In this document: one piece after another, positions 1-64,000 of the stretch
Numbering within the stretch: the first letter of the stretch is position 1
How the letters are laid out: each line of letters begins with the position of its first letter
Origin: an uncultured Ruminococcus sp.
Lineage (GTDB): Bacteria > Bacillota > Clostridia > Oscillospirales > CAG-382
Direction: 5' to 3'
Assembly (NCBI GenBank): GCA_964402515.1
Contig: CAYOCM010000002.1
Location: forward strand, 4,669-68,668
Length of the DNA stretch: 64,000 nucleotides
Notes under the pieces: generated by a model
Told to the model about the DNA's origin: nothing
The model's input: only the letters and a program-made list of their open reading frames with translations
Database searches by the model: none
Made by a program: the position numbers and the translations under genes

Positions 1-63
1 CAAGGCGGTAAAAATAATTTTGCCGATATGACGCAAAAACACGCTGATTTTTTAAAATAACTG

Positions 64-92
64 TTGCAAAGTTTGCGCTTGTATGATATAAT
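64..92 (+). promoter_or_regulatory. sigma-A-type promoter for rplS
   Basis: TTGCAA (64-69), 17-nt spacer, TATAAT (87-92), with TG at 84-85 giving an extended -10. Confidence 0.6.
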
Positions 93-160
93 GTCCCGTA
101 AAAATATCGCGCGGTCCTCTGCGGCTCGGTATGAACGTGCGAAATAATAAGGAGGAGCTT

Positions 161-511
161 ATGAATACAAACGCAATTCTTAAAGCTTTTACAGACGAGC
201 AAGTGAAGAAAGAGACCCCCAAGTTTAACGTAGGCGACAGCGTCAAGGTTTACCAGCGCATCGTTGAGGGTACCCGCGAAAGAACACAGATCTTTGAGGG
301 CACCGTCATCGCCAAAAAGAACGGCGGCATCTCTGAGACCTTTACCGTGCGCCGTGTTTCGTTCGGCGTCGGCACCGAAAAGACTTTCCCGCTCCACAGC
401 CCCAACGTACAGGATGTCGTTGTGACTCGTCGCGGCAAGGTTCGCAGAGCAAAACTTTATTATCTGCGTTCCAGAGTCGGCAAGGCTGCCAAGGTCAAAG
501 AACAAATATAA
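161..511 (+). CDS. rplS: 50S ribosomal protein L19
   Basis: The translation contains [36 protein letters not shown]...[13 protein letters not shown], typical of bacterial L19. ATG 161 is preferred over the track start at 131 because GGAGGAG lies at 151-157. Confidence 0.95.
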
Positions 512-522
512 TTTCTTCGCTA

Positions 523-557
523 AAAAGTGTCTGTATCAAATCAGACACTTTTGTTCT
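523..557 (+). terminator. rho-independent terminator after rplS
   Basis: Stem AAAAGTGTCTG (523-533) pairs with CAGACACTTTT (542-552) around an 8-nt loop, followed by a T-rich tail. Confidence 0.65.
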
Positions 558-560
558 AAT

Positions 561-1286
561 ATGACATTTTGCGAGGCATCACTGATGAAATTCAACACAT
601 CGGATAATCTTGATATTATAAACACAGACGCACCGTGCGATAACGGCGATATGCCCGAGGCAGATCGCGAGGCGACCGCCGAAGCGCAAGCCGACACCGC
701 GCAAAGCGACGCCGTACAGGACGAAGATACAAAACAAAAAAAACAAAAAAGCGCATCGAATGTGTTTGAATATGTCGAAACCTTCTGTTTTGCGCTTGCC
801 GCAATGGTGCTTTTGTTTATGTTTGTCTTTAGGCTTGTTACGGTAGACGGCACGTCGATGTCCGAGACATTGGCACATAACGACAAACTTATAATAAGCA
901 ATATGTTTTATACCCCGCAAACCGGCGACATCGTTGTAATCAACAGATCGTCGGACGCAAAGCCGCTCATAAAACGCATCATTGCCACCGGCGGTCAGAC
1001 GGTAAAGATGGATTTTAAAAATTGGCAGGTATGGGTTGACGGAGTTTTGCTTGACGAAACCTATGTTACGTTGCGTCCCGATGCCGAGATGCGCACGGGT
1101 GTTTTTACCGACAAATATACAGACGGCGGCATATGCGAGTTTGTGGTCGATGATGATTGCATTTTTGCCATGGGCGATAACCGCAACAACTCGCTTGACA
1201 GCAGATATTACGGATTTTTCGAATGCCACGAGATAGTCGGCAGAGTGGTCTTGCGCCTGTCGCCGCGATTTGGGACGGTGGATTGA
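561..1286 (+). CDS. lepB: signal peptidase I (S26 family)
   Basis: Motifs GTSMSETL (catalytic Ser), LIKRIIA (catalytic Lys) and GDNRNNSLDSRYYG are present. An acidic N-terminal extension of about 70 aa precedes one TM helix. The exact start is uncertain. Confidence 0.85.
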   Translation: MTFCEASLMKFNTSDNLDIINTDAPCDNGDMPEADREATAEAQADTAQSDAVQDEDTKQKKQKSASNVFEYVETFCFALAAMVLLFMFVFRLVTVDGTSMSETLAHNDKLIISNMFYTPQTGDIVVINRSSDAKPLIKRIIATGGQTVKMDFKNWQVWVDGVLLDETYVTLRPDAEMRTGVFTDKYTDGGICEFVVDDDCIFAMGDNRNNSLDSRYYGFFECHEIVGRVVLRLSPRFGTVD

Positions 1287-2113
1287 TGGAACATATAGTT
1301 TGGTATCCCGGGCATATGGCAAAAGCAAAGCGTCTGATAGCCGAAACATTGCCGCAGATAGACGCGGTAATAGAACTTGCCGACGCGCGCGTGCCCGTTT
1401 CAAGCCGCAACCCCGATTTTGACAAACTGTTTTGCGGCAAGCCGCGGCTTTTGCTTTATACAAAGTCTTCGCTTGCCGATGCAAACGTGACAAAAAAACA
1501 TGCCGCGGCCGCCGACGCGATAGCCATCGACTGCAAAACAGGCAGCGGAATGCAAAACATTTCGCCCGCTTTAAAGTCTTTGATGTCCGAACGCCTTGAG
1601 CGCAACGCGCAAAAAGGTGTTACACGCGATATCAAAGTTATGGTCGCGGGCATAACCAATGTAGGCAAATCAACGTTTATCAATACTTTTTCCGGCACAA
1701 AAAAGGCAAAAGCCGAAGACCGCCCCGGCGTCACACGTTCAAACACTTGGATACCCACCGACAAGGGCGTCATAATGATGGATACCCCGGGGTTGCTATG
1801 GCATAAATTCGACGATCGCAGTGTTGCGATAAAACTTGCCTGTCTCGGCTCGATAAGAGACGATATATTGGATCAGCTTGAATTGGCAATCGAGTTGATT
1901 GCCATGCTCAGAATTAAATATCCCGAGCTTTTGTGTGCAAGATACAAGCTCGGCACCGTTGATGAAAGCGAAGACAACTATGACCTGTTTTGCCGCATAG
2001 CCAAAAAGCGCGGATTTATACGCAGCGGCGCCGAGGTGGATGAAGAACGTACCGCCGCCGTGCTGCTTGATGAATTCAGAGGCGGCAAAATAGGCAGAAT
2101 AACTCTCGATTGA
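1286..2113 (+). CDS. rbgA: ribosome biogenesis GTPase A (YlqF/RbgA)
   Basis: The protein starts MEHIVWYPGHMAKAKR and has a circularly permuted GTPase layout (DARVP...NVGKST...DTPG). ATG 1286 overlaps the lepB stop (TGATG). Confidence 0.9.
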   Translation: MEHIVWYPGHMAKAKRLIAETLPQIDAVIELADARVPVSSRNPDFDKLFCGKPRLLLYTKSSLADANVTKKHAAAADAIAIDCKTGSGMQNISPALKSLMSERLERNAQKGVTRDIKVMVAGITNVGKSTFINTFSGTKKAKAEDRPGVTRSNTWIPTDKGVIMMDTPGLLWHKFDDRSVAIKLACLGSIRDDILDQLELAIELIAMLRIKYPELLCARYKLGTVDESEDNYDLFCRIAKKRGFIRSGAEVDEERTAAVLLDEFRGGKIGRITLD

Positions 2114-2209
2114 CGCTTTTGATGCGCAATTAATGTTCATGTTGTTAATCATAATATAATTATAAATAACATCAAACAATATTAATATATTAAAGGAGGC
2201 TGTTTGGGT

Positions 2210-2842
2210 ATGATAGACTGGACGTTGCAGAGAACCTTTTATACAGATGAGGTAAACATCATCTGCGGCTGCGACGAAGCGGGCAGAGGGCCGTTGGCAG
2301 GCCCTGTTTTTGCCGCCGCCGTCATTCTGCCCAAAGATTGCCATATAGACGGCCTCGGCGATTCTAAGAAACTTTCCGAGCGCAAGCGCGACGAACTGTA
2401 TGACATCATCAGAGAGCGTGCGGTCGATTTTGCGATAGAGCGCGCCGATGTTGCCGAAATCGAAGCCGTAAACATTTTAAACGCGTCGATGCTTGCCATG
2501 CGCCGTGCGATAGAAGCATTGCGCACAAAACCCGACCTTGCGCTTATAGACGGCAATATTGTGCGAAATATTCCGGTCAATGCCATAGCCGTGGTCAAAG
2601 GCGACGGCAAAATACCGTCGATAGCGGCGGCATCAATACTTGCAAAAGTATCACGTGACAGATATTGCATCGAGATGGATCGCATATATCCGGGCTATGA
2701 TTTTGCAAAGCACAAAGGATATCCCACAAGAGAACACAAAGAAGCTATATTAAAATACGGTCCGTGCCCCGCGCACCGTATGAGCTTTTTAAAAAAGACG
2801 CTTTATGGCACCGACAACGATACAGTCAGGCAAAATTGGTGA
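2210..2842 (+). CDS. rnhB: ribonuclease HII
   Basis: Contains CGCDEAGRGPLAGPVFAAAVIL and a DSKKLSERKR motif. AAAGGAGG at 2192-2199 favours ATG 2210 over TTG 2204. Confidence 0.9.
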   Translation: MIDWTLQRTFYTDEVNIICGCDEAGRGPLAGPVFAAAVILPKDCHIDGLGDSKKLSERKRDELYDIIRERAVDFAIERADVAEIEAVNILNASMLAMRRAIEALRTKPDLALIDGNIVRNIPVNAIAVVKGDGKIPSIAAASILAKVSRDRYCIEMDRIYPGYDFAKHKGYPTREHKEAILKYGPCPAHRMSFLKKTLYGTDNDTVRQNW

Positions 2843-3224
2843 GGCGGCGGCCGAAAAGTTTTATCTGTCTCGGGGCTACACGATAATAGCACGCAATTAT
2901 TCGGTCAAAGGCGGCGAGATAGACCTGGTCGCTTTCAGGTGCGGAACATTGGTGTTTATCGAGGTAAAATCAAGGTCGTCAAACAAGTTCGGCGCGCCTT
3001 CCGATGCGGTGGATCAAAGCAAAATATATCATCTGCACACCGCGCAAAGGCAGTTTTTATATGATAATATGCGTGGCAAAAAATTGCCGATATATTCCAA
3101 GCTTTTAAAAGGCGAGATCTATCGACGCATATTTAAAATGCGTTGTGACATCGCCGAGGTGTATTTGGCCGAAAACAACAGGATAAATATTATAAAAAAC
3201 GCATTTGAGGTTGCAGAGATATGA
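2805..3224 (+). CDS. yraN: YraN family (UPF0102) endonuclease-like protein
   Basis: GEAAAEKFYLSRGYTIIARNYSVKGGEIDLVAF...VFIEVKSRSS matches the YraN pattern. The rnhB-yraN synteny is conserved in Firmicutes. Confidence 0.75.
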   Translation: MAPTTIQSGKIGEAAAEKFYLSRGYTIIARNYSVKGGEIDLVAFRCGTLVFIEVKSRSSNKFGAPSDAVDQSKIYHLHTAQRQFLYDNMRGKKLPIYSKLLKGEIYRRIFKMRCDIAEVYLAENNRINIIKNAFEVAEI

Positions 3225-4693
3225 TGTATTTGAGCACACGTAACAACGACCGCAAAAGATACACATCGGCAGAGGTCATCAAAAACGGCATTGCCGCCGA
3301 CGGTGGACTTTTTGTGCCCGAATGTATACCGTCGGTCTCGGTCGAAGAGATACGCGAAATGTGCCGAATGACTTATCCCGAAAGAGCGGCACGCATACTT
3401 TCGATGTTTTTGACCGACTATATGTATGACGAATTGCTTGACGCCGCAAAAAGCGCTTATTCGGCCGAATCGTTCGGCGAATACGCGGCGCCAGTTGCGG
3501 CGCTCGGCGGTAGCGATATGTATATTGTCGAATTGTGGCACGGCCCGACCGCGGCATTTAAAGACATGGCGTTGCAGATAATGCCGCACCTGCTGTCAAA
3601 AGCGCTTAAAATAACGGGCGAAAAGCGCGACGCGCTGATACTCGTTGCCACAAGCGGCGACACCGGCAAAGCGGCTCTCGAGGGATTTAAAAACGCAGAG
3701 CAGACAAAGATACATGTTTTTTATCCCTGCGACGGAGTATCCGAGATACAAAAACGTCAGATGGCGACAACCGAGGGTGCCAATGTTACGGTCACTGCCG
3801 TCAAAGGCAATTTTGACGATTGCCAGAGCGAGGTCAAAAAAATATTCGCAGACGCCGAAACGGCAAAGATCCTGTCCGATCGCGGCGTGTTTTTATCAAG
3901 TGCCAACTCGATAAACTGGGGCAGATTGGTTCCGCAGACCGTATATTATTTTTCGGCATATTGCGATATGGTTTCAAACGGTTGCATAGAGCTCGGCCAA
4001 AAAATCGATGTTGCGGTGCCTACCGGCAATTTCGGCAACATACTTGCATGCTATATGGCCAAAAAGATGGGCTTGCCGATAAGACGTTTGGTGTGCGCCT
4101 CTAACAAAAACAGAGTACTTACCGACTTTTTTGAGACCGGCGTTTACGACAGCCGCCGCAAATTTTATACCACCGCGTCGCCGTCAATGGATATATTGAT
4201 ATCGTCAAATCTCGAAAGACTTATTTATTTTGTTTCTGGTGCCGATAAAACCCGAGAATATATGCAAAAGCTCGCAAAAGACGGCTTTTTTGAGGTCGAT
4301 GCCGATACGATGGATGTGATAAGGCGCGATTTTTCGGCTTATTCCGCCGATGAAAAGCAATGTGCCGACGCCGTAAAATATTTGTTTGACATGTTCGGAT
4401 ATCTTTGCGATACGCATACCGCGGTTGCCGTGCACGCCGCAAAACTGCAAAAAAAAGACAAAACCGCCGTGCTTGTCGCATCGACGGCTTCGCCTTATAA
4501 GTTTGCGCCGGCCGTTTTGTCGGCGCTCGGTCAAACGGTTGACACAGAGCTTGACGCTCAAACCGAACTCGCAAGTCTTACACAAACCGATATTCCCGCA
4601 TGTCTGCGAGATGTCATGTCAAAGCCCATACGCTTTGACAGTGCCGCATCACGCGACGACATGCTGCGCGAGGTGCTTCAGCACACGGTCTGA
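3221..4693 (+). CDS. thrC: threonine synthase
   Basis: 490 aa with the PLP-lysine motif HGPTAAFKDMALQ and the ATSGDTGKAA loop. Confidence 0.9.
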   Translation: MMYLSTRNNDRKRYTSAEVIKNGIAADGGLFVPECIPSVSVEEIREMCRMTYPERAARILSMFLTDYMYDELLDAAKSAYSAESFGEYAAPVAALGGSDMYIVELWHGPTAAFKDMALQIMPHLLSKALKITGEKRDALILVATSGDTGKAALEGFKNAEQTKIHVFYPCDGVSEIQKRQMATTEGANVTVTAVKGNFDDCQSEVKKIFADAETAKILSDRGVFLSSANSINWGRLVPQTVYYFSAYCDMVSNGCIELGQKIDVAVPTGNFGNILACYMAKKMGLPIRRLVCASNKNRVLTDFFETGVYDSRRKFYTTASPSMDILISSNLERLIYFVSGADKTREYMQKLAKDGFFEVDADTMDVIRRDFSAYSADEKQCADAVKYLFDMFGYLCDTHTAVAVHAAKLQKKDKTAVLVASTASPYKFAPAVLSALGQTVDTELDAQTELASLTQTDIPACLRDVMSKPIRFDSAASRDDMLREVLQHTV

Positions 4694-4914
4694 CCGTCGC
4701 GCTTTTTAAACGTAGCGCATACCGTTTCGCGGCATGATTCCGCATCCGACGGCCCCACCGATATCGTTTTTGCGGTGCAGCCGCATTTTCCGTCATGATA
4801 AAGGCAGTTCCATACGGCGCAGTTAACGCCCTTGTTGCACTTGCATTTTTGTTCGCATTTTTTGTCATCAACAGACATAGATTCTTTACCGCACTTTCTT
4901 TGTTTTTTATGCAA
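4678..4914 (-). CDS. small Cys-rich DUF1540-like protein
   Basis: VNCAVWNCLYHDGKCGCTAKTISVGP resembles the DUF1540 repeat found in spore formers. The real start may be ATG 4878 (MSVDDKK). The 3' end overlaps thrC by 16 nt in convergent orientation. Confidence 0.6.
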   Translation of the reverse strand: MHKKQRKCGKESMSVDDKKCEQKCKCNKGVNCAVWNCLYHDGKCGCTAKTISVGPSDAESCRETVCATFKKRDGQTVC

Positions 4915-4968
4915 CGTTATTATTGCCGATAATGCGGCGATCTATTCCGCCGGAGGAGGGACAAAACA

Positions 4969-5658
4969 ATGTCGGTCTATTGTATATCCGATCTTCATCT
5001 GTCGTGCGGCGGCAAAAAGCCGATGGACATCTTCGGCGAAAAATGGCAATGCCATATGCAAAAACTAAAAAACGGTTTTGACGGCATACTCGCCGAAGAC
5101 ACCGTGGTGATACCGGGCGATCTCAGCTGGGGAGATTCGGCATCGGATGCGGCGGAAGATTTTAAATTTTTGGCATCATTGCCGGGCAAAAAAATATTGT
5201 GCAAAGGCAACCATGATTTTTGGTGGAGCACATTGCCCAAGATGAACCGCTTTGTAAAAGATATCGGCATAGATAATATATCATTTTTGCGCAATAATGC
5301 GTATATATGCGAAGATTTTGTCATCTGCGGCGCAAAAGGATATCTGCCGTGCGGCAAAGCGGACGACAAAAAATATTGCGAGCGCGAGGCTCTGCGACTG
5401 GAAATGTCGATTAAAGAGGGCATAAAACTCGACGGCGGCGAAAGCAGAGAAAAAGTTGTCTTTTTGCATTATCCTCCCGCATACGGTTTTCAAAAATGCG
5501 AGCAGATACTTGATATTATTTACAAATACCGCATAGGGCGTGTTTTTTACGGGCATATTCATTCGGTGTCGGCGGGTGCGCTGCATTCGTCGGCGGCAGG
5601 CGCCGAGCTGCGACTTGTTGCGGCGGACGCGCTTATGTTTAAACCACTTAAAATATGA
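4969..5658 (+). CDS. metallophosphoesterase family protein
   Basis: Contains the calcineurin-like motifs ISDLHL, PGDLSWG and GNHDFWW. RBS GGAGGAGGG lies upstream. Confidence 0.7.
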   Translation: MSVYCISDLHLSCGGKKPMDIFGEKWQCHMQKLKNGFDGILAEDTVVIPGDLSWGDSASDAAEDFKFLASLPGKKILCKGNHDFWWSTLPKMNRFVKDIGIDNISFLRNNAYICEDFVICGAKGYLPCGKADDKKYCEREALRLEMSIKEGIKLDGGESREKVVFLHYPPAYGFQKCEQILDIIYKYRIGRVFYGHIHSVSAGALHSSAAGAELRLVAADALMFKPLKI

Positions 5659-5674
5659 GAGGGAAAAATATAAA

Positions 5675-6505
5675 ATGTCTATAATCATCGGCATAGATGT
5701 CGGCGGCAGCACAACAAAAATAGTGGGCTTTGAGGGTGAAAAACCGCTTGAGCCGTTTTTGGTCAAAGCAAACGACCCGATAGCATCTCTTTACGGCGCC
5801 TTCGGCAGATTTACATCTGTAAACAACATTCCGTTGTCAAATATAAGCAAAATATATGTCACGGGCGCGGGCGGCAGTTTTGTCGACAGTTCGATATACG
5901 GCCTGCCCACCGAAAAAGTTGAAGAATTCGACGCCACCGGTCGAGGCGGACTTTATCTTTCAAAACTCGACGAAGCGATAGTGGTCAGCATGGGCACCGG
6001 CACGGCATTGGTATATGCCAAGCGCGGAAAGATATACGAGCATCTCGGCGGCACAGGCGTCGGCGGAGGCACTCTGATAGGCCTTTGCAAAAGACTGATG
6101 TCTTTGTCGGATGCCGATGCGATATCAGACCTGGCAAAAGACGGCGACCTGTCAAATGTCGATCTGCTTATAAAAGATATCTCGTGCGGCAACATTCCCA
6201 CGCTTGAGGCAAATGCCACGGCGTCAAATTTCGGCAGTTTATCAGAGCTTGCCACAAACGCCGACATAGCGCTCGGCGTGCTTAATATGATATTCGAGAC
6301 GGCAGGTGTGCTTGCCGTATTCGGCGCAAGGCTTAAAAAGCTCGACAAAATAGTGCTTACGGGCAATATTTCGGTGATACCGCAGGCAAGAGAAAGATTT
6401 GACATACTTGAAAAAATGTTCGGCGTCAGGTTTATTATACCCGATAATTCGGCATACGCCACGGTTATAGGCGCGGCTCTTGCGGGAAAGGATGTAGACA
6501 GATAA
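5675..6505 (+). CDS. coaW: type II pantothenate kinase (CoaW-like, ASKHA fold)
   Basis: GIDVGGSTTKIVGF, VSMGTGTALV and LGGTGVGGGTLIGL match the CoaW (fumble-type) motif set. ATG 5675 is preferred over the long track ORF, which overlaps the previous gene. Confidence 0.7.
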   Translation: MSIIIGIDVGGSTTKIVGFEGEKPLEPFLVKANDPIASLYGAFGRFTSVNNIPLSNISKIYVTGAGGSFVDSSIYGLPTEKVEEFDATGRGGLYLSKLDEAIVVSMGTGTALVYAKRGKIYEHLGGTGVGGGTLIGLCKRLMSLSDADAISDLAKDGDLSNVDLLIKDISCGNIPTLEANATASNFGSLSELATNADIALGVLNMIFETAGVLAVFGARLKKLDKIVLTGNISVIPQARERFDILEKMFGVRFIIPDNSAYATVIGAALAGKDVDR

Positions 6506-6907
6506 ATGGCAGAAAAAAATACGGCAAAAAGTTGGAATAAAAAAATATTTGCCATGTTGCTGCAACGCGCGCAGGGCGACCGAAGCACAAGGCAGTTTGC
6601 GCTAGAGTGCGATATCAGTTATGTGCAGATGCGCAAGCTGATAATGATGGAGCAAGAAAATCCGCCCAGGCCAAAACTTATCAAAAAAATAGCCGACCAC
6701 GCTTTCGGCGAGGTCGACTTGTCTGACTTGATGTTTGCCGCGGGAATTTCGCAGCAACAAAAACAGGCGCGAATTGACGGAGCCGACCAACTTATGCAAG
6801 TAGGCGTCGGCGTAAAATATCGCAGTCTTACCGTAAAAGAGCGCCGCAGTGTAGAAGAATATATCGACTATATCATATGGCGCAAAAGTTCGGACTTACA
6901 AAAATAG
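6506..6907 (+). CDS. helix-turn-helix (XRE-like) domain protein
   Basis: STRQFALECDISYVQMRKLIMMEQ is an HTH-like segment. The ATG directly abuts the coaW stop. The function call is weak. Confidence 0.5.
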   Translation: MAEKNTAKSWNKKIFAMLLQRAQGDRSTRQFALECDISYVQMRKLIMMEQENPPRPKLIKKIADHAFGEVDLSDLMFAAGISQQQKQARIDGADQLMQVGVGVKYRSLTVKERRSVEEYIDYIIWRKSSDLQK

Positions 6908-7174
6908 CATTGCCGCCACAAACAGCAATATCATATCGCTTGAGATGTCCGAATCCAAAAGCAGCAGTATGCCTATGGCTATTATAAGCAAGTCGTCTGT
7001 CTCAAGCCTTTTTAAAAAACTTAAGTCTATTAAGCTTTTTTTACCGGATTCCGCCGGCGGCGATACGGTTGAAACGGCGGGTTCCGATACCGTCTGTTCG
7101 GACCCAAACTGACCGTCATACGCGCTCGAATACATGCCGTCGGATTGCACTCCGCCATAATCGCGGCTATACAT
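6896..7174 (-). CDS. hypothetical small protein with an acidic-studded C-terminal hydrophobic helix
   Basis: GGAGG at 7187-7183 sits 8 nt before ATG 7174, while the track start at 7183 is a GTG inside that SD. The C-terminus reads DDLLIIAIGILLLLDSDISSDMILLFVAAMLFL. Confidence 0.5.
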   Translation of the reverse strand: MYSRDYGGVQSDGMYSSAYDGQFGSEQTVSEPAVSTVSPPAESGKKSLIDLSFLKRLETDDLLIIAIGILLLLDSDISSDMILLFVAAMLFL

Positions 7175-7448
7175 TTTTGCCACCTCCGAATCTGTCTATG
7201 GTCTGCACTACGGCAAGCGCCCTGATCAGCGCATCGACTTTTTGTTTTTTGCCGTCACGCATGACCGCTTTAAGCCCTGACAGCAACGCCATGCGCGGGT
7301 CTGGTTCCGAAGGTTGCTGCCGTGCAGGCTCGCCGTTTGCGGAGTCGGCACCGTTTTTGCCAAAGGATGACGCGATCTGCGATATTTTTGCCACCGACTC
7401 GGGGTTTGAAAGCAGTTCCGCGACCTTGGCGGCAAGATCGGCATCCAT
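7167..7448 (-). CDS. hypothetical small protein (93 aa)
   Basis: It has its own SD (AGAGG). ATG 7448 lies 1 nt after the upstream stop, and its stop TAG overlaps the next ATG (ATGTATAG). Confidence 0.5.
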   Translation of the reverse strand: MDADLAAKVAELLSNPESVAKISQIASSFGKNGADSANGEPARQQPSEPDPRMALLSGLKAVMRDGKKQKVDALIRALAVVQTIDRFGGGKNV

Positions 7449-7449
7449 A

Positions 7450-7695
7450 TCAGATACCTCTTAAAACGCGTGCTATCTCGTCGGCTTTGTCTTTGCCGAC
7501 ACTTTGCAAAAGTTTTTCGGCATCGGCGGCGCTCATGCTTGAAAACGCGTTTCGCAAATTTGCCGCATTGCTCTGCAACAGCGCCGCTTTGCCTTTGTCG
7601 GCTCCCGCCGCATCGCATATCGCGCCTATCAGCGACTTGAGCTCCTCGTCATTTAAAGCAAGCAGTCGGGCTTTGGTGTTTTCGTCAAAATTCAT
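7450..7695 (-). CDS. hypothetical small helical protein (81 aa)
   Basis: AGGAG lies 7 nt upstream of ATG 7695. The Ala/Lys/Leu-rich sequence contains no motif I recognise. Confidence 0.5.
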   Translation of the reverse strand: MNFDENTKARLLALNDEELKSLIGAICDAAGADKGKAALLQSNAANLRNAFSSMSAADAEKLLQSVGKDKADEIARVLRGI

Positions 7696-7745
7696 ATAAC
7701 GCTCCTTTATAAATGCAAAAATAATAATATCAAAAGGTGATCACA

Positions 7746-8240
7746 ATGTATAAATGCAGACCGGAATGCAATAAAAAATCGGCTTTTTTAACCGTCGCAC
7801 TGTCGGTTATCGTGTGCGGCGCTTGCTTTATAACATCGGTGTGCGTCGAATACTACGGAGGACTGATACAGCTTTTCGGCGTATTGCTGCTGACCGCCGC
7901 GATATTTGCCATATCGCGTTTTGTTTTGACGGATATGGAATATACGCTTACTCCCGACGAATTTTCGGCATCAAAAGTCTGGTCAAACCGCACACAAGGC
8001 GTTTGCTGCCTTGACCTTGATACCGCCGTCGCGTTAGTAGACAAAAAGACATTTAAGGCAGAATATGCCAAAAAAGTCAACATACGCTATAACTGCTGCC
8101 GCAACATAGGCGCAAAGTCATATTTTTATATATGCGAATTCAACGGCAAACTTGCCTCGATAGAGTTTGAACCAAACGCGCCGTTTTTAAAAATAATGAC
8201 AGATGCGGTCGAAAACAAAATATCTAAACGAGGCGACTGA
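7746..8240 (+). CDS. hypothetical membrane protein (2 TM plus a soluble C-terminal domain)
   Basis: There are two hydrophobic helices near the N-terminus. AAGGTGA precedes ATG 7746, and the track GTG 7737 lies inside that SD. Confidence 0.5.
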   Translation: MYKCRPECNKKSAFLTVALSVIVCGACFITSVCVEYYGGLIQLFGVLLLTAAIFAISRFVLTDMEYTLTPDEFSASKVWSNRTQGVCCLDLDTAVALVDKKTFKAEYAKKVNIRYNCCRNIGAKSYFYICEFNGKLASIEFEPNAPFLKIMTDAVENKISKRGD

Positions 8241-10041
8241 ACTCTATATTTATCGCCTGCCATGTAAGCGGCCCCACTATGCCGTCGACGTCCAGCCCGT
8301 AATATGTCTGAAATTCTTTTACCGCGCCTTCGGTCTGCGCGCCGAATATTCCGTCGACATCCAAAAGTCTTATCGAAGGCACGGCGTTTCTTATCACATT
8401 TAAAGCGTTCTGAATATAGCTCACATTTTCTCCCGACGATCCGCGCCTGAGCGGATAGCCGGGATATTGTTTTGTTTCGGCCGAATTTATATTATCGCCG
8501 CCGACCGCATAATATGTCTCGACAATCGCATCCCATGTCGCTTTGGGGATGTTGCCTGTTTCGGCCAGTCCGTAATAACGCTGAAAGCCCTTGACCGTCT
8601 CAAGCATATCTTCGGTGAATACGCCCGTTATCGCGACATCCGGCACAGCCTCTTGCCCCAACACCGAAGATATAGTGTGCAGATAATACTGCATTCTGAG
8701 CACCTCGCTGCCGCGGTCACCGAGTTGCAATGTCCTGCCGCCGAAACTGTCGCTCTGTTCTCTTTCGCCTTCGCTGCCGAGTTCCGCCAGTTTTTTGACC
8801 GCATTATATATGTATACAAGCCTATACCAGGTATTTTCGTCGACAATACCCGTTTCGTTTATGCCGAAAACTCTTTGAAACGCCTTGACCGCAAGTTCGG
8901 TATCATCGCCGAACACACCGTCCTGATATCTGATAAACGGTATGGACGGAAAATTTATGGCGACACGGTTTAAACGGTATTGCAAGAGCGCCACGCCTTC
9001 GCCGTTTGAACCTTTATACATTTCGCCGGGGAATGAAGGCGGCATCTGTGCCACCTGCGCAGACCTCTCGATAACATCTCTGCCGTAATAATAGCGCACT
9101 ATCTCGAGCGCATCGTATCCGCGCCGTGCCAAAGGCACCGTGCCCCACTGCGAAAGCCCGTCGCATATAACCGATGCTCCGTCGCAGTATTCGGCATACA
9201 GCGGTTCTATCGTCCCTTCGCGCACAAGATAAAGCGTAAACAGTTTGTCGGCCGCTTCATCTATCGTGTCGAATATTGCCCTGTCTTTTACAAACGACTG
9301 GTCAAACGCCGTCGATGCCGTTATGTCAAAATCATAGCCCTGAGAACGGTACCACTCGGTATATATGCGGTTCAGTGCAAGCGACGTTATGCACAAAATA
9401 TTTGCCTCAAGGCTCTGTTCGGGCCATGTGGGATATATCTCGCTTGACGCGCAGTTTTTTACATAATACAAAAACGGCACGGTGACGTTTTCGGCATTGC
9501 TGCCGGGCGTGCCCAGATGAACGGTTATCGTCTCGGGTATAGTCGGCCTTCGCTGATAAAGCACCTCTGCGGCGGGAAGTGCCGATATGTTCTGTTCGGT
9601 GCGCGACGAAGCAAGCGAAAACAGCTTGTGCGGCGGCGTGATTATAACTTTTTCAAAGCCGTCCGTCTGATCGTTAAAAGGCACCATTTCTATCTGCTGA
9701 ATGCTGTTTACACCGGCAAAAACCTGAATTCCCATTATATTCAGTGTCAGATATCCCGCAAGAATGATGCGCAGGTCGACCGATGTATAAGGCTTTGCCT
9801 TTATGCGCGGCGTTTGCGAATAAGCCTCGGGCGGCGTCTTTATAACAAATATCGCCTTGCCGTTTTTGTCGGTAACGATCGCCTCGCTGCCTGCCGCGTC
9901 CGACCTTATCACCGTAGCGTCGGCAAGCGGCGTGCTTGTGCCCTCTTTTATCAGGCGTATCTCAAGCGTGCCCGTATCTGTCAAAACAATCAACTCCTTT
10001 TGCTTTATTTTATGCTTAATTGTCGCCTTTGTTGCTTGCAT
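8224..10041 (-). CDS. peptidoglycan-binding domain protein (three PG_binding_1-like repeats)
   Basis: Three repeats of the type G..G..V..LQ..L......DG.FG..T..AVK.FQ...GL..TG.V....W are present, together with a conserved central module (VKNCASSEIYPTWPEQSLEANI...YTEWYRSQGYDFDIT). Confidence 0.75.
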   Translation of the reverse strand: MQATKATIKHKIKQKELIVLTDTGTLEIRLIKEGTSTPLADATVIRSDAAGSEAIVTDKNGKAIFVIKTPPEAYSQTPRIKAKPYTSVDLRIILAGYLTLNIMGIQVFAGVNSIQQIEMVPFNDQTDGFEKVIITPPHKLFSLASSRTEQNISALPAAEVLYQRRPTIPETITVHLGTPGSNAENVTVPFLYYVKNCASSEIYPTWPEQSLEANILCITSLALNRIYTEWYRSQGYDFDITASTAFDQSFVKDRAIFDTIDEAADKLFTLYLVREGTIEPLYAEYCDGASVICDGLSQWGTVPLARRGYDALEIVRYYYGRDVIERSAQVAQMPPSFPGEMYKGSNGEGVALLQYRLNRVAINFPSIPFIRYQDGVFGDDTELAVKAFQRVFGINETGIVDENTWYRLVYIYNAVKKLAELGSEGEREQSDSFGGRTLQLGDRGSEVLRMQYYLHTISSVLGQEAVPDVAITGVFTEDMLETVKGFQRYYGLAETGNIPKATWDAIVETYYAVGGDNINSAETKQYPGYPLRRGSSGENVSYIQNALNVIRNAVPSIRLLDVDGIFGAQTEGAVKEFQTYYGLDVDGIVGPLTWQAINIEFSRLV

Positions 10042-10096
10042 TTTGTGTAATTATTTGATAGAATTACAAAAGACCATTAATTCGGAGAGTGATATC

Positions 10097-11542
10097 ATGT
10101 TTGATGTACTTATCATAGGCGCGGGCATATGCGGCTCGGCGACGGCTTATTATCTTTCGCACAGCGATTTAAAGATTTGCGTTGTCGACAGAGAACCCGA
10201 CGTTGCCATGGGCACCACAAAAGCCAACAGCGCCATAATCCATGCGGGATACGATCCCGAACCGGGCACGTTGCTCGCAAAGCTGAATGTTGAAGGTAAC
10301 CGTCTGTGCGGCGAACTTGCAAAAGAACTCGGATTTGCTTTTAAACGCATAGGTTCTTATGTTTTGGCATTTTCACCCGAAGACGACGAGACGGTCAAAA
10401 AACTTTATCAAAAGGGCATAGCCAACGGCGTGCCGGGGCTTGAGATACACACAAAAGAACAGATAAAAGCAAACGAACCCAATGTTTCGGATTCTGTCAC
10501 TTCGGGGCTTTATGCTCCGTCGGCGGGCATAGTTTCGCCCTGGGGATATTGCCTTGCGCTTGCCGAAAACGCGGTGACAAACGGTGCCGAATTTGTTTTG
10601 GGTAACGGTGTTATGTCAATAGAACGCAAAGACGGTATTTTTTATGTCACGCTTGAAAACGGCAATGTTTTGCAGTCAAAATACATCGTCAACTGCGCGG
10701 GCATACACGCCGCCGAGATATGCGCCATGCTCGGTGAAAAAGAGTTTGAAATATTCCCGTCAAAGGGTCAATATTTTCTGCTTGACAAAAATCAGAGCGG
10801 CATAGTAAATCACGTTATGTTTCAGTGTCCGTCGGCGGTCGGCAAGGGCGTTTTGGTCTCGCCCACGGCGGGCGGCAACCTGATAGTCGGCCCCAACGCC
10901 GAATCGGACAGCCGTTTTGATGACCTTTCGACAGACGCCGAGGGACTTGATTTTGTCGCGCGCGCGGCGGCAAGAACCACGTCAAAGATCAACTATCGCG
11001 AAAACGTGCGCTGTTTTGCCGGACTCAGAGCAAATTCGGACAGAAGCGATTTTATCATCGAGCCTTCAAAGCACGATTCGCATTTTATAAACGTTGCGGG
11101 CATAAAATCTCCCGGCCTTTCGGCCGCGCCCGCTATTGCAAAATATGTCGTTTCGCTGCTTGCAGAGCAAGGGCTTGAACTTGTGCCCAAATCCGAAATA
11201 AAATATGCTCCGCGCCGCATAAGTTTTGCAAAGGCTTCGCCCGAGCAGCGCAAAGCGCTTATCGCCGAGGATCCGAGATACGGCACGGTCATATGCCGTT
11301 GCAACACGGTCACCGAGGCAGAGGTCGTGGCGGCCTGCCACAGCCTGATAAAACCCGTTTCGCTTGACGGCATCAAACGCCGCGCGGGCACGGGAATGGG
11401 CAGATGCCAGGGCGGTTTTTGCTCACCCAGAGTGCACGAGATAATCGCGCGCGAACTCGGCATTGCTTATGAAGACGTTATTCAAGACAGAATCGGCTCG
11501 CACATCGTGTGCGGCAGAATAGGGGAAAACAACGATGATTGA
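10097..11542 (+). CDS. FAD-dependent oxidoreductase, GlpA-like, with a BFD-type [2Fe-2S] domain
   Basis: N-terminal dinucleotide fold FDVLIIGAGICGSATAYYL, and a C-terminal segment CRCNTVTEAEVVAAC...GTGMGRCQGGFC. Confidence 0.8.
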   Translation: MFDVLIIGAGICGSATAYYLSHSDLKICVVDREPDVAMGTTKANSAIIHAGYDPEPGTLLAKLNVEGNRLCGELAKELGFAFKRIGSYVLAFSPEDDETVKKLYQKGIANGVPGLEIHTKEQIKANEPNVSDSVTSGLYAPSAGIVSPWGYCLALAENAVTNGAEFVLGNGVMSIERKDGIFYVTLENGNVLQSKYIVNCAGIHAAEICAMLGEKEFEIFPSKGQYFLLDKNQSGIVNHVMFQCPSAVGKGVLVSPTAGGNLIVGPNAESDSRFDDLSTDAEGLDFVARAAARTTSKINYRENVRCFAGLRANSDRSDFIIEPSKHDSHFINVAGIKSPGLSAAPAIAKYVVSLLAEQGLELVPKSEIKYAPRRISFAKASPEQRKALIAEDPRYGTVICRCNTVTEAEVVAACHSLIKPVSLDGIKRRAGTGMGRCQGGFCSPRVHEIIARELGIAYEDVIQDRIGSHIVCGRIGENNDD

Positions 11543-12800
11543 TTGCGGACTTGCCATAATAGGCGGAGGTCCCGCCGGTCTTGCCGCGGCGATAGCGGCT
11601 TATGACGAGGGCCTGCGCGACATAGTTATATTCGAGCGCGACAGCGAACCGGGCGGAATATTGGGCCAGTGCATACACAACGGTTTCGGACTTACCACCT
11701 TCGGTCTCGAACTTACCGGCCCCGAATATGCCGGCAGATATATAGCCGAAGCCGAAAAGAGAGACATAAAAATTCTTACCGACACCATGGTAATACAGCT
11801 CACGTCCGACCGCGTGATAACCGCCGTAAGCAAAAACGACGGCTATCTTGAATATAAGGCAAAAGCCATAGTGCTTGCCATGGGCTGCCGCGAAAGAGGC
11901 CGCGGCCCCATAAAACTTGCGGGCGACAGAGGCAGCGGAGTTTTTACCGCCGGATGCGCTCAGCGTTATATGAATATCGAGGGCTATATGGTGGGCAGAC
12001 GCGCCGTCATACTCGGCAGCGGCGACATAGGGTTAATAATGGCGCGCCGTATGACGCTTGCGGGCGCAAAGGTTCTGGCTGTTGCCGAAATAATGCCGCA
12101 TTCGTCGGGACTTTCGCGCAATATCGCACAGTGCCTTGACGATTTTGACATTCCTCTTTACCTTTCACACACAGTCACCGATGTCAAGGGCGACAGGCGC
12201 ATCGAAAGCGTCACCATTTCGCAGGTCGACGAAAATATGCGTCCCATCAAAGGCACCGAAAAGACTTATGAATGCGACACCCTGCTGCTTTCGGTAGGTC
12301 TTGTGCCCGAAAACGAACTCAGCCGCATGGCCGGCGTGCCGATAGACCCCCGCACTAACGGCGCGGTGGTTTATCAGGATATGCAGACGGAATACGACGG
12401 CATTTTTGCCTGCGGCAACGTGTTGCACGTCCACGACCTGGTCGACTTTGTCTCGGCCGAAAGCGCCAAAGCCGGTGCAAACGCCGCAAAATATATTATG
12501 AGCGGATGTCAAAACGCCGACAGAACGGATGCTTTGGATATCAAAAACGGCGACGGAATATCTTATACCGTTCCTCAAAAAGTGCTAAAGCAGGATGTAT
12601 CAGACAAACTCACCGTGTTTTTCAGAGTCAGACGCAAATACGATGCCGCGACTGTTGAGGTCATCTCAAACGGCGAGCGCATAGCCGCATTCAAGCGCAA
12701 ATATCTTGCCCCGGGCGAGATGCAAAACATTGTCCTGCCCAAACAGCTGCTGGCAAAAGCAAGCGGCAATATAATTATTAATATTTCGGAGGTCGAATAA
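11535..12800 (+). CDS. NAD(P)/FAD-dependent (pyridine nucleotide-disulfide type) oxidoreductase
   Basis: Contains GLAIIGGGPAGLAAA and a second GSGDIGL nucleotide-binding fold. It overlaps the upstream gene by 8 nt. Confidence 0.8.
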   Translation: MIDCGLAIIGGGPAGLAAAIAAYDEGLRDIVIFERDSEPGGILGQCIHNGFGLTTFGLELTGPEYAGRYIAEAEKRDIKILTDTMVIQLTSDRVITAVSKNDGYLEYKAKAIVLAMGCRERGRGPIKLAGDRGSGVFTAGCAQRYMNIEGYMVGRRAVILGSGDIGLIMARRMTLAGAKVLAVAEIMPHSSGLSRNIAQCLDDFDIPLYLSHTVTDVKGDRRIESVTISQVDENMRPIKGTEKTYECDTLLLSVGLVPENELSRMAGVPIDPRTNGAVVYQDMQTEYDGIFACGNVLHVHDLVDFVSAESAKAGANAAKYIMSGCQNADRTDALDIKNGDGISYTVPQKVLKQDVSDKLTVFFRVRRKYDAATVEVISNGERIAAFKRKYLAPGEMQNIVLPKQLLAKASGNIIINISEVE

Positions 12801-13141
12801 TGAAGCAGCTTGTTTGCATAGGTTGCCCCCGAGGCTGCCGACTTGAAATAGACGAAAACACGCTTGAAGTCAAAGGCAATTTTTGCCCCACCGGCGCAGA
12901 ATACGGCAAAAACGAGCTTGTTTCGCCTATGCGCACCGTCACCGCGACGGTTAACATAGAGGGCGGCATTCACGCGCGACTTGCCGTGCGCACCGACAAA
13001 GCCGTGCCCAAATCAAAAATGTTTGACGTTATAACCGAGCTTAACAAATACACCGCTCATTCACCCGTTAAAATGGGCGACGTGCTTATCAAAAACGTCG
13101 CCGGCACCAAAGCGAATATCATAGCGTCAAGAGATATGTAA
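12800..13141 (+). CDS. DUF1667 domain protein
   Basis: MKQLVCIGCPRGCRLEIDE...CPTGAEYG is typical of DUF1667. It is the third member of the conserved clostridial GlpA-like trio. Its ATG overlaps the upstream TAA. Confidence 0.8.
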   Translation: MKQLVCIGCPRGCRLEIDENTLEVKGNFCPTGAEYGKNELVSPMRTVTATVNIEGGIHARLAVRTDKAVPKSKMFDVITELNKYTAHSPVKMGDVLIKNVAGTKANIIASRDM

Positions 13142-13155
13142 ATAATCGCATATAC

Positions 13156-13191
13156 AAAAAATCAAGGTCAAATCAATGACCTTGATTTTTT
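13156..13191. terminator. bidirectional rho-independent terminator
   Basis: Stem ATCAAGGTCA (13161-13170) pairs with TGACCTTGAT (13177-13186) around a 6-nt loop, with an A-run before and a T-run after. It serves the convergent DUF1667 and pilin-like genes. Confidence 0.8.
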
Positions 13192-13240
13192 GTGTTATGG
13201 TGTATCAGACCAATTAAGGATGTTGTAAATAATTAATCCA

Positions 13241-15337
13241 TTATTGAATCCAATCATATCCGCCTGAAATCTGCGAATGTTTTGTTATTAATTGCTCATG
13301 ACTTCCGTTCATGACCGATGCCAAAGGACCTCGTTGGCAAATCGCATTTACGTTGTATATACAGAATTTGTTTTCAAACCTTGCATCGTCCGCTTTGATA
13401 TAAGTCATAACGAACAAACCTTGCGCTTCATTAGTGGGCAGATCGCCAAACGAAGGAATATTCAAACTTCCGTTAGCAAACAATACTGTATTATAAAGAG
13501 CTATATTGGAGATAGAATCCTCATCATAATCGTCTTCGCTTGTTTTAATAGTTAGCATATATCCGTTTAAATCAAAATATAACTCATCTAATATACAAGG
13601 AGGGTACGGATAGTTACACTGTACACCGAACATTTCAACAAACTCTTTTACACTAAGTTCAACATTTTGTGTAAGTCTGTAATAATAAGTTTTTTTATCG
13701 GTTTCATCATTTTCGACCTTGCTGGTTATATCATATCCGCTGATCTTGATTATTTCTGCATCGTCGGGGATAGCACTGTAATGATGGCAATCGCCATTGG
13801 TGCAGAAGCCGTCGGCGCCGTGGTTATGAGCGGCTTTTATATCTTCTTTGCCCTCGTTGTAAGTGCAGTTTTTGCACTGTTGATATTGGTTATGACCGTC
13901 TTCGGTGCAGGTTGGTTCTTTTGCCTGAATAGTTTCTAAATCGTGACCTGCCTTAATAAGCACATAATCGGTATCTTTTTCTCCGCAAACCGAGCACTTG
14001 TGATATGTATTCCAACCGTCTTCGGTGCAAGATTTAGCTTTCGCGTCAACTACAACCGACATATCATGTCCGGTAGCTTTTATGACCTCATAGCCTTTTA
14101 CGGCACTGCAACGCGAGCATTTTTGATAATCTTTATAGCCGTTTACGGTGCAAGTTGCATCTTGACCTTTTTGATCTCGATAATCATGTCCGAGAACTTC
14201 GGTAGTTTTAAATTCTGTATGTCCGCATTTCTTGCAGTATTTGAACTGAACGCCCGGAGTTGTGCAGTTTGCCTCGGTAAGCTCTCGCCACTCGGAATAG
14301 CTCTCGTGTTTGCAGTTTTCGATAACCGTTTCACCGGGAACCTCAATCTTAATAATTTCTTTTTCACCGGGAACTTCGACTATTACAGTTTCTTTATCGC
14401 CTTTTACTTTTTCAAAAGTCTGTTCAAAGAGTACGCAGTCGCACAAAGTGCATTTCATGGTAACTTTGTAACGTGTTTCGTCTATATCGGTAGTTACAAA
14501 CTCGCCTCCGATATGATCGTGATCGGGGTTAAGCATGTCACAGAAATAGCATTTGTTTTCTGAATTGTAAAGATGCTGGCTATAAAGCGCACCTTGGTCT
14601 TCGTCAATACCTACAACGTTTTCTTTTGCATCATGGAACATAGTTCCCGCAGCGGCTATGACCTTGCCGCCGGTTTTGGTAAATGTTCTTACAAATCCGT
14701 AAACGGTGACGGTGCCGTCTTTAACGGCAAGAGCGCCACCGTAGGTGCGAACTCGGAGTTCCTTGTCTTTGGCGTCAACGGTCACATTGATCTGACTGTG
14801 TCCGGCGTCAAAATTGCGGTCGATAACAGTGATTTCAGTGGCATCGCCGTTATAATAAATCGAATAGTTGTGCTCAAAACCGCTGACCTTATCATCGACA
14901 TAATAAAAGTTAATGACAGATTCTTTTGCCGTTTGCTTTTGCTCGTCGGTTACGATATCTTCGGGAACATAATTAACGGTTTTGCCCTCGCCGTCTTCGG
15001 CATAGCAGAATACATCGTTAACGCTGTCCCACAGGATATAGAATCCCTCGGTGGTCGGCTTGATAAGCGTTACGTCAAAGCCGTGCTCTTTAACGGCATG
15101 AACCGCGTCGTGCATAGTGTCGTGCTTGCCGTTTTCGGTCTTATCGAGCGCAAGAGCGGTATTAAGGTTGCGCACCAACTGCACGTCGGCACTTACGTTC
15201 GCCTTGTTAACAAGGTTTATAAACGTCGGGATAAGTACCGCGGCAAGAATCGCTATGACCGCAATAACTATCACAAGTTCGACGACCGTAAAACCTTTTT
15301 TTGTCTTGATACTTGTTTTCAAGTTTGTTTCCTCCAT
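13241..15337 (-). CDS. large prepilin-type N-terminal cleavage/methylation domain protein with Cys-rich repeats
   Basis: KKG|FTVVELVIVIAVIAILAAVLIP is a class III (type IV pilin) signal with Glu at +5. The likely true start is TTG 15322, because GGAGGA at 15334-15329 lies 7 nt upstream of it and it gives the leader MKTSIKTKKG. Confidence 0.8.
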   Translation of the reverse strand: MEETNLKTSIKTKKGFTVVELVIVIAVIAILAAVLIPTFINLVNKANVSADVQLVRNLNTALALDKTENGKHDTMHDAVHAVKEHGFDVTLIKPTTEGFYILWDSVNDVFCYAEDGEGKTVNYVPEDIVTDEQKQTAKESVINFYYVDDKVSGFEHNYSIYYNGDATEITVIDRNFDAGHSQINVTVDAKDKELRVRTYGGALAVKDGTVTVYGFVRTFTKTGGKVIAAAGTMFHDAKENVVGIDEDQGALYSQHLYNSENKCYFCDMLNPDHDHIGGEFVTTDIDETRYKVTMKCTLCDCVLFEQTFEKVKGDKETVIVEVPGEKEIIKIEVPGETVIENCKHESYSEWRELTEANCTTPGVQFKYCKKCGHTEFKTTEVLGHDYRDQKGQDATCTVNGYKDYQKCSRCSAVKGYEVIKATGHDMSVVVDAKAKSCTEDGWNTYHKCSVCGEKDTDYVLIKAGHDLETIQAKEPTCTEDGHNQYQQCKNCTYNEGKEDIKAAHNHGADGFCTNGDCHHYSAIPDDAEIIKISGYDITSKVENDETDKKTYYYRLTQNVELSVKEFVEMFGVQCNYPYPPCILDELYFDLNGYMLTIKTSEDDYDEDSISNIALYNTVLFANGSLNIPSFGDLPTNEAQGLFVMTYIKADDARFENKFCIYNVNAICQRGPLASVMNGSHEQLITKHSQISGGYDWIQ
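13820..14272 (-). repeat. four tandem protein-level repeats of about 40 aa, C-T-x2-G-x5-C-x2-C-x(10-12)-(G/A)H(D/N)
   Basis: aa 356-385 ANCTTPGVQFKYCKKCGHTEFKTTEVLGHD; aa 394-425 ATCTVNGYKDYQKCSRCSAVKGYEVIKATGHD; aa 435-466 KSCTEDGWNTYHKCSVCGEKDTDYVLIKAGHD; aa 475-506 PTCTEDGHNQYQQCKNCTYNEGKEDIKAAHNH. Confidence 0.8.
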
Positions 15338-15356
15338 AACTTAAAAATGTGAATAT

Positions 15357-15382
15357 GTACGCCTAACAGTATATTAGGCGTA
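15357..15382. repeat. left 26-bp inverted repeat (lox-like site: 10-bp arms, 7-nt core CAGTATA)
   Basis: GTACGCCTAACAGTATATTAGGCGTA is the exact reverse complement of 15505-15530. It is internally palindromic except for the 7-nt core. Confidence 0.85.
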
Positions 15383-15395
15383 CGTTTATGGTGTC

Positions 15396-15424
15396 ATAAT
15401 AGCAGACAAAAAACATTTTGTCAA
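15396..15424 (-). promoter_or_regulatory. near-consensus sigma-A promoter facing the pilin-like gene
   Basis: Read on the minus strand: TTGACA (15424-15419), 17-nt spacer, TATTAT (15401-15396). Confidence 0.65.
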
Positions 15425-15504
15425 TAGTTTTTACAATAAAAAATGAACTTTTTTAACAAATAGGCCTTTATTGATACTTGTTATCGTTTAATTTTGGTGT
15501 TTTT

Positions 15505-15530
15505 TACGCCTAATATACTGTTAGGCGTAC
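15505..15530. repeat. right 26-bp inverted repeat (core TATACTG, the reverse complement of the left core)
   Basis: TACGCCTAATATACTGTTAGGCGTAC. It is separated from the left copy by 122 bp. Confidence 0.85.
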
Positions 15531-15557
15531 GTTTTTATATTAATATAACACGCACAT

Positions 15558-15630
15558 AAAAACGCCGATATGCTTTTTGCATACCGGCGTTTTTAATTGT
15601 ATAAAAGGTCGTCACACGGACGACCTTTTT
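15558..15630. terminator. two tandem hairpin terminators downstream of the InlB-repeat operon
   Basis: Hairpin 1 spans 15562-15590 (11 of 12 bp paired, TTTTT loop) and is flanked by A5 and T4, so it can act in both directions. Hairpin 2 is GGTCGTC (15607-15613) paired with GACGACC (15619-15625), flanked by an A-run and a T-run. Confidence 0.7.
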
Positions 15631-15635
15631 ATATT

Positions 15636-15977
15636 TTAATCGGGTATTGTTGTTACGGTAAACACCTTGTTTTGCGTATCATACGCTATTGCGGCGGTAA
15701 AACCGTCGTATTTTTGCGAATAATCGGCATATTCGGGATTTGCTTTGATAAAACCGTCAAACATCTCGCCGTCGACACCGTCGTAATATGCGGTTACTCC
15801 GCCGTAAATGCCTTTGCTTATCTCGCGGCATTCACCCGGAAACTCGGGCAAGCCGTCGGGCAAGCTCGGTTTGGCAAGACCGTTGCTTATCAGCATAAGC
15901 ACCGCTATTATCACAACAAGCGCCGCCGCTGCCGAAAGCAACCATACCAATTTGCGCTTATCTGCCGCACTCATCAA
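15636..15977 (-). CDS. small membrane-anchored hypothetical protein
   Basis: One N-terminal TM helix (LVWLLSAAAALVVIIAVLMLI). Its ATG overlaps the upstream stop (ATGA), indicating translational coupling. Confidence 0.5.
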   Translation of the reverse strand: MMSAADKRKLVWLLSAAAALVVIIAVLMLISNGLAKPSLPDGLPEFPGECREISKGIYGGVTAYYDGVDGEMFDGFIKANPEYADYSQKYDGFTAAIAYDTQNKVFTVTTIPD

Positions 15978-18445
15978 TATTTCTCCTGTTTCCAGCGGAT
16001 AAAGAACAGTACTCCGGCAGCGATAACCGCAAGAATTATTATAATTATCGCAACAACGAGACCGGGGTTTGAGGAACCGTTATCATCGGTGCCCGAAGCG
16101 TTTTGATCGATCTCAAACTGCGCCTCGATAGTGTGGTCTGCCGTTACGCGCTCAAACGTATAGCTGTATACCGACTGACCCGCAACATCGGATATTGCCG
16201 TGCCGTCTATAAGAATGCTCTTTATAACATATCCTTCGTCGGCGACTATGCTGTATGTTGCCGAGCTGCCGGTGGTTACCGACTTGCTGCCCGCAGGGCT
16301 TATTTTGCCGCCGTCGGATGCGCTCGAAACTATGGTATAGCGCAGTTCGAGGCTTTCGCAGAATGTGACGTATTCGTCATTGAAATAATATACGCATATC
16401 CAGCCTTCGTTGTCGACAACGGCCTGATTTGCGGCGGCCGAACCGTCTGCCTTTGTGGGCGATGCAAGCGCCGAGTCTTTAAGCACGAGATAATCAAGCG
16501 TTTTGCCCGCGTATATCGCGCCCATGTTATAAGACAGCGTGGTGCCGTCGGGCCATATCACATATGCGGGCATTTGAATGGCAGCATAGTCTATATTGCC
16601 CACGGTTTGAGAGATATAATCGATTATGGTGTCAAATCCGTCGCCCGAACCGTCTATTGCAACCGCAAGGTCGATGTTTTCGCCGCTTACGGTTGCCGAC
16701 GAGCCCGCGGGTATAAATATTTTGATCTTATCGTTATAAAATACGCACGCCTTGCCGGTAGAAGCAAGCTTGTCGAATATTTCTTTTGAAACTTTGGTCT
16801 TTTGAGAAATATTAACGTATATCGTGTCGCGGCTCCAATCGACGTCGGTGACTTTGATGACATCGTCCGAGGGAGTGACAGTCGATTCTTGTTTTTTAAA
16901 CGTAACGTGTATATTTGAATTTGAGGATATTCCGCTCATCGTATAAGAGTTGCCGCTGATGTTGACAGCAACTCCGCCGACGGTGACGGTGTCGACGATA
17001 TATCCGGTGTCGGGCGCAAAAGTAAACCTGATGCTTTCGCCCGAAAGCACGCTGTTTTCACCCGAGGGATTGATAGAGCCGTGCTCACCCGCCGTGGCAT
17101 TGACGGTGAATACGGGAACGTCGGTTTGCATCGGTGTAAATTTGACCGCTATGCGCATATCGGCAGTGACCGCCGCTACGATATATTTGCCCTCTGAATT
17201 AAACGACTTTAAAACGCCGTCGATGCGGAACGTGTCAAGTTTATAGCCCAATGCGGGTTCGGCGGTTATCTCGAGCGCCGAATCTTTTGCAAACTGAGTG
17301 GGTGACGATATCTCGGTGCCGTTGATATAAAGTTTGCCGCCGCTCGAAACGCTGGGAGTGACGGTTATCGCCTGAGTAAATTCAACGTCGTATATAATGT
17401 CTTCGGTACCTATCTTAAGCGTAATGACATTATCTACCACCTGCGATGTAAGGTCTTCGGCGCCGAAAACGACAGACTTAAACATCCAATAATTGCCTTT
17501 TTCGCTTGTGGGCTCAAACTTAAACGTTATGTTGCTGTCAGCGGGATAATATCCCGTGCCGGGCACGACCTTGCCCGAACCGATAACATTAAACGTTACC
17601 TGAACGCCTTTGACAAATTCGGCAACGATATTCATGGGCGACTCGCCCGTGGTGACCTTAAGTTTGCCGTCTTTGACATCTGCGGTGCGGTCGGTGCCGT
17701 CTACGGTGACCGATTTAAGCACATAGCCCTCGGCGGCGGCAAAAGTCAATTCGAGTTCGGTAAGGGGATAATAAGAACCCTCGGCGGGAGTAACTGTGCC
17801 CTGACCGTTTACGGTAACGTTTATGGGTTGCATTTCTCCCATAGCAGTGGTTTCGACAGTGACCGTGTTGGTTTCGCCGACGGTGATTTCAAATTCGGTA
17901 CCCGCGACATCGGCATCGTTGAATTTGATGCCGCCTATGCGCATTCCTTCATCGGCAAAAACCGCAATCTTTGCTTTTGTGCCGAGGTTGGCTCTTGCGA
18001 CGGTGGTACCGTTGACGGTATAAGTAAATCCGCTGCCGACAAAAACTATGTCTCTGCCTACAGACGTGTCGTCTTTAAACCTGACCTCATAAGTGCGGTC
18101 GGCCATATCTTCGTCGGTGTATTCGTAGTTTGTTTTGCCGCTTACGCCCGGTATGCTTACGCCGCTGACTTTAAACGATTCTATCGACTTGTCGGTGTTT
18201 GATACCGCTTTTATGACCGCGGGAGTGCCTTTGGGTATCGTATAAACATTGTCAACTGGAGTGTATCCGTCGACAAACGCCGTGCCGCCCTCTCCGCATA
18301 TAACGGTTATGCTGTAAGTTTGGTCTGCTTGCGATGATTCATCGGGTTGCGACGGATCTTCTTCGGCAAAAACGCATTGTGCCGCAAGCGCAAACATAAA
18401 AACTGCGGCAAGCATTATTGCGACCGATCTTTTAAATCTGTTCAT
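15974..18445 (-). CDS. secreted, C-terminally anchored surface protein with multiple InlB B-repeat-like Ig modules
   Basis: Signal peptide MNRFKRSVAIMLAAVFMFALAAQCVFA. Repeated modules of the type GGKISPAGSKSVTTGSSATYSIVADEGYVIKSILIDG. C-terminal TM helix VVAIIIIILAVIAAGVLFFI followed by RWKQEKY. Confidence 0.75.
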   Translation of the reverse strand: MNRFKRSVAIMLAAVFMFALAAQCVFAEEDPSQPDESSQADQTYSITVICGEGGTAFVDGYTPVDNVYTIPKGTPAVIKAVSNTDKSIESFKVSGVSIPGVSGKTNYEYTDEDMADRTYEVRFKDDTSVGRDIVFVGSGFTYTVNGTTVARANLGTKAKIAVFADEGMRIGGIKFNDADVAGTEFEITVGETNTVTVETTAMGEMQPINVTVNGQGTVTPAEGSYYPLTELELTFAAAEGYVLKSVTVDGTDRTADVKDGKLKVTTGESPMNIVAEFVKGVQVTFNVIGSGKVVPGTGYYPADSNITFKFEPTSEKGNYWMFKSVVFGAEDLTSQVVDNVITLKIGTEDIIYDVEFTQAITVTPSVSSGGKLYINGTEISSPTQFAKDSALEITAEPALGYKLDTFRIDGVLKSFNSEGKYIVAAVTADMRIAVKFTPMQTDVPVFTVNATAGEHGSINPSGENSVLSGESIRFTFAPDTGYIVDTVTVGGVAVNISGNSYTMSGISSNSNIHVTFKKQESTVTPSDDVIKVTDVDWSRDTIYVNISQKTKVSKEIFDKLASTGKACVFYNDKIKIFIPAGSSATVSGENIDLAVAIDGSGDGFDTIIDYISQTVGNIDYAAIQMPAYVIWPDGTTLSYNMGAIYAGKTLDYLVLKDSALASPTKADGSAAANQAVVDNEGWICVYYFNDEYVTFCESLELRYTIVSSASDGGKISPAGSKSVTTGSSATYSIVADEGYVIKSILIDGTAISDVAGQSVYSYTFERVTADHTIEAQFEIDQNASGTDDNGSSNPGLVVAIIIIILAVIAAGVLFFIRWKQEKY

Positions 18446-18494
18446 ATAAACAACCTCCGTGGTAATTGATTAACAATCAAATGATCTGTTTTGC

Positions 18495-18523
18495 TTGACT
18501 TGATGCAAAAATAGTGATATACT
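18495..18523 (+). promoter_or_regulatory. sigma-A-type promoter for proS
   Basis: TTGACT (18495-18500), 17-nt spacer, TATACT (18518-18523). Confidence 0.55.
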
Positions 18524-18536
18524 TTTACATCATCAT

Positions 18537-18565
18537 ATTATACACGGTTTTGACGGTTTTTGCAA
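18537..18565 (-). promoter_or_regulatory. sigma-A-type promoter for the InlB-repeat operon
   Basis: Read on the minus strand: TTGCAA (18565-18560), 17-nt spacer, TATAAT (18542-18537). It lies back to back with the proS promoter. Confidence 0.55.
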
Positions 18566-18636
18566 TACCGTGCTTAACTTTTGATTATTTTTATTTTTTG
18601 GCATTAATTTTGACGCAAAGAAAGGAACTTTTTAAA

Positions 18637-20067
18637 ATGGCCGACAAAAAACTGGTAGAGCAGATCACGTCGATGGACGAGGATTTTGCAAAATGGTATA
18701 CCGACATAGTCAAAAAAGCCGAGTTAATCGAATACACCAGCATAAAAGGCTGCATGGTCATCAGGCCTTACGGCTATGCGATATGGGAGAATATTCAGCA
18801 TATTCTTGACGGAATGTTTAAGGCAACCGGACACGAAAATGTATGTATGCCTATGTTTATTCCCGAATCGCTCTTGCAAAAAGAAAAAGATCACGTCAAG
18901 GGTTTTGCCCCCGAGGTGGCATGGGTCACCATGGGCGGCAGCGAAGTGCTTGAAGACAGGCTGTGCGTGCGCCCGACATCCGAGACGCTGTTTTGCGAGC
19001 ATTATGCGAACGTGGTGCATTCATACCGCGACCTGCCCAAAAAATACAACCAGTGGGTAAGCGTTGTAAGATGGGAAAAAACCACCCGCCCGTTTTTGCG
19101 CAGCCGCGAATTTCTGTGGCAAGAGGGACACACGATTCACGAAACGCGTCAAGAGGCAGAGTTTGAAACAAAGCAGATGCTTGATATATATGCCGAATTC
19201 TGTGAAAAATCACTGGCAATGCCCGTGGTCAAAGGCCGAAAGACCGAAAGCGACAAGTTTGCCGGTGCGGTCGACACATACGCCATCGAGGCGCTTATGC
19301 ACGACGGCAAGGCTTTGCAGGCGGGCACCAGCCACTTTTTCGGTGACGGATTCGCAAAAGCCTTCGGCATTCAGTTTACGGGCAGAGACAATAAAAAGAA
19401 TTATCCTTTCCAAACCTCGTGGGGCGTTTCCACAAGGCTTATCGGCGGCATAATAATGACGCACGGCGACGACAACGGATTGGTTTTGCCGCCCGCGATC
19501 GCGCCGATTCAGGTCGTTATTATCCCCATCGCATTCCACAAACCCGGTGTGCTTGAAAAATGCGCCGAGCTTAAAGACGCGCTTTCAAAACAATACCGCG
19601 TCAAACTCGACGACAGCGATCAGTCGGCGGGTTGGAAGTTCAGCGAATACGAGATGAAGGGCGTTCCCCTGCGTATAGAAGTCGGTCCGCGTGACCTCGA
19701 GCAAGGTGTCTGCGTTATCGCAACGCGCGCCGACGGCAGCAAAGAGACCGTTTCGCTTGACGGCATAGTCGAGACGGTCGGCCTGAAACTGCAACAGGCA
19801 CACGAGATTATGTATCAAAAAGCGCTTGACAACCGTGCGCGCCGCACTTTTGACTGCGAAACGTTGCAGCAGATAATCGACACGCGCGCCGAACACGGCG
19901 ACGGCTTTATCAGAGCCGACTGGTGCGGCGACGAAGAATGCGAATCCGCGGTCAAAGACAAAACCGGTGTAGGCTCGCGCTGTATAATATCCGATCAAAC
20001 AGAAGGCAAGTGTGTTTGCTGCGGCAAGCAGGCAAAGCACAAGGTACTTTGGGCGGTTGCATATTGA
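18637..20067 (+). CDS. proS: proline--tRNA ligase (archaeal/eukaryote-like short form)
   Basis: [51 protein letters not shown] is typical of type 3 ProRS, and there is a C-terminal zinc motif C..C...C..C. ATG 18637 is preferred over the track start at 18514. Confidence 0.9.
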
Positions 20068-20070
20068 CGC

Positions 20071-20104
20071 AAAAAAAGAGCAGGCCGCGGCTTGCTCTTT
20101 TTTG
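20071..20104. terminator. bidirectional terminator between proS and fur
   Basis: AGAGCAGGC (20077-20085) pairs with GCTTGCTCT (20090-20098) around the loop CGCG, flanked by A7 and T6. Confidence 0.8.
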
Positions 20105-20108
20105 AAAC

Positions 20109-20492
20109 TCAGTGCCGTTCGTCGGATTTTTTGCATCGGCTGCAATAGCCGTTGTAAATTATCTGGCGCTCGATTATAAGATAATCTGTGGTTATGTCGT
20201 TTTTGGGCAGGTCACCCTCGGCAAAATCAAACACTTTGCCGCATTTTATGCAATAAAAATGGCTGTGATCCGAGATGTCGGGATCAAATCTGTCGGGAGA
20301 ACCCGGCGAAATTATGCGCCTGATCTCACCCGATTCGGCCAAATAACCCAGATTGCGATATACCGTGGCAAGACTCACATCCGGCATAAACGGCACGACG
20401 GTTTCATAAACCTGCTCTGCCGTGGGATGATCGCTTCTGTCCGAAAGCACCTTCCTGATCACATCGCGTTGCTTTGTGTTGCGTCTTATCAT
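20109..20492 (-). CDS. Fur family transcriptional regulator
   Basis: NTKQRDVIRKVL...HPTAEQVY...LATVYRNL winged helix, plus HSHFYCIKCGK and CSRC metal sites. ATG 20492 has AAGGA upstream, whereas the track start at 20510 is TTG. Confidence 0.85.
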   Translation of the reverse strand: MIRRNTKQRDVIRKVLSDRSDHPTAEQVYETVVPFMPDVSLATVYRNLGYLAESGEIRRIISPGSPDRFDPDISDHSHFYCIKCGKVFDFAEGDLPKNDITTDYLIIERQIIYNGYCSRCKKSDERH

Positions 20493-20507
20493 AACCGATT
20501 TCCTTAT

Positions 20508-20522
20508 CAATAATTATTATCA
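20508..20522. promoter_or_regulatory. Fur-box-like 7-1-7 inverted repeat
   Basis: CAATAAT-T-ATTATCA compared with the consensus TGATAAT-N-ATTATCA: the right half matches 7/7 and the left half 5/7. It sits in the 87-bp divergent fur/ygiQ region. Confidence 0.5.
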
Positions 20523-20579
20523 AGTGCAATATATCATACTTTAAACCGTTTGTCAACATTTTTATCAAGGAGCGTAAAA

Positions 20580-22412
20580 ATGCCTTTTTTGCCGCTTACA
20601 CCGGATGAATTGAATCAAACGCCCGATTTTATCATAGTTACGGGCGACGCATATGTAGACCATCCGTCTTTCGGCACCGCCGTTATCGGCAGGGTGCTTG
20701 AGGACGCGGGATTTGTCGTGGCCGTGATCGCACAGCCGGATTGGCATTCGACCGAAGATATCAAAAAGTTCGGTATGCCGCGTTTGGCGTTTTTGGTAAA
20801 TTCGGGCAATGTCGACAGCATGGTTGCTCATTATACCGTGGCAAAAAAACGCCGATCGGACGATTATTATTCGCCGGGTGGCGTCGCCGGCAAGCGCCCC
20901 GACCGTGCGGTAACCGTCTATTGCAACCTGATAAGACAGGCGTTTGGCAAAGTGCCCGTTATCATAGGCGGGGTTGAGGCGTCAACACGGCGTTTTGCGC
21001 ACTATGACTATTGGACCGACAAGCTCAGACACAGCATACTTATAGACAGCGGTGCCGATCTTTTAACATACGGCATGGGCGAAAATATTCTGCGGCGCAT
21101 AGCGTTTTTGCTTGACAAGGGCGTGCCGATAAACAAGATACGCGATGTTAAAGGCACCTGTTTTGTTGAAAAAGCGGGATATATTCCCAAGGGCGACTGC
21201 GAATATTGCGGCGAGTTTGAAGATCTTTGCAAAGACAAAAAACTGTTTGCCGAGGCATTTAAGGTACAGTATCGCAATCAGGATGCATACCGCGGCAAAA
21301 TCTTGATCGAATGCTACGGTGACAGGGTGGTCGTGCATAATCCGCCCATGCCTCCGCTGACTCAAAAAGAACTTGACAAGGTTTATGAATTGCCGTACGA
21401 GCGTAATTATCATCCTTATTATAAGCGATTCGGCGGTGTTCCGGCCGTTGACGAGGTGAAATTTTCGATAACGCATTGCCGCGGCTGTTACGGCAACTGC
21501 AATTTTTGCTCGATAGCGTTTACTCAGGGACGCACCGTTGTTTCGCGCTCGATACAAAGTGTTGTGCGGGAAACAGAAATTTTGACAAAACTTGACGGCT
21601 TCAAAGGATATATACACGATGTCGGCGGCCCGACGGCAAATTTTGCCGCGCCGATATGCGCAAATCAAGAGGCGGGAAGCCCCTGCCCAAACAAAGAGTG
21701 CCTTTATCCGTCAAAATGCAAAAACGCCGTTGCCGATCATTCGCGCTATCTTGAAATGCTGAGAGCGGTAAAAAACGTCAAAGGCGTAAAAAAAGTGTTT
21801 GTAAGGTCGGGAATCAGGCACGATTTTGTCAACGCCGACAAAAACGACGAGTTTATAACCGAGCTTGCGCTTTATCACACGGGCGGTCAGTTGCGACTTG
21901 CGCCCGAGCACGTCTCGCAAAGCGTTTTAACTGCCATGGGCAAGCCGCCGTTTGCCGAGTATGAAAAGTTTAAAGCCAAATTCGATGCAATATCAAAACA
22001 GCACGGCAAAGAGCAATATGTGTTGCCTTATCTTATGTCCTCGCACCCGGGCAGCACTATGGGTTGTGCTTTGGAATTGGCGCTTTATCTGCGCAAAAAC
22101 CGCATAAAGCCCGAACAGGTACAGGATTTTTATCCTACACCGGGAACCGCGAGCACCTGTATGTTTTACAGCGGCATAGATCCTTTCACGGGCAAAAACG
22201 TTTTTGTGCCGCGCTCGCCGAAGCAAAAAGCAATGCAAAGAGCTTTGCTGCAGACCTATGACTCAAAAAACGAGCCTCTTATCAGGCAGGCGCTTGCCGA
22301 ATTGGGCAGACAAGACCTCGAACCGTTTTTGCTACCCAAAAAGCAAGCGGGCAACAATAAGAACAAAAGCAAAAAAGCGCCCCGAAAATCGCACGACAAA
22401 AAACGTAAATAA
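20580..22412 (+). CDS. ygiQ: YgiQ family radical SAM protein (UPF0313)
   Basis: MPFLPLTPDEL...PDFIIVTGDAYVDHPSFGTAVIGRVLE matches the YgiQ N-terminus, the radical-SAM cluster is CRGCYGNCNFC, and the C-terminal tail is Lys-rich. Confidence 0.85.
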   Translation: MPFLPLTPDELNQTPDFIIVTGDAYVDHPSFGTAVIGRVLEDAGFVVAVIAQPDWHSTEDIKKFGMPRLAFLVNSGNVDSMVAHYTVAKKRRSDDYYSPGGVAGKRPDRAVTVYCNLIRQAFGKVPVIIGGVEASTRRFAHYDYWTDKLRHSILIDSGADLLTYGMGENILRRIAFLLDKGVPINKIRDVKGTCFVEKAGYIPKGDCEYCGEFEDLCKDKKLFAEAFKVQYRNQDAYRGKILIECYGDRVVVHNPPMPPLTQKELDKVYELPYERNYHPYYKRFGGVPAVDEVKFSITHCRGCYGNCNFCSIAFTQGRTVVSRSIQSVVRETEILTKLDGFKGYIHDVGGPTANFAAPICANQEAGSPCPNKECLYPSKCKNAVADHSRYLEMLRAVKNVKGVKKVFVRSGIRHDFVNADKNDEFITELALYHTGGQLRLAPEHVSQSVLTAMGKPPFAEYEKFKAKFDAISKQHGKEQYVLPYLMSSHPGSTMGCALELALYLRKNRIKPEQVQDFYPTPGTASTCMFYSGIDPFTGKNVFVPRSPKQKAMQRALLQTYDSKNEPLIRQALAELGRQDLEPFLLPKKQAGNNKNKSKKAPRKSHDKKRK

Positions 22413-22437
22413 ATGACATATTAATGCAAATAAATGC

Positions 22438-22478
22438 AAAAACGGCTGTTTTAACGTGTTTTTAAACAGCCGTTTTTT
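22438..22478 (+). terminator. rho-independent terminator after ygiQ
   Basis: AAACGGCTGTTT pairs with AAACAGCCGTTT around a 12-nt loop, followed by TTTT. Confidence 0.75.
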
Positions 22479-22625
22479 GCGTGCTTTGTGCGATTTTGCC
22501 CACAATTTAGGGCAAAAAGCGTTGTTTTGCTCGACTTGCTGCGACATTAATCGACAAAAACACCCGTTTTAAAACAATCAATATTTGGCGTAAAATAAAA
22601 AAACGTGTTTTTTTGCGGCGCAAGA

Positions 22626-22652
22626 TGACGAACGAATATATTCACTGTCGAA
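22626..22652 (+). promoter_or_regulatory. two 0A-box matches (TGNCGAA) upstream of spo0A
   Basis: TGACGAA at 22626-22632 and TGTCGAA at 22646-22652, about 40-70 nt upstream of the predicted -35. Confidence 0.45.
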
Positions 22653-22693
22653 ACATTCTATGTTTGTTATAGCCAAAATTCGTCCTTTTTCGT

Positions 22694-22722
22694 TTGCCAT
22701 TTTTTGCCAAATATGCTAAAAT
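22694..22722 (+). promoter_or_regulatory. sigma-A-type promoter for spo0A
   Basis: TTGCCA (22694-22699), 17-nt spacer, TAAAAT (22717-22722). Confidence 0.5.
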
Positions 22723-22774
22723 CGAGGCAAATCAAGGCAAGCAACGCTTGCGACAGTACGAAAGGAATATTATT

Positions 22775-23560
22775 ATGGAAAAAGCACAACAAAAAGCTCG
22801 GGTGCTGATTGCCGACAACAGCAACGAATTCAGAAGCGCATGTGCGCAACAACTCAGGCGCAGGGGCGTCGAAATAGTTGGCGAGGCGGCCGACGGTCAA
22901 GAGGCGTTCGGCAAAATAGCGCGCTGCAAACCCAACATAGTCATCACCGACCTTTACCTGTCAAAGCTCGACGGTGTTGGACTGATCAAAGAATGCAAAA
23001 AACAAATGGGCGAAAATTTTCCGTCATTCATCGTTCTTTCGCCGTTTGTGGCAACCAATCTGTTTGAAGAATGCTGTGAAAACGGAGCGGCATACTGCAT
23101 GTTAAAGCCGCTCGACTATAACGGCATAGCCGACCGCATATCAAGACTTTGCGAAAAAGGCCGCAAAGCAGGCAGTGCTTCGGTGCCCGCGCGTGACGAT
23201 TTTGATCTCGAGGCGCAGGTGACAAAAGTTATACATCAAATAGGCGTGCCCGCACACATAAAAGGATATCAGTATCTGCGCACCGCCATAATAATGACGG
23301 TCGACGACAACGATGCGATAAACGCGGTGACAAAGGTACTTTATCCCACGGTGGCAAAACTTTACGGAACCACCTCGAGCAGAGTTGAAAGAGCCATACG
23401 CCACGCAATAGAAGTCGCATGGGACAGAGGCGATGTCGATACGCTCAACAGTTATTTCGGATATACCATTCAAACAGGTCGCGGCAAACCGACAAACTCT
23501 GAATTTATCGCGATGATAGCCGACAATCTGAGACTTAAAAACCGCGTTGCCGCAATATAA
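22775..23560 (+). CDS. spo0A: sporulation master regulator Spo0A
   Basis: A receiver domain is followed by the diagnostic Spo0A effector region [17 protein letters not shown]...[18 protein letters not shown]...[17 protein letters not shown]. Confidence 0.95.
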
Positions 23561-23598
23561 AAAGCGACCCTCCGAAAAGAGAGCCGCACTGCAAAAGT

Positions 23599-24522
23599 CT
23601 ATACAAGCATGCAAAGCAAAGGAATAGTCAGTCCGCAAAGCACGTCGGCGGCAAGCACGTCGGCGGCTGCGGCGGCGCGGTCGCCGTCGAATATTTCGGC
23701 AAGCGACTGAACGAGCGCCGCGGTGGGACAGCAACACAGTATAAAAACCGTGGTGCGTATCTCTTGCGACAACGGCAAAAGATGCATTATTCCGAGCACC
23801 GCAAGCGGCAACAGCACCAATTTTATCGCCATGGTCACATATACACTTGTTGACGTAAATATTTTTTTAAGATCAGAAACGGCAAGCCGCATTCCGCACA
23901 CAAACATACACAGCGGCAGACTTATTCTGCCCATAAGTTCTACGGGTTCGGCAATCACCGACGGCAAAGCGGTGCCCGTTATAAACAGCGGCAATACTAC
24001 GGCAAGCGCGGCAACGTTGGGGCACAACAAAGCCTTTACGGGCCGCATATATTTTTTTTCGCCGGTCATAACAAACAGACCTACGGTCCATGCCACCGCA
24101 TTCATACTGACGGCAAGCACCGCGGCATACACCACCGCCTGCGGATATTCCGGCAAAAGCGTTTCGAGCAACGGAGTACCGAAAAATCCGAAATTGCCAA
24201 ACACCCCCGCAACTGTCGCTATGCGGTATGCCGACTCGTTCTGCTTACGTCTGAATATAAATTTAAGCAAAAATATCGCACCGACTTGGGCTATCAGCGT
24301 TATGACAAAAAACAGCGCAAGGCTCGGCAGAAGCTCTCCCGAATATTCTATCACCTTGTTAAACGAATAAAGCTCAAGGCAAGGCTGACATATATACATC
24401 AATATCTTTGACAGATCTTTTGTGCAATCCGCGCCGATGACCTTAAATTTAACAAAAAAATATCCCGGCAAGGCATAAACAAGCATCAAAAGCACTTTTA
24501 TCAGCGTTGTATCAAACGGCAT
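23599..24522 (-). CDS. AEC (auxin efflux carrier) family transporter
   Basis: About 10 TM segments with an AEC-like N-terminus (LLMLVYALPGYFFVKFKVIG). GGGAG lies 9 nt upstream of ATG 24522. Confidence 0.7.
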   Translation of the reverse strand: MPFDTTLIKVLLMLVYALPGYFFVKFKVIGADCTKDLSKILMYICQPCLELYSFNKVIEYSGELLPSLALFFVITLIAQVGAIFLLKFIFRRKQNESAYRIATVAGVFGNFGFFGTPLLETLLPEYPQAVVYAAVLAVSMNAVAWTVGLFVMTGEKKYMRPVKALLCPNVAALAVVLPLFITGTALPSVIAEPVELMGRISLPLCMFVCGMRLAVSDLKKIFTSTSVYVTMAIKLVLLPLAVLGIMHLLPLSQEIRTTVFILCCCPTAALVQSLAEIFDGDRAAAAADVLAADVLCGLTIPLLCMLV

Positions 24523-24598
24523 GGCTGGTATCTCCCTAATCGACCGATCTGTAATGCTGTTATATTTTAGCACACCTGTCTCAAAAAAGCAACCGCAC

Positions 24599-24628
24599 TT
24601 GACAACACGGGCAAAAGTATGTTATATA
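24599..24628 (+). promoter_or_regulatory. sigma-A-type promoter for the glucosaminidase gene
   Basis: TTGACA (24599-24604), 17-18 nt spacer, TATATA (24623-24628). Confidence 0.5.
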
Positions 24629-24678
24629 TGATTGAGTATTTATTTTTTTCGGACGGCTTTTATTACGAGAGGAAACAT

Positions 24679-26889
24679 ATGAAATATATATCAAAATTAA
24701 GGCGTTTTGCGGCGTTTGCCGTAGCATTGGCGACGCTTGCCGCCGCTATACCCGCCGTAAGCAATCAAAAGGTTTCCGCGCTTACCGACAGGCAGACTTG
24801 GTTTGCCGAGCTTATGGGTTCGTTTGCGCGCGCCGATATGCACAAAACCGGCATACTTGCTTCGCTTACCGCGGGACAGGCAATATTCGAAAGCGGTTGG
24901 GGCACCAGCAGAATAGGCGTTGAGGGCAAAAACCTTTTCGGATACAAGGCTTATTCGTCATGGAGCGGCAGAGTATATGAATACCGCTCAGCCACCTTAT
25001 ATTCAAATTATGACGATATGCTCATTGCATTGGGCAACGACGACCGCAACGCAAGCCCGTGGCGCGCATACGCCGATTGGCGCGAGAGTGTCGAAGACCA
25101 CTCTACCCTACTTTGCGGCAGCGACAGATATGCGGCGCTCGTGGGCGAAACGGATTATAAAAAGGCGGCGTTTGCAATAGTCGAGGCGGGATACACAAGC
25201 GACGACGGCTATGCCGAGCAACTTATTGCCATAATCGAAAATTACGGTCTCACTATGTATGACGACCTTACACCCAACGAATATGGCGTTATCGCCATCG
25301 AGATGAACAAAGCTCAGTTGTTTTTAAGCATCAACGACGGCGCCGATCTGTCTTACGAGATATTTGAAGCGGAATTTGTTCCCGAAGAGAGCGAAGACGC
25401 CTCGCAAGAACCGTCGGACATGCCTTCTGACGATATAAGCGACGTATCCGACGACGAACAGTCAAGCGAATCGAGCGACGACACATCGGACACTATGTCG
25501 GAAAGCACATCCGAAGGAGAACCGATCCGAGACGAATCCGCCGACCAAAGCGACGAAACAAGCACCGACGAAACATCCGCCGACACCGGCGCGACAGGCT
25601 GGCTTGATTATACCGTCGAATGGGAAAGCAGCGATCCTTCGGTCGCGTCGGTAGACCAAAACGGCAACGTCACCGCGCTCAAAGAGGGCGTGGCACTTAT
25701 CAGAGCAAAAGTCGGCAACCGCGAGGCTTGCTGTTTGGTAGAGGTTTCGGGTGAAACGGCATATGACGCATATGTCACATCAACGCTTAACGTGCGCGAA
25801 GAGCCTAATACCAACGGCAAAAAATTGGGCATATTCCCCAAAGGACAGGGGATTTATCTGCACAGTGAAAATGTTGACGGATGGTATCTTTGCGAAGGAA
25901 TAGGCACCGACGGCGAACATTTAAAAGGTTGGGCAAGCGCCTCTTATATAGTTTTAAACAACCACAAAGGACTTGCCACGCAAATACATGCGGCAAAAAG
26001 TCTGTTTTCGATCGCGGTGGGCGACACGGCTCAGATAGTATATGCATTGGCGCCCGCTACCGCAACGCAGACCGACATAAAATGGACATCAGCAAACACA
26101 AACATAGCCACCGTCAGTTCGGACGGTATTATATCCGCCGTCGCAAAAGGCGCGACTACCGTCACGGGCGTTACCTCGGGCGACGCTACCGTTACGGTTG
26201 ATATCAGAGTCGGTGACACGGCAACAAACTATGTCGCCGTCACAAACACAAGACTGTATGTTCGCGCCGCAAGCAGTGCCGACTCAAAAGCGCTCGGCAT
26301 AATAGACGCCGACACCGAGATAGAGGTTGTAGGCGAAGAGGTCGACGGCTGGTATCATGTTATCGTCGACAGCAAAAACGGCAAGACGATAGAGGGCTGG
26401 TCAAAAGCCAGATATATAAGCATAACCTCGCTTGTGGGCGGAACTCCGCCCGCGGCCGAACTGACTTTTACCGACGAAAGTATAGTTTCTTCGGGCGGCA
26501 GCCTTTACGGAATTATTCCCGAAACAACGCTCGGCGGACTCAACGGCATCTGCACGACATCGGGTGAGATCAAACTTTTTGCCGTTGACGGCACACAAAA
26601 AACAGACGGGCAAAAACTTGCCACCGGCGATGTTTTGGTGCTTTATTACGAAGGTGTCGAAATAGATCGCAAAACGCTGATCATCAGAGGCGACGTCAAT
26701 TGCGACGGCGAAATAAACTCTGCCGATTATCTGTTTATAAAGCGTTATATGGTCGGCACGCTTGAGCTGAGCGAGCATCAAAAACTTGCTGCGGACGCAT
26801 CGTGCGACGGCGAATTGTTGGTAAACGATTATCTGATGGTGGTCAGGCATTATCTCGGAGAATATACGATAATTCAAAAAGCCCCGTAA
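24679..26889 (+). CDS. secreted N-acetylglucosaminidase-domain (GH73-like) protein with Big_2, SH3-like and dockerin modules
   Basis: Signal peptide; LTAGQAIFESGWGTSRIGVEGKNLFGYKAY (glucosaminidase); an acidic Ser/Asp/Glu linker; two Big_2-like modules and SH3-like modules (LNVREEP...GW; LYVRAASS...GW); C-terminal dockerin GDVNCDGEINSADYLFIKRYMVG...DASCDGELLVNDYLMVVRHYLG. Confidence 0.85.
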   Translation: MKYISKLRRFAAFAVALATLAAAIPAVSNQKVSALTDRQTWFAELMGSFARADMHKTGILASLTAGQAIFESGWGTSRIGVEGKNLFGYKAYSSWSGRVYEYRSATLYSNYDDMLIALGNDDRNASPWRAYADWRESVEDHSTLLCGSDRYAALVGETDYKKAAFAIVEAGYTSDDGYAEQLIAIIENYGLTMYDDLTPNEYGVIAIEMNKAQLFLSINDGADLSYEIFEAEFVPEESEDASQEPSDMPSDDISDVSDDEQSSESSDDTSDTMSESTSEGEPIRDESADQSDETSTDETSADTGATGWLDYTVEWESSDPSVASVDQNGNVTALKEGVALIRAKVGNREACCLVEVSGETAYDAYVTSTLNVREEPNTNGKKLGIFPKGQGIYLHSENVDGWYLCEGIGTDGEHLKGWASASYIVLNNHKGLATQIHAAKSLFSIAVGDTAQIVYALAPATATQTDIKWTSANTNIATVSSDGIISAVAKGATTVTGVTSGDATVTVDIRVGDTATNYVAVTNTRLYVRAASSADSKALGIIDADTEIEVVGEEVDGWYHVIVDSKNGKTIEGWSKARYISITSLVGGTPPAAELTFTDESIVSSGGSLYGIIPETTLGGLNGICTTSGEIKLFAVDGTQKTDGQKLATGDVLVLYYEGVEIDRKTLIIRGDVNCDGEINSADYLFIKRYMVGTLELSEHQKLAADASCDGELLVNDYLMVVRHYLGEYTIIQKAP

Positions 26890-26903
26890 ACAAGGGGCTT
26901 TTT
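26878..26903 (+). terminator. rho-independent terminator
   Basis: AGCCCC pairs with GGGGCT around the loop GTAAACAA, followed by TTTTT. Confidence 0.7.
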
Positions 26904-26917
26904 GCCTATTAAAAAGG

Positions 26918-26946
26918 TTGATTTATTGTGCAAAATAGTGTATAAT
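26918..26946 (+). promoter_or_regulatory. sigma-A-type promoter
   Basis: TTGATT (26918-26923), 17-nt spacer, TATAAT (26941-26946). Confidence 0.55.
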
Positions 26947-26983
26947 ACAGTTTAACATTAACCATCGTTAAAAGGTGCTTGCA

Positions 26984-28768
26984 ATGAGTTTTTTACGCGG
27001 ATATTATGAGCGCAACAAAAAAGGCGTTGTGCTGTTCGGCACACTTACGGCGGCAATGCTGCTGTGCTATCTTTTGCCGCAGTTTTTTATGTCGCTGCCC
27101 AAAGGCCATGATATCTATTATCATATGTACCGTCTCGAATCGCTTGCGGTCGAGATAAAAAACGGCAATATTCCCGCACGCATATATTCAAACGTCTATC
27201 GCGGCTACGGATACGCTTCGCCTATATTTTACGGCGATTGGATGATGTTTCCGTTTGCGTTGCTCGTTACATGGGGCATAAGCGTTGTCAACGCCTATAC
27301 GGCTTATCTGATAAGCATGGCGTTTTTGACCGGCTGGTCTATGTTCTTTTGCGCGCGATATATATTTAAAAGCGACAAAGCGGCATTTATATCGTCGATA
27401 TGCTATGTGTTTTCGTCATATTTCTTTACAGACTTGTTTTATCGGCACGCCGCCGGTGAGATGCAATCTTTTGTGTTTTTGCCGATAGTTGCCGTCGGCT
27501 TGCACAGCGTGGTATACGGCGACTGCAAAAAATGGTATCTTTTGGGATTCGGACTTTGCGGTGTGTTGATATCTCACGTTTTGACCGCCGTTGCGACGGT
27601 GGTGTTTCTTGTGCTGTTTTGCGTATTCAACGCACACAAACTGTTTAAACAGCCCAAAAGGTTTTTGTATATACTCGGTGCGACGGCAGTGTTTTTCGCA
27701 TCGTCGGCAACGTTTATATTTCCCATGGTCGAGCAACTCGCATCGACGAAATTCATCAGCACCGACGGCACGTCCGGAAACGCCTACGGCACATTGCTCG
27801 AACGCGGCATGCCGGATCTGATATCGCTGTTTTCTCCCATAAACAACCAGGTGCAATCATCAAAATGGTGGTATCCAAACGGTATAGGTTTTGTGTTTAT
27901 AGCCACGGTCATAGTGCGCATAATAGGTGCGGTGACGCATAACGAAGGATATAAAGGCAAGCAGACCTGGATATATATGATAATGACGTTTGTTGCGCTG
28001 TTTGCCTCGTCGACGTATTTTCCGTGGAACGCATTTCAGGATATATGCGCAACAATGCAGTTTCCTTGGCGCCTTTTGGTGTTTGCAACGCTGTTTTCAA
28101 GCTTGTTTGCGGGCAGCGTAACGGCAGCGCTCGAACACTCGAGCGGCGACACATCGTTTATGTGTGTTGCGATAACGCTTTCGGCGGTGTGCTTTGTGCT
28201 TGTCGCGTCTCCCAAATACAACAGCTATATAAAATACCAAATACAGGGCACGGCAGTCGATTATCCTTACGAATACAACATCGGCCTGGGCGAATGGTTG
28301 CCCACCGGCAGCAACAGGTCACAGCTTATGCAACTTGCAAACAAAGGCGATGTCTGCCTGTCAAACAATTTAAAAAGCGGCAGTATGTCGGCAGAACGTT
28401 TAGGCACGCTCGTTTCGGTTGAATTCTGCGGCAACGATCAAGACGACACTTATATTGATCTGCCTTTGGTGGCTTATAAGGGATATGAGATATGGCTGTA
28501 TGACGAGCAAGGCGTAAAAACACGGCTTGACTGGGAATACAGCAAATACAACTGCCTGCGCGTGCATATACCTCAGGGTGTTAAAAGCGGACATATTACC
28601 GCATATTACAGCGGAACGGCCGTACAGCATGTCTCGCAGGCAATAACCGTAATAACGTTTTTGATATATGCGGTGTTGCTGCTGTGCAAGTATGTCATCC
28701 TGCCGATAAGGCATAAAGTTCGGACACCGTCACAAAACGATATCCGTCATCAAGCAGACGCGGAATAA
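26984..28768 (+). CDS. large polytopic membrane protein, GT-C/YfhO-like glycosyltransferase candidate
   Basis: At least 12 predicted TM helices. The N-terminal motif GHDIYYHMYRLESL...GYGYASPIFYGDW resembles membrane glycosyltransferases. The family assignment is tentative. Confidence 0.5.
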   Translation: MSFLRGYYERNKKGVVLFGTLTAAMLLCYLLPQFFMSLPKGHDIYYHMYRLESLAVEIKNGNIPARIYSNVYRGYGYASPIFYGDWMMFPFALLVTWGISVVNAYTAYLISMAFLTGWSMFFCARYIFKSDKAAFISSICYVFSSYFFTDLFYRHAAGEMQSFVFLPIVAVGLHSVVYGDCKKWYLLGFGLCGVLISHVLTAVATVVFLVLFCVFNAHKLFKQPKRFLYILGATAVFFASSATFIFPMVEQLASTKFISTDGTSGNAYGTLLERGMPDLISLFSPINNQVQSSKWWYPNGIGFVFIATVIVRIIGAVTHNEGYKGKQTWIYMIMTFVALFASSTYFPWNAFQDICATMQFPWRLLVFATLFSSLFAGSVTAALEHSSGDTSFMCVAITLSAVCFVLVASPKYNSYIKYQIQGTAVDYPYEYNIGLGEWLPTGSNRSQLMQLANKGDVCLSNNLKSGSMSAERLGTLVSVEFCGNDQDDTYIDLPLVAYKGYEIWLYDEQGVKTRLDWEYSKYNCLRVHIPQGVKSGHITAYYSGTAVQHVSQAITVITFLIYAVLLLCKYVILPIRHKVRTPSQNDIRHQADAE

Positions 28769-30107
28769 GCGTTTTAAGCGCCTCGGGCGTGTAACTGATT
28801 GCATAATTATAATCGTGCATAAGCACAATGTCGCCGCCGCAAAGGTTGTTTAAAACAACAGACACTATATTTTGGGCATTTGAGCCCGCCCAGTCGCGAG
28901 TATCCATACGCCAGCTCCACAACGCAACGGTGTATCCCATTGAATTTGCAAGATCTATGCCGTCAAACCATATTTCGCCGCCCGGCGCGCGAAACATCTT
29001 CGGCGTATATCCCGCTTCCGCGATTATTTCGGCGGTGCGCGTGATCTCGGCTTTAAGTCCGTCAACCCCCAAGACCGACATCTTTTTGTGACTGTATGTG
29101 TGTATGCCTATCTCATGGCCTTCGGCTATCTCGCGAGTTAAAATATCTTTGTGTTTTTCGGCATTTGAACCGATAACAAAAAACGTGGCTTTTATACCGT
29201 ATTCTTGCAGGATATCCAATATCTGCGGCGTATATCTTTTGTCGGGGCCGTCGTCAAAACTGAGCGCGATATATTTTTCTGCCGACGGGCAGCCCGCAAA
29301 AACCCGCCCGTCGTCTTCATACATTGCCAATTTGTCATAATCGACCGCGATTTGCGCCACGGCAAACTCGTCAAGCGTGCCGAAACGGTATCCGCGATTT
29401 TCGAGTTCGGTCAACACCTCATCAAGTATTGCGGCGTTTGTCGCCGATGTGGGATGCAAAAGCATTACCTCGCCGTTGTGCGCGTTTGACAGTATCTTTT
29501 GTTTTGCCCATTCGGTACCTTTTTGGGCGCTGTTATCCCAATCGGCATAAGCAAACGACCAAAATACCGGCGTATATCCCGCTTTTTGGCAGAATTTAAG
29601 CATATTTTCGCTGAACGCTCCCTCGGGAGGCCTGAAATAATTTGACGCTTTTGTGCCCAAATATTCAAGACAAACATCGTCAAGCCCTTTTAATTCCGCC
29701 AAAAATTTGTTATAATCATCTATCTCGCCCATATTTTTGTGCGAATAAGAATGATTGCCTATGATATGCCCTTCGTCAAGCATGCGTTTTACAACATCGG
29801 TATTGTTTTTGACTATGCCGGGCAGAATAAAAAACGTCGCGGGCGCATCGTGTGCTTTTAAAACATCCAATGTTTTTGCAACGTTGCCGTTTTCATACCC
29901 CGCGTCAAAAGTAAGGTATATCACCTTTTCGTCCGCGCCGAGATATATGCAACCGTATTTGTCCGGCATATCGCTGCCGCCAAAGCATAGGGGCCTTGTG
30001 CCGTCACCCGTGGGTTTAAAATACCACGCCGTGCTTTTTGCCGACGCACACAGTGACATTATTACGCACAAAGCGATAAGGCAAAATACAATTTTTTTGA
30101 TAAACAT
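28695..30107 (-). CDS. secreted polysaccharide deacetylase with two NodB domains (the first PdaA-like)
   Basis: Signal peptide; YLTFDAGYENGN...ATFFILPG...GHIIGNHSYSH and LSFDDGPD...ATFFVIGS...GHEIGIHTYSH. Confidence 0.85.
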   Translation of the reverse strand: MFIKKIVFCLIALCVIMSLCASAKSTAWYFKPTGDGTRPLCFGGSDMPDKYGCIYLGADEKVIYLTFDAGYENGNVAKTLDVLKAHDAPATFFILPGIVKNNTDVVKRMLDEGHIIGNHSYSHKNMGEIDDYNKFLAELKGLDDVCLEYLGTKASNYFRPPEGAFSENMLKFCQKAGYTPVFWSFAYADWDNSAQKGTEWAKQKILSNAHNGEVMLLHPTSATNAAILDEVLTELENRGYRFGTLDEFAVAQIAVDYDKLAMYEDDGRVFAGCPSAEKYIALSFDDGPDKRYTPQILDILQEYGIKATFFVIGSNAEKHKDILTREIAEGHEIGIHTYSHKKMSVLGVDGLKAEITRTAEIIAEAGYTPKMFRAPGGEIWFDGIDLANSMGYTVALWSWRMDTRDWAGSNAQNIVSVVLNNLCGGDIVLMHDYNYAISYTPEALKTLIPRLLDDGYRFVTVSELYALSAG

Positions 30108-30193
30108 TCACTCCTTTCGCACATATTATTTGCGCACGGCACAGCGTCAAACCGAGCCATTATTTGAGATTTTGACAGAAAGAGATAACAACC

Positions 30194-31015
30194 ATGATGA
30201 TGTTCTGCACGCCGTCGGCGTTTTTATACAGATTTCCGGACAAAAAAAGCAATGTTGTCGACGAAGCGCTTTACGGCACGACGGCCGAGATAAAAGACGA
30301 GATAAACGGTTTTTATCTTGTCGAAACCGATTACGGATACGGCGGTTGGACCGAATGCAAAAATATTTGCCCGCAGCTGCATTCGCCGAACGCCACAGTC
30401 GATATGCCGTTCTGCGATCTGCTTTATACGCCGGATTACAGACTTGCGCCGGTGATGACATTGCCTATGGGCGCGCGCGTAGATGCGGGAGTCCCTCACG
30501 AAATTCCGCAAAGGGCGATGATAGTTTTGCCGGATAAAAAAATGTATTTTACACATATAGACGCGCTGATGTTTGACAGCGAACTGTGCGGCGAATCATG
30601 CAAATCATGCAAATCTCCGTGCGGATTTAAAGTCAAATCGACATCGCTGTTGTCGAGGCAAAAACTTTGCAATATGGCGCTCGCATACAAAGGCGTTCAA
30701 TACCGCTGGGGCGGCAAGACGCACGCCGGCATAGACTGCTCGGGACTTGCGTTTATGACCTATGCGATGTGCGGCATAAAAATATGGCGCGACAGCGATC
30801 CCGACAAGTCCGAGAATATGAGGCGTGTTACGCTCGAAGAGGCAAAAGAGGGCGACCTGCTTTATTTTAAAAAACATGTCGCCGTATATCTCGGCGGCGA
30901 CAGGTTTATTCACGCTTCGGCAAAAGAGGGCAAAGTGGTTTGCGGCAACATATCCGACCACGGTGCGATGTTTAAAGATTTTATCACGGCGACAACATAT
31001 AAGGATTTAACATAA
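30194..31015 (+). CDS. C40 (NlpC/P60) peptidase with an N-terminal SH3-like domain
   Basis: GVQYRWGGKTHAGIDCSGLAFMTY (catalytic Cys) and HVAVYLGGDRFIHAS (His). Confidence 0.8.
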   Translation: MMMFCTPSAFLYRFPDKKSNVVDEALYGTTAEIKDEINGFYLVETDYGYGGWTECKNICPQLHSPNATVDMPFCDLLYTPDYRLAPVMTLPMGARVDAGVPHEIPQRAMIVLPDKKMYFTHIDALMFDSELCGESCKSCKSPCGFKVKSTSLLSRQKLCNMALAYKGVQYRWGGKTHAGIDCSGLAFMTYAMCGIKIWRDSDPDKSENMRRVTLEEAKEGDLLYFKKHVAVYLGGDRFIHASAKEGKVVCGNISDHGAMFKDFITATTYKDLT

Positions 31016-32388
31016 TGACCGATATATTCGTTTCAAAACAAGATGATATAAAACAAACCGAGATCGCCTTGTCGCTTTTGCCACTGTTTGAGGGCAAAAA
31101 GGCGTTTGTGCGCACATTCGGCTGCCAGCAAAACGAGTCGGACGGCGAAAAACTGATGGGCTGTCTTATGCTTTGCGGTTTTGCGCGCGCGCAAAGCGAA
31201 GGCGATGCCGACCTGATACTTATCAACACCTGCGCTATAAGAGAACACGCCGAAAAACGCGAGCTTTCTTATGCCGGGCAGTTAAAAAAATTAAAGCAAA
31301 ATAAAAAAAGCCTTATCATAGGCATTTGCGGATGTATGCCGCAGCAAATGCACCGCGTGGAACAAATTAAAAAAAGTTATCCGTATGTCGACTTTGCGTT
31401 CGGCACGGATATGAACCACCGCCTGCCCGAAATACTGTATTCGGTAGTGCATGGCACAAAGCGTATGTTCTTTATAAACGACCTGCCTCACGACTCTTTC
31501 GGCGTGATAAGCGAGGGTATGCCCGTCTGCCGCGCCGATTCTTATAAGGCGTGGGTATCCGTAATGTACGGCTGCAACAACTTTTGCACATATTGTGTCG
31601 TGCCGTTTGTAAGAGGCAGAGAACGCAGCAGAAGGTCAAATGATGTTTTAAACGAAGTTTCGGGGCTTGTAGCTTCGGGATATAAGGACATCACGCTTTT
31701 GGGACAAAACGTAAACAGTTATAACGGCGACATCACATTTCCCGAGCTGATATCAAAATGCGCCGAATTCGACGGAGATTATCGCATAAGGTTTATGACG
31801 TCGCACCCAAAAGACGCATCCGTCGAACTTATAGACGCCATCGCCTCACACGAGCGCATAGCAAAACATTTTCACCTGCCGGTGCAGTCGGGCTCAACGC
31901 GCATTTTGGCCGAAATGAACAGACGGTATACCAGAGAGCAATATCTTGAAAAAGCAAAAAAGATAAGAGAGCGCATACCCGGCGTTGCCGTTTCAACAGA
32001 TATCATAGTCGGTTTTCCCGGCGAGACGGACGAAGATTTTGCCGACACACTGTCGTTGGTAAAGCAAGTGCGCTTTGATATGATATATTCGTTTATCTAT
32101 TCGCCGCGTGAAAACACAAAAGCGGCAATGATGCAAAACCGCATTCCGCATGACGAACAAGTCAGACGGTTTGAGATGCTTTCGGCATTGCAAAACGATA
32201 TCGCGTTAGAACGCAATAAAGCGCTTGTAGGCACGGTACAGAGGGTGCTTTCGGACGGCGACGGCACAGGCCGCACCGACCAAAACAAAATAGCCGAACT
32301 CGATGCCGCGATACCCGCGGGTGATCTCTGCATGGCAGAGATCACATCGGCAAAAGCTTATTCACTCAGTGCAAAAATAATAAAATAA
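31015..32388 (+). CDS. miaB: tRNA-i6A37 methylthiotransferase MiaB
   Basis: FVRTFGCQQNESDGE (N-terminal cluster), the radical-SAM cluster GCNNFCTYCVVP, and a TRAM-like C-terminus. Confidence 0.9.
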   Translation: MTDIFVSKQDDIKQTEIALSLLPLFEGKKAFVRTFGCQQNESDGEKLMGCLMLCGFARAQSEGDADLILINTCAIREHAEKRELSYAGQLKKLKQNKKSLIIGICGCMPQQMHRVEQIKKSYPYVDFAFGTDMNHRLPEILYSVVHGTKRMFFINDLPHDSFGVISEGMPVCRADSYKAWVSVMYGCNNFCTYCVVPFVRGRERSRRSNDVLNEVSGLVASGYKDITLLGQNVNSYNGDITFPELISKCAEFDGDYRIRFMTSHPKDASVELIDAIASHERIAKHFHLPVQSGSTRILAEMNRRYTREQYLEKAKKIRERIPGVAVSTDIIVGFPGETDEDFADTLSLVKQVRFDMIYSFIYSPRENTKAAMMQNRIPHDEQVRRFEMLSALQNDIALERNKALVGTVQRVLSDGDGTGRTDQNKIAELDAAIPAGDLCMAEITSAKAYSLSAKIIK

Positions 32389-32402
32389 ACGGAGATACCA
32401 AA

Positions 32403-32807
32403 ATGAACGAAAACCTGCAAAACATCTTTAATCAATTTATCGAAGAGCTTAAAAACGACCCCACCGTCGTTGCCTATCAAAAGGCAAAAGAGGCATATGC
32501 CGCAAACGGCGTTTTGATGAACAAGGTCGTCGAATACAACGCTCAGGCTCAGGCTCTTGAGGTAGAAAACGCCAGACCCGAAAAAGACAGCCTGCTTATC
32601 GCTTCTATCACGGGCAGATTAAAAGCGCTTTATGACGAGATAATCACCGATCCCGTAATGGTAAACCTTAACGAAACCGAAAAAGCGGTTAACGAGATAA
32701 TCACCGACGTAAACTACGGAATGCAGTGCGTTATCGCGCCGGAAACTATTCATGAGCATGACGAATCCTGCGGCGGCGACTGCGGCCATTGCGGCGGTTG
32801 CCACTGA
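32403..32807 (+). CDS. YlbF/YmcA-family protein with a C-terminal Cys cluster
   Basis: A helical YlbF-like N-terminus (FIEELKNDPTVVAYQKAKEAY...) that ends in CGGDCGHCGGCH. Confidence 0.6.
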   Translation: MNENLQNIFNQFIEELKNDPTVVAYQKAKEAYAANGVLMNKVVEYNAQAQALEVENARPEKDSLLIASITGRLKALYDEIITDPVMVNLNETEKAVNEIITDVNYGMQCVIAPETIHEHDESCGGDCGHCGGCH

Positions 32808-32843
32808 GCAAGGCAAAAACAAATGTGAAAAGCGAATATATCG

Positions 32844-33671
32844 ATGTATTCGCTTTTCACCGTTACTTATCTGTTTATTAATATGTTATCATTACTTTTT
32901 TCTGATCCGATATTGCTGCTGTTGACGTTGCCCGTGCTGATGCTGTCTTTAACGTTGCACGAGGTGTCACACGGCTATGCCGCATACAAATGCGGCGACA
33001 GCACCGCGCATGATATGGGCAGGCTGACGCTTAACCCTTTAAAACACCTTGACTTTATGGGCGCGCTGTGCATGTTGACAGTAGGCTTCGGCTGGGCAAA
33101 ACCCGTGCCGGTAAATACGCGCAATTTTAAAAAGCCGAAACGCGATATGGCCGTTGTCGCAGCAGCGGGACCCGCGGCAAACCTTTTGCTGTGCATTGTT
33201 TCGGTAGCGCTTTATTTTGTGTTTCTCGCCGTATTTTCAATGGCGCAAAATATTGACGGCATAGCTTATTTCAGAGAATTGCTTGATTATCTGCCGTCAA
33301 ACCCGATGTATTACGACCACCTCTCTATGTTTGCCGAACTCGGCACGATGCAAAGTTTGGTTTTAGAGATGCTCGCACTGTCGGCAATGCTCAACGCAAA
33401 CCTGATGCTGTTTAACCTTATACCTATTCCGCCTCTTGACGGTTCGCGCATACTTGCGGGAGTATTACCCGGCAAACTTGCGGCAAAATATATCAGACTC
33501 GAAAAATATGTGCGCTATCTTATACTTGCCGTTTGCATAATCAACCTTGCCTCAACATATCTGCCGTTTTTGTCTGTGATAAGCGATTATATATTCTATC
33601 CTCTCGAATGGCTCAGAAACGGTTTGCTTATGCTTTTGCAAAAATTGATGCTGTTTATATTCGGACGGTAA
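32844..33671 (+). CDS. site-2 protease family (M50) zinc metalloprotease
   Basis: The HExxH motif occurs as LTLHEVSHGY inside a TM helix, and FNLIPIPPLDGSRIL supplies the NxxPxxxLDG motif. Confidence 0.8.
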   Translation: MYSLFTVTYLFINMLSLLFSDPILLLLTLPVLMLSLTLHEVSHGYAAYKCGDSTAHDMGRLTLNPLKHLDFMGALCMLTVGFGWAKPVPVNTRNFKKPKRDMAVVAAAGPAANLLLCIVSVALYFVFLAVFSMAQNIDGIAYFRELLDYLPSNPMYYDHLSMFAELGTMQSLVLEMLALSAMLNANLMLFNLIPIPPLDGSRILAGVLPGKLAAKYIRLEKYVRYLILAVCIINLASTYLPFLSVISDYIFYPLEWLRNGLLMLLQKLMLFIFGR

Positions 33672-33705
33672 TAAGGCAAATAATAATAATTAAAAGCGGT
33701 ATATT

Positions 33706-34416
33706 ATGACAGAAGAACTCAGTTTAAAGGTCGAGCATTACGAGGGGCCCCTTGACCTCTTGCTTGCACTTATCGCAAAAAACAAAATAGACATACTCGA
33801 TATCCCCATCGCCGAGATAACCGATCAGTATATGCAATATATCGACTCGATGAAAAAGCTTGATATGGAGGTCACCGCCGAGTTTATCGTGATGGCGGCG
33901 CAGCTTATGCTGATAAAATCGCGAATGCTTTTGCCCAGGCGTGCCGATGAAGAAGACCCGCGCAAAGTGCTGGTCGACGCGCTACTCGAGCGCAAACGTG
34001 CCGCCGAGACCGCCGCGTTTTTAAAGCTGAGGTCCGAGACCTATTATGACAGTTATACCAAAGATCCCGACGAGATAGATATCGCATACGAACGCGAACA
34101 CGCCGTTTCGTTGCTTAAAGAAGCTTTTGACCGTATGTCGGAGCGCACTATACTGCTTAAAAAAGGCGAAAAACAAGAGCAACTGTTTGCCGCCCTGCGT
34201 GAAGAAAAATATTTTACCGTCGAAGAAAAAATGCTGTCGGTATCGCTGTTTTTAAACAAACACGGCGACACCGAGTTTGAAAGGCTGTTTTACGGCTGCG
34301 GCGGCAAAAGCGAAATGATAGCGGTGTTTTTGGCACTGCTCGAACTTGCATCGCGACAGGCGATAAAGGTATATAACGACGACGGGTTGACTTATATCGC
34401 TCCCGTCTCGGAATAA
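33706..34416 (+). CDS. scpA: segregation and condensation protein A
   Basis: YEGPLDLLLALIAKNKIDILDIPIAEITDQYMQYI. Confidence 0.9.
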   Translation: MTEELSLKVEHYEGPLDLLLALIAKNKIDILDIPIAEITDQYMQYIDSMKKLDMEVTAEFIVMAAQLMLIKSRMLLPRRADEEDPRKVLVDALLERKRAAETAAFLKLRSETYYDSYTKDPDEIDIAYEREHAVSLLKEAFDRMSERTILLKKGEKQEQLFAALREEKYFTVEEKMLSVSLFLNKHGDTEFERLFYGCGGKSEMIAVFLALLELASRQAIKVYNDDGLTYIAPVSE

Positions 34417-34438
34417 TTAAAGATAAGGTTGATTGATT

Positions 34439-35023
34439 ATGATTAGATCGGAGATCACCGCGGCACTGCAGGCAGTGTTGTTTGCCTGCGGTAGTCCGGT
34501 TGAATTTGACAGGCTGTGCGACGTGCTCGGCATAACACCGGACGAACTGCACGAGGCGGCCGAATTATTAAAAGGCGACCTTGACGAAGCTCAAAGCGGC
34601 ATAACGCTGATCAAGGTTGAGAACGCATATCAGCTTTGTACAAAACCCATATATTCCGAACCCGTAAAAAAGGCTTTGCAACTGCGCAAGGTTCCGCCGC
34701 TTTCAAAAGCATCTTTAGAGGTGCTTGCGATAGTGGCATACAATCAGCCGGTCACACGCTCGTTTATCGAGCAAGTGCGCGGTGTCGATTCGTCATACAT
34801 TGTCGCTTCGCTGATAGACAAAGGTCTGCTTGCCGAGCGCGGCACGCTCGACGCGCCCGGTCGGCCGACTCTTTTCGGCACTACCGACAGCTTTTTGCGC
34901 TGTTTCGGGCTCGAAAGCATATCCGACCTGCCTATGATAGACCTTGCCGCCGCAGCGGGAAACGCCGACGACGGACAAACCACCCTTGATGCCGTCGTTT
35001 CTTCGGCAGAGGAAATACAATGA
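34439..35023 (+). CDS. scpB: SMC-Scp complex subunit ScpB
   Basis: LEVLAIVAYNQPVTRSFIEQVRGVDSSYIVASLIDKGLL. ATG 34439 is preferred over TTG 34433 because of its spacing from AAGG. Confidence 0.9.
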   Translation: MIRSEITAALQAVLFACGSPVEFDRLCDVLGITPDELHEAAELLKGDLDEAQSGITLIKVENAYQLCTKPIYSEPVKKALQLRKVPPLSKASLEVLAIVAYNQPVTRSFIEQVRGVDSSYIVASLIDKGLLAERGTLDAPGRPTLFGTTDSFLRCFGLESISDLPMIDLAAAAGNADDGQTTLDAVVSSAEEIQ

Positions 35024-35652
35024 CCGCGCTTTATATAATATGCGGCATATTATTGCTTTTGCTGTGGCTGATCTCGCGATATCTGCATATATATATCGGA
35101 TATGCCGACGGCAAGACACGGCTTTGCATAAGATATCTGTTTATCAAAAAAAATATCGCGTTCGAAACAAACGAAAAAAAGCCTTTGCCCCGTCAAAAAG
35201 ACATTTTGCCGCAGGCCGAGCAAAAAGACGGCAAAGACAAGGTACCGGAGTTGCCCGTAAAACAGTTGCTCGGCGATATATTTGAACTGATAAAAAAGAT
35301 ATTTAACAACCTGGGCAAAAGCCTGACGGTGCAAAAATGCGATCTGCAGGTTACAGTCGCTTTTGACGACCCCGCAAAAACGGCGCTTATATACGGCGCG
35401 TCAAGCGGTGTTGCGGCACAGCTCACAGAACTGATATTAAAAATGCGGCAAAGCCGAAAAGCATATATCCGCACGCTTATCAAGCCCGACTTTTTGGCAG
35501 AAAAGCCTATATTCTTTTGCGACATCCATTTAAAAATACGCATATGCAATCTTTTGCCCACGGCAAAAGACGCTATTGCTTTTATCTTAAAGATCAAACA
35601 AAAAAAGGAGCAAAACGATGCAGAACGAAATGCCACTCAAACAGATAATTGA
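35020..35652 (+). CDS. DUF2953/YtfI-like sporulation membrane protein
   Basis: N-terminal TM helix followed by the pattern LCIRYLFIKKNI. Its position upstream of ytfJ matches the ytfI-ytfJ pairing. Confidence 0.55.
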   Translation: MTALYIICGILLLLLWLISRYLHIYIGYADGKTRLCIRYLFIKKNIAFETNEKKPLPRQKDILPQAEQKDGKDKVPELPVKQLLGDIFELIKKIFNNLGKSLTVQKCDLQVTVAFDDPAKTALIYGASSGVAAQLTELILKMRQSRKAYIRTLIKPDFLAEKPIFFCDIHLKIRICNLLPTAKDAIAFILKIKQKKEQNDAERNATQTDN

Positions 35653-36076
35653 TGCCGCGCTCGCCAAGATAGGCAGCGTTGCAGACGTAAACACCGTAAT
35701 AGGCGCGCCTATTCAGCTTGACGGCGGCATAACGGTAATTCCTTTCTCAAAGGTAACCGTCGGCTTTGCCTCCGGCGGCGTTGACTTTACGGGTAAAAAC
35801 GACAGGCCCGAATCCGACCCTCATTTTGCGGGCGGCAACGGCGCGGCGGTCTCTGTAACACCGCTCGGATTTATCGTTGCCGAAAACGGCAATGTGCGTA
35901 TCTTAGACCTTAAACACGCCGAAAGTTTTGCCGTGCCCGACGACCCCGTTTCACGCGTGGTAGGTGCTGTCAACACGATCATCGACAAAGCGCCCGAAAT
36001 AGTAGACAAGATAAAGACCTCATTCGGCAAAGGCCAAAAAGCCGAAAACGCAGGCGAAACGCCTCAAACGACGTGA
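35618..36076 (+). CDS. ytfJ: GerW/YtfJ family sporulation protein
   Basis: VNTVIGAPIQLDGGITVIPFSKVTVGFASGG...GGNGAAVSVTPLGFIV. Confidence 0.8.
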   Translation: MQNEMPLKQIIDAALAKIGSVADVNTVIGAPIQLDGGITVIPFSKVTVGFASGGVDFTGKNDRPESDPHFAGGNGAAVSVTPLGFIVAENGNVRILDLKHAESFAVPDDPVSRVVGAVNTIIDKAPEIVDKIKTSFGKGQKAENAGETPQTT

Positions 36077-36795
36077 ACGGCCAAAGCATTAAACTGCAAA
36101 AATATATTTCGGAGTGCGGCGTCATGTCACGCCGCGCCGCCGAAAAAGCCATATCCGACGGCAATGTCAAGGTCAACGGCAATATTGCCTCTTTGGGTGA
36201 TCGCATTATCGCGGGCAAAGACAATGTCGTATGTTTCGGCACGCCCGTTTTGCCTGTTCTCGCAAAAATGACCGTGGCTTTAAACAAGCCGCGGGGGTAC
36301 GTCACTACCATGTCGGACGAAAAAGGACGGCGTTCGGTAGCCGATCTGCTTGCTTCGGCGGGCACACGGCTTTATCCCGCAGGGCGGCTTGACTGCGACT
36401 CGCAGGGGCTTATAATATGTACCAACGACGGCGAACTCGCAAACAGACTCATGCACCCTTCGCATCATTTAAAAAAAGTTTATCTCGTCACGGTAAACGG
36501 CGACGTCGACCAGAGCGTTATAAACGGGCTGTGCAACATGCGAACTCTTGACGGGGAACCCATAATGCCGGTCGATGTGCGCGTTATAAGGCGCACCGGG
36601 GACAAAACGGCTATAAAATTTGTGCTTATGCAGGGCAAAAACAGACAAATACGCCGCATGTGCGCATGCTTTGCCCTTGATATAGCCGAGCTTAAGCGCG
36701 TTGCGGTAGGGCCTGTCGTTTTGGGCGACTTGCCGATAGGCAAATACCGATTGCTTACGCCCGACGAACTTAAAGCACTCGAAAGGATAAAATAA
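36073..36795 (+). CDS. rluB: pseudouridine synthase (RsuA/RluB family)
   Basis: An S4 domain (KLQKYISECGVMSRRAAEKAISDGNVKVNG) and the catalytic motif GRLDCDSQGLIICTNDG. Confidence 0.85.
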   Translation: MNGQSIKLQKYISECGVMSRRAAEKAISDGNVKVNGNIASLGDRIIAGKDNVVCFGTPVLPVLAKMTVALNKPRGYVTTMSDEKGRRSVADLLASAGTRLYPAGRLDCDSQGLIICTNDGELANRLMHPSHHLKKVYLVTVNGDVDQSVINGLCNMRTLDGEPIMPVDVRVIRRTGDKTAIKFVLMQGKNRQIRRMCACFALDIAELKRVAVGPVVLGDLPIGKYRLLTPDELKALERIK

Positions 36796-36800
36796 CAGAT

Positions 36801-37094
36801 ATGATAACAACAAAACAGCGCGCATACCTTCGCTCGCTGGCAAACGGCGTCGACGCGCTGTATCAGATAGGCAAGGGCGGTATATCCGAAAACCTGCTCA
36901 CCACGCTTTCGGACGCGCTCGAAGCAAGAGAACTGATAAAAATAACCATTCTCGAGGCGTGCCCTTATACTCCGAAAGAACTGATGCCCGAGCTTTGCGA
37001 GGCTCTCGGTTGCGAAGCGGTACAGGTAATAGGCAGGCGGCTGTCGATCTACCGCAAATCAAACGAAAATCCGCGCATAGTATTGCCCAAATAA
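36801..37094 (+). CDS. yhbY: ribosome assembly RNA-binding protein YhbY (CRM domain)
   Basis: TKQRAYLRSLANGVDALYQIGKGGISENLL...ARELIKI. Confidence 0.85.
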   Translation: MITTKQRAYLRSLANGVDALYQIGKGGISENLLTTLSDALEARELIKITILEACPYTPKELMPELCEALGCEAVQVIGRRLSIYRKSNENPRIVLPK

Positions 37095-37101
37095 ACGATA
37101 T

Positions 37102-37731
37102 ATGCAGGATATCAGAGAGCGCATAAAACAAGACCTGCGGCTTTCCGAGCACAGGCTTATGCATACATACGGCGTAGTGACGGCATCGCTTGAACTTGCA
37201 AACGCACATTTTGCGTTTTTAGACCCGATCGCCGTCGAAACCGCAGCACTTTTGCATGATATGACAAAAGAATATACGCCAAAACAGCACGAAGAGGTAT
37301 GCAAAAGATACGGCGACAGTCTGTCAAAAGCCGAATACGCCTCGCCTCAGCTTATGCACGCGCACACCGCGGCGCTTTTGGCAAAAAATGTTTATCACAC
37401 CGACGACGAAATCACGCACGCGATAGCCGTGCACACCACCGGCTGTGCCGATATGTCGCCGCTTGACATCGTTATTTATCTGGGCGATTATATCGAGCCT
37501 AACCGCACGGGCGAATATTGCCGCGCGGTCAAAAGCACATATGAACAAAACGGCGGCAAAAACAGTACTCTCGCATTGTATATCGCGCTTTTGCAAAGTT
37601 TTGACAAGACTTTATCGCATCTTTTGCAAAGCGGTCTGCCCATATCCGAAAACAGCATTGCCGCACGCAATTATATATTAACGTGTCTGTCCGGGCTTGA
37701 CGGACAAAATATAAAGGAGAACCAAACATGA
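37102..37731 (+). CDS. yqeK: HD-domain bis(5'-nucleosyl)-tetraphosphatase YqeK
   Basis: RLMHTYGVV...ALLHDMTKE...HAHTAA...VHTTG, and the gene sits immediately upstream of rsfS. Confidence 0.8.
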   Translation: MQDIRERIKQDLRLSEHRLMHTYGVVTASLELANAHFAFLDPIAVETAALLHDMTKEYTPKQHEEVCKRYGDSLSKAEYASPQLMHAHTAALLAKNVYHTDDEITHAIAVHTTGCADMSPLDIVIYLGDYIEPNRTGEYCRAVKSTYEQNGGKNSTLALYIALLQSFDKTLSHLLQSGLPISENSIAARNYILTCLSGLDGQNIKENQT

Positions 37732-38078
37732 ACAACATAACGCAATCACCCACTTATACCGAGCTTGCTCAGGCTGCGATGACGGCGTTTGAGGCAAAGC
37801 AGGGCATTGATCCCGTTATGCTCGACATCGAGAGCGTAACTTCGCTTGCAAGCGCTTTTGTAATAGTCTCGGGCGCATCGCACGCGCAGGTCAAAGCGCT
37901 TGCCGAATATGCCGAAGAATATATCTTTAACGAATACGGCATCAAACCCACACGTGTCGAGGGCAAGGGCGACAACGCCTGGACTTTGATGGATTACGGC
38001 CATGTCGTTTTGCATATCTTTACCCGCGAAGGCAGAGATTTTTATAAACTTGACAAGATATGGAAGGACGCCAAATAA
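37728..38078 (+). CDS. rsfS: ribosome silencing factor RsfS
   Basis: FVIVSGASHAQVKALAEY...WTLMDYGHVVLHIFTREGRDFYKLDKIW. Confidence 0.85.
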   Translation: MNNITQSPTYTELAQAAMTAFEAKQGIDPVMLDIESVTSLASAFVIVSGASHAQVKALAEYAEEYIFNEYGIKPTRVEGKGDNAWTLMDYGHVVLHIFTREGRDFYKLDKIWKDAK

Positions 38079-38079
38079 T

Positions 38080-40482
38080 ATGAAATACGACTATAAATCA
38101 ATTGACGCAAAATGGCAAAACAAATGGGAGCAGGCAAACGCTTTTGCCGCAGATGACAACTGCGCCGACAAGCCCAAGTTTTATGCGCTGGTAGAATTTC
38201 CCTATCCTTCGGGTGCGGGAATGCACGTCGGACACATCAAGGCTTATTCAGGCCTTGAGGTAATTTCGCGCAAGCGCAGGATGCAGGGATATAACGTGCT
38301 GTTTCCCATAGGATTCGACGCTTTCGGGCTGCCGACCGAAAATTCGGCGGTCAAATTCGGCATACATCCGCGCGTGCTCACCGACCGCAACATAGCGCGT
38401 TTTACCGATCAGTTAAAACGTGTCGGATTTTCATTTGACTGGTCGCGCGTTATAGACACCACAGACACCGATTATTATAAGTGGACTCAGTGGATATTTT
38501 TAAAAATGTTTGAAAACGGACTTGTGTTCCGTGACAAAGCGCTTGTAAACTATTGCCCTCACTGCAAAGTCGTACTCTCAAACGAAGACAGCCAGGGCGG
38601 CAAATGCGACATCTGCCACAGCGACATCGTTCAGCGCTCAAAAGACGTCTGGTATCTGCGCATAACCGAATATGCCGACAAATTGCTTTTCGGGCTCGAC
38701 GGCGTCGATTATCCCGCCCCGGTAAAACAGCAGCAGATAAACTGGATAGGCAGATCGACGGGCGCCTTTGTAAACTTTGATATCGACGGCATAGACGAAA
38801 AACTGCGCATATACACCACAAGGCCCGACACGCTTTTCGGCGTAACGTTTATGGTCATGGCGCCCGAACATCCTCTTATAGACAAATATCAGGACCGCAT
38901 AAGCAACATGGATGCGGTAAAAAATTACCGTGCCGAGTGCGCCAAAAAGACAGAATTCGAGCGCACTCAGATGAATAAAAACAAGACCGGCGTCAAGCTC
39001 GAGGGCATAAGCGCCGTCAACCCGCTGACCGGCAAAAAAATTCCCATATTTATAGCCGACTATGTCATGATGGGATACGGAACCGGCGCCATAATGGCCG
39101 TTCCCGCTCATGACGAACGCGACTGGGAGTTTGCAAAAAAGTTCGGCATCGAGATTATCGAGGTCATCAAAGGCGGCGATATATCAGAAGGTGCTTATAC
39201 CGGCGACGGCGAAATGATAAACTCTGAGTTTTTAAACGGATTTAAAGACAAAAAGAGTTCGATAGCACGCGCCGTAAAAGAACTTGAGGCAAGAGGCATA
39301 GGCGAAGCGGGCGTTCAGTATAAAATGAAAGACTGGGCGTTTAACCGTCAGCGTTATTGGGGCGAGCCTATTCCCATAATACACTGTCCCGAGTGCGGCA
39401 TGGTTCCCGTGCCTTATGACCAATTACCGCTTACATTGCCCGACGTTAAAAACTTTGAGCCCGGCGAAGGCGGCGAATCGCCTCTGGCAAAGATAGAGTC
39501 GTTTGTCAACTGCAAATGCCCCAAATGCGGCGGCGATGCAAAACGCGAGACCGACACGATGCCGCAGTGGGCGGGTTCGAGCTGGTATTATTTAAGATAT
39601 ATCGACCCGCACAACGATTCATGCCTCGCATCGCCCGAAAAACTCGACTATTGGATGCCCGTCGACTGGTACAACGGCGGCATGGAACACGTCACGCGGC
39701 ATATGATATATTCGCGTTTCTGGCATCATTTTCTTTATGATATCGGCGCTGTAAACACCCCCGAGCCTTATGCGAAACGCACCGCGCAGGGACTTATTCT
39801 GGGCCCCGACGGCGAAAAAATGAGCAAATCAAAAGGCAACGTGGTCGATCCGCTCGACGTGGTAGAAGCATACGGCGCCGACGTTCTGCGCACATATGTG
39901 CTGTTTATGGGCGATTATTCGGCCGCAGCACCCTGGTCGGACAACTCCGTCAGAGGCTGCAAGAGGTTTTTAGAACGTGTCGCAGACCTCAGCTCGATGA
40001 TAAAACCCGAGACCGACGCAAAATTAGAGGCGTCGTTCCACAAGACAGTCAAAAAAGTCACATCGGATATCGAAGAGATGAAATTCAACACCGCGATAGC
40101 CGCTTTGATGACTTTGTTCAATGAGATAAACGACTGCGGCGGTCTGACAAAAGACCAGCTCGTCACATTTATCAAACTGCTTTGCCCTATCGCTCCGCAC
40201 ATATGCGAAGAGATCTATGAGAGCATAGGCGGCAGTGGACTGCTTTCGCTGTCGCAATGGCCCGAATACGACGAAGAAAAACTTAAAGTGTCCGAGACAG
40301 AGATAGCCGTACAGCTTTGCGGCAAGTTAAAAGGCACCGTGACGGTTCCCACCGACTGCGACGAAGAGACCGCATGGCAGACGATTATCTCGTCGGGAGT
40401 GCTTGCAAACGCGCTTGACGGCAAGACCGTTGTTAAAAAGATATACGTCAAAAACCGCATATTCAATATCGTTGCAAAATAA
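38080..40482 (+). CDS. leuS: leucine--tRNA ligase
   Basis: MKYDYKSIDAKWQNKWE, a HIGH-type motif (PYPSGAGMHVGH) and KMSKS are present. ATG 38080 lies 1 nt after the rsfS stop. Confidence 0.95.
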   Translation: MKYDYKSIDAKWQNKWEQANAFAADDNCADKPKFYALVEFPYPSGAGMHVGHIKAYSGLEVISRKRRMQGYNVLFPIGFDAFGLPTENSAVKFGIHPRVLTDRNIARFTDQLKRVGFSFDWSRVIDTTDTDYYKWTQWIFLKMFENGLVFRDKALVNYCPHCKVVLSNEDSQGGKCDICHSDIVQRSKDVWYLRITEYADKLLFGLDGVDYPAPVKQQQINWIGRSTGAFVNFDIDGIDEKLRIYTTRPDTLFGVTFMVMAPEHPLIDKYQDRISNMDAVKNYRAECAKKTEFERTQMNKNKTGVKLEGISAVNPLTGKKIPIFIADYVMMGYGTGAIMAVPAHDERDWEFAKKFGIEIIEVIKGGDISEGAYTGDGEMINSEFLNGFKDKKSSIARAVKELEARGIGEAGVQYKMKDWAFNRQRYWGEPIPIIHCPECGMVPVPYDQLPLTLPDVKNFEPGEGGESPLAKIESFVNCKCPKCGGDAKRETDTMPQWAGSSWYYLRYIDPHNDSCLASPEKLDYWMPVDWYNGGMEHVTRHMIYSRFWHHFLYDIGAVNTPEPYAKRTAQGLILGPDGEKMSKSKGNVVDPLDVVEAYGADVLRTYVLFMGDYSAAAPWSDNSVRGCKRFLERVADLSSMIKPETDAKLEASFHKTVKKVTSDIEEMKFNTAIAALMTLFNEINDCGGLTKDQLVTFIKLLCPIAPHICEEIYESIGGSGLLSLSQWPEYDEEKLKVSETEIAVQLCGKLKGTVTVPTDCDEETAWQTIISSGVLANALDGKTVVKKIYVKNRIFNIVAK

Positions 40483-40494
40483 CATATAAACATC

Positions 40495-40532
40495 AAAAAA
40501 GATCGGCGCGCACGCGGCGCGCCGATCTTTTT
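40495..40532. terminator. bidirectional GC-rich terminator
   Basis: GATCGGCGCG (40501-40510) pairs with CGCGCCGATC (40518-40527), flanked by A6 and T5. Confidence 0.85.
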
Positions 40533-40535
40533 AAT

Positions 40536-42143
40536 TCAGTTAAAATAGTTGCCGCCTATAAACAACGACTGATCTATAAACGTATCGCCTACCGAAACGG
40601 CGGTATGCAATACATCGCCGAGGTTCCATGTATAGCCGCTGTTGCCGCTTTGACCTATTATTTGTCCTTGCGTCATAATATCGCCTATGTTGCATGTAAC
40701 CGACGAAAGGTTAAAATAATAACTGTATATGCCGTACCCGTGCGATATGATAACGGTGTTGCCCGTGGTGGCTGTCGCCTGAGCAAACACGACCTCACCG
40801 CGTTGCATAGCTCTGACGGATGTGCCGTAAGCCGTCGAATAAACGTTGCCGGGCAATCTGAACATAGCGCCGCTGCCGGATACAAGCACGGTGTCGGCAA
40901 AGTTTGCCGCTTTGTTTGCGGTCACTGCCGCCTGAAACTTGTCACCCATATCAAAGTATGCGGTGTTTGAACGTCCCGACGTCAGTTCGTTAAATGTTTT
41001 TAACAGGCCCTGCAATATATCGGGTGTCAGCATAGAATTAAATTCCGCTTCGGACTCAAGCAACGGCAATGTCTGCCCTTCGTTTTCGGTAACAAGCAGT
41101 TTTACCGTCTGCACCGCACCGTCAAGTTCAAAGTTTACATCATAAAGTCCCGGCTTGCAGTCGGCACTTACGGGCAGTATGGCAAAATCACAGCCCGATG
41201 TTTCGTCATGATAAGAAATAATATTAGAGTCTGTTATGTCTGTGCTGAATCCGATAATATCGTCGGCACCGAGATGGTCTATATTTATCACGGCAAAACC
41301 GCCCGCTTTTACACTTTCGCGCGAAAGACTTACGGTTGCGGGAACGTCATAAAGCAATGTAAGGCAATATTCCGCCTCGCCGTAATAGTCACGCGATTCC
41401 GAACGCGTCCATTTTGCCTTAAAACTTGCGGTTATAACGGTATCTTCGTCAAACACCAACGTCTCTATGCCCGAGACCGGCAATATTGCGCCGTCGGCGG
41501 TAATAAACTCAACGTCATAAATCTCATCCGGTTGCACGGTAAATTTAAGGCTGTTTGATCTGCCGTCATAAAAATGCAATGTCTTGCCGTCGTATGTCGG
41601 CGATGAACGGTCGGAATAAAACACTCCGTCGACTTTTTTATAACTCCATGAATAAGCATCGGGATAAGCATAAGCCACACTGCTGCCCGATATTATCTCG
41701 AGTTTAGGCAACATTACGCTGTTATAAAGATAAAGGCACTCGGCACGGCAAAGATAAACTTTTGCGGCGCTTTCGTTCATAAGGTATATGCGCCCTTTTT
41801 CGTCATAAAACATACAGCCCGAAAGATTCAGCGAGGGGTAAAGGCGATACACCTGCTTTTGCGAGCCGGATATATATGTTATGGTTATAGGCGTCTCGTA
41901 ATAAACGTCGCGGACAGGCGAATCTATCCCTTTGGCGCCGTCAAGCAACGAGCAGTAATATTCAATGTCGCCGTGCTCGGTATATGTATAACTTTTGCCG
42001 TCGGTAAGCACTATATTAACGCTGTCGGTGCCGTCAAGCTCTATATTCTGCATAAAATAATTGACCAACATCACCGCTATAAACAAAAGGGGTATCAGCA
42101 TCAGCACCGTGACGGCAACAGATGAAAATGATTTTTTTTGCAT
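40536..42143 (-). CDS. membrane-anchored M23 family peptidase
   Basis: The C-terminal LytM domain reads GNTVIISHGYGIYSYYFNL...GQIIGQSGNSGYT...LH. AGGAG lies 7 nt before ATG 42143, and the track start at 42164 is a TTG that spans that SD. Confidence 0.8.
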   Translation of the reverse strand: MQKKSFSSVAVTVLMLIPLLFIAVMLVNYFMQNIELDGTDSVNIVLTDGKSYTYTEHGDIEYYCSLLDGAKGIDSPVRDVYYETPITITYISGSQKQVYRLYPSLNLSGCMFYDEKGRIYLMNESAAKVYLCRAECLYLYNSVMLPKLEIISGSSVAYAYPDAYSWSYKKVDGVFYSDRSSPTYDGKTLHFYDGRSNSLKFTVQPDEIYDVEFITADGAILPVSGIETLVFDEDTVITASFKAKWTRSESRDYYGEAEYCLTLLYDVPATVSLSRESVKAGGFAVINIDHLGADDIIGFSTDITDSNIISYHDETSGCDFAILPVSADCKPGLYDVNFELDGAVQTVKLLVTENEGQTLPLLESEAEFNSMLTPDILQGLLKTFNELTSGRSNTAYFDMGDKFQAAVTANKAANFADTVLVSGSGAMFRLPGNVYSTAYGTSVRAMQRGEVVFAQATATTGNTVIISHGYGIYSYYFNLSSVTCNIGDIMTQGQIIGQSGNSGYTWNLGDVLHTAVSVGDTFIDQSLFIGGNYFN

Positions 42144-42253
42144 TATATCGCTCCTTTTATGCAATTATATCATTACAAACAGAATTAGTCAATGAATATC
42201 TTATGCCAAAAACGAGCAAAATCTTTTTATAACAGTTTAAGGAGTTATAACAT

Positions 42254-43525
42254 ATGGATATTTGTGAGGTTATCGCAAGGTTTAGCGATTGCGACGATAT
42301 GATGCACACCGAGGCGGGCGGCGCCGATGTTTTATATATAAAAAGCCTGTGTGACCGCGACTATATCGCCAGACAGATAATAGAGCCGCTGATACACGGC
42401 ATAATGTCTTTGCCCGTAACGGCAAAATCAAAAATAACCGACGCCGACATCGCGTGCGACGCTTTGGTCAGAGGCAATGTTTTGGTGTTTTTCGGCCGTG
42501 AAACCGTATGTATCCCCGCACCGCATGAAGAAAAGCGCTCGGTAAGCGAGGCGCAAAGCGACGTGACGGTCAAAGGGCCAAAGGCCGCGTTCACCGAAGA
42601 TGCCGATACAAATATAGCGCTTATACGGCGCTATATTCGCTCTGATAAACTCAAATTCATTCCCTATGATATAGGCGCTCAAACTCACACAAAAGTGTTT
42701 TTGTGCTATGTCGAGGGCAGAGCCGACAAAAAAGTAACAGATGCTTTGCGCAAAAAACTTGCTCGAATATCCCCCACGGTGATAATTGATTCGGGTGCGC
42801 TTGCACCTTTGCTTACCGGCAAGACGGGATATCCGTTTTTTTCGCTGCTCGGTTCGAGCGAAAAAGTCGATAAGGTCGCGTCAAAACTCATCTCGGGCAG
42901 AGCGGCGATAATATGCGACGGTTCGCCGTTTGTGCTTACCGCGCCTTATGTTTTTGCCGAAAGTCTGCAATCGGCAGAGGATTATCTGCGTTCAACGTGG
43001 TATGCCACATTCGTGCGTATTCTGCGCATGGCGGCACTGCTTGTTTCGTTTTTGTTGCCGGCGGCATACCTGTGCTTCAAGTCGGGCGGTGACAGTTTCG
43101 GCGACGTGATGACAACGCTTTTGATATTCGAATGTCTGCGCGAAGTCGGTGTAAGAATGCCGCGCACGGTCGGCGACGCCGTGGGCATAGTAGGTTCGCT
43201 TATTATAGGCGACGCCGCTGTCAAAGCGGGACTTATCACCGACGAAAGCATAATAGTTATGGCGCTGTCGGCAGTCTGTGCTTTCATCGTGCCCGCCTAT
43301 ATGTATTCGGTAACTCTTTTGCGCATCATATTTGTTTTGGCGGCAGCGTTATTCGGCACAAAAGGCGTAGTGCTAGGTTTTTCGATGCTTTTGGGACTTA
43401 TGTGCGGCATAAAAAGCTTCGGCAGTCCTTATATGTCGCCTCTTGCTCCCATAGACCTTAAAGGACTTATGGATTTTATAATCACCGTGCCCTCAAAAGT
43501 TCTGGGCAGAAAGGAGCGCCCCTGA
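42254..43525 (+). CDS. GerA-family spore germination protein (A-subunit/SpoVAF-like)
   Basis: A soluble N-terminal domain (FTEDADTNIALIRRYIRSDKLKF) is followed by a C-terminal block of about 5 TM segments (LREVGVRMPRTVGDAVGIVGSLIIGDAAV), typical of GerAA/SpoVAF. Confidence 0.75.
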   Translation: MDICEVIARFSDCDDMMHTEAGGADVLYIKSLCDRDYIARQIIEPLIHGIMSLPVTAKSKITDADIACDALVRGNVLVFFGRETVCIPAPHEEKRSVSEAQSDVTVKGPKAAFTEDADTNIALIRRYIRSDKLKFIPYDIGAQTHTKVFLCYVEGRADKKVTDALRKKLARISPTVIIDSGALAPLLTGKTGYPFFSLLGSSEKVDKVASKLISGRAAIICDGSPFVLTAPYVFAESLQSAEDYLRSTWYATFVRILRMAALLVSFLLPAAYLCFKSGGDSFGDVMTTLLIFECLREVGVRMPRTVGDAVGIVGSLIIGDAAVKAGLITDESIIVMALSAVCAFIVPAYMYSVTLLRIIFVLAAALFGTKGVVLGFSMLLGLMCGIKSFGSPYMSPLAPIDLKGLMDFIITVPSKVLGRKERP

Positions 43526-44130
43526 TGGCCGCCGCGATGACATTTTCGTTTGCGTTGCTCATACAATGCAAAAACGACCTTTTTGCCGCCGCGGTATGCG
43601 CTCTGCTTATTCCGCTAAGCCTTATTTTTTGCTCAAAATATCCGCGCCTGTGCGATAAACGTTTGATATTTATTTTTTCGGGCGCCGTGTCGGTTGCCGC
43701 TTTTGCGGCGTTAAATACAAACGACGTGTTTTTTGCCGCCATGCCCGTTATCGCCGGAATGCTGATATCTTTCGGCGACAAAAACGCCGCGTTATATTAT
43801 GCCGACGCATTGTCGTTTTTTATAATCATCTGCGCATTTGTTCAGTGTTTTAATTATGCGGGATATATTCCCGTGCAGAATGCTTCGCATTTTCATCTCG
43901 CTTTATGTCCCGCCACGGTCTGCATAGGGTACGCCTGCCGCAAAAAACCGCTGTTTAACACTTTGGCGGGATACGCGGTGTCTTTGCCCGTGTTTTTGCT
44001 GTTTGTTCTTTGCTCTCATGAGCTGACTTATTATGCCGCTCTGTTTGTTTCGCCCGTTTTGATATCGTGCTGTTTTTTGCCTTTAAAACACATAATAGCA
44101 AACAAAAAAGCATATAAAACCGTGAGGTGA
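43525..44130 (+). CDS. hypothetical polytopic (~6 TM) Cys-rich membrane protein
   Basis: Its ATG overlaps the upstream stop (TGATG). I recognise no family. Confidence 0.5.
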   Translation: MAAAMTFSFALLIQCKNDLFAAAVCALLIPLSLIFCSKYPRLCDKRLIFIFSGAVSVAAFAALNTNDVFFAAMPVIAGMLISFGDKNAALYYADALSFFIIICAFVQCFNYAGYIPVQNASHFHLALCPATVCIGYACRKKPLFNTLAGYAVSLPVFLLFVLCSHELTYYAALFVSPVLISCCFLPLKHIIANKKAYKTVR

Positions 44131-44135
44131 TATAA

Positions 44136-44543
44136 TTGAACTTTGCCGTGAAAGAAATAAAAAAGTCGCTGTTTTACAAAGGCAACGAAACGGTGCGCAT
44201 AAATATAAGTTACCACACGGTTAAAGACAAAAAACGTTATGCCAAGGCGTTGAATAAGTTTTATAAAAACATCGCCGAAAACTTTTTTAAATTTGCAGCT
44301 ACAAAACTTGCGACGTTTGCCGCAAAGCATGTATCCGATCCGCTTTTTGAACCTGCCGCCGCGGTGATGAAAACGCGCGTTGCATATGAAGACGCGCGCT
44401 TTGTATCGATATTGGCGGAAATATCGGTCTACGACGGTATCGGCAACATAAAACGCGTATGCAAACAAACCGTGTGGAATAAAAATCTCGCCGCCTTAGT
44501 CCCGGGGCGCCGACTGCATAAAAGCCAATATACCGCCAAATAG
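44136..44543 (+). CDS. hypothetical protein
   Basis: TTG start with GAGGTG 6 nt upstream. I recognise no motif with confidence. Confidence 0.4.
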   Translation: MNFAVKEIKKSLFYKGNETVRINISYHTVKDKKRYAKALNKFYKNIAENFFKFAATKLATFAAKHVSDPLFEPAAAVMKTRVAYEDARFVSILAEISVYDGIGNIKRVCKQTVWNKNLAALVPGRRLHKSQYTAK

Positions 44544-44595
44544 TCCCGCAATATAACAAACAGCCGCGGATTTTTGCTTCTGCGGCTTATTTTTA

Positions 44596-44624
44596 TTGAC
44601 AACAAAAGCTCGTGGGGGTATATT
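44596..44624 (+). promoter_or_regulatory. sigma-A-type promoter
   Basis: TTGACA (44596-44601), 17-nt spacer, TATATT (44619-44624). Confidence 0.55.
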
Positions 44625-44668
44625 GTAGATAGGCCATTTTATATTTGTAAAAAGGACGGTTTTTAAAA

Positions 44669-45733
44669 ATGAAACAATTTAATATCGTTATACTCGGTCA
44701 GGGACGCAGCGGACGCGACATTCACGGTCTGCACCTTAAAAAAGATACCGAGAGGTTTAAAGTCGTCGGCGTCGCAGAGCCGATGAAAGAACGCCGCGAA
44801 AGAGCGGCAAAAGAATACGGCTGTGAGGTGTTCTGCGATTACAGCGAGATATTCGGCAGAAACGACATAGACCTTGTGGTCAACTCCACCCCCTCAAATA
44901 AGCATTATGCGATAACAAAAGACCTGCTTGAGCACGGTTTTAACGTTCTTTGCGAAAAACCCTGCGTGCCCACCGTCGCCGAATTCGACGACCTTGTCGA
45001 GACCGCAAAAAGATGCGGCAGACATCTGCTCGTATTTCAGCAGTCGCGCTTTGCCTGCTATTTTGAAAAAGTCAAAGAAGTCATCGCCTCGGGCAAGCTC
45101 GGCAGAATAGTGCATATCGGCATACAGTTCAACGGTTTTGCGCGCCGCTGGGACTGGCAATGCTGCCTTGACATGAACGGCGGCAACCTTGCAAACACCG
45201 GCCCTCATCCGCTAGATCAGGCGCTCAATCTGCTCGACTGCTATGACGAAATGCCCACCGTATTTTGCCATATGGACAGAGCAAACACTTTCGGTAACGC
45301 CGAAGACTATGTAAAACTGATACTCAAAGCCCCCGAAAGACCTATCATCGACCTGGATATCTCGTCATGCGACGCTTATCCCTGCTATACATACAAAGTC
45401 GAGGGTACTCGCGGCACGTTAAAAGGCAATATGTCGCACATCGATTATAAATATTTTATCGAATCGGAGGCACCGCAGCAGCATCTTATTCGCGAGACGC
45501 TTACCGACGGACCCGAAAAATTGCCGCTTTATTGCTCGGAGTCGCTCAAATGGTATGAAGAATCGTGGGACGGCGACCCGCAGGCTCCGTTTATTGCCGC
45601 CGTGCAGGAATATTATAACCAGATATACCTGCTGTTTACCGAAGGCAGAGAACACGATATCAAGCTTTATCAGGTAAGGCAGCAAATCGCCGTCATAAAC
45701 GAAGCACACAGACAAAATCCGCAGATAAACTGA
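44669..45733 (+). CDS. Gfo/Idh/MocA family oxidoreductase
   Basis: N-terminal Rossmann fold (FNIVILGQGRSGR), the EKP motif (LCEKPCVPT), and the family's typical C-terminal alpha/beta domain. Confidence 0.8.
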   Translation: MKQFNIVILGQGRSGRDIHGLHLKKDTERFKVVGVAEPMKERRERAAKEYGCEVFCDYSEIFGRNDIDLVVNSTPSNKHYAITKDLLEHGFNVLCEKPCVPTVAEFDDLVETAKRCGRHLLVFQQSRFACYFEKVKEVIASGKLGRIVHIGIQFNGFARRWDWQCCLDMNGGNLANTGPHPLDQALNLLDCYDEMPTVFCHMDRANTFGNAEDYVKLILKAPERPIIDLDISSCDAYPCYTYKVEGTRGTLKGNMSHIDYKYFIESEAPQQHLIRETLTDGPEKLPLYCSESLKWYEESWDGDPQAPFIAAVQEYYNQIYLLFTEGREHDIKLYQVRQQIAVINEAHRQNPQIN

Positions 45734-45751
45734 GATCAAAACATATAATAT

Positions 45752-45788
45752 AAAAAGTTCGGCAACGCTTTTGTTGCCGAACTTTTTT
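45752..45788. terminator. bidirectional terminator
   Basis: AAAAGTTCGGCAAC (45753-45766) pairs with GTTGCCGAACTTTT (45773-45786) around a 6-nt loop. Confidence 0.85.
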
Positions 45789-45795
45789 GCTGTTT

Positions 45796-47193
45796 TTAAA
45801 ACTCAAGTGCTTTTGCGATATAATCCGCAACCTCGCTTATAGGCATACGAACCTGTTGCATACTGTCACGGTCGCGAACGGTGACGCAGCCGTCGGTTTC
45901 GGTATCAAAGTCATAAGTAACGCAGAAAGGTGTGCCTATCTCGTCCTCGCGACGATAACGTTTGCCTATCGAACCGGCATCGTCAAAGTCGCACATAAAC
46001 TTTTTGCACAGGTCGTTATAGACGTTTCTCGCGTTGTCCGAAAGCTTCTTTGAAAGCGGCAACACGGCGCACTTATAAGGCGCAAGTGCGGGATGCAGAC
46101 GCAATACCGTGCGGGTATCGGGCTTTTCGGGTGTGCCTATATCTTCTTCGTCATATGCGTCGACAAGGAACGCCAGCGCCACTCTGTCACAGCCCAGCGA
46201 AGGCTCGACGACATACGGCACATATTTTTCGTTTGTTTCGGGGTCGAAATATGTCATATCTTCGCCCGAATGCTGCATATGAGCCTTAAGGTCAAAATCG
46301 GTACGTGATGCGACGCCCCACAGTTCGCCCCAGCCGAACGGGAACATAAACTCAAAGTCGGTGGTGGCGTTTGAATAATGCGCAAGTTCTTTGGGGTCAT
46401 GGTCGCGCATTCTGATATTGTCTTCTTTTATGCCGAGGTCAAGCAACCACTTGCGGCAATAGTCTTTCCAATATTTAAACCATTCGAGCTCGGTGCCGGG
46501 TTTGCAGAAAAATTCAAGTTCCATCTGCTCAAACTCGCGTATACGGAATATAAAGTTGCCCGGAGTTATCTCGTTTCTAAACGATTTGCCGACCTGCGCA
46601 ACGCCGAAAGGAAGCTTGCGACGGGTAGTGCGCTGAATGTTTTTAAAGTTGACAAATATGCCCTGCGCAGTCTCGGGACGCAGATACACCTCTGCCTGGC
46701 TGTCTTCGGTCACGCCCTGATGCGTTTTGAACATCATGTTGAATTTGCGTATGGGAGTAAAATCGCACTTTCCGCACGAGCAGGTCACGCCGTGCTCGGT
46801 GATATAGGCCGACAGTTCATCACCCGACATACCGTCAAGGCACATATCAATGCCGTGCTCTTTGTTCCATGCCTCGATAAGTTGGTCGGCACGGTAACGC
46901 ATTTTGCATGCGCGGCAGTCGATGAGGGGATCGTTAAAGTTTACGACATGTCCCGAAGCAACCCAGACCTCGCGGTTCATCAATATCGCGCTGTCAAGTC
47001 CGACGTTATAGCCGCTCTCTTGCACAAATTTGCGCAGCCACGCGCGTTTGATATTGTTTTTGAGTTCTACGCCGAGGGGACCGTAATCCCAAGCGTTGGC
47101 AAGACCGCCGTAGATCTCGCTGCCCGAATAGACAAAACCTCTGCCCTTGCAGAATGCAACAAGTTTTTCCATGGTTTTTTCGGTATTTTGCAT
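45796..47193 (-). CDS. glyQS: glycine--tRNA ligase (dimeric GlyQS type)
   Basis: [47 protein letters not shown] lies 9 nt before ATG 47193. Confidence 0.95.
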
Positions 47194-47224
47194 AGGTAAT
47201 CGCTCCTTTAATTATTTTAACTTT

Positions 47225-49483
47225 TTATTCTGCAGATTGAATCTCGCCTGCCATACGGCTCATCTCGCGCTGTGCGCTGACAAGCTTATAATATCTGCCC
47301 TTGTTTGCCATCAGTTCGTCGTGCGTGCCGACCTCTTCAACCTCGCCTTTTTCAAGCACTATAAGCTTTGTGGCGTTGCGAAGCGTAGACAGCCTGTGCG
47401 CAATGGCAATAGTCGTTCTGCCCTCGATAAGTGCGGCAAGCGCGTCCTGAATGCGCCTTTCGGTCTCGGTATCAAGCGCCGATGTCGCCTCGTCAAGTAT
47501 CAGTATCTGCGGATCTTTTAATATTGCGCGTGCTATGGCAATGCGTTGCCTTTCGCCGCCCGACAGCGAATGACCGCCCTCACTGACGTAAGTGTTGTAT
47601 CCGTCGGGCTGTTTGACTATAAAATCGTGTGCACCGGAAAGTTTTGACGCGTGCAGTACCTCGTCTTTTGTCGCATCCGGTTTTGTATATACGATATTGC
47701 CGTATATAGTGCCTTTAAATAAGAATGTATCCTGCAACACCGCGCCTATCGATTCGCGCAGGGCGTGCTGTGAATAATTCTTTATATCTTTGCCGTCAAC
47801 GGTTATATTGCCGCCGTTGACATCATAAAGCCTCATCATCAGGTTTATCAGCGTAGACTTGCCCACACCGCTGCGTCCGACAATGCCCAACATCTCGCCT
47901 TTGCCAACATCAAAACTTACGTTTTTAAGCACTTTTTCATAGCTGTTGTATCCGAACGAAACGTCATTGAACGTAATATTGCCGTCTTTTATTTCGGTCA
48001 AAGCGTCGGTTTGGTCGGCAACCTCGATAGGCTCGTCAAGTATATCGAATATCTTTGTCAGCGCTATCGTCGTGCGCGCTATGCGGCGCGGCATAAATGC
48101 CATCCAACGAATAGGTCCGTAGATTATCGAAACATAGCTTGTAAACTCTATCAAAGTACCGAGAGTGTAACCGTCCTGTCCCGCTATGATACGGCTGCCC
48201 ACAAATATTATCGCGGCATATTCGCCGAAACTGAACATAAAGTTCATAAACGGCATTATCAGGTTCCAAACAAGTTCGTTGCGTTTTGAGATATCGGCAA
48301 CGCGCTTTGCCGACTTGTCAAAACGCGCTTCTTCATACCTTTCGGTGCCGAATATCTTGACCACGCGTATGCCCGAAAACACATCGTGCAAAAGCGAACC
48401 GGCTTCTTCTTCGACATTCCATTGGCGATGATATCCGCTAAAGGCAAAACGCCTTGCCGACGTAAACAAAAACACCATGGGAATGACCGGTATCAAAACA
48501 AGCAACGACAGTTTAAAGTCGGTAAACAGCATTATGCCGCCGACTCCGACGATGGTGGAGATCTGAAATATCAGGTCGGGCAATGTCGAAACGAGGAATT
48601 CTTTTATAGTGTCCGAGTCGCCGCTGAGCCTGGATATCAATTCGCCCGCAGAGCGGCGCATTATGCCTGCCAAAGACAGTTTTTGTATCTTGTCATACAA
48701 TGCGGCACGTATATCGACGAGCAATCCGTTGCCTGCTTTTGCCGTCATGCGACGGCGTATCATATTGAATACGGCGGTAAGCAATCCGCAGCCTGCCGTG
48801 GCAAGCACCAACAGCAGATATTCTGTCTCGGCGTTCGGATTTGAGATATTTGTCGCATCCGGTGAAAGATATCCGTCGACCATGGCACCGTTTATCTTGG
48901 GCAGTATCATACTGATGACCGTGCCCAAAAGCAACAGCACGGCGGTCATTATTATCTTAAAAGCATAAGGTTTTGCAAACGGAATTATGCGCGAATAAAG
49001 CTTGCGTTTGTTGACGCAGTGCGGGCATATATGCGAACCGTGCGGATATTGTTTGCCGCATTTGGGGCAATTTGTTTCGGGTTCTTCTTGCACCTCGGTC
49101 TTGTTTATAAAAGCGTTTGCAAGCGACGAAGCGCGCATCATTGCCTTTGACGACGACATATCGGAGCGGCAAAATTCGCGTTCGCTGCCATCGGATGCCG
49201 TATATTCTATCGAACAGCAACCTACCGAATTGACATATTTGACGTCTTTTATACCGTCAAGCGACAGTTTTGTTTCGGGCATGCCGAGCGATTTGTGCCA
49301 TAAATATCCGTCTGCATATGCCGCGGCGGCAAAAGTGCGCCCTTTTTCGTCAAGTGTGCAGGCAAACACCGCTTTTTTGTCGCCGCACGCGGCGGCAAGT
49401 TCGTCTTTAACCGCTTTTATTTCGGGCGATTCAATGACTTGCCCGTCTTTTTTGTTGCGGCTTAAAAGTGATTTGATACTCAT
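47225..49483 (-). CDS. ABC exporter (fused TMD-NBD) with an N-terminal soluble domain and zinc ribbon
   Basis: CPKCGKQYPHGSHICPHCVNK precedes 6 TM helices. The NBD has GRSGVGKST, LSGGERQRIAIARA, ILILDEATSALD and IAHRLS. Confidence 0.85.
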   Translation of the reverse strand: MSIKSLLSRNKKDGQVIESPEIKAVKDELAAACGDKKAVFACTLDEKGRTFAAAAYADGYLWHKSLGMPETKLSLDGIKDVKYVNSVGCCSIEYTASDGSEREFCRSDMSSSKAMMRASSLANAFINKTEVQEEPETNCPKCGKQYPHGSHICPHCVNKRKLYSRIIPFAKPYAFKIIMTAVLLLLGTVISMILPKINGAMVDGYLSPDATNISNPNAETEYLLLVLATAGCGLLTAVFNMIRRRMTAKAGNGLLVDIRAALYDKIQKLSLAGIMRRSAGELISRLSGDSDTIKEFLVSTLPDLIFQISTIVGVGGIMLFTDFKLSLLVLIPVIPMVFLFTSARRFAFSGYHRQWNVEEEAGSLLHDVFSGIRVVKIFGTERYEEARFDKSAKRVADISKRNELVWNLIMPFMNFMFSFGEYAAIIFVGSRIIAGQDGYTLGTLIEFTSYVSIIYGPIRWMAFMPRRIARTTIALTKIFDILDEPIEVADQTDALTEIKDGNITFNDVSFGYNSYEKVLKNVSFDVGKGEMLGIVGRSGVGKSTLINLMMRLYDVNGGNITVDGKDIKNYSQHALRESIGAVLQDTFLFKGTIYGNIVYTKPDATKDEVLHASKLSGAHDFIVKQPDGYNTYVSEGGHSLSGGERQRIAIARAILKDPQILILDEATSALDTETERRIQDALAALIEGRTTIAIAHRLSTLRNATKLIVLEKGEVEEVGTHDELMANKGRYYKLVSAQREMSRMAGEIQSAE

Positions 49484-49485
49484 TT

Positions 49486-50046
49486 TTATAGATACAATTC
49501 TATCTTGCGATAGCTCTTTCTGTCAAGCGCTCCGACATCTTTTATCGAAAATCTGTTGCCGTCGGAATCGTTTAAAATAAGGCGCGTTTCGCTTATGCGA
49601 ATAATATTGCGATATGTATCCTGCATCGAAAAACGCATCCTGCCGTTGTCTGTCTCGACATCCCAATAAGACGTGCCGAGTTTTTCTTTAACAGAATAAA
49701 TGCGGGTTATCTCGGGACAGAAATATTTGCGCGCCAATTCTTTTTTAATAATCTCGGCCTGCTCGCCGTCGAAATCCGACAGGCGTCTGATGACTCCGTA
49801 TTCTTTGCCGTCACGGTCGAGCACGGCGATATATTCGTCGGGCGTCTCAAACGGAAACATGCGGTGGAACCACACCCTGCCCAGTTCTTGCCAAACGGGT
49901 TCGCCCGCGGGCTTGCCGTCAAGGTCATCCTCTTTTACCGGCGGCAAAAACGCCTTAAGGCATGCAAATCCGCCCTCGGTCATTCCGAAAACGGCGTTGC
50001 TTTTGTCAAGATATGTCAGTTGTATATAATCAAGAAATCCTGCCAT
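49486..50046 (-). CDS. DUF1854 domain protein
   Basis: FPFETPDEYIAVLDRDGKEYGVIRRL...LARKYFCPEITRIYSVKE...WDVETDNG...DSDGNRFSIKDVGALDRKS matches my recollection of DUF1854, a family typically encoded between paired ABC exporter genes. Confidence 0.7.
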   Translation of the reverse strand: MAGFLDYIQLTYLDKSNAVFGMTEGGFACLKAFLPPVKEDDLDGKPAGEPVWQELGRVWFHRMFPFETPDEYIAVLDRDGKEYGVIRRLSDFDGEQAEIIKKELARKYFCPEITRIYSVKEKLGTSYWDVETDNGRMRFSMQDTYRNIIRISETRLILNDSDGNRFSIKDVGALDRKSYRKIELYL

Positions 50047-50069
50047 TTTACAGCACCCCTTTTTTAAAA

Positions 50070-52448
50070 TTATTGCGGCGGAGGTCCCGGAGGAGGTCCG
50101 CCCGGACCGCCGGGCCCGTGGCCTTCAGCACCGGCATATGCCTCGTCGCCTATACCTATCATTTTAAGCGCCTCGGTCTGCATTTTATAAAGCTTATAAT
50201 AAACGCCGTTCATTGCGATAAGCTCGTCCACCGTGCCGCGTTCGACAACCCTGCCGTTTTCGATAACTATCAGGCTGTCGGCGTCACGAAGCGTGGATAA
50301 CCTGTGAGCGATGATTATGGTCGTTCTGCCTTTTGAAAGCTTCGAGAGTGCCTCGCTTATATGTCTTTCGGTCTGGGTGTCCATAGCGGCGGTAGCTTCG
50401 TCAAGTATCAATATGCGCGGGTCTTTTAATATGGCGCGCGCTATCGAAACACGCTGTCTTTCGCCGCCCGAAAGTTCTTTGTGTCCGAACCCTATCATAG
50501 TGTCGTATCCGTCGGGATATTTGACTATAAACGAATGTGCTCCCGCCATTTTTGATGCGGCAACGACCTCTTCAAATGTGGCGTCGGGACGCGCATAGCG
50601 TATATTGTCAAGCAAAGAGCCTTTAAACAGATATGTTTCCTGGCTGACTATGGCAAGGTTTTTGCGCAGTGACGTCATGGTGCAGTCACGCACGTCGACA
50701 CCGTCTATCTTTATGCTGCCGCGCTCGACATCATAAAGCCTTGCCAAAAGGTTGACTATGGTCGACTTGCCCGCGCCGGTATGGCCGACTATGCCCAGCG
50801 TATGTCCAGCCTCGATCTTAAACGAAACGTTGTCTATGATACGTCTTGTATCGGCATATGAAAAATATACACCGTCAAATTCAACATCGCCTTTAACCGT
50901 TCCCAGGTCGACGGCATTTTCTTTTTCGATAACATCGGGCACTGCCGACGTTATCTGAAACAGTCTGTGCAAAGCGTTAAGGCAGCTGCTCCACCAGTTT
51001 GCGACGTCGGCAAGCGTCTCGATAGGGTCAAACATCATCGAGAAATATGCGACAAACGACATCAGCGTGCCGTAGTCCATGCCTTCTCCGCCCGATGTAT
51101 AGCGCATTACCGAGAGGCCGCCTATGGCCCAGACGATATAAGAGCCTATTTTGAATAAAAAGAATATAAACGGGAATATCGACGCCTGCTTTACCGACAG
51201 TTCGGTGGATACCTCGGCAGAACCGCGGCTGCGGCTGTCAAACCTGCGCTTTTCATCCTCTTCGCGCGAGAACACTTTGACCACTCTCATGCCGTTAAGC
51301 ACATCGGATATCAACGAGTTGAGCGAACGGCGGCGCGAATAATCTTTTATATAAAGCTTGTCAAACACGTCATAAAGCCACTTGAACAAAAAGAAGAACA
51401 CCGGCACCGTGACAAACGCATACAGCGCAAGTATCGGGTCAAGCAAAAGCATTATGACAAACACCAGCACAAGTTGAACGATATTTAATACAAAATAGGG
51501 AAATCCGTCGCAGAAAAACCAATACATCGTCTGCGAGTCAGAGTTTATCTGCGTCATCAAACCGCCCGTCTGCCGGTTTGTAAAAAACGACAGCGAAAGC
51601 CTGCTGATAGCGTCGAATATCTGCTTTTTAAGGTCATAAGTGACATCGGCAGACACCTTGGCGCTGATAGAGCCGTTGACAAGTTGCACAAGCAACATAA
51701 CTATTCTTATGCCTACCATAAGCGCAACTATCTGCCATATCTTGCCGTAATACCTGCCGCCTTCGGTAAGAACGTCGTTATAAAATATGCTGTTGCTGAT
51801 ATACGGTGTCAGGGCGCCCAGCGCCGATATCGCCGCCAACGACAAAATTACGGTCAAAATGCTGCCCTTATACCTTAAAAACACACCCGCAAGCTGTTTG
51901 ATAAGCTTGACGCTGTCCATGCAATTGGGGCAAACTTTGCTTTCGATATCGGGATATCTTTCGCCGCACTTGGGACAATGATATTGATCGTAGCTGTCTT
52001 TTTTATAATTGGACTTGTCTATGTCGCCGGTTTCTTTAAATTCGGTGACCGCTTTTGCAAATACCGCAGAATCGTGGCGGTATCTGTTTGTATAATTAAA
52101 CAGTCTGTTGTCGACGTCTCCGATAGCGGCAACGGCGCAGCCTGTGGATATAAGCTGTTCGCATTTCACCTCGCTTATTTCGGAGATATCTATTTTTTCG
52201 CTGCGATCGAACACAAAACTTTCGGAACGTTTTTTTGAACCGTTGTATCTGCGTGAACCGTCGGCGGTTATCATTACCGTGCCCTCGGCGATATATATAT
52301 GACGTCTGTCGAACGCGACAAAGACGTCTTTGGGCGTTTCGTCACTGCCGAGGTCACTGCGCATTATAAACAGCGCGTCCGCGGCGTTAAGCCCCTGCGA
52401 CGCAAAATGCTGTTTTACAGATATCGGCAATTTGCATAATGCAACCAT
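50070..52448 (-). CDS. ABC exporter (fused TMD-NBD) with an N-terminal soluble domain, zinc ribbon and Pro/Gly tail
   Basis: CPKCGERYPDIESKVCPNCMD; GHTGAGKST, LSGGERQRVSIARA, ILILDEATAAMD, IAHRLS; the protein ends GHGPGGPGGPPPGPPPQ. GGAGG lies 8 nt before ATG 52448, and the track ATG 52466 reads through that SD. Confidence 0.85.
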   Translation of the reverse strand: MVALCKLPISVKQHFASQGLNAADALFIMRSDLGSDETPKDVFVAFDRRHIYIAEGTVMITADGSRRYNGSKKRSESFVFDRSEKIDISEISEVKCEQLISTGCAVAAIGDVDNRLFNYTNRYRHDSAVFAKAVTEFKETGDIDKSNYKKDSYDQYHCPKCGERYPDIESKVCPNCMDSVKLIKQLAGVFLRYKGSILTVILSLAAISALGALTPYISNSIFYNDVLTEGGRYYGKIWQIVALMVGIRIVMLLVQLVNGSISAKVSADVTYDLKKQIFDAISRLSLSFFTNRQTGGLMTQINSDSQTMYWFFCDGFPYFVLNIVQLVLVFVIMLLLDPILALYAFVTVPVFFFLFKWLYDVFDKLYIKDYSRRRSLNSLISDVLNGMRVVKVFSREEDEKRRFDSRSRGSAEVSTELSVKQASIFPFIFFLFKIGSYIVWAIGGLSVMRYTSGGEGMDYGTLMSFVAYFSMMFDPIETLADVANWWSSCLNALHRLFQITSAVPDVIEKENAVDLGTVKGDVEFDGVYFSYADTRRIIDNVSFKIEAGHTLGIVGHTGAGKSTIVNLLARLYDVERGSIKIDGVDVRDCTMTSLRKNLAIVSQETYLFKGSLLDNIRYARPDATFEEVVAASKMAGAHSFIVKYPDGYDTMIGFGHKELSGGERQRVSIARAILKDPRILILDEATAAMDTQTERHISEALSKLSKGRTTIIIAHRLSTLRDADSLIVIENGRVVERGTVDELIAMNGVYYKLYKMQTEALKMIGIGDEAYAGAEGHGPGGPGGPPPGPPPQ

Positions 52449-52478
52449 ACGACCGCCTCCTTTCATAACTTTTACATT

Positions 52479-54608
52479 TTACATCATCTTATCGTTAAAA
52501 TCAATAGCGAGTTTGGACACAGCACAAATGTTCTTGCAAATTTGGGCAAAATCACTTAATTTTTTGTCGTTTTTTGTGCTGTATGCCTCAAGCGGCGTTG
52601 CAAAAAAACGGCCGTATATATCCGGCACTGCGTTTTGCGGCAAGATATCGCCGCAAAGTTTGCGACCGAGCAATTTCATCTGCGGCAAAGTTATCGCCGC
52701 AAGCGTTTCATAGCAGTTGCCTATGCAATAATCCGAAGCTATATTCTTTTTAAACGCAGTCTCAAAGCAAGGGTTGACATCACTCTCGAGTTTTATGTCT
52801 TCAAGCGTTTTATAAGCGATATAGTCATCGTGCGTGCCCAAAAGTTCGGTATAATATTCAAGCGCTTTGCATATCGACTTATAAGGTGTAAGGTGATCGC
52901 CGCCGCAAAAATATGCTTTTTGCAAAACAAGCATTTCAAAATGCATAAACCTTGCCGCCGCGGTACGTGCGATGTCATAAAGAGCGCGTACGGCGTGAAT
53001 GTCGTCTTTAAACCGTGCGTATATATCGGCACACAGCGACAAAACAGTCGGAATGCCGTGCATGACTTTATAAAACCTCGGCAGATAAAATTCGGCTCGC
53101 GATATCTCTTTTGCCGTATATTCGTCAAAATCAAGGTTGTATCCGTAAGGCGACAACAAGACCGACGCAAAATATTCACGGTGCATATCGTATTCCGGAT
53201 GCTGTCTGTCAAGGCTGAATTTTTCAAGCGACGCTATGGGATAAAGCGTTTTTATCAGTTTTTGGGCATCCGAATCTGCGCCGAAAACTTCGTCGGAATA
53301 ACCTTGCAGTATCTCTTGCAAAGGCATATCTCCGCCGTATGTGCATTTGCGCGCAAGATATGACAGCATAACTCCGTCCCCGTGCGACAGTTCCTGCCAA
53401 TTGACAAGTCCCGAGCAAAAAACGTCGTTTTGCGTGCCTTTGAGCCGGCGCTCGATGAATTCATAATCGCCGCGTATATCATCCTGCGGGGCATAGGCGT
53501 GTATCAGGCCGAGCATATACGGAAACTTATTTTTAAGCCCCCAAGCCTCAAAACCCATATCCTGCCCGTCGGCGTCGACGGTATAATCAAATATAATGCT
53601 TTTTTGCGCGTCAAGCAAAGCGACAAACTCTTTTACTTCGTCCGCATACCAAAACATAGACATATCCCAACCTGCTATAAGCGTTTTTGCCGACGGATAT
53701 CTTTCGGCCGTGCGGCAGAGAGTGCGGCGCAAAACATCGGCTTTAAGCGCTATGCTCTGTTCGTGCGTGTCGCCGTATACTCTTTCGGCAAGCCCTATGG
53801 TATGAAACATATCTCCCATGCCGTTGTATTTTATGTCGGCATCGGTCAGTTTTTGATAAATATCAAGCCCCTCGTCTTTGCGCACATCAAATACCGAGAG
53901 TTCTTTTTGCGCATAAAGCTCGCCCGATTGGGCAAGATAAGACGGGTGGGCGCTGTCTGCAAAACTTTTTGGCGTGGGTGAATACCAGTGCGTCACGGCA
54001 CCGCAGTCGACGGCGTGTTTAAGGCCGCGTTCTCTTGCGTACGCAAGCACTTTACGTCTTAGTTCGCCGCGATATTCAAGACTCCAAAACAGACTGCGGT
54101 CATAAAAACCCTCTCTGTCGCTTTTCTGCGCGATATCGGGATAAGGGCAATATTCGGGGAACGCCTTTTGCCACAGATCATCATGCCCTATGCGCAACAT
54201 AAAAAAGTTAAATCCGTTTTTAATAAGATAATCCATCTCGCGTTTCCAATCTTCATATCCCCACATCTCGGCTCTGAAACGCTTAAGGCCTCGGTGTGCA
54301 AAATAACGCATTCCGCGCAAGGCGTATGCGGGCGTTATGTCTTTTTTAAACGTTTTGGGCGTCGCTTTTTCTTTGGGCAATCGGTCACAGTCCCAAAACC
54401 ATTTTGCGCCGTGAAACGCAAAATAGTCATATACGCCGTAAAGCAAAGCTATGCGGCCGCCCGCCGTTATCGCTACCTCGTTTTCGGATGCCGATATAAC
54501 TCGCCTTCCCTCGTCAAAGTCACTGTTTATGTTCATCATGGGTTTCGGCTTTGACGCAAGCATCAAAGACGCGTATTTATCAAATTCTTTAAGTGCGATA
54601 TCAAACAT
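52479..54608 (-). CDS. GH89 (alpha-N-acetylglucosaminidase)-like protein, no signal peptide
   Basis: MWGYEDWKREMDYLIKNGFNFFMLRIGHDDLWQKAF, IAGWDMSMFWY...IIFDYTVDADG and FPYMLGLIHAYAP parallel NAGLU TIM-barrel motifs as I recall them. The assignment is tentative. Confidence 0.5.
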   Translation of the reverse strand: MFDIALKEFDKYASLMLASKPKPMMNINSDFDEGRRVISASENEVAITAGGRIALLYGVYDYFAFHGAKWFWDCDRLPKEKATPKTFKKDITPAYALRGMRYFAHRGLKRFRAEMWGYEDWKREMDYLIKNGFNFFMLRIGHDDLWQKAFPEYCPYPDIAQKSDREGFYDRSLFWSLEYRGELRRKVLAYARERGLKHAVDCGAVTHWYSPTPKSFADSAHPSYLAQSGELYAQKELSVFDVRKDEGLDIYQKLTDADIKYNGMGDMFHTIGLAERVYGDTHEQSIALKADVLRRTLCRTAERYPSAKTLIAGWDMSMFWYADEVKEFVALLDAQKSIIFDYTVDADGQDMGFEAWGLKNKFPYMLGLIHAYAPQDDIRGDYEFIERRLKGTQNDVFCSGLVNWQELSHGDGVMLSYLARKCTYGGDMPLQEILQGYSDEVFGADSDAQKLIKTLYPIASLEKFSLDRQHPEYDMHREYFASVLLSPYGYNLDFDEYTAKEISRAEFYLPRFYKVMHGIPTVLSLCADIYARFKDDIHAVRALYDIARTAAARFMHFEMLVLQKAYFCGGDHLTPYKSICKALEYYTELLGTHDDYIAYKTLEDIKLESDVNPCFETAFKKNIASDYCIGNCYETLAAITLPQMKLLGRKLCGDILPQNAVPDIYGRFFATPLEAYSTKNDKKLSDFAQICKNICAVSKLAIDFNDKMM

Positions 54609-54651
54609 AATACACCCCGTAAATTAATATATCTCAAAAAGGAGTCGTTAA

Positions 54652-55374
54652 ATGTTAAAACGAGCCGCCGTGTTTTTTGCCGTATTTATGTGTTGCCTGC
54701 CGCTTATGCTTTGCGCTTCGGCGGAAACAAATTATGCGCAAAACCGTTATTATGCGCTTATAACACCCGCATCAAGCGGATTCCCCGACACGGGCAAAAA
54801 ACTTACCGACGGCAAGACGGGCGGCAAGACGGCATCCGGCAAGACAGAGTATTATTATAAAGACGATGCGTTTGTGGGTTTTAACCGCGTTTCAGCGCAA
54901 AACGGCTGTTTTAGCATAATCATCGACCTAAACGACACCGTATCCGACATAACGAGGTTTGAGGTTTCGGCATTGTGCGAAACCGATATAGGAATATATG
55001 AGCCGAAAAAGATATCGGTATCTGTAAGCGACACGTTTGACGGCGAGTATATGTCGGTTGCCGAATATCAAAATACGGTGCGCACCGCCGCCGGATTATC
55101 CGAGACCGTCACGCTGCGCGCCGTGCCCGAGCAAAAAGCAAAAGGCAAATATGTCAGATTTGACATTTATTGCATAAACGACAGGTCGGGTTGGGTGTTT
55201 ATAGACGAATTGCGCGTTATAGGCGGCAACCGGACAAACGCCGAAACCGTCTTTGCCGATACCGCTTTGCAAAGCGGCGGCAAACGTGTGGATGTCGGGT
55301 ATATGCCGTGGATCTTGACAGGCATCGGCTGCGGACTGATAACTTTTGCCGTATTGCGACGAAACAAAAGCTGA
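54652..55374 (+). CDS. secreted, C-terminally anchored protein with a discoidin (F5/8 type C)-like domain
   Basis: Signal peptide; the LTDGKTGG...WVFIDELRV pattern; C-terminal TM helix followed by RRNKS. Confidence 0.5.
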   Translation: MLKRAAVFFAVFMCCLPLMLCASAETNYAQNRYYALITPASSGFPDTGKKLTDGKTGGKTASGKTEYYYKDDAFVGFNRVSAQNGCFSIIIDLNDTVSDITRFEVSALCETDIGIYEPKKISVSVSDTFDGEYMSVAEYQNTVRTAAGLSETVTLRAVPEQKAKGKYVRFDIYCINDRSGWVFIDELRVIGGNRTNAETVFADTALQSGGKRVDVGYMPWILTGIGCGLITFAVLRRNKS

Positions 55375-55379
55375 TACAA

Positions 55380-55420
55380 GCCGAGGCTGCCGTGCGGCAG
55401 CCTCGTTGTATATATTTTAT
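55380..55420. terminator. hairpin terminator between convergent genes
   Basis: CGAGGCTGCC (55382-55391) pairs with GGCAGCCTCG (55396-55405) around the loop GTGC, followed by a T-rich tail. Confidence 0.65.
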
Positions 55421-57081
55421 TCTATATCCTCTTTTTTGACGAGCCCGCGCGAGACATATTTATCTTTTGCAAACAGATATGTGTTGTCGTATACCGTGCG
55501 GGTGAGTGCGTCGTCCGAAACAAACGAACGGTAAAACTCGCCGGGAACGCCGCCCTGATAATACATTTTTATCGTGTGCATAAATCCGGTCTCTGCACCG
55601 CAGTCGAGATACTGAGTATATCTCTCGATATCCTCGGGCGAAAGTCCGCCTATCTCGAGCTCATAGCACATACCGAGCTGTTTGGTCATAGCGGCATTGT
55701 CATAAAGCCTTTTTACCGGCTCGGCCTTGCGAAAAGCGTAGTTCGGCTGCATACATGCAATGTCAAAACCGTTTTCTTTCCAATCGGCATATCCCCACGC
55801 CTCAAAATAAGGTATCCATATAAGTTTAAGGCCTTTTGAATGCACATATTCGCGCGCAAATTCAAGCAAAGGCAATTCAAATTCGTCGCTGTAATTGATG
55901 ACCTCTTCAAACCAATAAAATCCGCAGAGTTCAAGGTGCTGCCTGTCTTTCTCGGCATAGCGCTCGAGCTGGGTGTCTATGCACCATTTGACGGCTTTTT
56001 TGCGCCCCTCGAACGTAGTCATATCCTCGTCGACGCCGTCCCCGTCTATGTCGCCGAATTTTTCGGGAAATTCTCCGTATGTGACTTTGGTATGCAATAT
56101 CGACAAAAAGACTTTTATCTTAAGATCGTCGAGCCCCAGGCGGTTTTGTACTTCGGCCGCCGCTTTGTCAAGCGCGTCGACATTGGCGTTTTCGGCAAAG
56201 GTATTGTCGATATAATATCTCCAGCCTTCGGCGCATTTATAAAGCGAAGAATAAGTATAAGCCGAATAAGGTAAAAACAGCATCGAATCAAAAAACGTGT
56301 CTGTCATCTCGCCGTTTTTGTTTATATATCCGAGATGCGGAATAAACTGTTCTGCCGTAGTAAGCCCCGATCTTTCGTCTTTCATATTCTTGGGAGGCAG
56401 GCAGTTATACGCCAACATTATATTGTGAATATCGCAAAGGTCGCTGTAATCGGGATATTTGTCAACATATCTGACCTCGTCGCAACCCTCTTTTGCTTCG
56501 GCGGTTATTTCGACCGCATCGTCGGGTATAACCGCGGTACCGACGGCCTTGATCTCGTCGACCCAAATATGGCAGGGCACATCAAACTCTATTGTAATAT
56601 ATCCCGTGATATACGGCCTGTCAAAATCGGCACCGACCACTACCGTCTCGGGCGTGTTTTTTGACGCTATGTTGCGCGCCTTTACAACTCTTTGCCAGTT
56701 TTCGCCGTCGGGAGAAAGATATATATCGACGCGTCTGGGCAGTCTTACGCCCACTTCGTCCTCACGCAAAAAACTTATGCTGACCGACTGCACGGCAGAC
56801 AGCGAATCAAGTTTAAAAACTATCGATCTGCCGCCCCCGCGCGAAAAATGAAAGAATGCGGGATCTTGATAAGAATTTGTCTTTGCGCTGACTCCGTCGG
56901 TCATAAGCAAAGATGTATCTTTGGTGTTGTGATAATCGTTTTCGTAAGTAACGCCGAGAGGCGCATCTGTCGTTATGCGAAATACGGGCACGCCCTGCAA
57001 AAGATTTACGCGTGACATGCTTGCGTCGGCGCTTTCGGCAAGTCGTGCGGGATATATCTCGCGTTTTGTATACCAGCTCAT
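55417..57081 (-). CDS. discoidin-like N-terminal domain fused to an uncharacterised (possibly DUF4855-type) domain
   Basis: N-terminal pattern LLMTDGVSA...HIWVDEIKAVG, then an uncharacterised C-terminal domain of about 350 aa. No signal peptide. The family name is from recollection only. Confidence 0.45.
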   Translation of the reverse strand: MSWYTKREIYPARLAESADASMSRVNLLQGVPVFRITTDAPLGVTYENDYHNTKDTSLLMTDGVSAKTNSYQDPAFFHFSRGGGRSIVFKLDSLSAVQSVSISFLREDEVGVRLPRRVDIYLSPDGENWQRVVKARNIASKNTPETVVVGADFDRPYITGYITIEFDVPCHIWVDEIKAVGTAVIPDDAVEITAEAKEGCDEVRYVDKYPDYSDLCDIHNIMLAYNCLPPKNMKDERSGLTTAEQFIPHLGYINKNGEMTDTFFDSMLFLPYSAYTYSSLYKCAEGWRYYIDNTFAENANVDALDKAAAEVQNRLGLDDLKIKVFLSILHTKVTYGEFPEKFGDIDGDGVDEDMTTFEGRKKAVKWCIDTQLERYAEKDRQHLELCGFYWFEEVINYSDEFELPLLEFAREYVHSKGLKLIWIPYFEAWGYADWKENGFDIACMQPNYAFRKAEPVKRLYDNAAMTKQLGMCYELEIGGLSPEDIERYTQYLDCGAETGFMHTIKMYYQGGVPGEFYRSFVSDDALTRTVYDNTYLFAKDKYVSRGLVKKEDIE

Positions 57082-57182
57082 GTTTATCCTCCGTAAAAAA
57101 CATTTTTGTGTATAGGCAAAATATCCACCGTTTGCATTATACGATATTATGGTTTTTTAGTCAATGATTTTTATAACAAAAG

Positions 57183-57213
57183 AGTCGGGCAAAAGCCCGA
57201 CTCAAACAGAATC
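57183..57213 (-). terminator. rho-independent terminator after secG
   Basis: GAGTCGGGC pairs with GCCCGACTC around the loop AAAA. On the minus strand it is followed by TTTTGTT. Confidence 0.75.
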
Positions 57214-57224
57214 GTATGATATTA

Positions 57225-57644
57225 TTATTCGTTGTCGGATGTTTCGGCCTCGCTCGAAGTTTCTTGAACCTCCGAGCTCTCTGCGGTCTCGGAATTTTCG
57301 GACACATCGGAAGTCTCGGAAGCATCGGACGCAGTCGATGAGGTCGACGAGGTAGAAGCGGTCGACGAGGTAGAATTCGACGAGCTCGATTTGCCGTCAA
57401 GAGCAAGCACGATGTTAAGTGTCAATATAAGTACGGCAAGCGCGATAGAAAGCGCCAAAGTCCATTTGTTAAGCACCTGTGCTTTTGTGCGAGTGCGGTT
57501 TTTGCTGAAATAGCTGTCGGTCTGGTTGCCCGAGATAGCACCCGAAAGGCCGTTCTTTTTGCTTTGTTGCATACTGATAAATACTATCAAAGCAATAGAA
57601 ATAACCAAAATAAGAATACCGATAATCAATTCAAGAGCGTTCAT
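57225..57644 (-). CDS. secG: preprotein translocase subunit SecG with a long Ser/Thr/Glu-rich tail
   Basis: The N-terminal ~80 aa have the SecG two-TM layout (MNALELIIGILILVISIALIVF...GLSGAISG...LNKWTLALSIALAVLILTL). A low-complexity acidic tail of about 55 aa follows. Confidence 0.75.
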   Translation of the reverse strand: MNALELIIGILILVISIALIVFISMQQSKKNGLSGAISGNQTDSYFSKNRTRTKAQVLNKWTLALSIALAVLILTLNIVLALDGKSSSSNSTSSTASTSSTSSTASDASETSDVSENSETAESSEVQETSSEAETSDNE

Positions 57645-57684
57645 TATATAAATCCTCCGTTAATTTTTTACAGTCGCATAGAGT

Positions 57685-57713
57685 ATATTAACACACATTT
57701 GCGCCTTTTGCAA
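57685..57713 (-). promoter_or_regulatory. sigma-A-type promoter for secG
   Basis: Read on the minus strand: TTGCAA (57713-57708), 17-nt spacer, TAATAT (57690-57685). Confidence 0.5.
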
Positions 57714-57741
57714 TAGCATTTTTTGCTTTTTTGCGCAAAAA

Positions 57742-59199
57742 TCACCGTTTTTGGTCTTTATCGCTTGCGTCACGCCGCCTTAAAGCGCCGACATCACGGC
57801 GTTTTTTGCGTTTTGCCGCAGTCGATGCACGCACTATAAACGTAACAAACGATATGAGCGCAAACACGGCAACCAATATAACTATCCATTTGATGATGTT
57901 TTTTGCCGTGTCCGAAAAAAGCACATCGCGCACGGCACCCACGGTGTTAAGCAATCCCGACGACTCGATATCGCGCACCGTGACAAGCGGAACCTCGCCC
58001 AGCATTACGCCGTCGTTAAAAAACACAAGTCTGCCGAGCGTCTCGCCTTTTTTGACCGGCGCGTCAACCATCTTGGCGGTCGTGCCGTTATAGTCGCCGT
58101 CATAAACTCTGCCGTCATATATGACCGCGCGGGTTATACTGTCGTCCGCCGCAGCCTTGTTTATAAGCAATTCTATGCTGCCGTCGGCAACAAGCTGTAT
58201 ATAGTCATAGTTTTTGCCCTGCGCCACCTTTATCTCGGTTACGGGCTCGCCGCTTGATATAAGTTCACGGTATTCAAAGCTGTCGGATGCCCACGGTATC
58301 AGTTTTTTCGCGTCGTCATATGCGTTGCCGTCGGCAAACGTACGCGTGCCGTCGGTGTCTCTGATCTCGCCGGGCGCATCCATTATGACAAAAATATATT
58401 TTATCTTGTCGGCGGTAACGGTAGACGTGATAAGGCAATACCCGCCGTATTGCGTATTTTGCCCCGCTATCATACCCGTGGCGGATTTCATATAATAAGC
58501 GGCGGTAAGCTGTGATGAAACGAGATAGTTTTTGCTGTGTACATTGCTTTTGCCGTTAAGCCTGAACGAAGCCTGACTCGATATGCGCACGAGTTCGCTG
58601 TAACTGTAAAAACTCGAAGCTATAAGTGCGGTATCGCGGGCGGTGGTGTATGAATTCGCCGCCGAAAGCCCCGTGCAATTGACATAGTTGGTATCGTTTG
58701 CGCCCGCCTCTTTGGCTTTGGCGTTCATCAAAGCCACAAAGTCATCCATCGTGCCGCCCAAAAGGTCGGTGGCACAATAATATGCCAATGTCCAACAGGC
58801 GTCGTTTGCGTTGGCAACGAGTGAAGCCGACAGCATATCCGATATGGTATAACTGTCGCCGGGAGTAATGCCCAATCTGGGGGCAGATAAATCGCCGAGC
58901 TCTCCGATCTGCGACAGCATTCCCTGCGGAACGGTCACCGTCTTGTCAAGCGACAGACTGTGTTTTTCAAGCTGATCCCACACGACCATCATCGCCGCAA
59001 GTTTTGCCGATGCCGTGGGTGCTATGCGCTCGTCGGATCTGTTTTGATAGATCAACTGACCGTTTTCGGCATTGATGACCGCCACGGCATTGTTTGACGT
59101 AAGGTCGGGCGTTTCCGACGCCTCTGCCGACGCGTTTGTCATCAAGGCGCAAACAAGCACGGCAACGCACAATATAAAAGCAATTATCCTTTTTTTCAT
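57742..59199 (-). CDS. PBP5/S11 D-Ala-D-Ala carboxypeptidase-fold protein with degenerate catalytic motifs
   Basis: Signal peptide, an S11-like core (FVALMNAKAKEAG...NCTGLSAANSYTTARD) and a C-terminal TM helix with a basic tail. AAGGTG lies 6 nt before ATG 59199. Motif details are given in the findings. Confidence 0.7.
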   Translation of the reverse strand: MKKRIIAFILCVAVLVCALMTNASAEASETPDLTSNNAVAVINAENGQLIYQNRSDERIAPTASAKLAAMMVVWDQLEKHSLSLDKTVTVPQGMLSQIGELGDLSAPRLGITPGDSYTISDMLSASLVANANDACWTLAYYCATDLLGGTMDDFVALMNAKAKEAGANDTNYVNCTGLSAANSYTTARDTALIASSFYSYSELVRISSQASFRLNGKSNVHSKNYLVSSQLTAAYYMKSATGMIAGQNTQYGGYCLITSTVTADKIKYIFVIMDAPGEIRDTDGTRTFADGNAYDDAKKLIPWASDSFEYRELISSGEPVTEIKVAQGKNYDYIQLVADGSIELLINKAAADDSITRAVIYDGRVYDGDYNGTTAKMVDAPVKKGETLGRLVFFNDGVMLGEVPLVTVRDIESSGLLNTVGAVRDVLFSDTAKNIIKWIVILVAVFALISFVTFIVRASTAAKRKKRRDVGALRRRDASDKDQKR

Positions 59200-59212
59200 A
59201 AAAACACCTTTC

Positions 59213-59737
59213 TTACGTATCTTCAAAGTCGTGCGCCCTGCCCGTCAGTCGGCGTGCAAGCGATATGTTGCCGTCGGCAAGCGCGTTTCTGATGCGGGTA
59301 GAACTTACACGTTCGCCGTCTATGTCGACACAAGGCACTACGGCCGTACTTATGCCCGCATTCTCAAACGTGCCGATATCGCCCAAAGCGTCTTTGCCGA
59401 ACGCAAAGTGCATACCGCACACGGCATATTTTGTGCCCGCTTTGGCAAGCGACGAAGCAAAAACATCGGCGGGCATATCTTTTATCATATTAAAATCGGC
59501 GGTCAAAACATATTCTGCCCCGCATTTTTTAAGCAATGCGGCTTTTGTTTCGCCCAAAAGCAGAGCCTTGCTGTTTTTGGTATTTATATCAAACGTTATC
59601 GCAACGGGCGTCAACCCGTTTGTCGCCGCGATTTCCGCCAATTTTGCGATTATGGCGACATGTCCCGGATGAACGCCGTCAAAATCGCCTATTGCCACCG
59701 CCGACGGCGCACGTCGCGCAAGCTCGTCAAACAGCAT
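59213..59737 (-). CDS. stand-alone FMN adenylyltransferase (RibF N-terminal domain only)
   Basis: GDFDGVHPGHVAII and SSTRIRNAL are present. At 174 aa there is no riboflavin kinase domain. Confidence 0.7.
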   Translation of the reverse strand: MLFDELARRAPSAVAIGDFDGVHPGHVAIIAKLAEIAATNGLTPVAITFDINTKNSKALLLGETKAALLKKCGAEYVLTADFNMIKDMPADVFASSLAKAGTKYAVCGMHFAFGKDALGDIGTFENAGISTAVVPCVDIDGERVSSTRIRNALADGNISLARRLTGRAHDFEDT

Positions 59738-59870
59738 ACGGCACCCCTCAAAAAAACACTTAGAGATATATATTTACATAATAATATTTTTAATTGATTT
59801 TGTCAATGAGTATGATGTATATTTTTGGCTCTGCTTTTGCAAAATATATGCAAAACAACTCGAAAGGACT

Positions 59871-61958
59871 ATGCGTGTTATGCAACAAAAATTTGACGCG
59901 GTCATTCTTGCCGGCGGCAAGGGTACCAGACTTATGCCGCTTACCCAAAACGAGCCCAAACCGTTATTGACCGTAATGGGAATTCCCGTTATCGAGCGGT
60001 TATACCGTTCACTTGAACAAAACGGCTATCAATCGGCGGCGGTCACAGTGTGCCATCTTGCCGATCGAATAATCGCCACCGGCGGCGACACAAACCTGAA
60101 ACTCGGCTTTTTTAAAGAAGACGTCCCTCTCGGCTCGGCGGGCTCGGTGCGCGCGATAGTCGATGAACTGTGCGACACGGTAACCGTGCTTTGCGGCGAT
60201 GCCGTAATAGACGCGGACCTTAAAAAAGCAAAACAGGCACACAAAGAGCACGGCGGCATAACACTTTTGCTTACCCGCACACAGTCTCCGTTTGAATACG
60301 GCACGGTCTTGCTTGACGGCAACAAAATAAAAGGGTTTATCGAAAAGCCGTCCTGGACCGACACGCTTACCGATGTTATTTCGACCGGCATATATATCGT
60401 CGACCGCGATATACTGATGCGTATTCCAAAAGGGCAAAAGTTTGATTTTGCATCCGACCTATTTCCGCTTTTGCAAAAAGAGGGCATATCGCTTTACGGC
60501 GAGATGCTCGACGGCGTTTGGATGGACATAGGCAGCATAAGCGATTATTATGCCTGCAATATGCGGCTTTCCGAGGGCGCGTCGGTTATAGACGACAGTG
60601 TCTCGGTATCCCGTCGCGCCGAAATAAGCCGATCGGTCATAATGTCGGGCGTCAATATCGGCGAAAGCACCGTTGACGGCGCGATAATATGCAAAAACGT
60701 ATCGATAGGCGACGGTTGCACCGTTCCTTCGGGGTGCGTGATAGGCGAAGGGACCGTATTGCAAAACGGCGTAACGCTTGCAAAAGGTTTGCACCTTGAG
60801 GGCGGAATGATAATACGTAAAGGTTCGGTCATATCAAAAGACTGGTGTTTCGGAGAAGCTTCGGGCAGAATTTTTGACGACGACGGAATATGCGCGCCGC
60901 TTGACTGTGCGTCGGCCGTCAGGCTCGGTCGAGCGCTTTCGGTATTGGGCAGGCCGGCAAAAATAGGCATAATGAGTCTGCACGACGCGGACCGACTTGC
61001 CGACAGCATATCGTTGGGCGCCGCCGAAGCGGGCTGCGAAACAGTGCGGTTTAAGCCGTCGTTTTTGCCGGTGGCGCGCTTTGCCGCCGATGAATACGCC
61101 TGCGACTGCCTTGCGTATTGTGCCGCGCCCGACAGGATATATCTTTTGGGCAAAGGCGGCATAAGGCTGTCGGCAATTAAAATGAAGCAAGTGATACATG
61201 CGATAAACGCCCCTTTGCATACCCCGTCCGAAACAAGCGCCGTAACACAGCAAAACCCTTTGGACGCATACGCGCGGTATCTGCAAGGTCAAACCGGCTC
61301 GCTTGACGGAGTTTTGCTGCCGGTCACTCAAAAAAACGCATTTATATCGTTGCTTGCGCCGATAGCCGAGTCGCTCGGTGCCGAATGCGCGGTCCGCCAA
61401 TACGGCTATACGCTGTCCGAAGACGGTCAAAAGGCTTCTTTCAGAGACGAGGACGGCAGAACCCTGTCATATTGGCAGCTTGTAATATTGGCATCGATGT
61501 CAAGGCAAAAAGTCAGTCTCCCGCGCGAAACACCCGTCAGCGTCGAGCGCGCCTTGCGCTCGCAGGGGATAGCCGTGCATATATACAACGACAGCGAAAG
61601 CGAAGCGCGAAATGAGGCAATGAACGCATCGTTTATCAACGACGCAGCGCTTTTGGTGTTGTCGGCCGAAAAACAGCTGCTTAATTCGGGCATGACAGCC
61701 GCCGAAGCAAGATCGCGCCTGCCCGAGATATATGTCGTCACGCGCACGATAGAGGGAGACGGCGAAAACAGCATAACGCGCATTGACGAACTGTCAAGAA
61801 CTTTCGGCGACATCACACGCGGCATAAGAATCAACTATCGCGGTGGCAGCGTTGCGATATATCCCGGCGCAGGCGGCGGGTTTAAAATATTTGCCGAAGC
61901 GGTATCAAGCGAGATGGCAAGCGAACTGTGCGACCTTACCGAACGCAGGCTCAAATAA
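59871..61958 (+). CDS. sugar-phosphate nucleotidyltransferase fused to a left-handed beta-helix and a degenerate PGM/PMM-like domain
   Basis: AVILAGGKGTRLMPLTQNEPKPLL (NTP transferase), hexapeptide repeats around aa 240-330, and a C-terminal four-subdomain PMM-like region. The start is either ATG 59871 or ATG 59880. Confidence 0.7.
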   Translation: MRVMQQKFDAVILAGGKGTRLMPLTQNEPKPLLTVMGIPVIERLYRSLEQNGYQSAAVTVCHLADRIIATGGDTNLKLGFFKEDVPLGSAGSVRAIVDELCDTVTVLCGDAVIDADLKKAKQAHKEHGGITLLLTRTQSPFEYGTVLLDGNKIKGFIEKPSWTDTLTDVISTGIYIVDRDILMRIPKGQKFDFASDLFPLLQKEGISLYGEMLDGVWMDIGSISDYYACNMRLSEGASVIDDSVSVSRRAEISRSVIMSGVNIGESTVDGAIICKNVSIGDGCTVPSGCVIGEGTVLQNGVTLAKGLHLEGGMIIRKGSVISKDWCFGEASGRIFDDDGICAPLDCASAVRLGRALSVLGRPAKIGIMSLHDADRLADSISLGAAEAGCETVRFKPSFLPVARFAADEYACDCLAYCAAPDRIYLLGKGGIRLSAIKMKQVIHAINAPLHTPSETSAVTQQNPLDAYARYLQGQTGSLDGVLLPVTQKNAFISLLAPIAESLGAECAVRQYGYTLSEDGQKASFRDEDGRTLSYWQLVILASMSRQKVSLPRETPVSVERALRSQGIAVHIYNDSESEARNEAMNASFINDAALLVLSAEKQLLNSGMTAAEARSRLPEIYVVTRTIEGDGENSITRIDELSRTFGDITRGIRINYRGGSVAIYPGAGGGFKIFAEAVSSEMASELCDLTERRLK

Positions 61959-61968
61959 GATATCCTTA

Positions 61969-61997
61969 TTGACAAAAAGCATATTTTAAACTATAAT
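61969..61997 (+). promoter_or_regulatory. consensus sigma-A promoter
   Basis: TTGACA (61969-61974), 17-nt spacer, TATAAT (61992-61997). Confidence 0.65.
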
Positions 61998-62024
61998 ATG
62001 TTTGAAATACGGTACGGAGGTCTT

Positions 62025-62990
62025 ATGATGAAAAAAACAGTTATCACGCTTGTTTCGCTCACGGCACTTGTGGCATGTCTTGTGGCGGTTGCCGGCATAC
62101 CGTACGGCGACAGCACATCAAACGTCGGATCGCAAATCGAAAGCGATGCGCCGTCATCACCCGCGGTTTCCGACAACAGCCTTCCCGAGACTCCGTCAAC
62201 GCCCGACACATCGTTTGCCCCGAGCAACGATACAGACACAAGCGGCGAAACATCCGAGACGACCTCGGCAGAGCATGTGCTCGGTTGGCAACATCTTTCC
62301 GACAAAAACAAATATGTGTTGACAGTGGACGGCACGCCTGTGTCGGATGAACTTTGGGATTATATTATGAACGACCTTGAGGTCGACGGCAAAAACGTTG
62401 TATTTGCGCGCAAAGGCGACGAGTATTATTTTATATACACCGATCTCACGCGCGAAAAAGCCGTGTTTGAACCGTGGACGATACATTCGGTCGGCGATAT
62501 AACCGTAACATGCGAGCTCGATCATTTTACCGACAAAGACGGCTATGAACGCATAGGAGAGCCGAGGCCTTATGTTTATAAGATCGTCAAAGACGGCAAA
62601 ACGCTTGCCGATTCGGAACTTAAGCCCGTGATATTTAAAGATTATACCATAATCAATCCTATCATCGTGGGCGTAGGCGACGTTGCCTTCGGACTGCATT
62701 CGCAGATATACGCCTCCGACGGCACCTTGGTCAGCGACGAACACGGCGTTGCATATGCCGACGAACGCAACGATTATCTGGTCACGTATGATGAAACGCT
62801 GGTCGAAGACGACCGCGGCGAATATCTCGTCGACGGCATTCCGCACCGGCTCGAAACATTCCACAGCGTGCTTTCGTCGGATCTTAAGGCGGTATACACC
62901 TCTAAAAGTGCCATCACGTTCGACGAACTCGGCGAGCTGTGTATATATGACGATCAGGCAAAGAAATATGTGCCGTTGGAAATTAAATAA
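62025..62990 (+). CDS. putative lipoprotein, function unknown
   Basis: MMKKTVITLVSLTALVAC contains a lipobox (LVAC), followed by a Ser/Thr/Pro/Asp-rich linker. The track ATG 61998 directly abuts the -10 box, so ATG 62025 with GGAGG upstream is preferred. Confidence 0.55.
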   Translation: MMKKTVITLVSLTALVACLVAVAGIPYGDSTSNVGSQIESDAPSSPAVSDNSLPETPSTPDTSFAPSNDTDTSGETSETTSAEHVLGWQHLSDKNKYVLTVDGTPVSDELWDYIMNDLEVDGKNVVFARKGDEYYFIYTDLTREKAVFEPWTIHSVGDITVTCELDHFTDKDGYERIGEPRPYVYKIVKDGKTLADSELKPVIFKDYTIINPIIVGVGDVAFGLHSQIYASDGTLVSDEHGVAYADERNDYLVTYDETLVEDDRGEYLVDGIPHRLETFHSVLSSDLKAVYTSKSAITFDELGELCIYDDQAKKYVPLEIK

Positions 62991-63000
62991 AGTTTTTGTC

Positions 63001-63030
63001 AAAGCCCGCATTCGCGGGCTTTGTTTTTGC
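63001..63030 (+). terminator. rho-independent terminator
   Basis: AAAGCCCGC pairs with GCGGGCTTT around the loop ATTC, followed by GTTTTT. Confidence 0.8.
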
Positions 63031-63052
63031 ATTGCGAAAAAGCAAAGCCGTG

Positions 63053-63081
63053 TTGACATTTCGGCAGTGCCGCGATATAAT
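63053..63081 (+). promoter_or_regulatory. consensus sigma-A promoter
   Basis: TTGACA (63053-63058), 17-nt spacer, TATAAT (63076-63081). Confidence 0.65.
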
Positions 63082-63136
63082 ATTTATAAGCATAAAACGC
63101 AGATACAAATCTCAAATCACACATTTACAATCTCAA

Positions 63137-64000
63137 ATGAAAACTCTTCTCAAATTATCGACAAAATCGGCTTTTAAAACCAAAAACGGCATTTGGGTGA
63201 TAGTGGGAATAGCGCTGTCGGCCGTAATATTGACGGTTGTTTGTTCAACATGGCAGATGCTTATCGACTTTGAAGATCTGATAGTATACGATATCATCGC
63301 ATCAAAAGGCAATTATACCGTCGCAGAAACGACTTCTCTTATAAAAACATATCCGCCTCGCGTGCAGATATGTAACATTGCCGTGATTTTTTGCGTCGTT
63401 TCGTCTTGTGTCGCCGCCGCAATCGTCTACGGTTCGATGCACGCAAAAAAGAACGAGTTGACAAAAACCGTTTCGTTGCTTTCTTGTCTCGGTATAAAAC
63501 CTCGTCAAAAAACTGTATTTCTGCTGTTGCAGGCAATGTTACCTTTTTGTGTTGCGTTTCCGATAGGAACAGTGTCGGGTATGCTGATAGCAAAACTCAT
63601 GCTTGATGATTTTAACGGCAAAGTGTGCAACCCCATGGGATACGATAACATTGCGTTTTTAGGCGACCGTATTGCTTTTTATATTGCGCTGATATTTGCT
63701 TTGTGCGCACTGTCTGTGCTTGCGGCAGCAGCAACGTTTGCCGCGCATGTTTCAAAGCACTCGCCGATAGTGACGTCTCGTTTTTACGGCAAAATCAATG
63801 TGTCGCTGAAAGAAACCCGCATCGACAAGCATTTGCAAAGCAAATACAAGATTTGCGCAAAATTGGGAAAATCAAATTATTATAACAACAAAGCAAAATA
63901 CCGAATTTTTGCGATAATAATTTCTTGCGCTTCTTTTTTGTGCGTTTCGTTGTCACTGTCGCGGCGTTATTTGGCGCAGGGTAAAATATCGTCAAACGCA
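63137..64000 (+). CDS. FtsX-like ABC transporter permease (5' partial; runs off the window)
   Basis: My manual translation from ATG 63137 stays open to position 64000. It begins MKTLLKLSTKSAFKTKNGIWVIVGIALSAVIL and contains ...LLSCLGIKPRQKTVFLLLQAMLPF, an FtsX-domain-like segment. It is absent from the ORF track because no stop is reached. Confidence 0.55.
   Translation, partial: MKTLLKLSTKSAFKTKNGIWVIVGIALSAVILTVVCSTWQMLIDFEDLIVYDIIASKGNYTVAETTSLIKTYPPRVQICNIAVIFCVVSSCVAAAIVYGSMHAKKNELTKTVSLLSCLGIKPRQKTVFLLLQAMLPFCVAFPIGTVSGMLIAKLMLDDFNGKVCNPMGYDNIAFLGDRIAFYIALIFALCALSVLAAAATFAAHVSKHSPIVTSRFYGKINVSLKETRIDKHLQSKYKICAKLGKSNYYNNKAKYRIFAIIISCASFLCVSLSLSRRYLAQGKISSNA

Follow-up and report, generated by a model that had tools for sequence, protein, structure and literature searches.

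The pilin-like gene at 13241..15322 (minus strand) of the 64-kb stretch of DNA analyzed here (the window) probably encodes a modular type IV pilin under the control of an inverton, with a pilus machine and a recombinase that would both act in trans from distant loci. This reading draws on the anatomy of the gene and its promoter cassette, the membership of its product in a large protein family, the linkage of paralogues to pilus machinery, the opposite switch states found among loci, and the inverted homologous interior in two paralogous loci.

Prepilin leader and N-terminal carrier module

The coding sequence has a stop codon at 13241-13243 and encodes a protein of 693 aa, identical (100% match) to the 693-aa database protein P0001. 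The open reading frame in the ORF list (13241..15337, minus strand) is counted from an ATG at 15337, which accounts for the 698 aa of the initial annotation. A TTG at 15322 is likely the true start instead, because a Shine-Dalgarno motif GGAGG (15331..15335, minus strand, read from the sequence) lies 8 nt upstream, because P0001 has the corresponding length, and because the closest homologue (at locus L001) also uses a TTG start, following AGGAGG.

The leader, MKTSIKTKKG (15293..15322, minus strand), is short (10 residues) and positively charged, and is followed by FTVVE, with predicted cleavage after Gly10 (Gly-1, Phe+1, Glu+5). Its description as a textbook class III signal is upheld by matches to Pfam N_methyl (PF07963, E=3.8e-5, above its cut-off) and NCBIfam TIGR02532 (23.3 bits, against a cut-off of 16.3 bits), the class being judged by IPR012902, PF07963 and TIGR02532. 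Partial matches to PpdD and GspG are also found. At 693 aa, this prepilin-type protein is indeed far larger than structural pilins, as noted initially. Among the matches listed, the leader is 7-10 residues long in 76/80 family proteins with the motif G-F-T-x-x-E. Glu+5, which in pilins is typically required for filament assembly and not for cleavage, is kept across the family (alignment A2).

The leader is followed by a conserved carrier module (residues 11-235; 14618..15292, minus strand), comprising an α1 helix (residues 13-64), a small α/β region and long β-hairpins, as predicted by AlphaFold (pLDDT 89.9 and pTM 0.82 for the module; pLDDT 89-97 for the extended α1 helix). This agrees with the type IV pilin pattern, in which about 20 hydrophobic residues run on into an α1 helix of ~50 residues. 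The region is spanned by 95/120 top matches. The family profile aligns with solved type IV pilins (E=2.5e-14 to 2e-4), including Geobacter PilA, Thermus PilA4/5, PilE, PpdD and GspG, over the leader and α1 only. The globular part of the module has no significant structural match to solved pilins (best Foldseek E-value 3.9, with weak β-helix hints only), and beyond the N_methyl motif no Pfam model covers the ~210-aa carrier.

Cargo domains

The linker behind the carrier contains two tandem 33-nt repeats (14329..14394, minus strand; repeat family D1), translated as EVPGEKEIIKI and EVPGETVIENC. It leads into a Cys-rich repeat region (residues 337-512; 13787..14314, minus strand) of four ~40-aa units with the pattern C-x3-G-x5-6-C-x2-C...GH (motifs at aa 353-366, 391-405, 432-446 and 472-486), which look like Cys3His mini-domains. 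The region matches no Pfam family. Its repeats (residues ~340-505) align to the non-pilin multi-repeat proteins P0005, P0007, P0009, P0011 and P0012; the protein thus has an N-terminal pilin module fused to modules also found outside pilus proteins, the arrangement that characterizes modular pilins.

The remainder of the protein is a predicted β-rich C-terminal domain (residues 515-693; 13244..13780, minus strand), encoded by the most AT-rich part of the gene and modeled with pLDDT of about 55-85. An exhaustive phmmer search of 1.84 billion representatives with this domain returned only P0002 and weak matches to repeats, and the C-terminal ~190 aa therefore appear to be a near-orphan. A possible cohesin identity (PF00963) was rejected: the phmmer lead arose from summed weak matches to the 9-10 near-identical cohesin repeats of scaffoldins, there is no Pfam Cohesin match, and the hhalign probability is 1.8%.

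A large family with scattered members

The protein had been called an orphan, which comes close for the C-terminal domain only and is wrong at the level of the family, since the N-terminal ~210 aa belong to a very large multi-copy group. The family gave 1915 matches; in uncultured Clostridia, its loci number at least 362 among species-representative genomes, with several copies per genome (up to 5 per MAG). Other members carry LRR, β-helix or Big domains behind the same N-module. The database label for family members is only ‘type II secretion system protein’. The family occurs in uncultured Clostridia of the gut and rumen, and the window gene is one of its scattered paralogues. A single-protein scan of species-representative genomes gave no close relative, and exact-sequence look-ups of the window protein, its DUF1667 neighbor and P0003 matched no contigs. 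The ‘TANB77 conserved pilin’ was rejected as a member of the same family, as the paper concerned treats a Tad-type cluster.

Of the 83 family loci collected, 8 have genes for an A24 prepilin peptidase, T2SSF (PilC) and T2SSE (PilB) no more than 10 kb from a family gene. In the operon at L007, the family gene is followed by three small pilins, two unknown ORFs, the A24 peptidase, PilC and PilB. The 64-kb window itself contains no PilB-, PilC- or PilD-like genes, as established by tblastn with HofB, HofC and GspO and by Pfam scans of unidentified ORFs, and no PilM-like gene, as judged by the Pfam scans and reading of ORFs only. The initial annotation's observation that pilus machinery is missing from the window is thus borne out. 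Its further suggestion that the protein relies on a distant type IV machine is plausible, given that the prepilin peptidase, PilC and PilB genes adjoin paralogues in 8 other genomes and can share an operon with them.

A promoter cassette between inverted lox-like sites

Upstream of the gene lies the only pair of inverted-repeat arms of its kind in the window (the chance expectation for the core matches is 0). The arms are 37 nt long, 26 nt of which are perfect, and contain two lox-like 27-bp sites inverted around a candidate invertible segment of 122 bp (15383..15504), located by inverted-repeat search. The gene-proximal arm (15346..15382) contains the core site GTACGCCTAA-CAGTATA-TTAGGCGTAC (15357-15383), in which 10-bp palindromic half-sites surround a 7-bp asymmetric spacer. 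The distal arm (15505..15541) contains the corresponding core (15504-15530) with the spacer TATACTG, the reverse complement of the proximal one. On the plus strand, the distal arm also forms a terminator-like site (15505-15529), consisting of a hairpin and then GTTTTTATATT; were the promoter flipped (OFF), its transcripts would end at this site.

The segment carries a σ70-type promoter (15396..15424, minus strand), with TTGACA at 15424-15419, a 17-nt spacer and a TG-extended TATTAT at 15401-15396. It matches 11/12 consensus positions, is the best site in 2.8 kb and faces the pilin-like gene, so that the assembled orientation would be ON. On the side opposite the gene are the hairpin and T-run and two further terminators, and the promoter would serve the gene in one orientation only. 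Two inverted repeats thus flank a short segment whose internal promoter would drive the adjacent gene one-way, as in invertons, and the anatomy of the cassette fits the phase variation proposed initially. A metagenome scan for the arm motif yielded L086 as its sole relevant locus and, in L087, a terminator matched by chance; no flipped copy of the window cassette was found. No site-specific recombinase was detected in the window by tblastn with FimB, FimE and PinE, nor a recombinase domain in the scanned ORFs.

Cassettes at other family loci

The window cassette matches cassettes at ten other family loci, with both orientations represented. A census covering 1.27 Mb of loci identified 10 cassettes combining the repeats with a strong promoter, 9/10 of which precede family genes by no more than 1.1 kb; about 70/83 family loci have none. 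The interiors are 121-127 bp in the closest cassettes and up to 218 bp in others. The promoter points towards the gene (ON) in the window, L038 and L051, and away from it (OFF), facing terminators only, in L003/4, L097, L098, L081, L002, L008, L017 and a second L016 paralogue. The L003-type cassette is in the same (OFF) orientation in all four assemblies. Downstream of the L003 gene there is another inverted repeat, a GC-rich REP-like hairpin pair with no promoter, which was rejected as a switch.

At the paralogous loci L051 and L016, both flanks and interiors are homologous, but the interiors run in opposite directions. Their proximal flanks are identical at 175/200 positions; the interiors match at 126/218 positions in the same orientation, which is the level of shuffled sequences (126.6±3.8), and at 149/218 when one is reverse-complemented. 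Two contigs, L005 and L001, start precisely at the inner edge of the arm, the base from which ON and OFF sequences would differ, and a site homologous to the proximal arm lies at the very start of the contig that carries the closest homologue (L001). Only these two are counted as contig-end evidence; other breaks upstream of family genes, 9-25 nt from the start codon, fit repeats shared between paralogues and were rejected. Within one MAG, the arms have common half-sites, ACATAA(T)/(A)TTATGT, and locus-specific spacers.

Flanking terminators, synteny and base composition

The gene is insulated on both sides, as described initially. Downstream, a bidirectional intrinsic terminator (13154..13193), a perfect 17-nt inverted repeat (I2) with A-run and T-run flanks, is common to the DUF1667 operon (plus strand) and the pilin-like gene (minus strand), and has folding energies of -24.7 and -23.5 kcal/mol for its two strands. 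Upstream, beyond the cassette, a bidirectional terminator (15557..15595; inverted repeat I3, -27.3 kcal/mol) ends the upstream InlB-repeat operon and would insulate the switch, and a second terminator hairpin (15603..15629, -15.3 kcal/mol) directly follows the stop codon of a 113-aa gene. No known Rfam RNA family is found in 13000-16000.

In the two closest relatives, with oxidoreductases 90% and 80% identical, the pilin-like gene is absent after the DUF1667 gene, as would be expected of a horizontally acquired module. A clean insertion is not seen, however: the InlB-repeat operon is also missing in both relatives and synteny breaks altogether after the DUF1667 gene, so that the site is a general synteny breakpoint. 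No integrase, transposase or tRNA gene is present in the 64-kb window, and no direct repeats flank the module.

The G+C content of the gene is 42.5%, against 48.1% for the window, and the gene sits in the window's lowest 2.1-kb stretch. The ten hand-counted values of the initial annotation were all recovered exactly on recount (G+C per 60 nt: 20, 19, 19, 26, 21 and 23 within the gene, 32 and 31 at two further internal positions, 28 and 32 in the flanks). At third codon positions, the gene is the AT-richest (GC3 0.435, compared with 0.547±0.033 for the 36 other window genes of 200 aa or more; z=-3.4). The patchiness reported initially is confirmed by windowed GC and codon statistics and follows the domains, GC3 being 0.552 (native) in the N-module, 0.40 in the linker, 0.418 in the Cys repeats and 0.346 in the C-terminal domain. 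The same pattern of low-GC3 cargo recurs in 53/56 family genes, from host genomes with GC3 of 0.15 to 0.79. The skew is limited to the cargo two-thirds of the gene and is a family trait, and is thus weak evidence for recent transfer. The horizontal acquisition suggested initially would have predicted atypical composition of the whole insert, and is poorly supported.

Proposed mechanism and alternatives

We infer a four-part protein consisting of the prepilin leader, the ~210-aa carrier with the long hydrophobic α1 that is a hallmark of pilins, four Cys3His-type mini-domains and the near-unique β-rich C-terminal domain. A prepilin peptidase would first remove the leader behind Gly10; type IV filament machinery from another part of the genome would then display the product, most likely as a low-abundance or tip subunit with adhesive or ligand-binding cargo. 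The near-consensus promoter on the 122-bp segment would be the sole promoter for the gene, and inversion of this segment would fall to a site-specific recombinase whose gene lies elsewhere. In the ON state, the promoter would read through the proximal arm into the gene; in the OFF state, it would read into the distal arm and then into the two further terminators. The predicted outcome is stochastic, heritable ON/OFF expression of one surface protein.

A wider scheme is put forward tentatively, in which the scattered genes form a genome-wide combinatorial repertoire for pilus display. One pilin carrier module would bear differing cargo, a subset of the genes would be switched singly by a lox-like inverton, and one filament machine and one or a few recombinases would act in trans, the window gene being a cassette caught ON. 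Given shared half-sites and locus-specific spacers, the loci would flip independently, without chromosome rearrangement.

The cassette might instead be a fixed promoter between terminator or insulator hairpins, or a MITE-like element copied with the 5' ends of paralogues, in which case there would be no inversion and expression would be constitutive. Each arm is itself a hairpin, the distal one terminator-like on the plus strand; terminator, arm, interior, arm and UTR are duplicated as a unit between paralogous loci (L003 versus L097/L098); the second orientation of any single locus has not been recovered; and the window has no recombinase. However, 8/11 loci have a strong promoter aimed away from the gene into terminators and serving no gene, which would be of no use to a fixed element. 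The exactly reverse-complementary asymmetric spacers, the opposite interiors of L051 and L016 and the two contigs that end exactly at the inner arm boundary also argue against such an element, which we regard as improbable. Little probability is likewise given to the 13.2-15.5 kb module being a recently acquired genomic islet, AT-rich from its donor genome. The lowest GC3 in the window, the absence of the gene in the 90% and 80% relatives and the near-uniqueness of the C-terminal domain would fit, but the native N-module, the recurrence of low-GC3 cargo across the family, the lack of mobility features and the equally missing InlB-repeat operon do not. The recurrent low GC3 points to a property of the whole family, for example fast-evolving, often-silent cargo under AT-biased mutation, or shuffling of cargo modules.

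In a third alternative, rather unlikely though less so than these two, the protein would not be part of a filament at all, its class III signal serving only for export and N-terminal helix anchoring, or for type II-like pseudopilus secretion. The product would then be membrane-anchored or released, as with the archaeal sugar-binding proteins that carry class III signals, and the switch may still operate. Given its 693 aa, its bulky cargo and the many paralogues in each genome, the protein would not readily fit into a filament body; sequence homology to pilins ends after α1, the head has no pilin-fold match, and most paralogues are far from machinery. Against this, family members stand first in compact pilin/PilD/PilC/PilB operons in several genomes, Glu+5 is conserved, and the solved structures of modular pilins indicate that a large cargo does not preclude display at the tip (PMC8179133). 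An inverton-controlled modular pilin remains our preferred reading.

If this reading is correct, abundant uncultured gut Firmicutes would vary their adhesive surface in a manner comparable to capsule and fimbrial switching in Bacteroides, with a bearing on colonization, on phage and immune evasion, and on the reading of strain-level metagenomic variation. Contig breaks at such cassettes would fragment MAGs, AT-rich cargo is open to being mistaken for horizontal transfer, and common half-sites with private spacers provide a testable rule for pairing switches with a recombinase.

Comparison with known systems

Both type IV pilins with grafted modules and invertible promoters have ample precedent. 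Our literature search gave no account of type IV pilin-like genes under the control of promoter inversion, or of the family of the window gene. Modular pilins comprise more than 1,200 proteins in 264 architectures, among them Streptococcus sanguinis PilB (pilin and vWA) and PilC (pilin and lectin) (Raynaud et al. 2021, PMC8179133). Like these, the window protein has a class III signal and a small N-terminal pilin module bearing bulky modules that are not pilus-specific, with predicted ligand binding at the filament tip. Unlike them, it has a distinct ~210-aa carrier and unannotated cargo (Cys3His repeats and an orphan β domain), and its gene lies away from pil loci, belongs to a multi-copy scattered family and stands behind an invertible-promoter-like cassette.

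Invertons include E. coli fimS with FimB/FimE, the Clostridioides difficile cwpV, flgB and pdcB switches flipped by RecV, and the Bacteroides fragilis polysaccharide promoters flipped by Mpi (PMC7446863, PMC9286219, PMC11602134, PMC11892184). The window cassette resembles them in its short inverted repeats, a segment in the range of 120-220 bp, an outward promoter upstream of a surface-structure gene and an OFF state insulated by terminators; its recombinase may also act in trans on several loci, as RecV and Mpi are known to do. It differs in that the controlled gene is type IV pilin-like and in that the arms are complete lox-like palindromic sites which, within one genome, share half-sites and differ in the central spacer.

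The sites of Cre/loxP and FLP/FRT have inverted half-sites of ~10-13 bp around an asymmetric 6-8 bp spacer, and opposite spacers predict inversion; reverse-complement asymmetric spacers are the arrangement of loxP or FRT pairs set for inversion. The likeness of the window cassette to these systems is one of site architecture only, and the recombinase may alternatively be a serine invertase with hix-like sites. As in heterospecific lox variants, locus-specific spacers would block recombination between loci.

Further parallels are the Piv pilin inversion of Moraxella bovis/lacunata and the R64 shufflon, which acts on the tip pilin PilV. There too, site-specific inversion varies the surface offered by a type IV pilus. 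In both, however, the inverted DNA is coding sequence, and pilin C-termini are swapped within one locus, whereas here a promoter would flip, and many paralogues, each switched on its own and bearing its own cargo, would supply the diversity.

Gene structure and neighbourhood

The minus-strand ORF of 698 aa reported by the initial annotation was found in the ORF listing (13241-15337), but its length is revised to 693 aa. The ATG at 15337 is without a ribosome-binding site and GGAGG lies 8 nt 5' of a TTG at 15322; because of this spacing, the 693-aa length of the database copy P0001 (100% identical to the window product), and the TTG start following AGGAGG in the closest homologue, the gene is assigned to 13241-15322. 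The description of the gene as insulated on both sides holds: a strong bidirectional terminator hairpin (13154-13193, both strands) lies on its 3' side, and a 37-nt inverted repeat (arms 15346-15382 and 15505-15541) enclosing a promoter lies on its 5' side, together with two more terminators (15557-15595 and 15603-15629).

The presence of Spo0A, GerA, YtfJ and SpoIID-like genes in the window identifies the host as a spore-forming member of the Clostridia. The neighbouring minus-strand operon (15636-18445), of native composition, codes for a membrane-anchored protein of 113 aa and for one of 823 aa that carries a signal peptide, InlB B-repeats and, at its C-terminus, a transmembrane helix; the two closest relatives lack this operon at the same position. 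A 756-aa protein (24619-26889) combines glucosaminidase, Big_2, SH3_3 and type I dockerin domains. The dockerin implies a cohesin-dockerin surface assembly in the host organism, and no cohesin was recognised in the 64-kb window.

A pilin-like carrier with variable cargo

The product begins with MKTSIKTKKG followed by FTVVELVIVIAVIAILAAVLIPTF and passes the cut-offs of Pfam N_methyl and TIGR02532, in agreement with the class III prepilin signal claimed earlier, with partial matches to the PpdD, GspG, PilA, ComGC and ComGE models over residues 11-91. The protein is no orphan: 1915 significant hits came out of a word-indexed search. Among the best 120 of these, 95 match residues ~1-210 (40-55% identity) and about 40 match ~340-505, whereas the last 190 residues are reached by no more than 2-3, a distribution that divides the protein into three parts: an N-module, a Cys-rich region and a C-terminal domain.

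The carrier N-module (residues 1-~235) has invariant G10, F11, T12, E15, P32, W98 and F105 in the family alignment, and its profile finds type IV pilins of known structure, with E-values as low as 2.5e-14 and alignments confined to the leader and alpha-1. Structure prediction had been proposed for the C-terminal ~650 aa; it is the N-module that was modelled well (AlphaFold pLDDT 89.9, pTM 0.82), as a helix (13-64), a small alpha/beta region and long beta-hairpins, but Foldseek gave it no significant PDB neighbour. In 24/81 family members (~30%; e.g. L008, L009, L015, L016, L021 and L027, where L-numbers denote loci collected from other contigs), the residue at -1 of the prepilin cleavage motif is Ala and not the near-universal Gly, giving KA/FT[IV][VT]E (slash, cleavage point). 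The first ~76 residues of P0003, an 837-aa protein (NCBI, 16.8-kb contig), are nearly identical to the product of window positions 15098-15322, with one I/V difference, and the two proteins diverge thereafter, suggesting that the 5' carrier module is homogenised or exchanged among paralogues or close relatives.

Behind the N-module, the Cys-rich region consists of four ~40-aa units (C-x3-G-x5-6-C-x2-C...GH), which match no Pfam model and are also strung into long arrays in proteins, such as P0012, that lack a pilin signal. For the beta-rich C-terminal domain (last ~190 residues), phmmer, run exhaustively against 1.84 billion representatives, found only P0002, a homologue 51% identical, and weak matches to repeats in two scaffoldins. 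Its motif LSVKEFVEMFGVQCNYPYPPCILDELY (domain at window 13244-13825) resembles the cohesin module start ISVKDIAGFAGYQANVKYDPSVLQPVY of P0121/P0122; the apparent similarity is a single ~9-bit motif match multiplied over near-identical repeats, the score of E=6e-11 arising because the target carries 9-10 of them. A cohesin identity was rejected by profile-profile comparison (hhalign probability 1.8%).

Family distribution and type IV machinery

Screening one genome per species gave at least 362 loci that encode the N-module, from uncultured gut and rumen Clostridia labelled Christensenellaceae, Oscillospiraceae, Eubacteriales and similar. The loci are multi-copy (e.g. five in MAG JAFSVU01, three each in four other MAGs) and usually neighbour housekeeping genes. 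In 8/83 collected loci, genes for an A24 peptidase, T2SSF and T2SSE lie within 10 kb of the family gene, and this linkage places the family in type IV filament biology. The L007 operon, for instance, encodes a family protein (536 aa), three small N_methyl pilins, two unknown ORFs, a prepilin peptidase, PilC and PilB. Most paralogues, including that of the window, are dispersed and would have to use a type IV machine in trans. The earlier statement that the 64 kb lack pilus machinery was upheld: with HofB, HofC and GspO of E. coli as tblastn queries, neither a pilus ATPase nor a platform protein nor a prepilin peptidase turned up, and Pfam found no pilus machinery in the window ORFs unidentified by eye. 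A dispersed, cargo-bearing family accords with the notion of a 'modular pilin' put forward by Raynaud et al. (PMC8179133).

Promoter cassettes

Each arm of the window cassette holds a 27-bp site, GTACGCCTAA-CAGTATA-TTAGGCGTAC, comprising 10-bp palindromic half-sites and an asymmetric 7-bp spacer, which is exactly reverse-complemented in the distal copy. The 122 bp between the arms carry the best promoter of the region (TTGACA, 17-nt spacer, TG-extended TATTAT), aimed at the gene and ending 13 nt short of the proximal arm. On the other strand, the distal arm forms a hairpin followed by GTTTTTATATT, with the two terminators further out, and a flipped promoter would therefore be silenced. No recombinase gene was found in the 64-kb window, and no Rfam family explains the region. 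The anatomy is inverton-like, in line with the phase-variable control proposed earlier; flipping of the window locus itself is predicted.

Inverted-repeat cassettes with a strong promoter number 10 in 1.27 Mb of collected loci, and nine of them have a family gene no more than 1.1 kb downstream. The promoter points towards the gene (ON) in the window, L038 and L051, and away from it (OFF) at eight loci, including L081 and L002. At L003/L004 and at L097/L098, a distinct, LigA-adjacent paralogue, the arms are TCGTAGAGTT-ACC-AACTCTACGA, the interior is ~119-125 bp, and a perfect TTGACA-17-TGgTATAAT promoter is directed away from the gene into a terminator. The strongest comparative evidence for a switch comes from aligning L051 (ON) with L016 (OFF), paralogous loci of one MAG: the proximal flanks are 175/200 identical, while the interiors match at 126/218 in the same orientation, the level of shuffled sequence (126.6±3.8, maximum 136), and at 149/218 when one is reverse-complemented. 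In addition, the contigs of L001 (the window's closest homologue; SRR22923249) and L005 (the L003 locus in another sample; ERZ27287392) start exactly at the base where ON and OFF forms are expected to diverge; for L005, this differs from the point where paralogous copies diverge.

Arm half-site families across MAGs include GTWCGCCTAA, ACATAAT, ACAGAAT, TCGTAGAG and GTTCATCTATTAT. The four cassettes of JAFSVU01 (goat-rumen sample) have common half-sites, ACATAA(T)/(A)TTATGT, and spacers TGATTG, CATCAA, CTTC and ATTT. Heterospecific lox sites offer an analogy for spacer-specific recombination, and by this analogy the private spacers are read as letting one recombinase flip each locus, presumably with no cross-locus recombination.

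Several related elements were also observed. A site of the window-arm type, GTTCGCCTAA-TAACGTA-TTAGGCGAAC, occurs in a metagenome contig (L086:20-46), 19 nt from the contig start and 30 nt 5' of a gene for a 581-aa lipoprotein (77-1822); the same recombinase may thus control non-pilin surface proteins too. In six family loci (L038:3896-4390, L016:16291-16770, L002:9433-9873, L008, L017 and L051), a 146-165 aa polytopic membrane ORF, missing in the window, lies between cassette and pilin-like gene, so that the switch would there drive a two-gene operon. Those read in L016 and L038 end in ICR(L/M)NC, and no Pfam match is on record for that of L002. Tyrosine-recombinase-like coding segments occur near family genes at L076:8844-9080 (~0.9 kb 5' of the gene), L065:360-815 and L040:4110-4604, with no inverted-repeat promoter cassette shown at these three loci. 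GC-rich REP-like palindromes with TGTCATTGCGAGG recur intergenically in several Oscillospiraceae MAGs (L030:11866-12005, the L047 upstream region, L053:2411-2631 and 6761-6911); as invertons these inverted-repeat pairs were rejected, having no promoter inside.

Composition, gene order and alternative explanations

The ten 60-nt G+C counts made by hand were all reproduced exactly, and windowed statistics confirm a non-uniform composition. The gene (42.5% GC, window 48.1%) falls within the lowest 2.1-kb stretch, and its GC3 (0.435) ranks last among the 37 genes that encode 200 aa or more (0.547±0.033 for the rest, z=-3.4). The patchiness noted earlier follows the domains, with GC3 native in the N-module (0.552) and low in the linker (0.40), Cys repeats (0.418) and C-terminal domain (0.346). 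The two closest relatives found (oxidoreductase 90% and 80% identical) keep the order RNase HII, GlpA-like gene, oxidoreductase and DUF1667 gene. Past this point nothing of the order is left: one relative continues with SecA, the other with PGA_cap, ALGX and EF-G. Both lack the pilin-like gene at this position, but they also lack the InlB-repeat operon that was to have bounded the comparison.

The locus is variable, but we regard a recent horizontal acquisition of the module as an islet as improbable: no tRNA, integrase or flanking direct repeats occur at the locus, and among 56 complete family genes (loci L002-L084; background GC3 0.15 to 0.79), cargo GC3 lies below local background in 53 (mean -0.19) and, in 52, below that of the N-module in the same gene (mean -0.13; Wilcoxon p=3e-9). 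An AT-rich cargo thus characterises the family and does not mark one recent transfer; it may stem from AT-biased decay in cargo that evolves fast and is often silent, or from a low-GC pool of modules that the genes share. There is similarly little to recommend a fixed promoter that happens to be flanked by hairpins, given cassettes in opposite states among loci. Use of the class III signal for anchoring or secretion only is unlikely, though less so, and is compatible with the switch.

We take as shown the pilin-type signal with its alpha-1 helix, kinship to a large family linked to type IV filament machinery, and inverton-like anatomy in opposite states among loci. Beyond this, we consider it reasonably probable that the gene encodes an inverton-switched, filament-displayed modular pilin. 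The window cassette would be flipped by a recombinase acting in trans. Processing of the protein would take place after Gly10, and a filament would then carry it, probably as one of its minor or tip subunits, with the cargo binding a ligand. That the paralogues form a genome-wide pilus-display repertoire, each member switched individually, is a tentative extension.

Relation to known systems

Literature searches combining invertons with pilins in Clostridia yielded surveys of invertons in general; none of the papers found described the N-module family, nor an invertible promoter ahead of genes for type IV pilin-like proteins. The closest known modular pilins are PilB and PilC of S. sanguinis, and the closest known invertons are fimS, the RecV switches of C. 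difficile and the Mpi system of B. fragilis. In Moraxella Piv and the R64 shufflon, which are also among the closest systems, inversion acts on pilin coding segments.

Follow-up and report, generated by a model that had tools for sequence, protein, structure and literature searches.

A short promoter-bearing cassette bracketed by two inverted, lox-like sites is very probably an inverton, a switch that works by site-specific DNA inversion and by which a prepilin-type surface protein is put ON or OFF. The proposal of an invertible promoter, put forward earlier from the letters of the DNA (the sequence-only reading in what follows), is supported by three sets of facts: pairs of the same arms recur at other loci with cores that are specific to each pair, both orientations of the promoter are found across these loci, and two independent assemblies of related loci break exactly at the predicted junctions. 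By extension, we infer that the cassette of the window (the whole 64-kb stretch of DNA analysed; Table 1) would itself flip, and that its promoter would be active.

The mechanism that is envisaged is the following. A dimer of the recombinase would bind the two inverted arms of each site, and the two sites would synapse in antiparallel alignment; strand exchange within the reverse-complementary cores would then invert ~150 bp (~15367-15520). In the ON state the promoter would read leftward through the proximal site, transcribed as a 5'-terminal RNA hairpin, and into the gene. In the OFF state it would read rightward, and the transcript would be stopped by the hairpin and T-tract of the distal site and then by two terminators. 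The recombinase, encoded elsewhere, would probably serve several switches as a master invertase.

Table 1. Features of the proposed switch in the window, the paired sites of four other loci, and the orientation of the promoters
Feature	Position or source	Strand	Detail
Gene-proximal site (IRL)	15357..15383		arm GTACGCCTAA, core CAGTATA (15367-15373), arm TTAGGCGTAC
Distal site (IRR)	15505..15530		arm TACGCCTAA, core TATACTG (15514-15520), arm TTAGGCGTAC
Invertible cassette between the sites (proposed)	15384..15504		inverted-repeat analysis
Sigma-A-type promoter, outward-reading	15396..15424	-	11/12 consensus matches
Predicted 5' UTR	15323..15389	-	transcription start inferred
T-rich tract GTTTTTATATT	15531..15541	+	directly outside the distal site
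Two bidirectional terminator hairpins	15557-15595 and 15603-15629	both strands	hairpin/terminator prediction
Putatively controlled gene, prepilin-type protein, 693 aa	13241..15322	-	PF07963, TIGR02532, type IV pilin helices in PDB
Site pair, L005	Ruminococcus sp. MAG CAYSUO010000040		cores TAACATA / TATGTTA
Site pair, L011	contig Ga0256405_10000265		cores TTATGTA / TACATAA
Site pair, L012	Ga0256405_10000265, as L011		cores TTTGTTA / TAACAAA
Site pair, L014	same metagenome as L011/L012		cores TAGTGCA / TGCACTA
Promoter ON (toward the gene)	window, L011, L012		consensus matches 11/12, 12/12, 10/12
Promoter OFF (away, into terminator-like hairpins)	L014, L005		consensus matches 11/12, 12/12
Promoter OFF	L027/L028/L039; L030-L032		consensus matches 12/12 + TG (for L027); 12/12 + TG (for L030)

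The site pair, its promoter and its gene

The segment 15505-15530 is the exact reverse complement of 15357-15382 (GTACGCCTAACAGTATATTAGGCGTA), and the inverted repeat can be extended to 37 nt at 89% (15346-15382 / 15505-15541). These perfect 26-nt repeats, 122 nt apart, flank a short intergenic segment, as inverted repeats do in known invertons. The left site is a perfect 10-7-10 arrangement, with its arms at 15357-15366 and 15374-15383; the right site is 9-7-10, base 15504 being T and not G. The structural claims of the sequence-only reading all hold, among them the perfect reverse complementarity and the mutually reverse-complementary cores. Each site consists of two inverted arms around an asymmetric 7-bp core, which is the geometry of the core-type sites of tyrosine recombinases, and a core of 7 nt can never be its own reverse complement, so that the polarity of the site is guaranteed.

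The pair stands alone in the window. With up to three mismatches allowed, the pattern TACGCCTAA-N7-TTAGGCGTA occurs at two places in 64 kb, both of them these sites (0.01 expected), and none of 100 shuffled controls reached two matches; the 9-mer arm is confined to the four half-sites of the pair, which is also the sole strong spaced inverted repeat of the window. A second spaced inverted repeat (63365-63382 / 63532-63549), 83% complementary and apparently within a coding region, was dismissed as chance. No target-site duplication or flanking direct repeat was found beside the sites of the window.

The promoter within the cassette comprises TTGACA (15424-15419), a 17-nt spacer and a TG-extended TATTAT (15401-15396), and the -10 element stops 12 nt short of the proximal site. 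By consensus match it reads outward, across one repeat, toward the adjacent pilin-like gene. The minus-strand promoter that the sequence-only reading had picked out, its aim at the prepilin-like gene (the ON orientation in this assembly) and the tandem terminators to the right of the distal site were all recovered, by consensus scan for the promoter and by computed hairpins for the terminators. The terminators close the convergent upstream operon.

The predicted 5' UTR folds with a minimum free energy of -24 kcal/mol (z = -6.2), and the proximal site, which lies within it, forms its 5'-terminal RNA hairpin. In a second predicted hairpin of this UTR (15315-15346, minus strand) the ribosome-binding site occupies the loop and the TTG start codon is base-paired; this hairpin could be a means of translational damping. 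At the other end of the cassette, positions 15505-15529 together with CGTTTTTATA score on the plus strand as a terminator-like element and have the make-up of an intrinsic terminator, which is compatible with the distal site doubling as the terminator of the OFF state; the gene-proximal outside flanks are without an adjacent T-tract. The opening codons of the pilin-like gene (15306-15320) and a segment of the cassette (15471-15485) form a 15-nt direct repeat with 14/15 identical positions, which may be chance or a trace of the origin of the cassette.

The pilin-like protein carries a canonical class III signal, KKG/FTVVE, scores above the cut-offs of PF07963 and TIGR02532, and can be aligned with the alpha-1 helix of type IV pilins of solved structure. 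Two starts had been proposed for its gene. The TTG at 15322 is the most likely one in view of the ribosome-binding site GGAGGA (15335-15330), 7 nt upstream, and of the 693-aa length of the database copy, P0001; it also fits the N-terminus of the protein P0003 better than does the ATG at 15337, which would yield 698 aa and is less likely. At residues ~330-520 lie about five tandem cysteine-rich units of ~33 aa each, with the pattern C-T-x-x-G ... C-x-x-C ... G-H-D, outside Pfam and NCBIfam coverage. Homologues carry LRR, Big_2, cohesin or beta-helix modules in place of this region, the same four kinds of module by which precomputed Pfam assignments differ between members of the family. The family numbers at least 1881 matches among the 8000 candidates scored.

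The surroundings are those of an ordinary chromosome, with Spo0A, ScpA/B, ProRS and RNase HII among the genes. ProRS is ~76% identical in the closest named relatives (Oscillospiraceae, Ruminococcus and Clostridia MAGs) and 88% identical in L055 (JGI 3300001598, 1-4200), a close relative with the gene order of the window: ProRS, an 827-aa InlB-B-repeat protein and a 110-aa gene. The switch and the pilin gene are absent from this syntenic region, which has a cation-efflux gene instead; the switch-plus-gene module is therefore accessory at this position.

The putative recombinase

The sequence-only reading had placed no recombinase gene in the window, and the searches bear this out. Searched by phmmer with E. 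coli FimB, FimE, XerD and PinE, the window and L001-L034 yielded no homologue at E<=10 from any ORF of 80 aa or more, and the positive control worked; Pfam scans of 28 window proteins returned non-recombinase families only. A regular expression for tyrosine-recombinase box II picked out no recombinase in the window or in the related sequences scanned, and the gene tables for 10 kb on either side of L027-L032 list no integrase or resolvase families. The dedicated site-specific recombinase of an inverton is thus found neither within the window nor near the related switches, and the enzyme would accordingly act in trans, from a gene elsewhere in the genome.

What kind of enzyme this would be is suggested by the sites. 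Their arm-N7-arm geometry, the identity of the whole 7-bp core between partners and the odd length of the centre all point to a tyrosine recombinase. An inversion switch run by a serine invertase of the Hin/Gin type, on hix-like 26-bp sites, would account for the symmetric arms and for a site length of 26-27 bp, which is that of hix. However, serine recombinases make a 2-bp staggered cut between two central bases, whereas the dyad axis of the 10-7-10 site falls on a base, and all seven core positions, not just two, are identical between partners. Sites of the hix/gix kind are of even length, with a 2-bp crossover and an adjacent invertase or enhancer; here the centre is an odd 7 nt, the segment neither contains nor adjoins an invertase gene, the sequences searched yielded no PinE homologue, and a cassette of 122 bp is much shorter than typical Hin/Gin segments. 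A serine invertase is therefore improbable. Action in trans has a precedent in B. fragilis, where Mpi, Tsr0667 and Tsr19 are known to work in this way (PMC4747536).

Related loci: arms, cores, promoter orientation and assembly breaks

Exact-arm scans of genome and metagenome collections returned 23 stretches, most of them solo matches in unrelated taxa; for the genome collection, an estimated ~9 chance matches are expected in 596 Gb and 8 were found. Scanned viral contigs yielded solo, unrelated hairpins only, and the Hadza-type site had no match there. A solo but perfect site, TACGCCTAA-TACTATA-TTAGGCGTA, lies in a rabbit-gut Clostridia MAG (L008:4118-4142), between a terminator and a glutamate-dehydrogenase-like gene and with no partner in the 4.7-kb contig, which shows that not every copy of the site is paired.

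Paired TACGCCTAA/TTAGGCGTA arms were found at four other loci of uncultured Clostridia (L005, L011, L012 and L014; Table 1). With the window these make five pairs and five different cores, which share 3-6 of 7 bases between loci. Within each of the five pairs the cores are exact reverse complements, with 0/35 mismatches between partners, versus 11/90 in the arms (Fisher one-sided p = 0.022): partners have identical overlap regions, as the sites of tyrosine recombinases do. Since L011 and L012 lie on one contig, one genome has different cores at different loci (an apparent overlap of the two was rejected, being due to dispersed repeats). As far as these five pairs go, constraint on the arms extends over the whole family and constraint on the core holds within a pair, and this contrast is the signature to be expected of recombinase-binding arms around a partner-matched crossover region.

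The genes that lie behind these sites are related too. At L011 and L012 the switch is upstream of an operon for a small membrane protein and a protein of 746-819 aa whose N-terminal ~130 aa are clearly homologous to the protein of the window; at L014 it is followed by the beginning of a homologous small membrane gene, at which point the contig ends. P0002 matches 93% of the window protein at 51% identity, and the site GTTCGCCTAA-TAGTATA-TTAGGCGAAC lies directly upstream of its gene. In L005 (1-5512) the operon behind the same arms is not of the pilin-like kind: it encodes a SipW-like signal peptidase together with proteins that bear SipW-type signal peptides, which suggests that one recombinase may serve several kinds of surface-structure loci.

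Other arm families share the architecture. One, CGTAGAG-TTACCAA-CTCTACG with its partner CGTAGAG-TTGGTAA-CTCTGCG 124-125 nt away, is found at L027-L032 and L039 (Hadza-gut and other human gut assemblies); another, TACATA-ATGGTTAA-TATGTA, is found in L040, L041 and L043. Both sets of sites, 7-7-7 and 6-8-6 respectively, lie upstream of pilin-like homologues. L040 has a second inverted-repeat pair (3731-3992; 20 nt, 95% complementary, 222 nt apart) upstream of the next operon of small gene and pilin-like gene on the same contig; from this one contig, neighbouring paralogous operons would each seem to have a switch of their own. Two contigs from two runs (L025:1-80 and L026:1-80) have an identical starting base, 78 nt ahead of a pilin-like homologue, behind which lies a sortase gene. 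They begin ATACGCCATTTTTGCAGG..., which is not a TACGCCTAA-type site, and the start may mark a fourth type of site or the boundary of a repeat.

Two further observations concern the proximal sites. The pair of genes for small membrane protein and pilin-like protein is tandemly duplicated in L011 (5985-7300 and 9528-10181); the second copy has kept its proximal site (core TTATGTA, near 6441) and its promoter and is without a distal site, so that it may be locked ON, or may recombine with the distal site at 10157, inverting 3.7 kb in the manner of a shufflon. At L011:9980-9988 and L014:208-216 the outer arm of the proximal site is degenerate (TTCCTCTAA and TTCATCTAA) and reads on the coding strand as the ribosome-binding region, GAGGAA, of the gene that follows; site and ribosome-binding site overlap. 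The distal site at both loci is perfect while the proximal outer arm has decayed, which argues that conservation of the arms is not driven by a hairpin in mRNA, and suggests that three good arms may suffice for recombination.

These facts weigh heavily against the notion that hairpins are all there is, the distal site being a terminator and the proximal one a stabiliser of the 5' UTR, both descended from a promoter-carrying mobile hairpin of the REP/REPIN or MITE kind. The terminator score of the distal site with its T-tract and the strong 5'-terminal hairpin predicted for the proximal site are in keeping with such an origin, as are the solo hairpins with the same arms in unrelated contigs; in L024, moreover, the arms have changed symmetrically (GTACGCC...GGCGTAC to GTTCGCC...GGCGAAC), which would fit selection for a hairpin. 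However, the numerous near-identical copies, solo elements and target-site duplications that mark REP/REPIN sequences or MITEs are not seen: the sites are two in 64 kb and paired, not scattered singly as in the REP-like scenario that the sequence-only reading had named as the contrary case; the two exact-pattern matches on a 174-kb contig each belong to a switch that precedes a pilin-like operon; neither cassettes nor cores are the same from locus to locus, leaving no repeated element; and the matches in unrelated taxa are about as many as chance provides. The decay of the proximal outer arm in L011 and L014 would, in addition, have broken the UTR hairpin while the untranscribed distal site stayed perfect. 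An origin in mobile hairpins is accordingly very improbable.

The inversion switch makes a further demand, that both states should occur. Cassettes of different loci show no meaningful similarity when aligned in either orientation, so that orientation has to be read from the promoters. Each cassette has one strong promoter (10-12/12 match) next to one site and reading outward, toward the gene at some loci and away from it at others (Table 1); on this consensus evidence, both states of the proposed switch occur across homologous loci. A reading of L005 as ON, from a 10/12 match on the plus strand, was rejected in favour of the 12/12 promoter on the other strand. Opposite orientations of one and the same locus were not seen in any two assemblies: the seven full-length assemblies that cover the loci of P0120/P0122 and P0078 (L027, L028, L039; L030-L032) are without exception OFF. 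The distal sites of L012 and L014 are terminator-like on the outward strand, as in the window; that of L011 has a T-run directly outside, and the L005 site has T-tracts on both sides.

Contig ends supply a different kind of evidence. The flipped junctions computed for the window are ...TATTAGGCGTAAAAAACACCAAAATT (also given as ...CAGTATATTAGGCGTAAAAAACACCAAAATT) on the left and ATGACACCATAAACGTACGCCTAATATACTG on the right. The end of L004 and the start of L005 share a 55-mer, the last base of which is the last that the native and the flipped L005 cassettes have in common; L029, a k141 contig by its name, begins at exactly the first base that the two orientations share, a position predicted from L027, a full-length assembly of the same gene. 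The inverted repeats in question measure ~25 nt (L005, perfect) and 27 nt (L027, at 96%), and the assembly k was 55 and 141: repeats so far short of k cannot by themselves cause the L004/L005 and L029 breaks, for which heterogeneity of sequence is needed. In L024 and L054, from two different runs or samples, the contig opens with the first base of the site, for which a slightly longer perfect repeat could also account if k = 31. Other breaks are less precise: L033 and L034 begin within the site, and in L042 and L044 the break falls between the operon's two genes. Repeats shared by paralogues may have a part in these four breaks, and in the contig ends of L025 and L026.

Static regulation, in which the palindromes would be operators for a dimeric transcription factor that flank and repress the promoter (for example by looping) while nothing inverts, hardly survives these data: each site is indeed a good dyad, the arms are conserved across species, sites lie on both sides of the promoter and no recombinase gene is nearby, but the spacer of an operator needs no match to that of its partner, yet 5/5 pairs match exactly with locus-specific cores, the promoter points away from the sole candidate target gene in L014, L005, L027 and L030, and assembly graphs branch exactly at the predicted inversion junctions.

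Known switches and the biology of the family

The closest described analogue of the proposed inversion switch is the set of invertible promoters with GTTAC[N7]GTAAC inverted repeats upstream of Bacteroides S-layer and capsule genes, for which flipping has been verified experimentally (PMC4611039); master invertases that act on distant promoters have been described as well (PMC4747536). The Bacteroides switches (e.g., BT1927, with tyrosine invertases of the Tsr type) share with the present ones the dyad arms, the 7-nt spacer, and a short promoter cassette flanked by sites and placed upstream of a surface-structure gene. They differ in that the arms here are 9-10 bp long and of unrelated sequence (TACGCCTAA), the host is an Oscillospiraceae-like Clostridium and the target is of the prepilin type.

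With loxP, FRT and dif, in which symmetric arms enclose an asymmetric crossover region of 6-8 bp that sets polarity, and which yield inversion when two sites are inverted, the likeness is one of geometry alone: the sequences bear no resemblance, and the present sites have not been linked to a Cre, Flp or Xer gene. E. coli fimS and the RecV switches of C. difficile are functional analogues. In fimS, too, an invertible promoter drives a pilus (fimbrial) gene, and recombinase half-sites enclose a short core of inverted repeats. The 314-bp fim element has 9-bp inverted repeats, requires IHF and Lrp, and is adjoined by fimB and fimE, which encode tyrosine recombinases; in contrast, no FimB or FimE homologue is present here, in the window or in L001-L034. 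In C. difficile a single trans-acting tyrosine recombinase, RecV, works on several loci (flgB, cwpV and cmrRST) with differing inverted repeats, which are not known to be dyad-symmetric, lox-like sites. Firmicute hosts and short invertible promoter/UTR cassettes are common to both; the difference is that here the arms are common to the loci and the core alone differs. The inverted repeats of the C. difficile flagellar switch are the subject of PMC12282940.

Invertons have been surveyed on a large scale (PMC11892184, PMC11602134). Neither the arm sequences nor a link to prepilin-type genes was found in the searchable texts and supplements. In full-text literature the arm sequences gave unrelated matches, and a search for invertons with pilins or prepilins in Clostridia brought up no description. 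Three things take the present case beyond the textbook one: arms that are common across species, cores that differ from pair to pair in a single genome, and a second role, as terminator, for the distal site.

A wider proposal, held tentatively and at rather less than even chances, is that these loci belong to an undescribed regulon of lox-like invertons in gut and rumen Oscillospirales. It would comprise at least three arm families with pair-specific cores of 7-8 bp, modular prepilin-type proteins (more than 1800 homologues) that vary in phase, and, in at least one genome, a SipW-dependent fibre operon under the same arms; master recombinases would act in trans, locus-specific cores would keep the switches apart and guard the chromosome against rearrangement, and the distal site would be the terminator of the OFF state.

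There are practical consequences. The arm motif offers a way of finding such switches without reads, and the master recombinase might be tracked down by the co-occurrence of recombinase subfamilies with arm families; recombinase engineers may also take an interest in what is a natural set of orthogonal combinations of arm and core. For annotation, the ON or OFF state of a gene in a MAG should be taken as a snapshot, and contigs tend to break at the sites.

Invertons have been well studied in Bacteroidota and C. difficile, but only poorly so in the uncultured Oscillospiraceae and Ruminococcaceae, the dominant members of gut and rumen communities. What the loci considered here suggest is that these bacteria may phase-vary a large, C-terminally diverse family of pilin-anchored proteins, likely adhesins, and that each such gene would have a switch of its own, built on an arm sequence that is common to the switches.

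What the first reader, a model, noticed from the sequence alone, without database searches (positions are those of the whole stretch)
47225..52466. Paired ABC exporters with matching N-terminal domain plus zinc-ribbon extensions, flanking a DUF1854 gene
Both half-transporters carry a cytoplasmic extension of about 150-190 aa before TM1. The two extensions have parallel layouts. Each has a beta-rich segment (KDVKYVNSVGCCSIEYT in one, SEVKCEQLISTGCAVAA in the other), then a helical segment, then a CPxCG-x(7-9)-CPxC zinc ribbon immediately before the membrane domain.

Both NBDs have fully canonical Walker A, signature, Walker B-Glu and H-loop motifs, so both ATP sites look competent. A 186-aa DUF1854 protein is encoded between them, with gaps of 2 nt and 23 nt. 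The upstream transporter ends in a Pro/Gly tail (GHGPGGPGGPPPGPPPQ).

To my knowledge the ABC-DUF1854-ABC arrangement recurs in Firmicutes and Actinobacteria but has no assigned substrate or mechanism. The N-terminal modules (PH-like fold is my guess) and the DUF1854 protein could be regulatory or substrate-delivery parts of a three-component exporter.
Basis: partly seen in the sequence, partly recalled or inferred. Interest (0 to 1): 0.6.

Follow-up and report, generated by a model that had tools for sequence, protein, structure and literature searches.

The report
ABC exporter pair with DUF1854 partner
Two neighbouring ABC export-pump genes, each with an unusual cytoplasmic PH-like domain plus zinc ribbon at its front end, flank a small DUF1854 gene; this is a gut-Clostridia variant of a poorly studied pump family, tied to cyanophycin synthesis genes in other bacteria, and its cargo here is unknown.

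Summary
Three co-directional minus-strand genes encode ABC1 (50070..52448, true start probably M7 of the listed ORF), a DUF1854 protein (49486..50046) and ABC2 (47225..49483).

- **ATP sites:** both half-transporters carry canonical motifs.
- **N-terminal modules:** the two are homologous even without the zinc ribbon (hhalign 97%, E 6e-11). The CxxC...CxxC ribbon is conserved in about 250 orthologues.
- **Fold:** AlphaFold2 (pLDDT 88.7) gives seven strands plus a C-terminal helix. All top 50 PDB Foldseek hits are PH-superfold domains, though weakly (best E 7e-3). No Pfam model covers it.
- **Recurrence:** ABC1-DUF1854-ABC2 occurs in 52 of 62 testable Clostridia loci.
- **Fusions:** four natural ABC1-DUF1854 fusions exist; in the two whose loci I examined, ABC2 follows. 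This argues for one physical complex.

It is not wholly new. The best NCBIfam hits are 'cyanophycin metabolism-associated ABC transporter' and its DUF1854 partner, both below cut-off. A true Ralstonia member beside cphA/cphA' has the same PH-like plus zinc-ribbon front end. Price et al. proposed DUF1854 as a subunit of an amino-acid-polymer exporter.

The Clostridial form differs: it is heterodimeric, and no cphA lies in the window or within 10 kb in 88 loci. Cargo and mechanism remain inferred. Verdict: new variant of a known kind, moderate interest.

The parts
50070..52448 (-). ABC1: half-size ABCB-type (type IV) exporter, 792 aa from the probable start M7. The mechanical ORF reaches 52466.
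   Evidence: ORF. GGAGG lies 7 nt before the ATG at 52448, and orthologues start at the same Met. Pfam ABC_membrane and ABC_tran. Closest solved relatives are ABCB1/ABCB4, TM287/288, Sav1866, TmrAB and MsbA, all matching only from residue ~180 onward.
52029..52448 (-). ABC1 N-terminal PH-like domain: N-helix, 7 strands including a long hairpin insertion, then a C-terminal helix.
   Evidence: AF2 pLDDT 88.7. Foldseek top 50 all PH-superfold, probability up to 0.99, best E 7e-3. No Pfam family. Always N-terminal among 434 profile hits in 1.84 billion proteins.
51921..51977 (-). ABC1 zinc ribbon CPKCGERYPDIESKVCPNC, directly before the elbow helix and TM1.
   Evidence: Four Cys are invariant in alignment A2. 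Present in 120/120 orthologues. Sub-threshold Pfam zinc-ribbon hits.
51024..51851 (-). ABC1 transmembrane domain (6 TM, ABC_membrane).
   Evidence: Pfam PF00664, E 5.5e-31, residues 206-481 in ORF numbering.
50388..50834 (-). ABC1 nucleotide-binding domain with consensus Walker A, Q-loop, LSGGE, Walker B-Glu and H-loop.
   Evidence: Pfam PF00005. Motif scan.
50073..50123 (-). ABC1 Pro/Gly-rich C-terminal tail GHGPGGPGGPPPGPPPQ.
   Evidence: Seen directly. Present only in the closest clade. It sits where the NBD-DUF1854 linker lies in the fused proteins.
49486..50046 (-). DUF1854 protein, 186 aa, cytoplasmic accessory subunit. Two beta-rich lobes, each capped by a helix. Near-invariant C-terminus LDRKSYRKIELYL.
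   Evidence: Pfam PF08909, E 9e-42. NCBIfam NF052234 102 bits, below the 150 cut-off. Alignment A1. AF2 pLDDT 88.8. Fused to the ABC1 C-terminus in P0346, P0348, P0353 and P0363.
47225..49483 (-). ABC2: second half-size ABCB-type exporter, 752 aa, 38% identical to ABC1 over 637 aa.
49088..49483 (-). ABC2 N-terminal PH-like domain, homologous to that of ABC1 but lacking its hairpin insertion.
   Evidence: hhalign without the zinc ribbon: probability 97.1%, E 5.8e-11, 98 columns.
49016..49069 (-). ABC2 zinc ribbon CPKCGKQYPHGSHICPHC.
   Evidence: Conserved in 68/69 ABC2 orthologues.
48113..48955 (-). ABC2 transmembrane domain.
   Evidence: Pfam PF00664, E 1.7e-39, residues 177-457.
47480..47929 (-). 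ABC2 nucleotide-binding domain, all consensus motifs present.
   Evidence: Pfam PF00005. Motif scan.
45796..47193 (-). Glycyl-tRNA synthetase gene, 31 nt downstream on the same strand. Probably co-transcribed. A conserved neighbour, not a demonstrated functional part.
   Evidence: Pfam. The gap is seen. GlyRS lies downstream in 34/62 related loci. The only strong terminator-like hairpin lies after it, at 45752..45787.
52479..54608 (-). NAGLU-like 709-aa gene, 30 nt upstream of ABC1 on the same strand. A neighbour only in the closest relatives.
   Evidence: Pfam PF05089, weak. Present upstream in only 2/62 loci, and in L001.

Best explanation
The three genes encode one machine: a heterodimeric ABCB-type (type IV fold) ATP-driven exporter made of ABC1 and ABC2.

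**Architecture.** Each half carries, on the cytoplasmic side just before its elbow helix and TM1, a PH-like beta-sandwich domain followed by a four-cysteine zinc ribbon. The third protein, DUF1854, is a soluble cytoplasmic subunit that works beside the nucleotide-binding domain of ABC1.

**Family placement.** The system is a duplicated, asymmetric Clostridia branch of the DUF1854-associated ABC exporter family. The betaproteobacterial members of that family are a single ABC gene plus DUF1854. They sit next to cphA/cphA' and are genetically tied to a cyanophycin-like amino-acid polymer.

**Proposed mechanism (inferred).** The two PH-like/zinc-ribbon modules and DUF1854 would form a cytoplasmic platform under the transporter. 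That platform would capture a cytoplasmically made cargo and/or gate NBD closure. Two fully competent ATP sites would then drive export. The cargo is most likely a peptide-like or polymeric molecule rather than a small drug.

**Shown versus inferred.** Shown here: the architecture, the homology of the two modules, the PH-like fold prediction, the conserved gene order, the fusions, and the family relationship. Inferred: physical contacts, transport direction (from the exporter fold), the role of the modules, and the cargo. In this organism the cargo is unknown and apparently not specified by neighbouring genes.
For: - **Gene order.** The order is conserved in 52/62 related Clostridia loci. It also appears in independent metagenome contigs.
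- **Fusions.** Four proteins of 935-1013 aa have the layout N-module-TMD-NBD-linker-DUF1854. In Clostridium sp. Marseille-P299 and a Limnochordales MAG, the fusion gene is followed at once by an ABC2-type gene.
- **ATP sites.** Both NBDs keep all catalytic motifs across orthologues.
- **N-modules.** They are homologous to each other, predicted with high confidence as PH-like, and always N-terminal to an ABC exporter core.
- **Family link.** NF052233 and NF052234 are the top NCBIfam hits for all three proteins. A bona fide member, Ralstonia wenshanensis (1460 and 234 bits), has cphA-cphA' next to ABC-DUF1854. It also has a PH-like region plus CPTC...CPQC ribbon before TM1.
- **Genetics in relatives.** DUF1854, the ABC gene and cphA/cphA' are cofit in Acidovorax and Cupriavidus (Price et al., 10.1101/072470).
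- **Precedent for PH-domain accessories.** The PH-domain proteins DdE and DdF are required for ABC-dependent export of enterocin DD14 (PMC8657885).
- **Exporter fold.** The nearest solved cores are ABCB1/ABCB4, TM287/288, Sav1866 and MsbA.
Against: - No interaction was computed or measured.
- No cargo-synthesis gene is linked. tblastn with both Ralstonia CphA proteins finds nothing in the 64-kb window or in 88 related loci, 1.48 Mb in total. Other neighbours vary between lineages.
- The three proteins score well below the NCBIfam equivalog cut-offs: 482 and 506 against 880, and 102 against 150.
- Nine of 62 loci have DUF1854-ABC2 with no ABC1 nearby. The heterodimer may therefore not be obligatory.
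- The PH-like assignment rests on a predicted model and on Foldseek E-values of only 7e-3 to 0.1.
- DUF1854 has no convincing structural match.
Confidence: 0.55

Rival explanations
1. It is a genuine cyanophycin (or cyanophycin-like poly-amino-acid) exporter, as in betaproteobacteria. The synthetase gene would simply be encoded elsewhere in the genome.
For: The top NCBIfam hits are the cyanophycin-associated ABC and DUF1854 models. The Ralstonia member shares the same domain architecture. Cofitness with cphA/cphA' is reported in two betaproteobacteria.
Against: Scores are far below the equivalog cut-offs, while the Ralstonia control passes easily. No cphA-like sequence occurs in the window or within 10 kb of the system in 88 loci. 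The Clostridial system is heterodimeric and diverged, at 30% (DUF1854) and 34-37% (ABC) identity to Ralstonia.
Confidence: 0.15
2. It is an ordinary heterodimeric multidrug or lipid efflux pump of the BmrCD / LmrCD / TM287-288 / MsbA kind. The PH-like/zinc-ribbon modules and DUF1854 would be purely regulatory ligand sensors that tune ATPase activity, not cargo handlers.
For: The core is closest to ABCB1, TM287/288, Sav1866 and MsbA. No biosynthetic genes are linked. PH-like domains often bind small ligands or lipids (established knowledge). The system is widespread and syntenic with housekeeping genes such as GlyRS.
Against: Both ATP sites are consensus. From my own knowledge (not tested here), the well-studied Firmicute heterodimers have one degenerate site (for this system). 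No transcriptional regulator typical of drug pumps is conserved nearby. The family's only genetic data point to a polymer pathway.
Confidence: 0.2
3. It is a peptide or bacteriocin secretion ABC transporter. The N-terminal module would play the role of the C39/C39-like domain of PCAT or HlyB-type exporters, or of the PH-domain accessories of leaderless-bacteriocin exporters.
For: NCBIfam similarity to HlyB, NHLP and bacteriocin ABC exporters is substantial, at 250-360 bits. PH-domain proteins are required for enterocin DD14 export. The N-terminal cytoplasmic position mirrors C39-like domains (established knowledge).
Against: No precursor-peptide, immunity, membrane-fusion or modification genes are conserved next to the system. 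The N-module has no similarity to peptidase C39. The DdE/DdF-type bPH Pfam families did not hit.
Confidence: 0.07

Closest known systems
NCBIfam NF052233 / NF052234: cyanophycin metabolism-associated ABC transporter and its DUF1854 partner (e.g. Ralstonia wenshanensis KOL96_03340/03345; Cupriavidus basilensis RR42_RS04420 neighbourhood)
   Same: Same overall architecture: PH-like region, then CxxC...CxxC zinc ribbon, then 6-TM ABCB-type domain, then NBD, with a DUF1854 protein encoded directly downstream. These models are the best NCBIfam hits for all three window proteins.
   Different: - The betaproteobacterial form has one ABC gene (presumably a homodimer) and sits beside cphA/cphA'. The window has two diverged paralogues (38% identity) flanking DUF1854, and no cphA.
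- Scores are roughly half the equivalog cut-offs.
- The window's DUF1854 protein has an extra ~30-50 N-terminal residues.
Heterodimeric bacterial ABCB-type exporters (TM287/288, TmrAB, BmrCD, LmrCD)
   Same: Two adjacent half-transporter genes. Type IV exporter fold. High sequence similarity of the TMD-NBD core.
   Different: Those lack any N-terminal cytoplasmic domain and any DUF1854 partner. From my own knowledge (not tested here), they typically have one degenerate ATP site. Here both sites are consensus.
ABC exporters with N-terminal cytoplasmic cargo-docking domains (HlyB C39-like domain, PCAT C39 peptidase)
   Same: A cytoplasmic domain placed immediately before TM1 of an ABCB-type half-transporter. 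This is a functional analogy for cargo recruitment (established knowledge).
   Different: Unrelated fold and sequence: a PH-like beta-sandwich plus zinc ribbon instead of a papain-like C39 domain. No membrane-fusion protein or substrate gene is nearby.
PH-domain accessory proteins of leaderless-bacteriocin ABC exporters (DdE/DdF of enterocin DD14)
   Same: Bacterial PH-type domains are needed for ABC-dependent export of a cytoplasmic peptide (PMC8657885).
   Different: DdE and DdF are separate proteins. Here the PH-like domain is fused to the transporter. No bPH Pfam family matches, and no bacteriocin genes are present.

Membership tests
ABCB-type (type IV fold) ABC exporter, half-transporter | N-terminal 6-helix ABC_membrane domain followed by an ABC_tran NBD in one polypeptide | tested here: met
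   Pfam PF00664 and PF00005 in both proteins. Closest solved chains are ABCB1/4, TM287/288, Sav1866 and MsbA.
ABCB-type (type IV fold) ABC exporter, half-transporter | Catalytically competent NBD motifs (Walker A, Q-loop, signature, Walker B-Glu, H-loop) | tested here: met
   All present in ABC1 and ABC2, and conserved in orthologues.
ABCB-type (type IV fold) ABC exporter, half-transporter | ATP-dependent outward transport of a substrate | not testable with these tools
   Needs transport or ATPase assays.
DUF1854 (Pfam PF08909) | Score above the Pfam gathering threshold | tested here: met
   142.4 bits against a 26.8 cut-off.
DUF1854 (Pfam PF08909) | Encoded next to, or fused with, an ABC exporter | tested here: met
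   52/62 loci show ABC1-DUF1854-ABC2, 9/62 show DUF1854-ABC2, and 1/62 has an extra gene inserted before ABC2. Four fusions exist.
NCBIfam NF052233, cyanophycin metabolism-associated ABC transporter (equivalog) | Whole-protein score at or above the curated cut-off of 880 bits | tested here: not met
   ABC1 482.5 bits, ABC2 506.5 bits. The Ralstonia control scores 1460 bits.
NCBIfam NF052233, cyanophycin metabolism-associated ABC transporter (equivalog) | Genomic association with cyanophycin synthetase genes | tested here: not met
   No CphA-like sequence in the 64-kb window or in 88 related loci. No CphA-type domain in Pfam scans of 20 large ORFs in the window. The rest of the genome could not be examined.
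NCBIfam NF052233, cyanophycin metabolism-associated ABC transporter (equivalog) | N-terminal PH-like region plus zinc ribbon preceding the TMD | tested here: met
   ABC1 aligns to profile positions 25-746 in one stretch. The Ralstonia member has the CPTC...CPQC ribbon before TM1. Its N-region matches the ABC2 N-module profile at E 1e-11.
NCBIfam NF052234, cyanophycin metabolism-associated DUF1854 protein (equivalog) | Score at or above the curated cut-off of 150 bits | tested here: not met
   102.5 bits. The Ralstonia control scores 234 bits.
PH-domain superfold | Seven-stranded beta-sandwich closed by a C-terminal alpha-helix | tested here: met
   AF2 model, pLDDT 88.7: strands at 27-33, 39-46, 50-66, 72-87, 91-98, 102-109 and 112-120, then helix 121-140. 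All top 50 PDB Foldseek hits are PH/PTB/FERM-F3 domains. This is a predicted structure, not a solved one.
PH-domain superfold | Statistically strong structural match to a solved PH domain | tested here: inconclusive
Zinc ribbon (C4) | Two CxxC knuckles, conserved, about 10-11 residues apart | tested here: met
   Present in 120/120, 67/67 and 68/69 orthologues. Pfam zinc-ribbon models hit below threshold.
Zinc ribbon (C4) | Binds a zinc ion | not testable with these tools
   Needs metal analysis.
Anti-phage defence systems (PADLOC) | Match to a defence-specific protein model | tested here: not met
   Only generic ABC-ATPase similarity. DUF1854 has no hit.

The most novel reading that the evidence does not exclude
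The PH-like/zinc-ribbon front ends and DUF1854 together form a so-far undescribed cytoplasmic cargo-loading apparatus for ABCB-type exporters. It would recognise a cytoplasmically synthesised polymer or peptide and feed it into the pump. In gut Clostridia, this asymmetric two-pump version would export a cargo unrelated to cyanophycin, made by genes that are not linked to the system. That cargo could be an unrecognised envelope or extracellular component common to Oscillospirales.
Probability: 0.25. Interest if true: 0.7.

Novelty: new variant of a known kind. Interest (0 to 1): 0.45.

Why it matters
**Knowledge gap.** DUF1854-associated ABC exporters are widespread but have no structure, no biochemistry and no proven substrate. 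The only functional lead is cofitness with cyanophycin-synthetase-like genes in two betaproteobacteria.

**What this locus adds.**
- A PH-like domain plus zinc ribbon fused ahead of TM1 appears to be a family hallmark, from Ralstonia to Clostridia.
- At least 193 species-level Clostridia genomes carry the Clostridia-type DUF1854. Among 62 testable loci, 52 have the duplicated, asymmetric ABC1-DUF1854-ABC2 form, with no cphA nearby.
- Natural fusions tie DUF1854 to the C-terminus of one NBD.

**Experiments this makes possible.** The complex could be co-expressed for cryo-EM. Ribbon and DUF1854 mutants could be made. A cargo search could be run in gut anaerobes.

**Payoff.** If the modules load a polymer or peptide, this would be a new way of coupling cytoplasmic cargo recognition to an ABCB-type pump. 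If they only regulate, it is a modest addition to ABC transporter diversity.

Tried and rejected
- **Homology search with the ABC1 N-extension alone.** The search for homologous proteins returned nothing, apparently a limit of the word index. The full-length query worked.
- **PDB sequence searches.** The DUF1854 protein and both N-extensions gave only chance zinc-finger hits.
- **N-modules as divergent DUF1854 domains, or DUF1854 as an internal duplication.** hhalign probabilities were 1% or less, so both ideas were rejected.
- **Riboswitch or T-box linking the operon to glyQS.** Rfam found nothing in the whole window.
- **cphA linkage.** tblastn with Ralstonia CphA and CphA' found nothing.
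- **Defence-system reading.** PADLOC gave only generic ATPase hits.
- **Source genome.** An exact look-up of the window's DUF1854 protein is not on record.
- **Plasmid collection.** Only two Ralstonia megaplasmids carry a DUF1854 gene, so the Actinobacteria claim could not be checked.
- **PilZ-type c-di-GMP motifs.** I looked by eye for RxxxR and D/NxSxxG in the N-module and did not find them. Foldseek gave PH, not PilZ, hits.
- **Variable neighbours.** The NAGLU-like gene, a 686-aa HExxH lipoprotein, a heparinase-like 566-aa protein and a GpsA-like 320-aa protein showed no consistent partner.
Full report
**1. What is in the sequence**

Three minus-strand ORFs lie at the reported coordinates:
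- 50070..52466, 798 aa, called ABC1 here
- 49486..50046, 186 aa
- 47225..49483, 752 aa, called ABC2 here

The gaps are 23 nt and 2 nt. Pfam finds ABC_membrane plus ABC_tran in both large proteins and DUF1854 (E 9e-42) in the small one.

The listed start of ABC1 is probably six codons too early. The sequence reads ATGAAAGGAGGCGGTCGTATG, so a GGAGG lies 7 nt before the second ATG at 52448. Every orthologue starts at the equivalent Met.

ABC1 and ABC2 are 38% identical over 637 residues. Both carry Walker A, Q-loop, LSGGE, Walker B-Glu and H-loop. These motifs are conserved in 63/63 ABC1 and at least 62/65 ABC2 orthologues. The closest solved structures are ABCB1/ABCB4, TM287/288, Sav1866, TmrAB and MsbA. 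All of them align only from residue ~180 onward, so no solved structure covers the N-terminal extension.

**2. The N-terminal extensions**

The four-cysteine motif is conserved as follows:

| Subunit | Motif in the window | Conservation |
|---|---|---|
| ABC1 | CPKCGERYPDIESKVCPNC | 120/120 database orthologues; 67/67 genome loci |
| ABC2 | CPKCGKQYPHGSHICPHC | 68/69 genome loci |

Profile-profile comparison of the two extensions gives probability 99.5%, E 4e-22. With the ribbon removed it still gives 97.1%, E 5.8e-11 over 98 columns. ABC1 has a ~24-residue hairpin insertion that ABC2 lacks.

I ran AlphaFold2 on ABC1 residues 7-195 with 34 orthologues:
- Mean pLDDT is 88.7 and pTM is 0.81.
- An N-terminal helix is followed by seven strands and a 20-residue helix.
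- The ribbon comes next, then the elbow helix.

All 50 best Foldseek matches in the PDB are PH-superfold domains, including NF1 Sec-PH, GRK2 PH, Sin1 PH, TBC1D23 PH, FERM F3 and PTB. Probabilities reach 0.99, but E-values are only 7e-3 to 0.1. The PH-like guess is therefore supported at fold level only.

Pfam has no model for this part. Across 34 orthologues, only sub-threshold zinc-ribbon families hit.

A profile of the extension finds 434 cluster representatives among 1.84 billion proteins. In the best 150 listed, it is at or near the N-terminus. The full-length hits I scanned are ABC exporters of ~740-810 aa.

**3. DUF1854**

The protein is well conserved. Its C-terminus LDRKSYRKIELYL is nearly invariant. 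The AF2 model has pLDDT 88.8 and shows two beta-rich lobes, each ending in a helix. Foldseek finds no convincing PDB match. It shows no detectable homology to the N-extensions and no internal repeat.

**4. Recurrence and evidence for a complex**

A genome scan found 193 species genomes carrying the Clostridia-type DUF1854. All 80 retrieved loci are Bacillota MAGs: Oscillospiraceae, 'Ruminococcus' and Eubacteriales. The nearest is 85% identical.

Of the 62 loci with enough flank on both sides:
- 52 have ABC1 upstream and ABC2 downstream.
- 9 have DUF1854-ABC2 with no ABC1 within 10 kb. A ProRS gene on the other strand lies there instead.
- 1 has an extra gene inserted before ABC2.

Four proteins of 935-1013 aa are natural fusions with the layout N-module-TMD-NBD-linker-DUF1854. 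Three come from Oscillospiraceae, Limnochordales and Clostridium sp. Marseille-P299; the fourth has no source name. In the two fusion loci I examined, an ABC2-type gene with its own ribbon follows directly.

This is classic fusion evidence that DUF1854 works at the C-terminal (NBD) end of ABC1, in a complex with ABC2. The Pro/Gly tail of the window's ABC1 lies where the fusion linker lies. It exists only in the nearest clade.

**5. Relation to what is known**

The best NCBIfam hits are NF052233 and NF052234:

| Protein | Model | Score (bits) | Cut-off (bits) |
|---|---|---|---|
| ABC1 | NF052233, cyanophycin metabolism-associated ABC transporter | 482 | 880 |
| ABC2 | NF052233 | 506 | 880 |
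| Window DUF1854 | NF052234, DUF1854 partner | 102 | 150 |
| Ralstonia ABC (control) | NF052233 | 1460 | 880 |
| Ralstonia DUF1854 (control) | NF052234 | 234 | 150 |

Window scores are and control scores.

The Ralstonia wenshanensis megaplasmid locus has cphA and cphA' divergent from ABC (768 aa) and DUF1854 (156 aa). Its ABC also has a PH-like-looking region and a CPTCKAPLPPSEDNCPQC ribbon before TM1. The front end is therefore a family hallmark.

Price et al. (bioRxiv 10.1101/072470) reported that DUF1854, the ABC gene and cphA/cphA' are cofit in Acidovorax and Cupriavidus. They proposed export of an amino-acid polymer and noted the occasional fusions. I found no other paper mentioning DUF1854 or PF08909. 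I also found none describing a PH-like/zinc-ribbon ABC exporter.

A functional precedent for PH-domain helpers of ABC export exists in the enterocin DD14 system (PMC8657885).

**6. How the window's system differs**
- It is heterodimeric and asymmetric.
- tblastn with both Ralstonia CphA proteins finds nothing in the window or in 88 related loci, 1.48 Mb in total.
- Pfam scans of 20 large ORFs across the window (10 flanking the locus, 10 elsewhere) show no synthetase of that kind.
- Other neighbours change from lineage to lineage.
- Only GlyRS is often downstream, in 34/62 loci. In the window it lies 31 nt away with no intervening terminator. This looks like inherited synteny.
- Rfam finds no T-box or other RNA element anywhere in the window.
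- PADLOC gives no defence-system signal.

**7. Interpretation**

The best-supported reading is a three-protein ABCB-type exporter. Its cytoplasmic face carries two diverged PH-like/zinc-ribbon modules plus DUF1854.

By analogy with C39-like domains of HlyB-type exporters and with the DdE/DdF PH proteins, I propose that these parts recruit cargo and/or gate NBD closure. This step is inference. The cargo in Clostridia is unknown.

The rivals are:
- a true cyanophycin-type exporter with cphA encoded elsewhere
- a drug or lipid pump with purely regulatory add-ons
- a peptide exporter

**8. Verdict**

I classify this as a new variant of a known, uncharacterised kind, of moderate interest.

Noticed in passing
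window 52448..52466 (-): The mechanical ORF for ABC1 starts six codons too early. GGAGG sits 7 nt before the ATG at 52448, and all orthologues start at that Met. A sigma-70-like match (TTGATT-17-TAAAAT, 52504..52476) lies just upstream, inside the end of the NAGLU-like gene.
   Followed up: partly
L015, L017, L019, L021, L023, L025, L028, L031, L036 (DUF1854 at ~10001..10546): One Clostridia sub-clade has DUF1854-ABC2(-GlyRS) but no ABC1 within 10 kb upstream. In the one locus inspected (L015), a prolyl-tRNA synthetase-like gene on the opposite strand lies there instead. ABC1 may be elsewhere in the genome or lost, which would imply an ABC2 homodimer.
   Followed up: partly
window 45796..47193 (-); also 38002..40482 (+) and 18514..20067 (+): GlyRS follows the transporter genes with a 31-nt gap. 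It is downstream in 34 of 62 related loci. The window also encodes LeuRS and ProRS, yet Rfam finds no T-box or any other RNA family in the whole 64 kb.
   Followed up: partly
window 52479..57081: A NAGLU-like protein (709 aa, no signal peptide by eye) lies upstream with a 240-aa protein (apparent signal peptide and C-terminal TM segment, by eye; no Pfam hit) and a DUF4855 protein (554 aa). The cluster is conserved only in the nearest relatives (L001/L009, L008).
   Followed up: partly
window 50073..50123 (-); P0100, P0104, P0112: Pro/Gly low-complexity stretches appear in two different places in different clades. One is the C-terminal tail of ABC1 (nearest clade only). The other is an insert in the N-terminal part of DUF1854 in a human-gut clade. 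Both lie near the junction that is a linker in the fused proteins.
   Followed up: partly
window 13241..15337 (-) and 26975..28768 (+): Two long ORFs (698 aa and 597 aa) have no Pfam match at E 1e-5.
   Followed up: no
window 24619..26889 (+): A 756-aa protein combines a glucosaminidase domain, Big_2 and SH3_3 domains and a type I dockerin. This suggests a cellulosome-bearing Ruminococcus-like organism, which fits the nearest DUF1854 relatives.
   Followed up: no
L003 12823..14883; L012 12787..14838: In some relatives a ~685-aa predicted lipoprotein with an HEIMHAMD metalloprotease-like motif is inserted between ABC2 and GlyRS. Other lineages have a GpsA-like 320-aa gene there, or a heparinase-like 566-aa gene.
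   Followed up: no
ABC1 orthologues P0127-P0155, C-termini; window DUF1854 residues 174-186: ABC1 orthologues end in a conserved 'EALKTIGI' segment after the NBD. DUF1854 ends in the near-invariant 'LDRKSYRKIELYL'. Either could be a docking peptide. Not analysed further.
   Followed up: no
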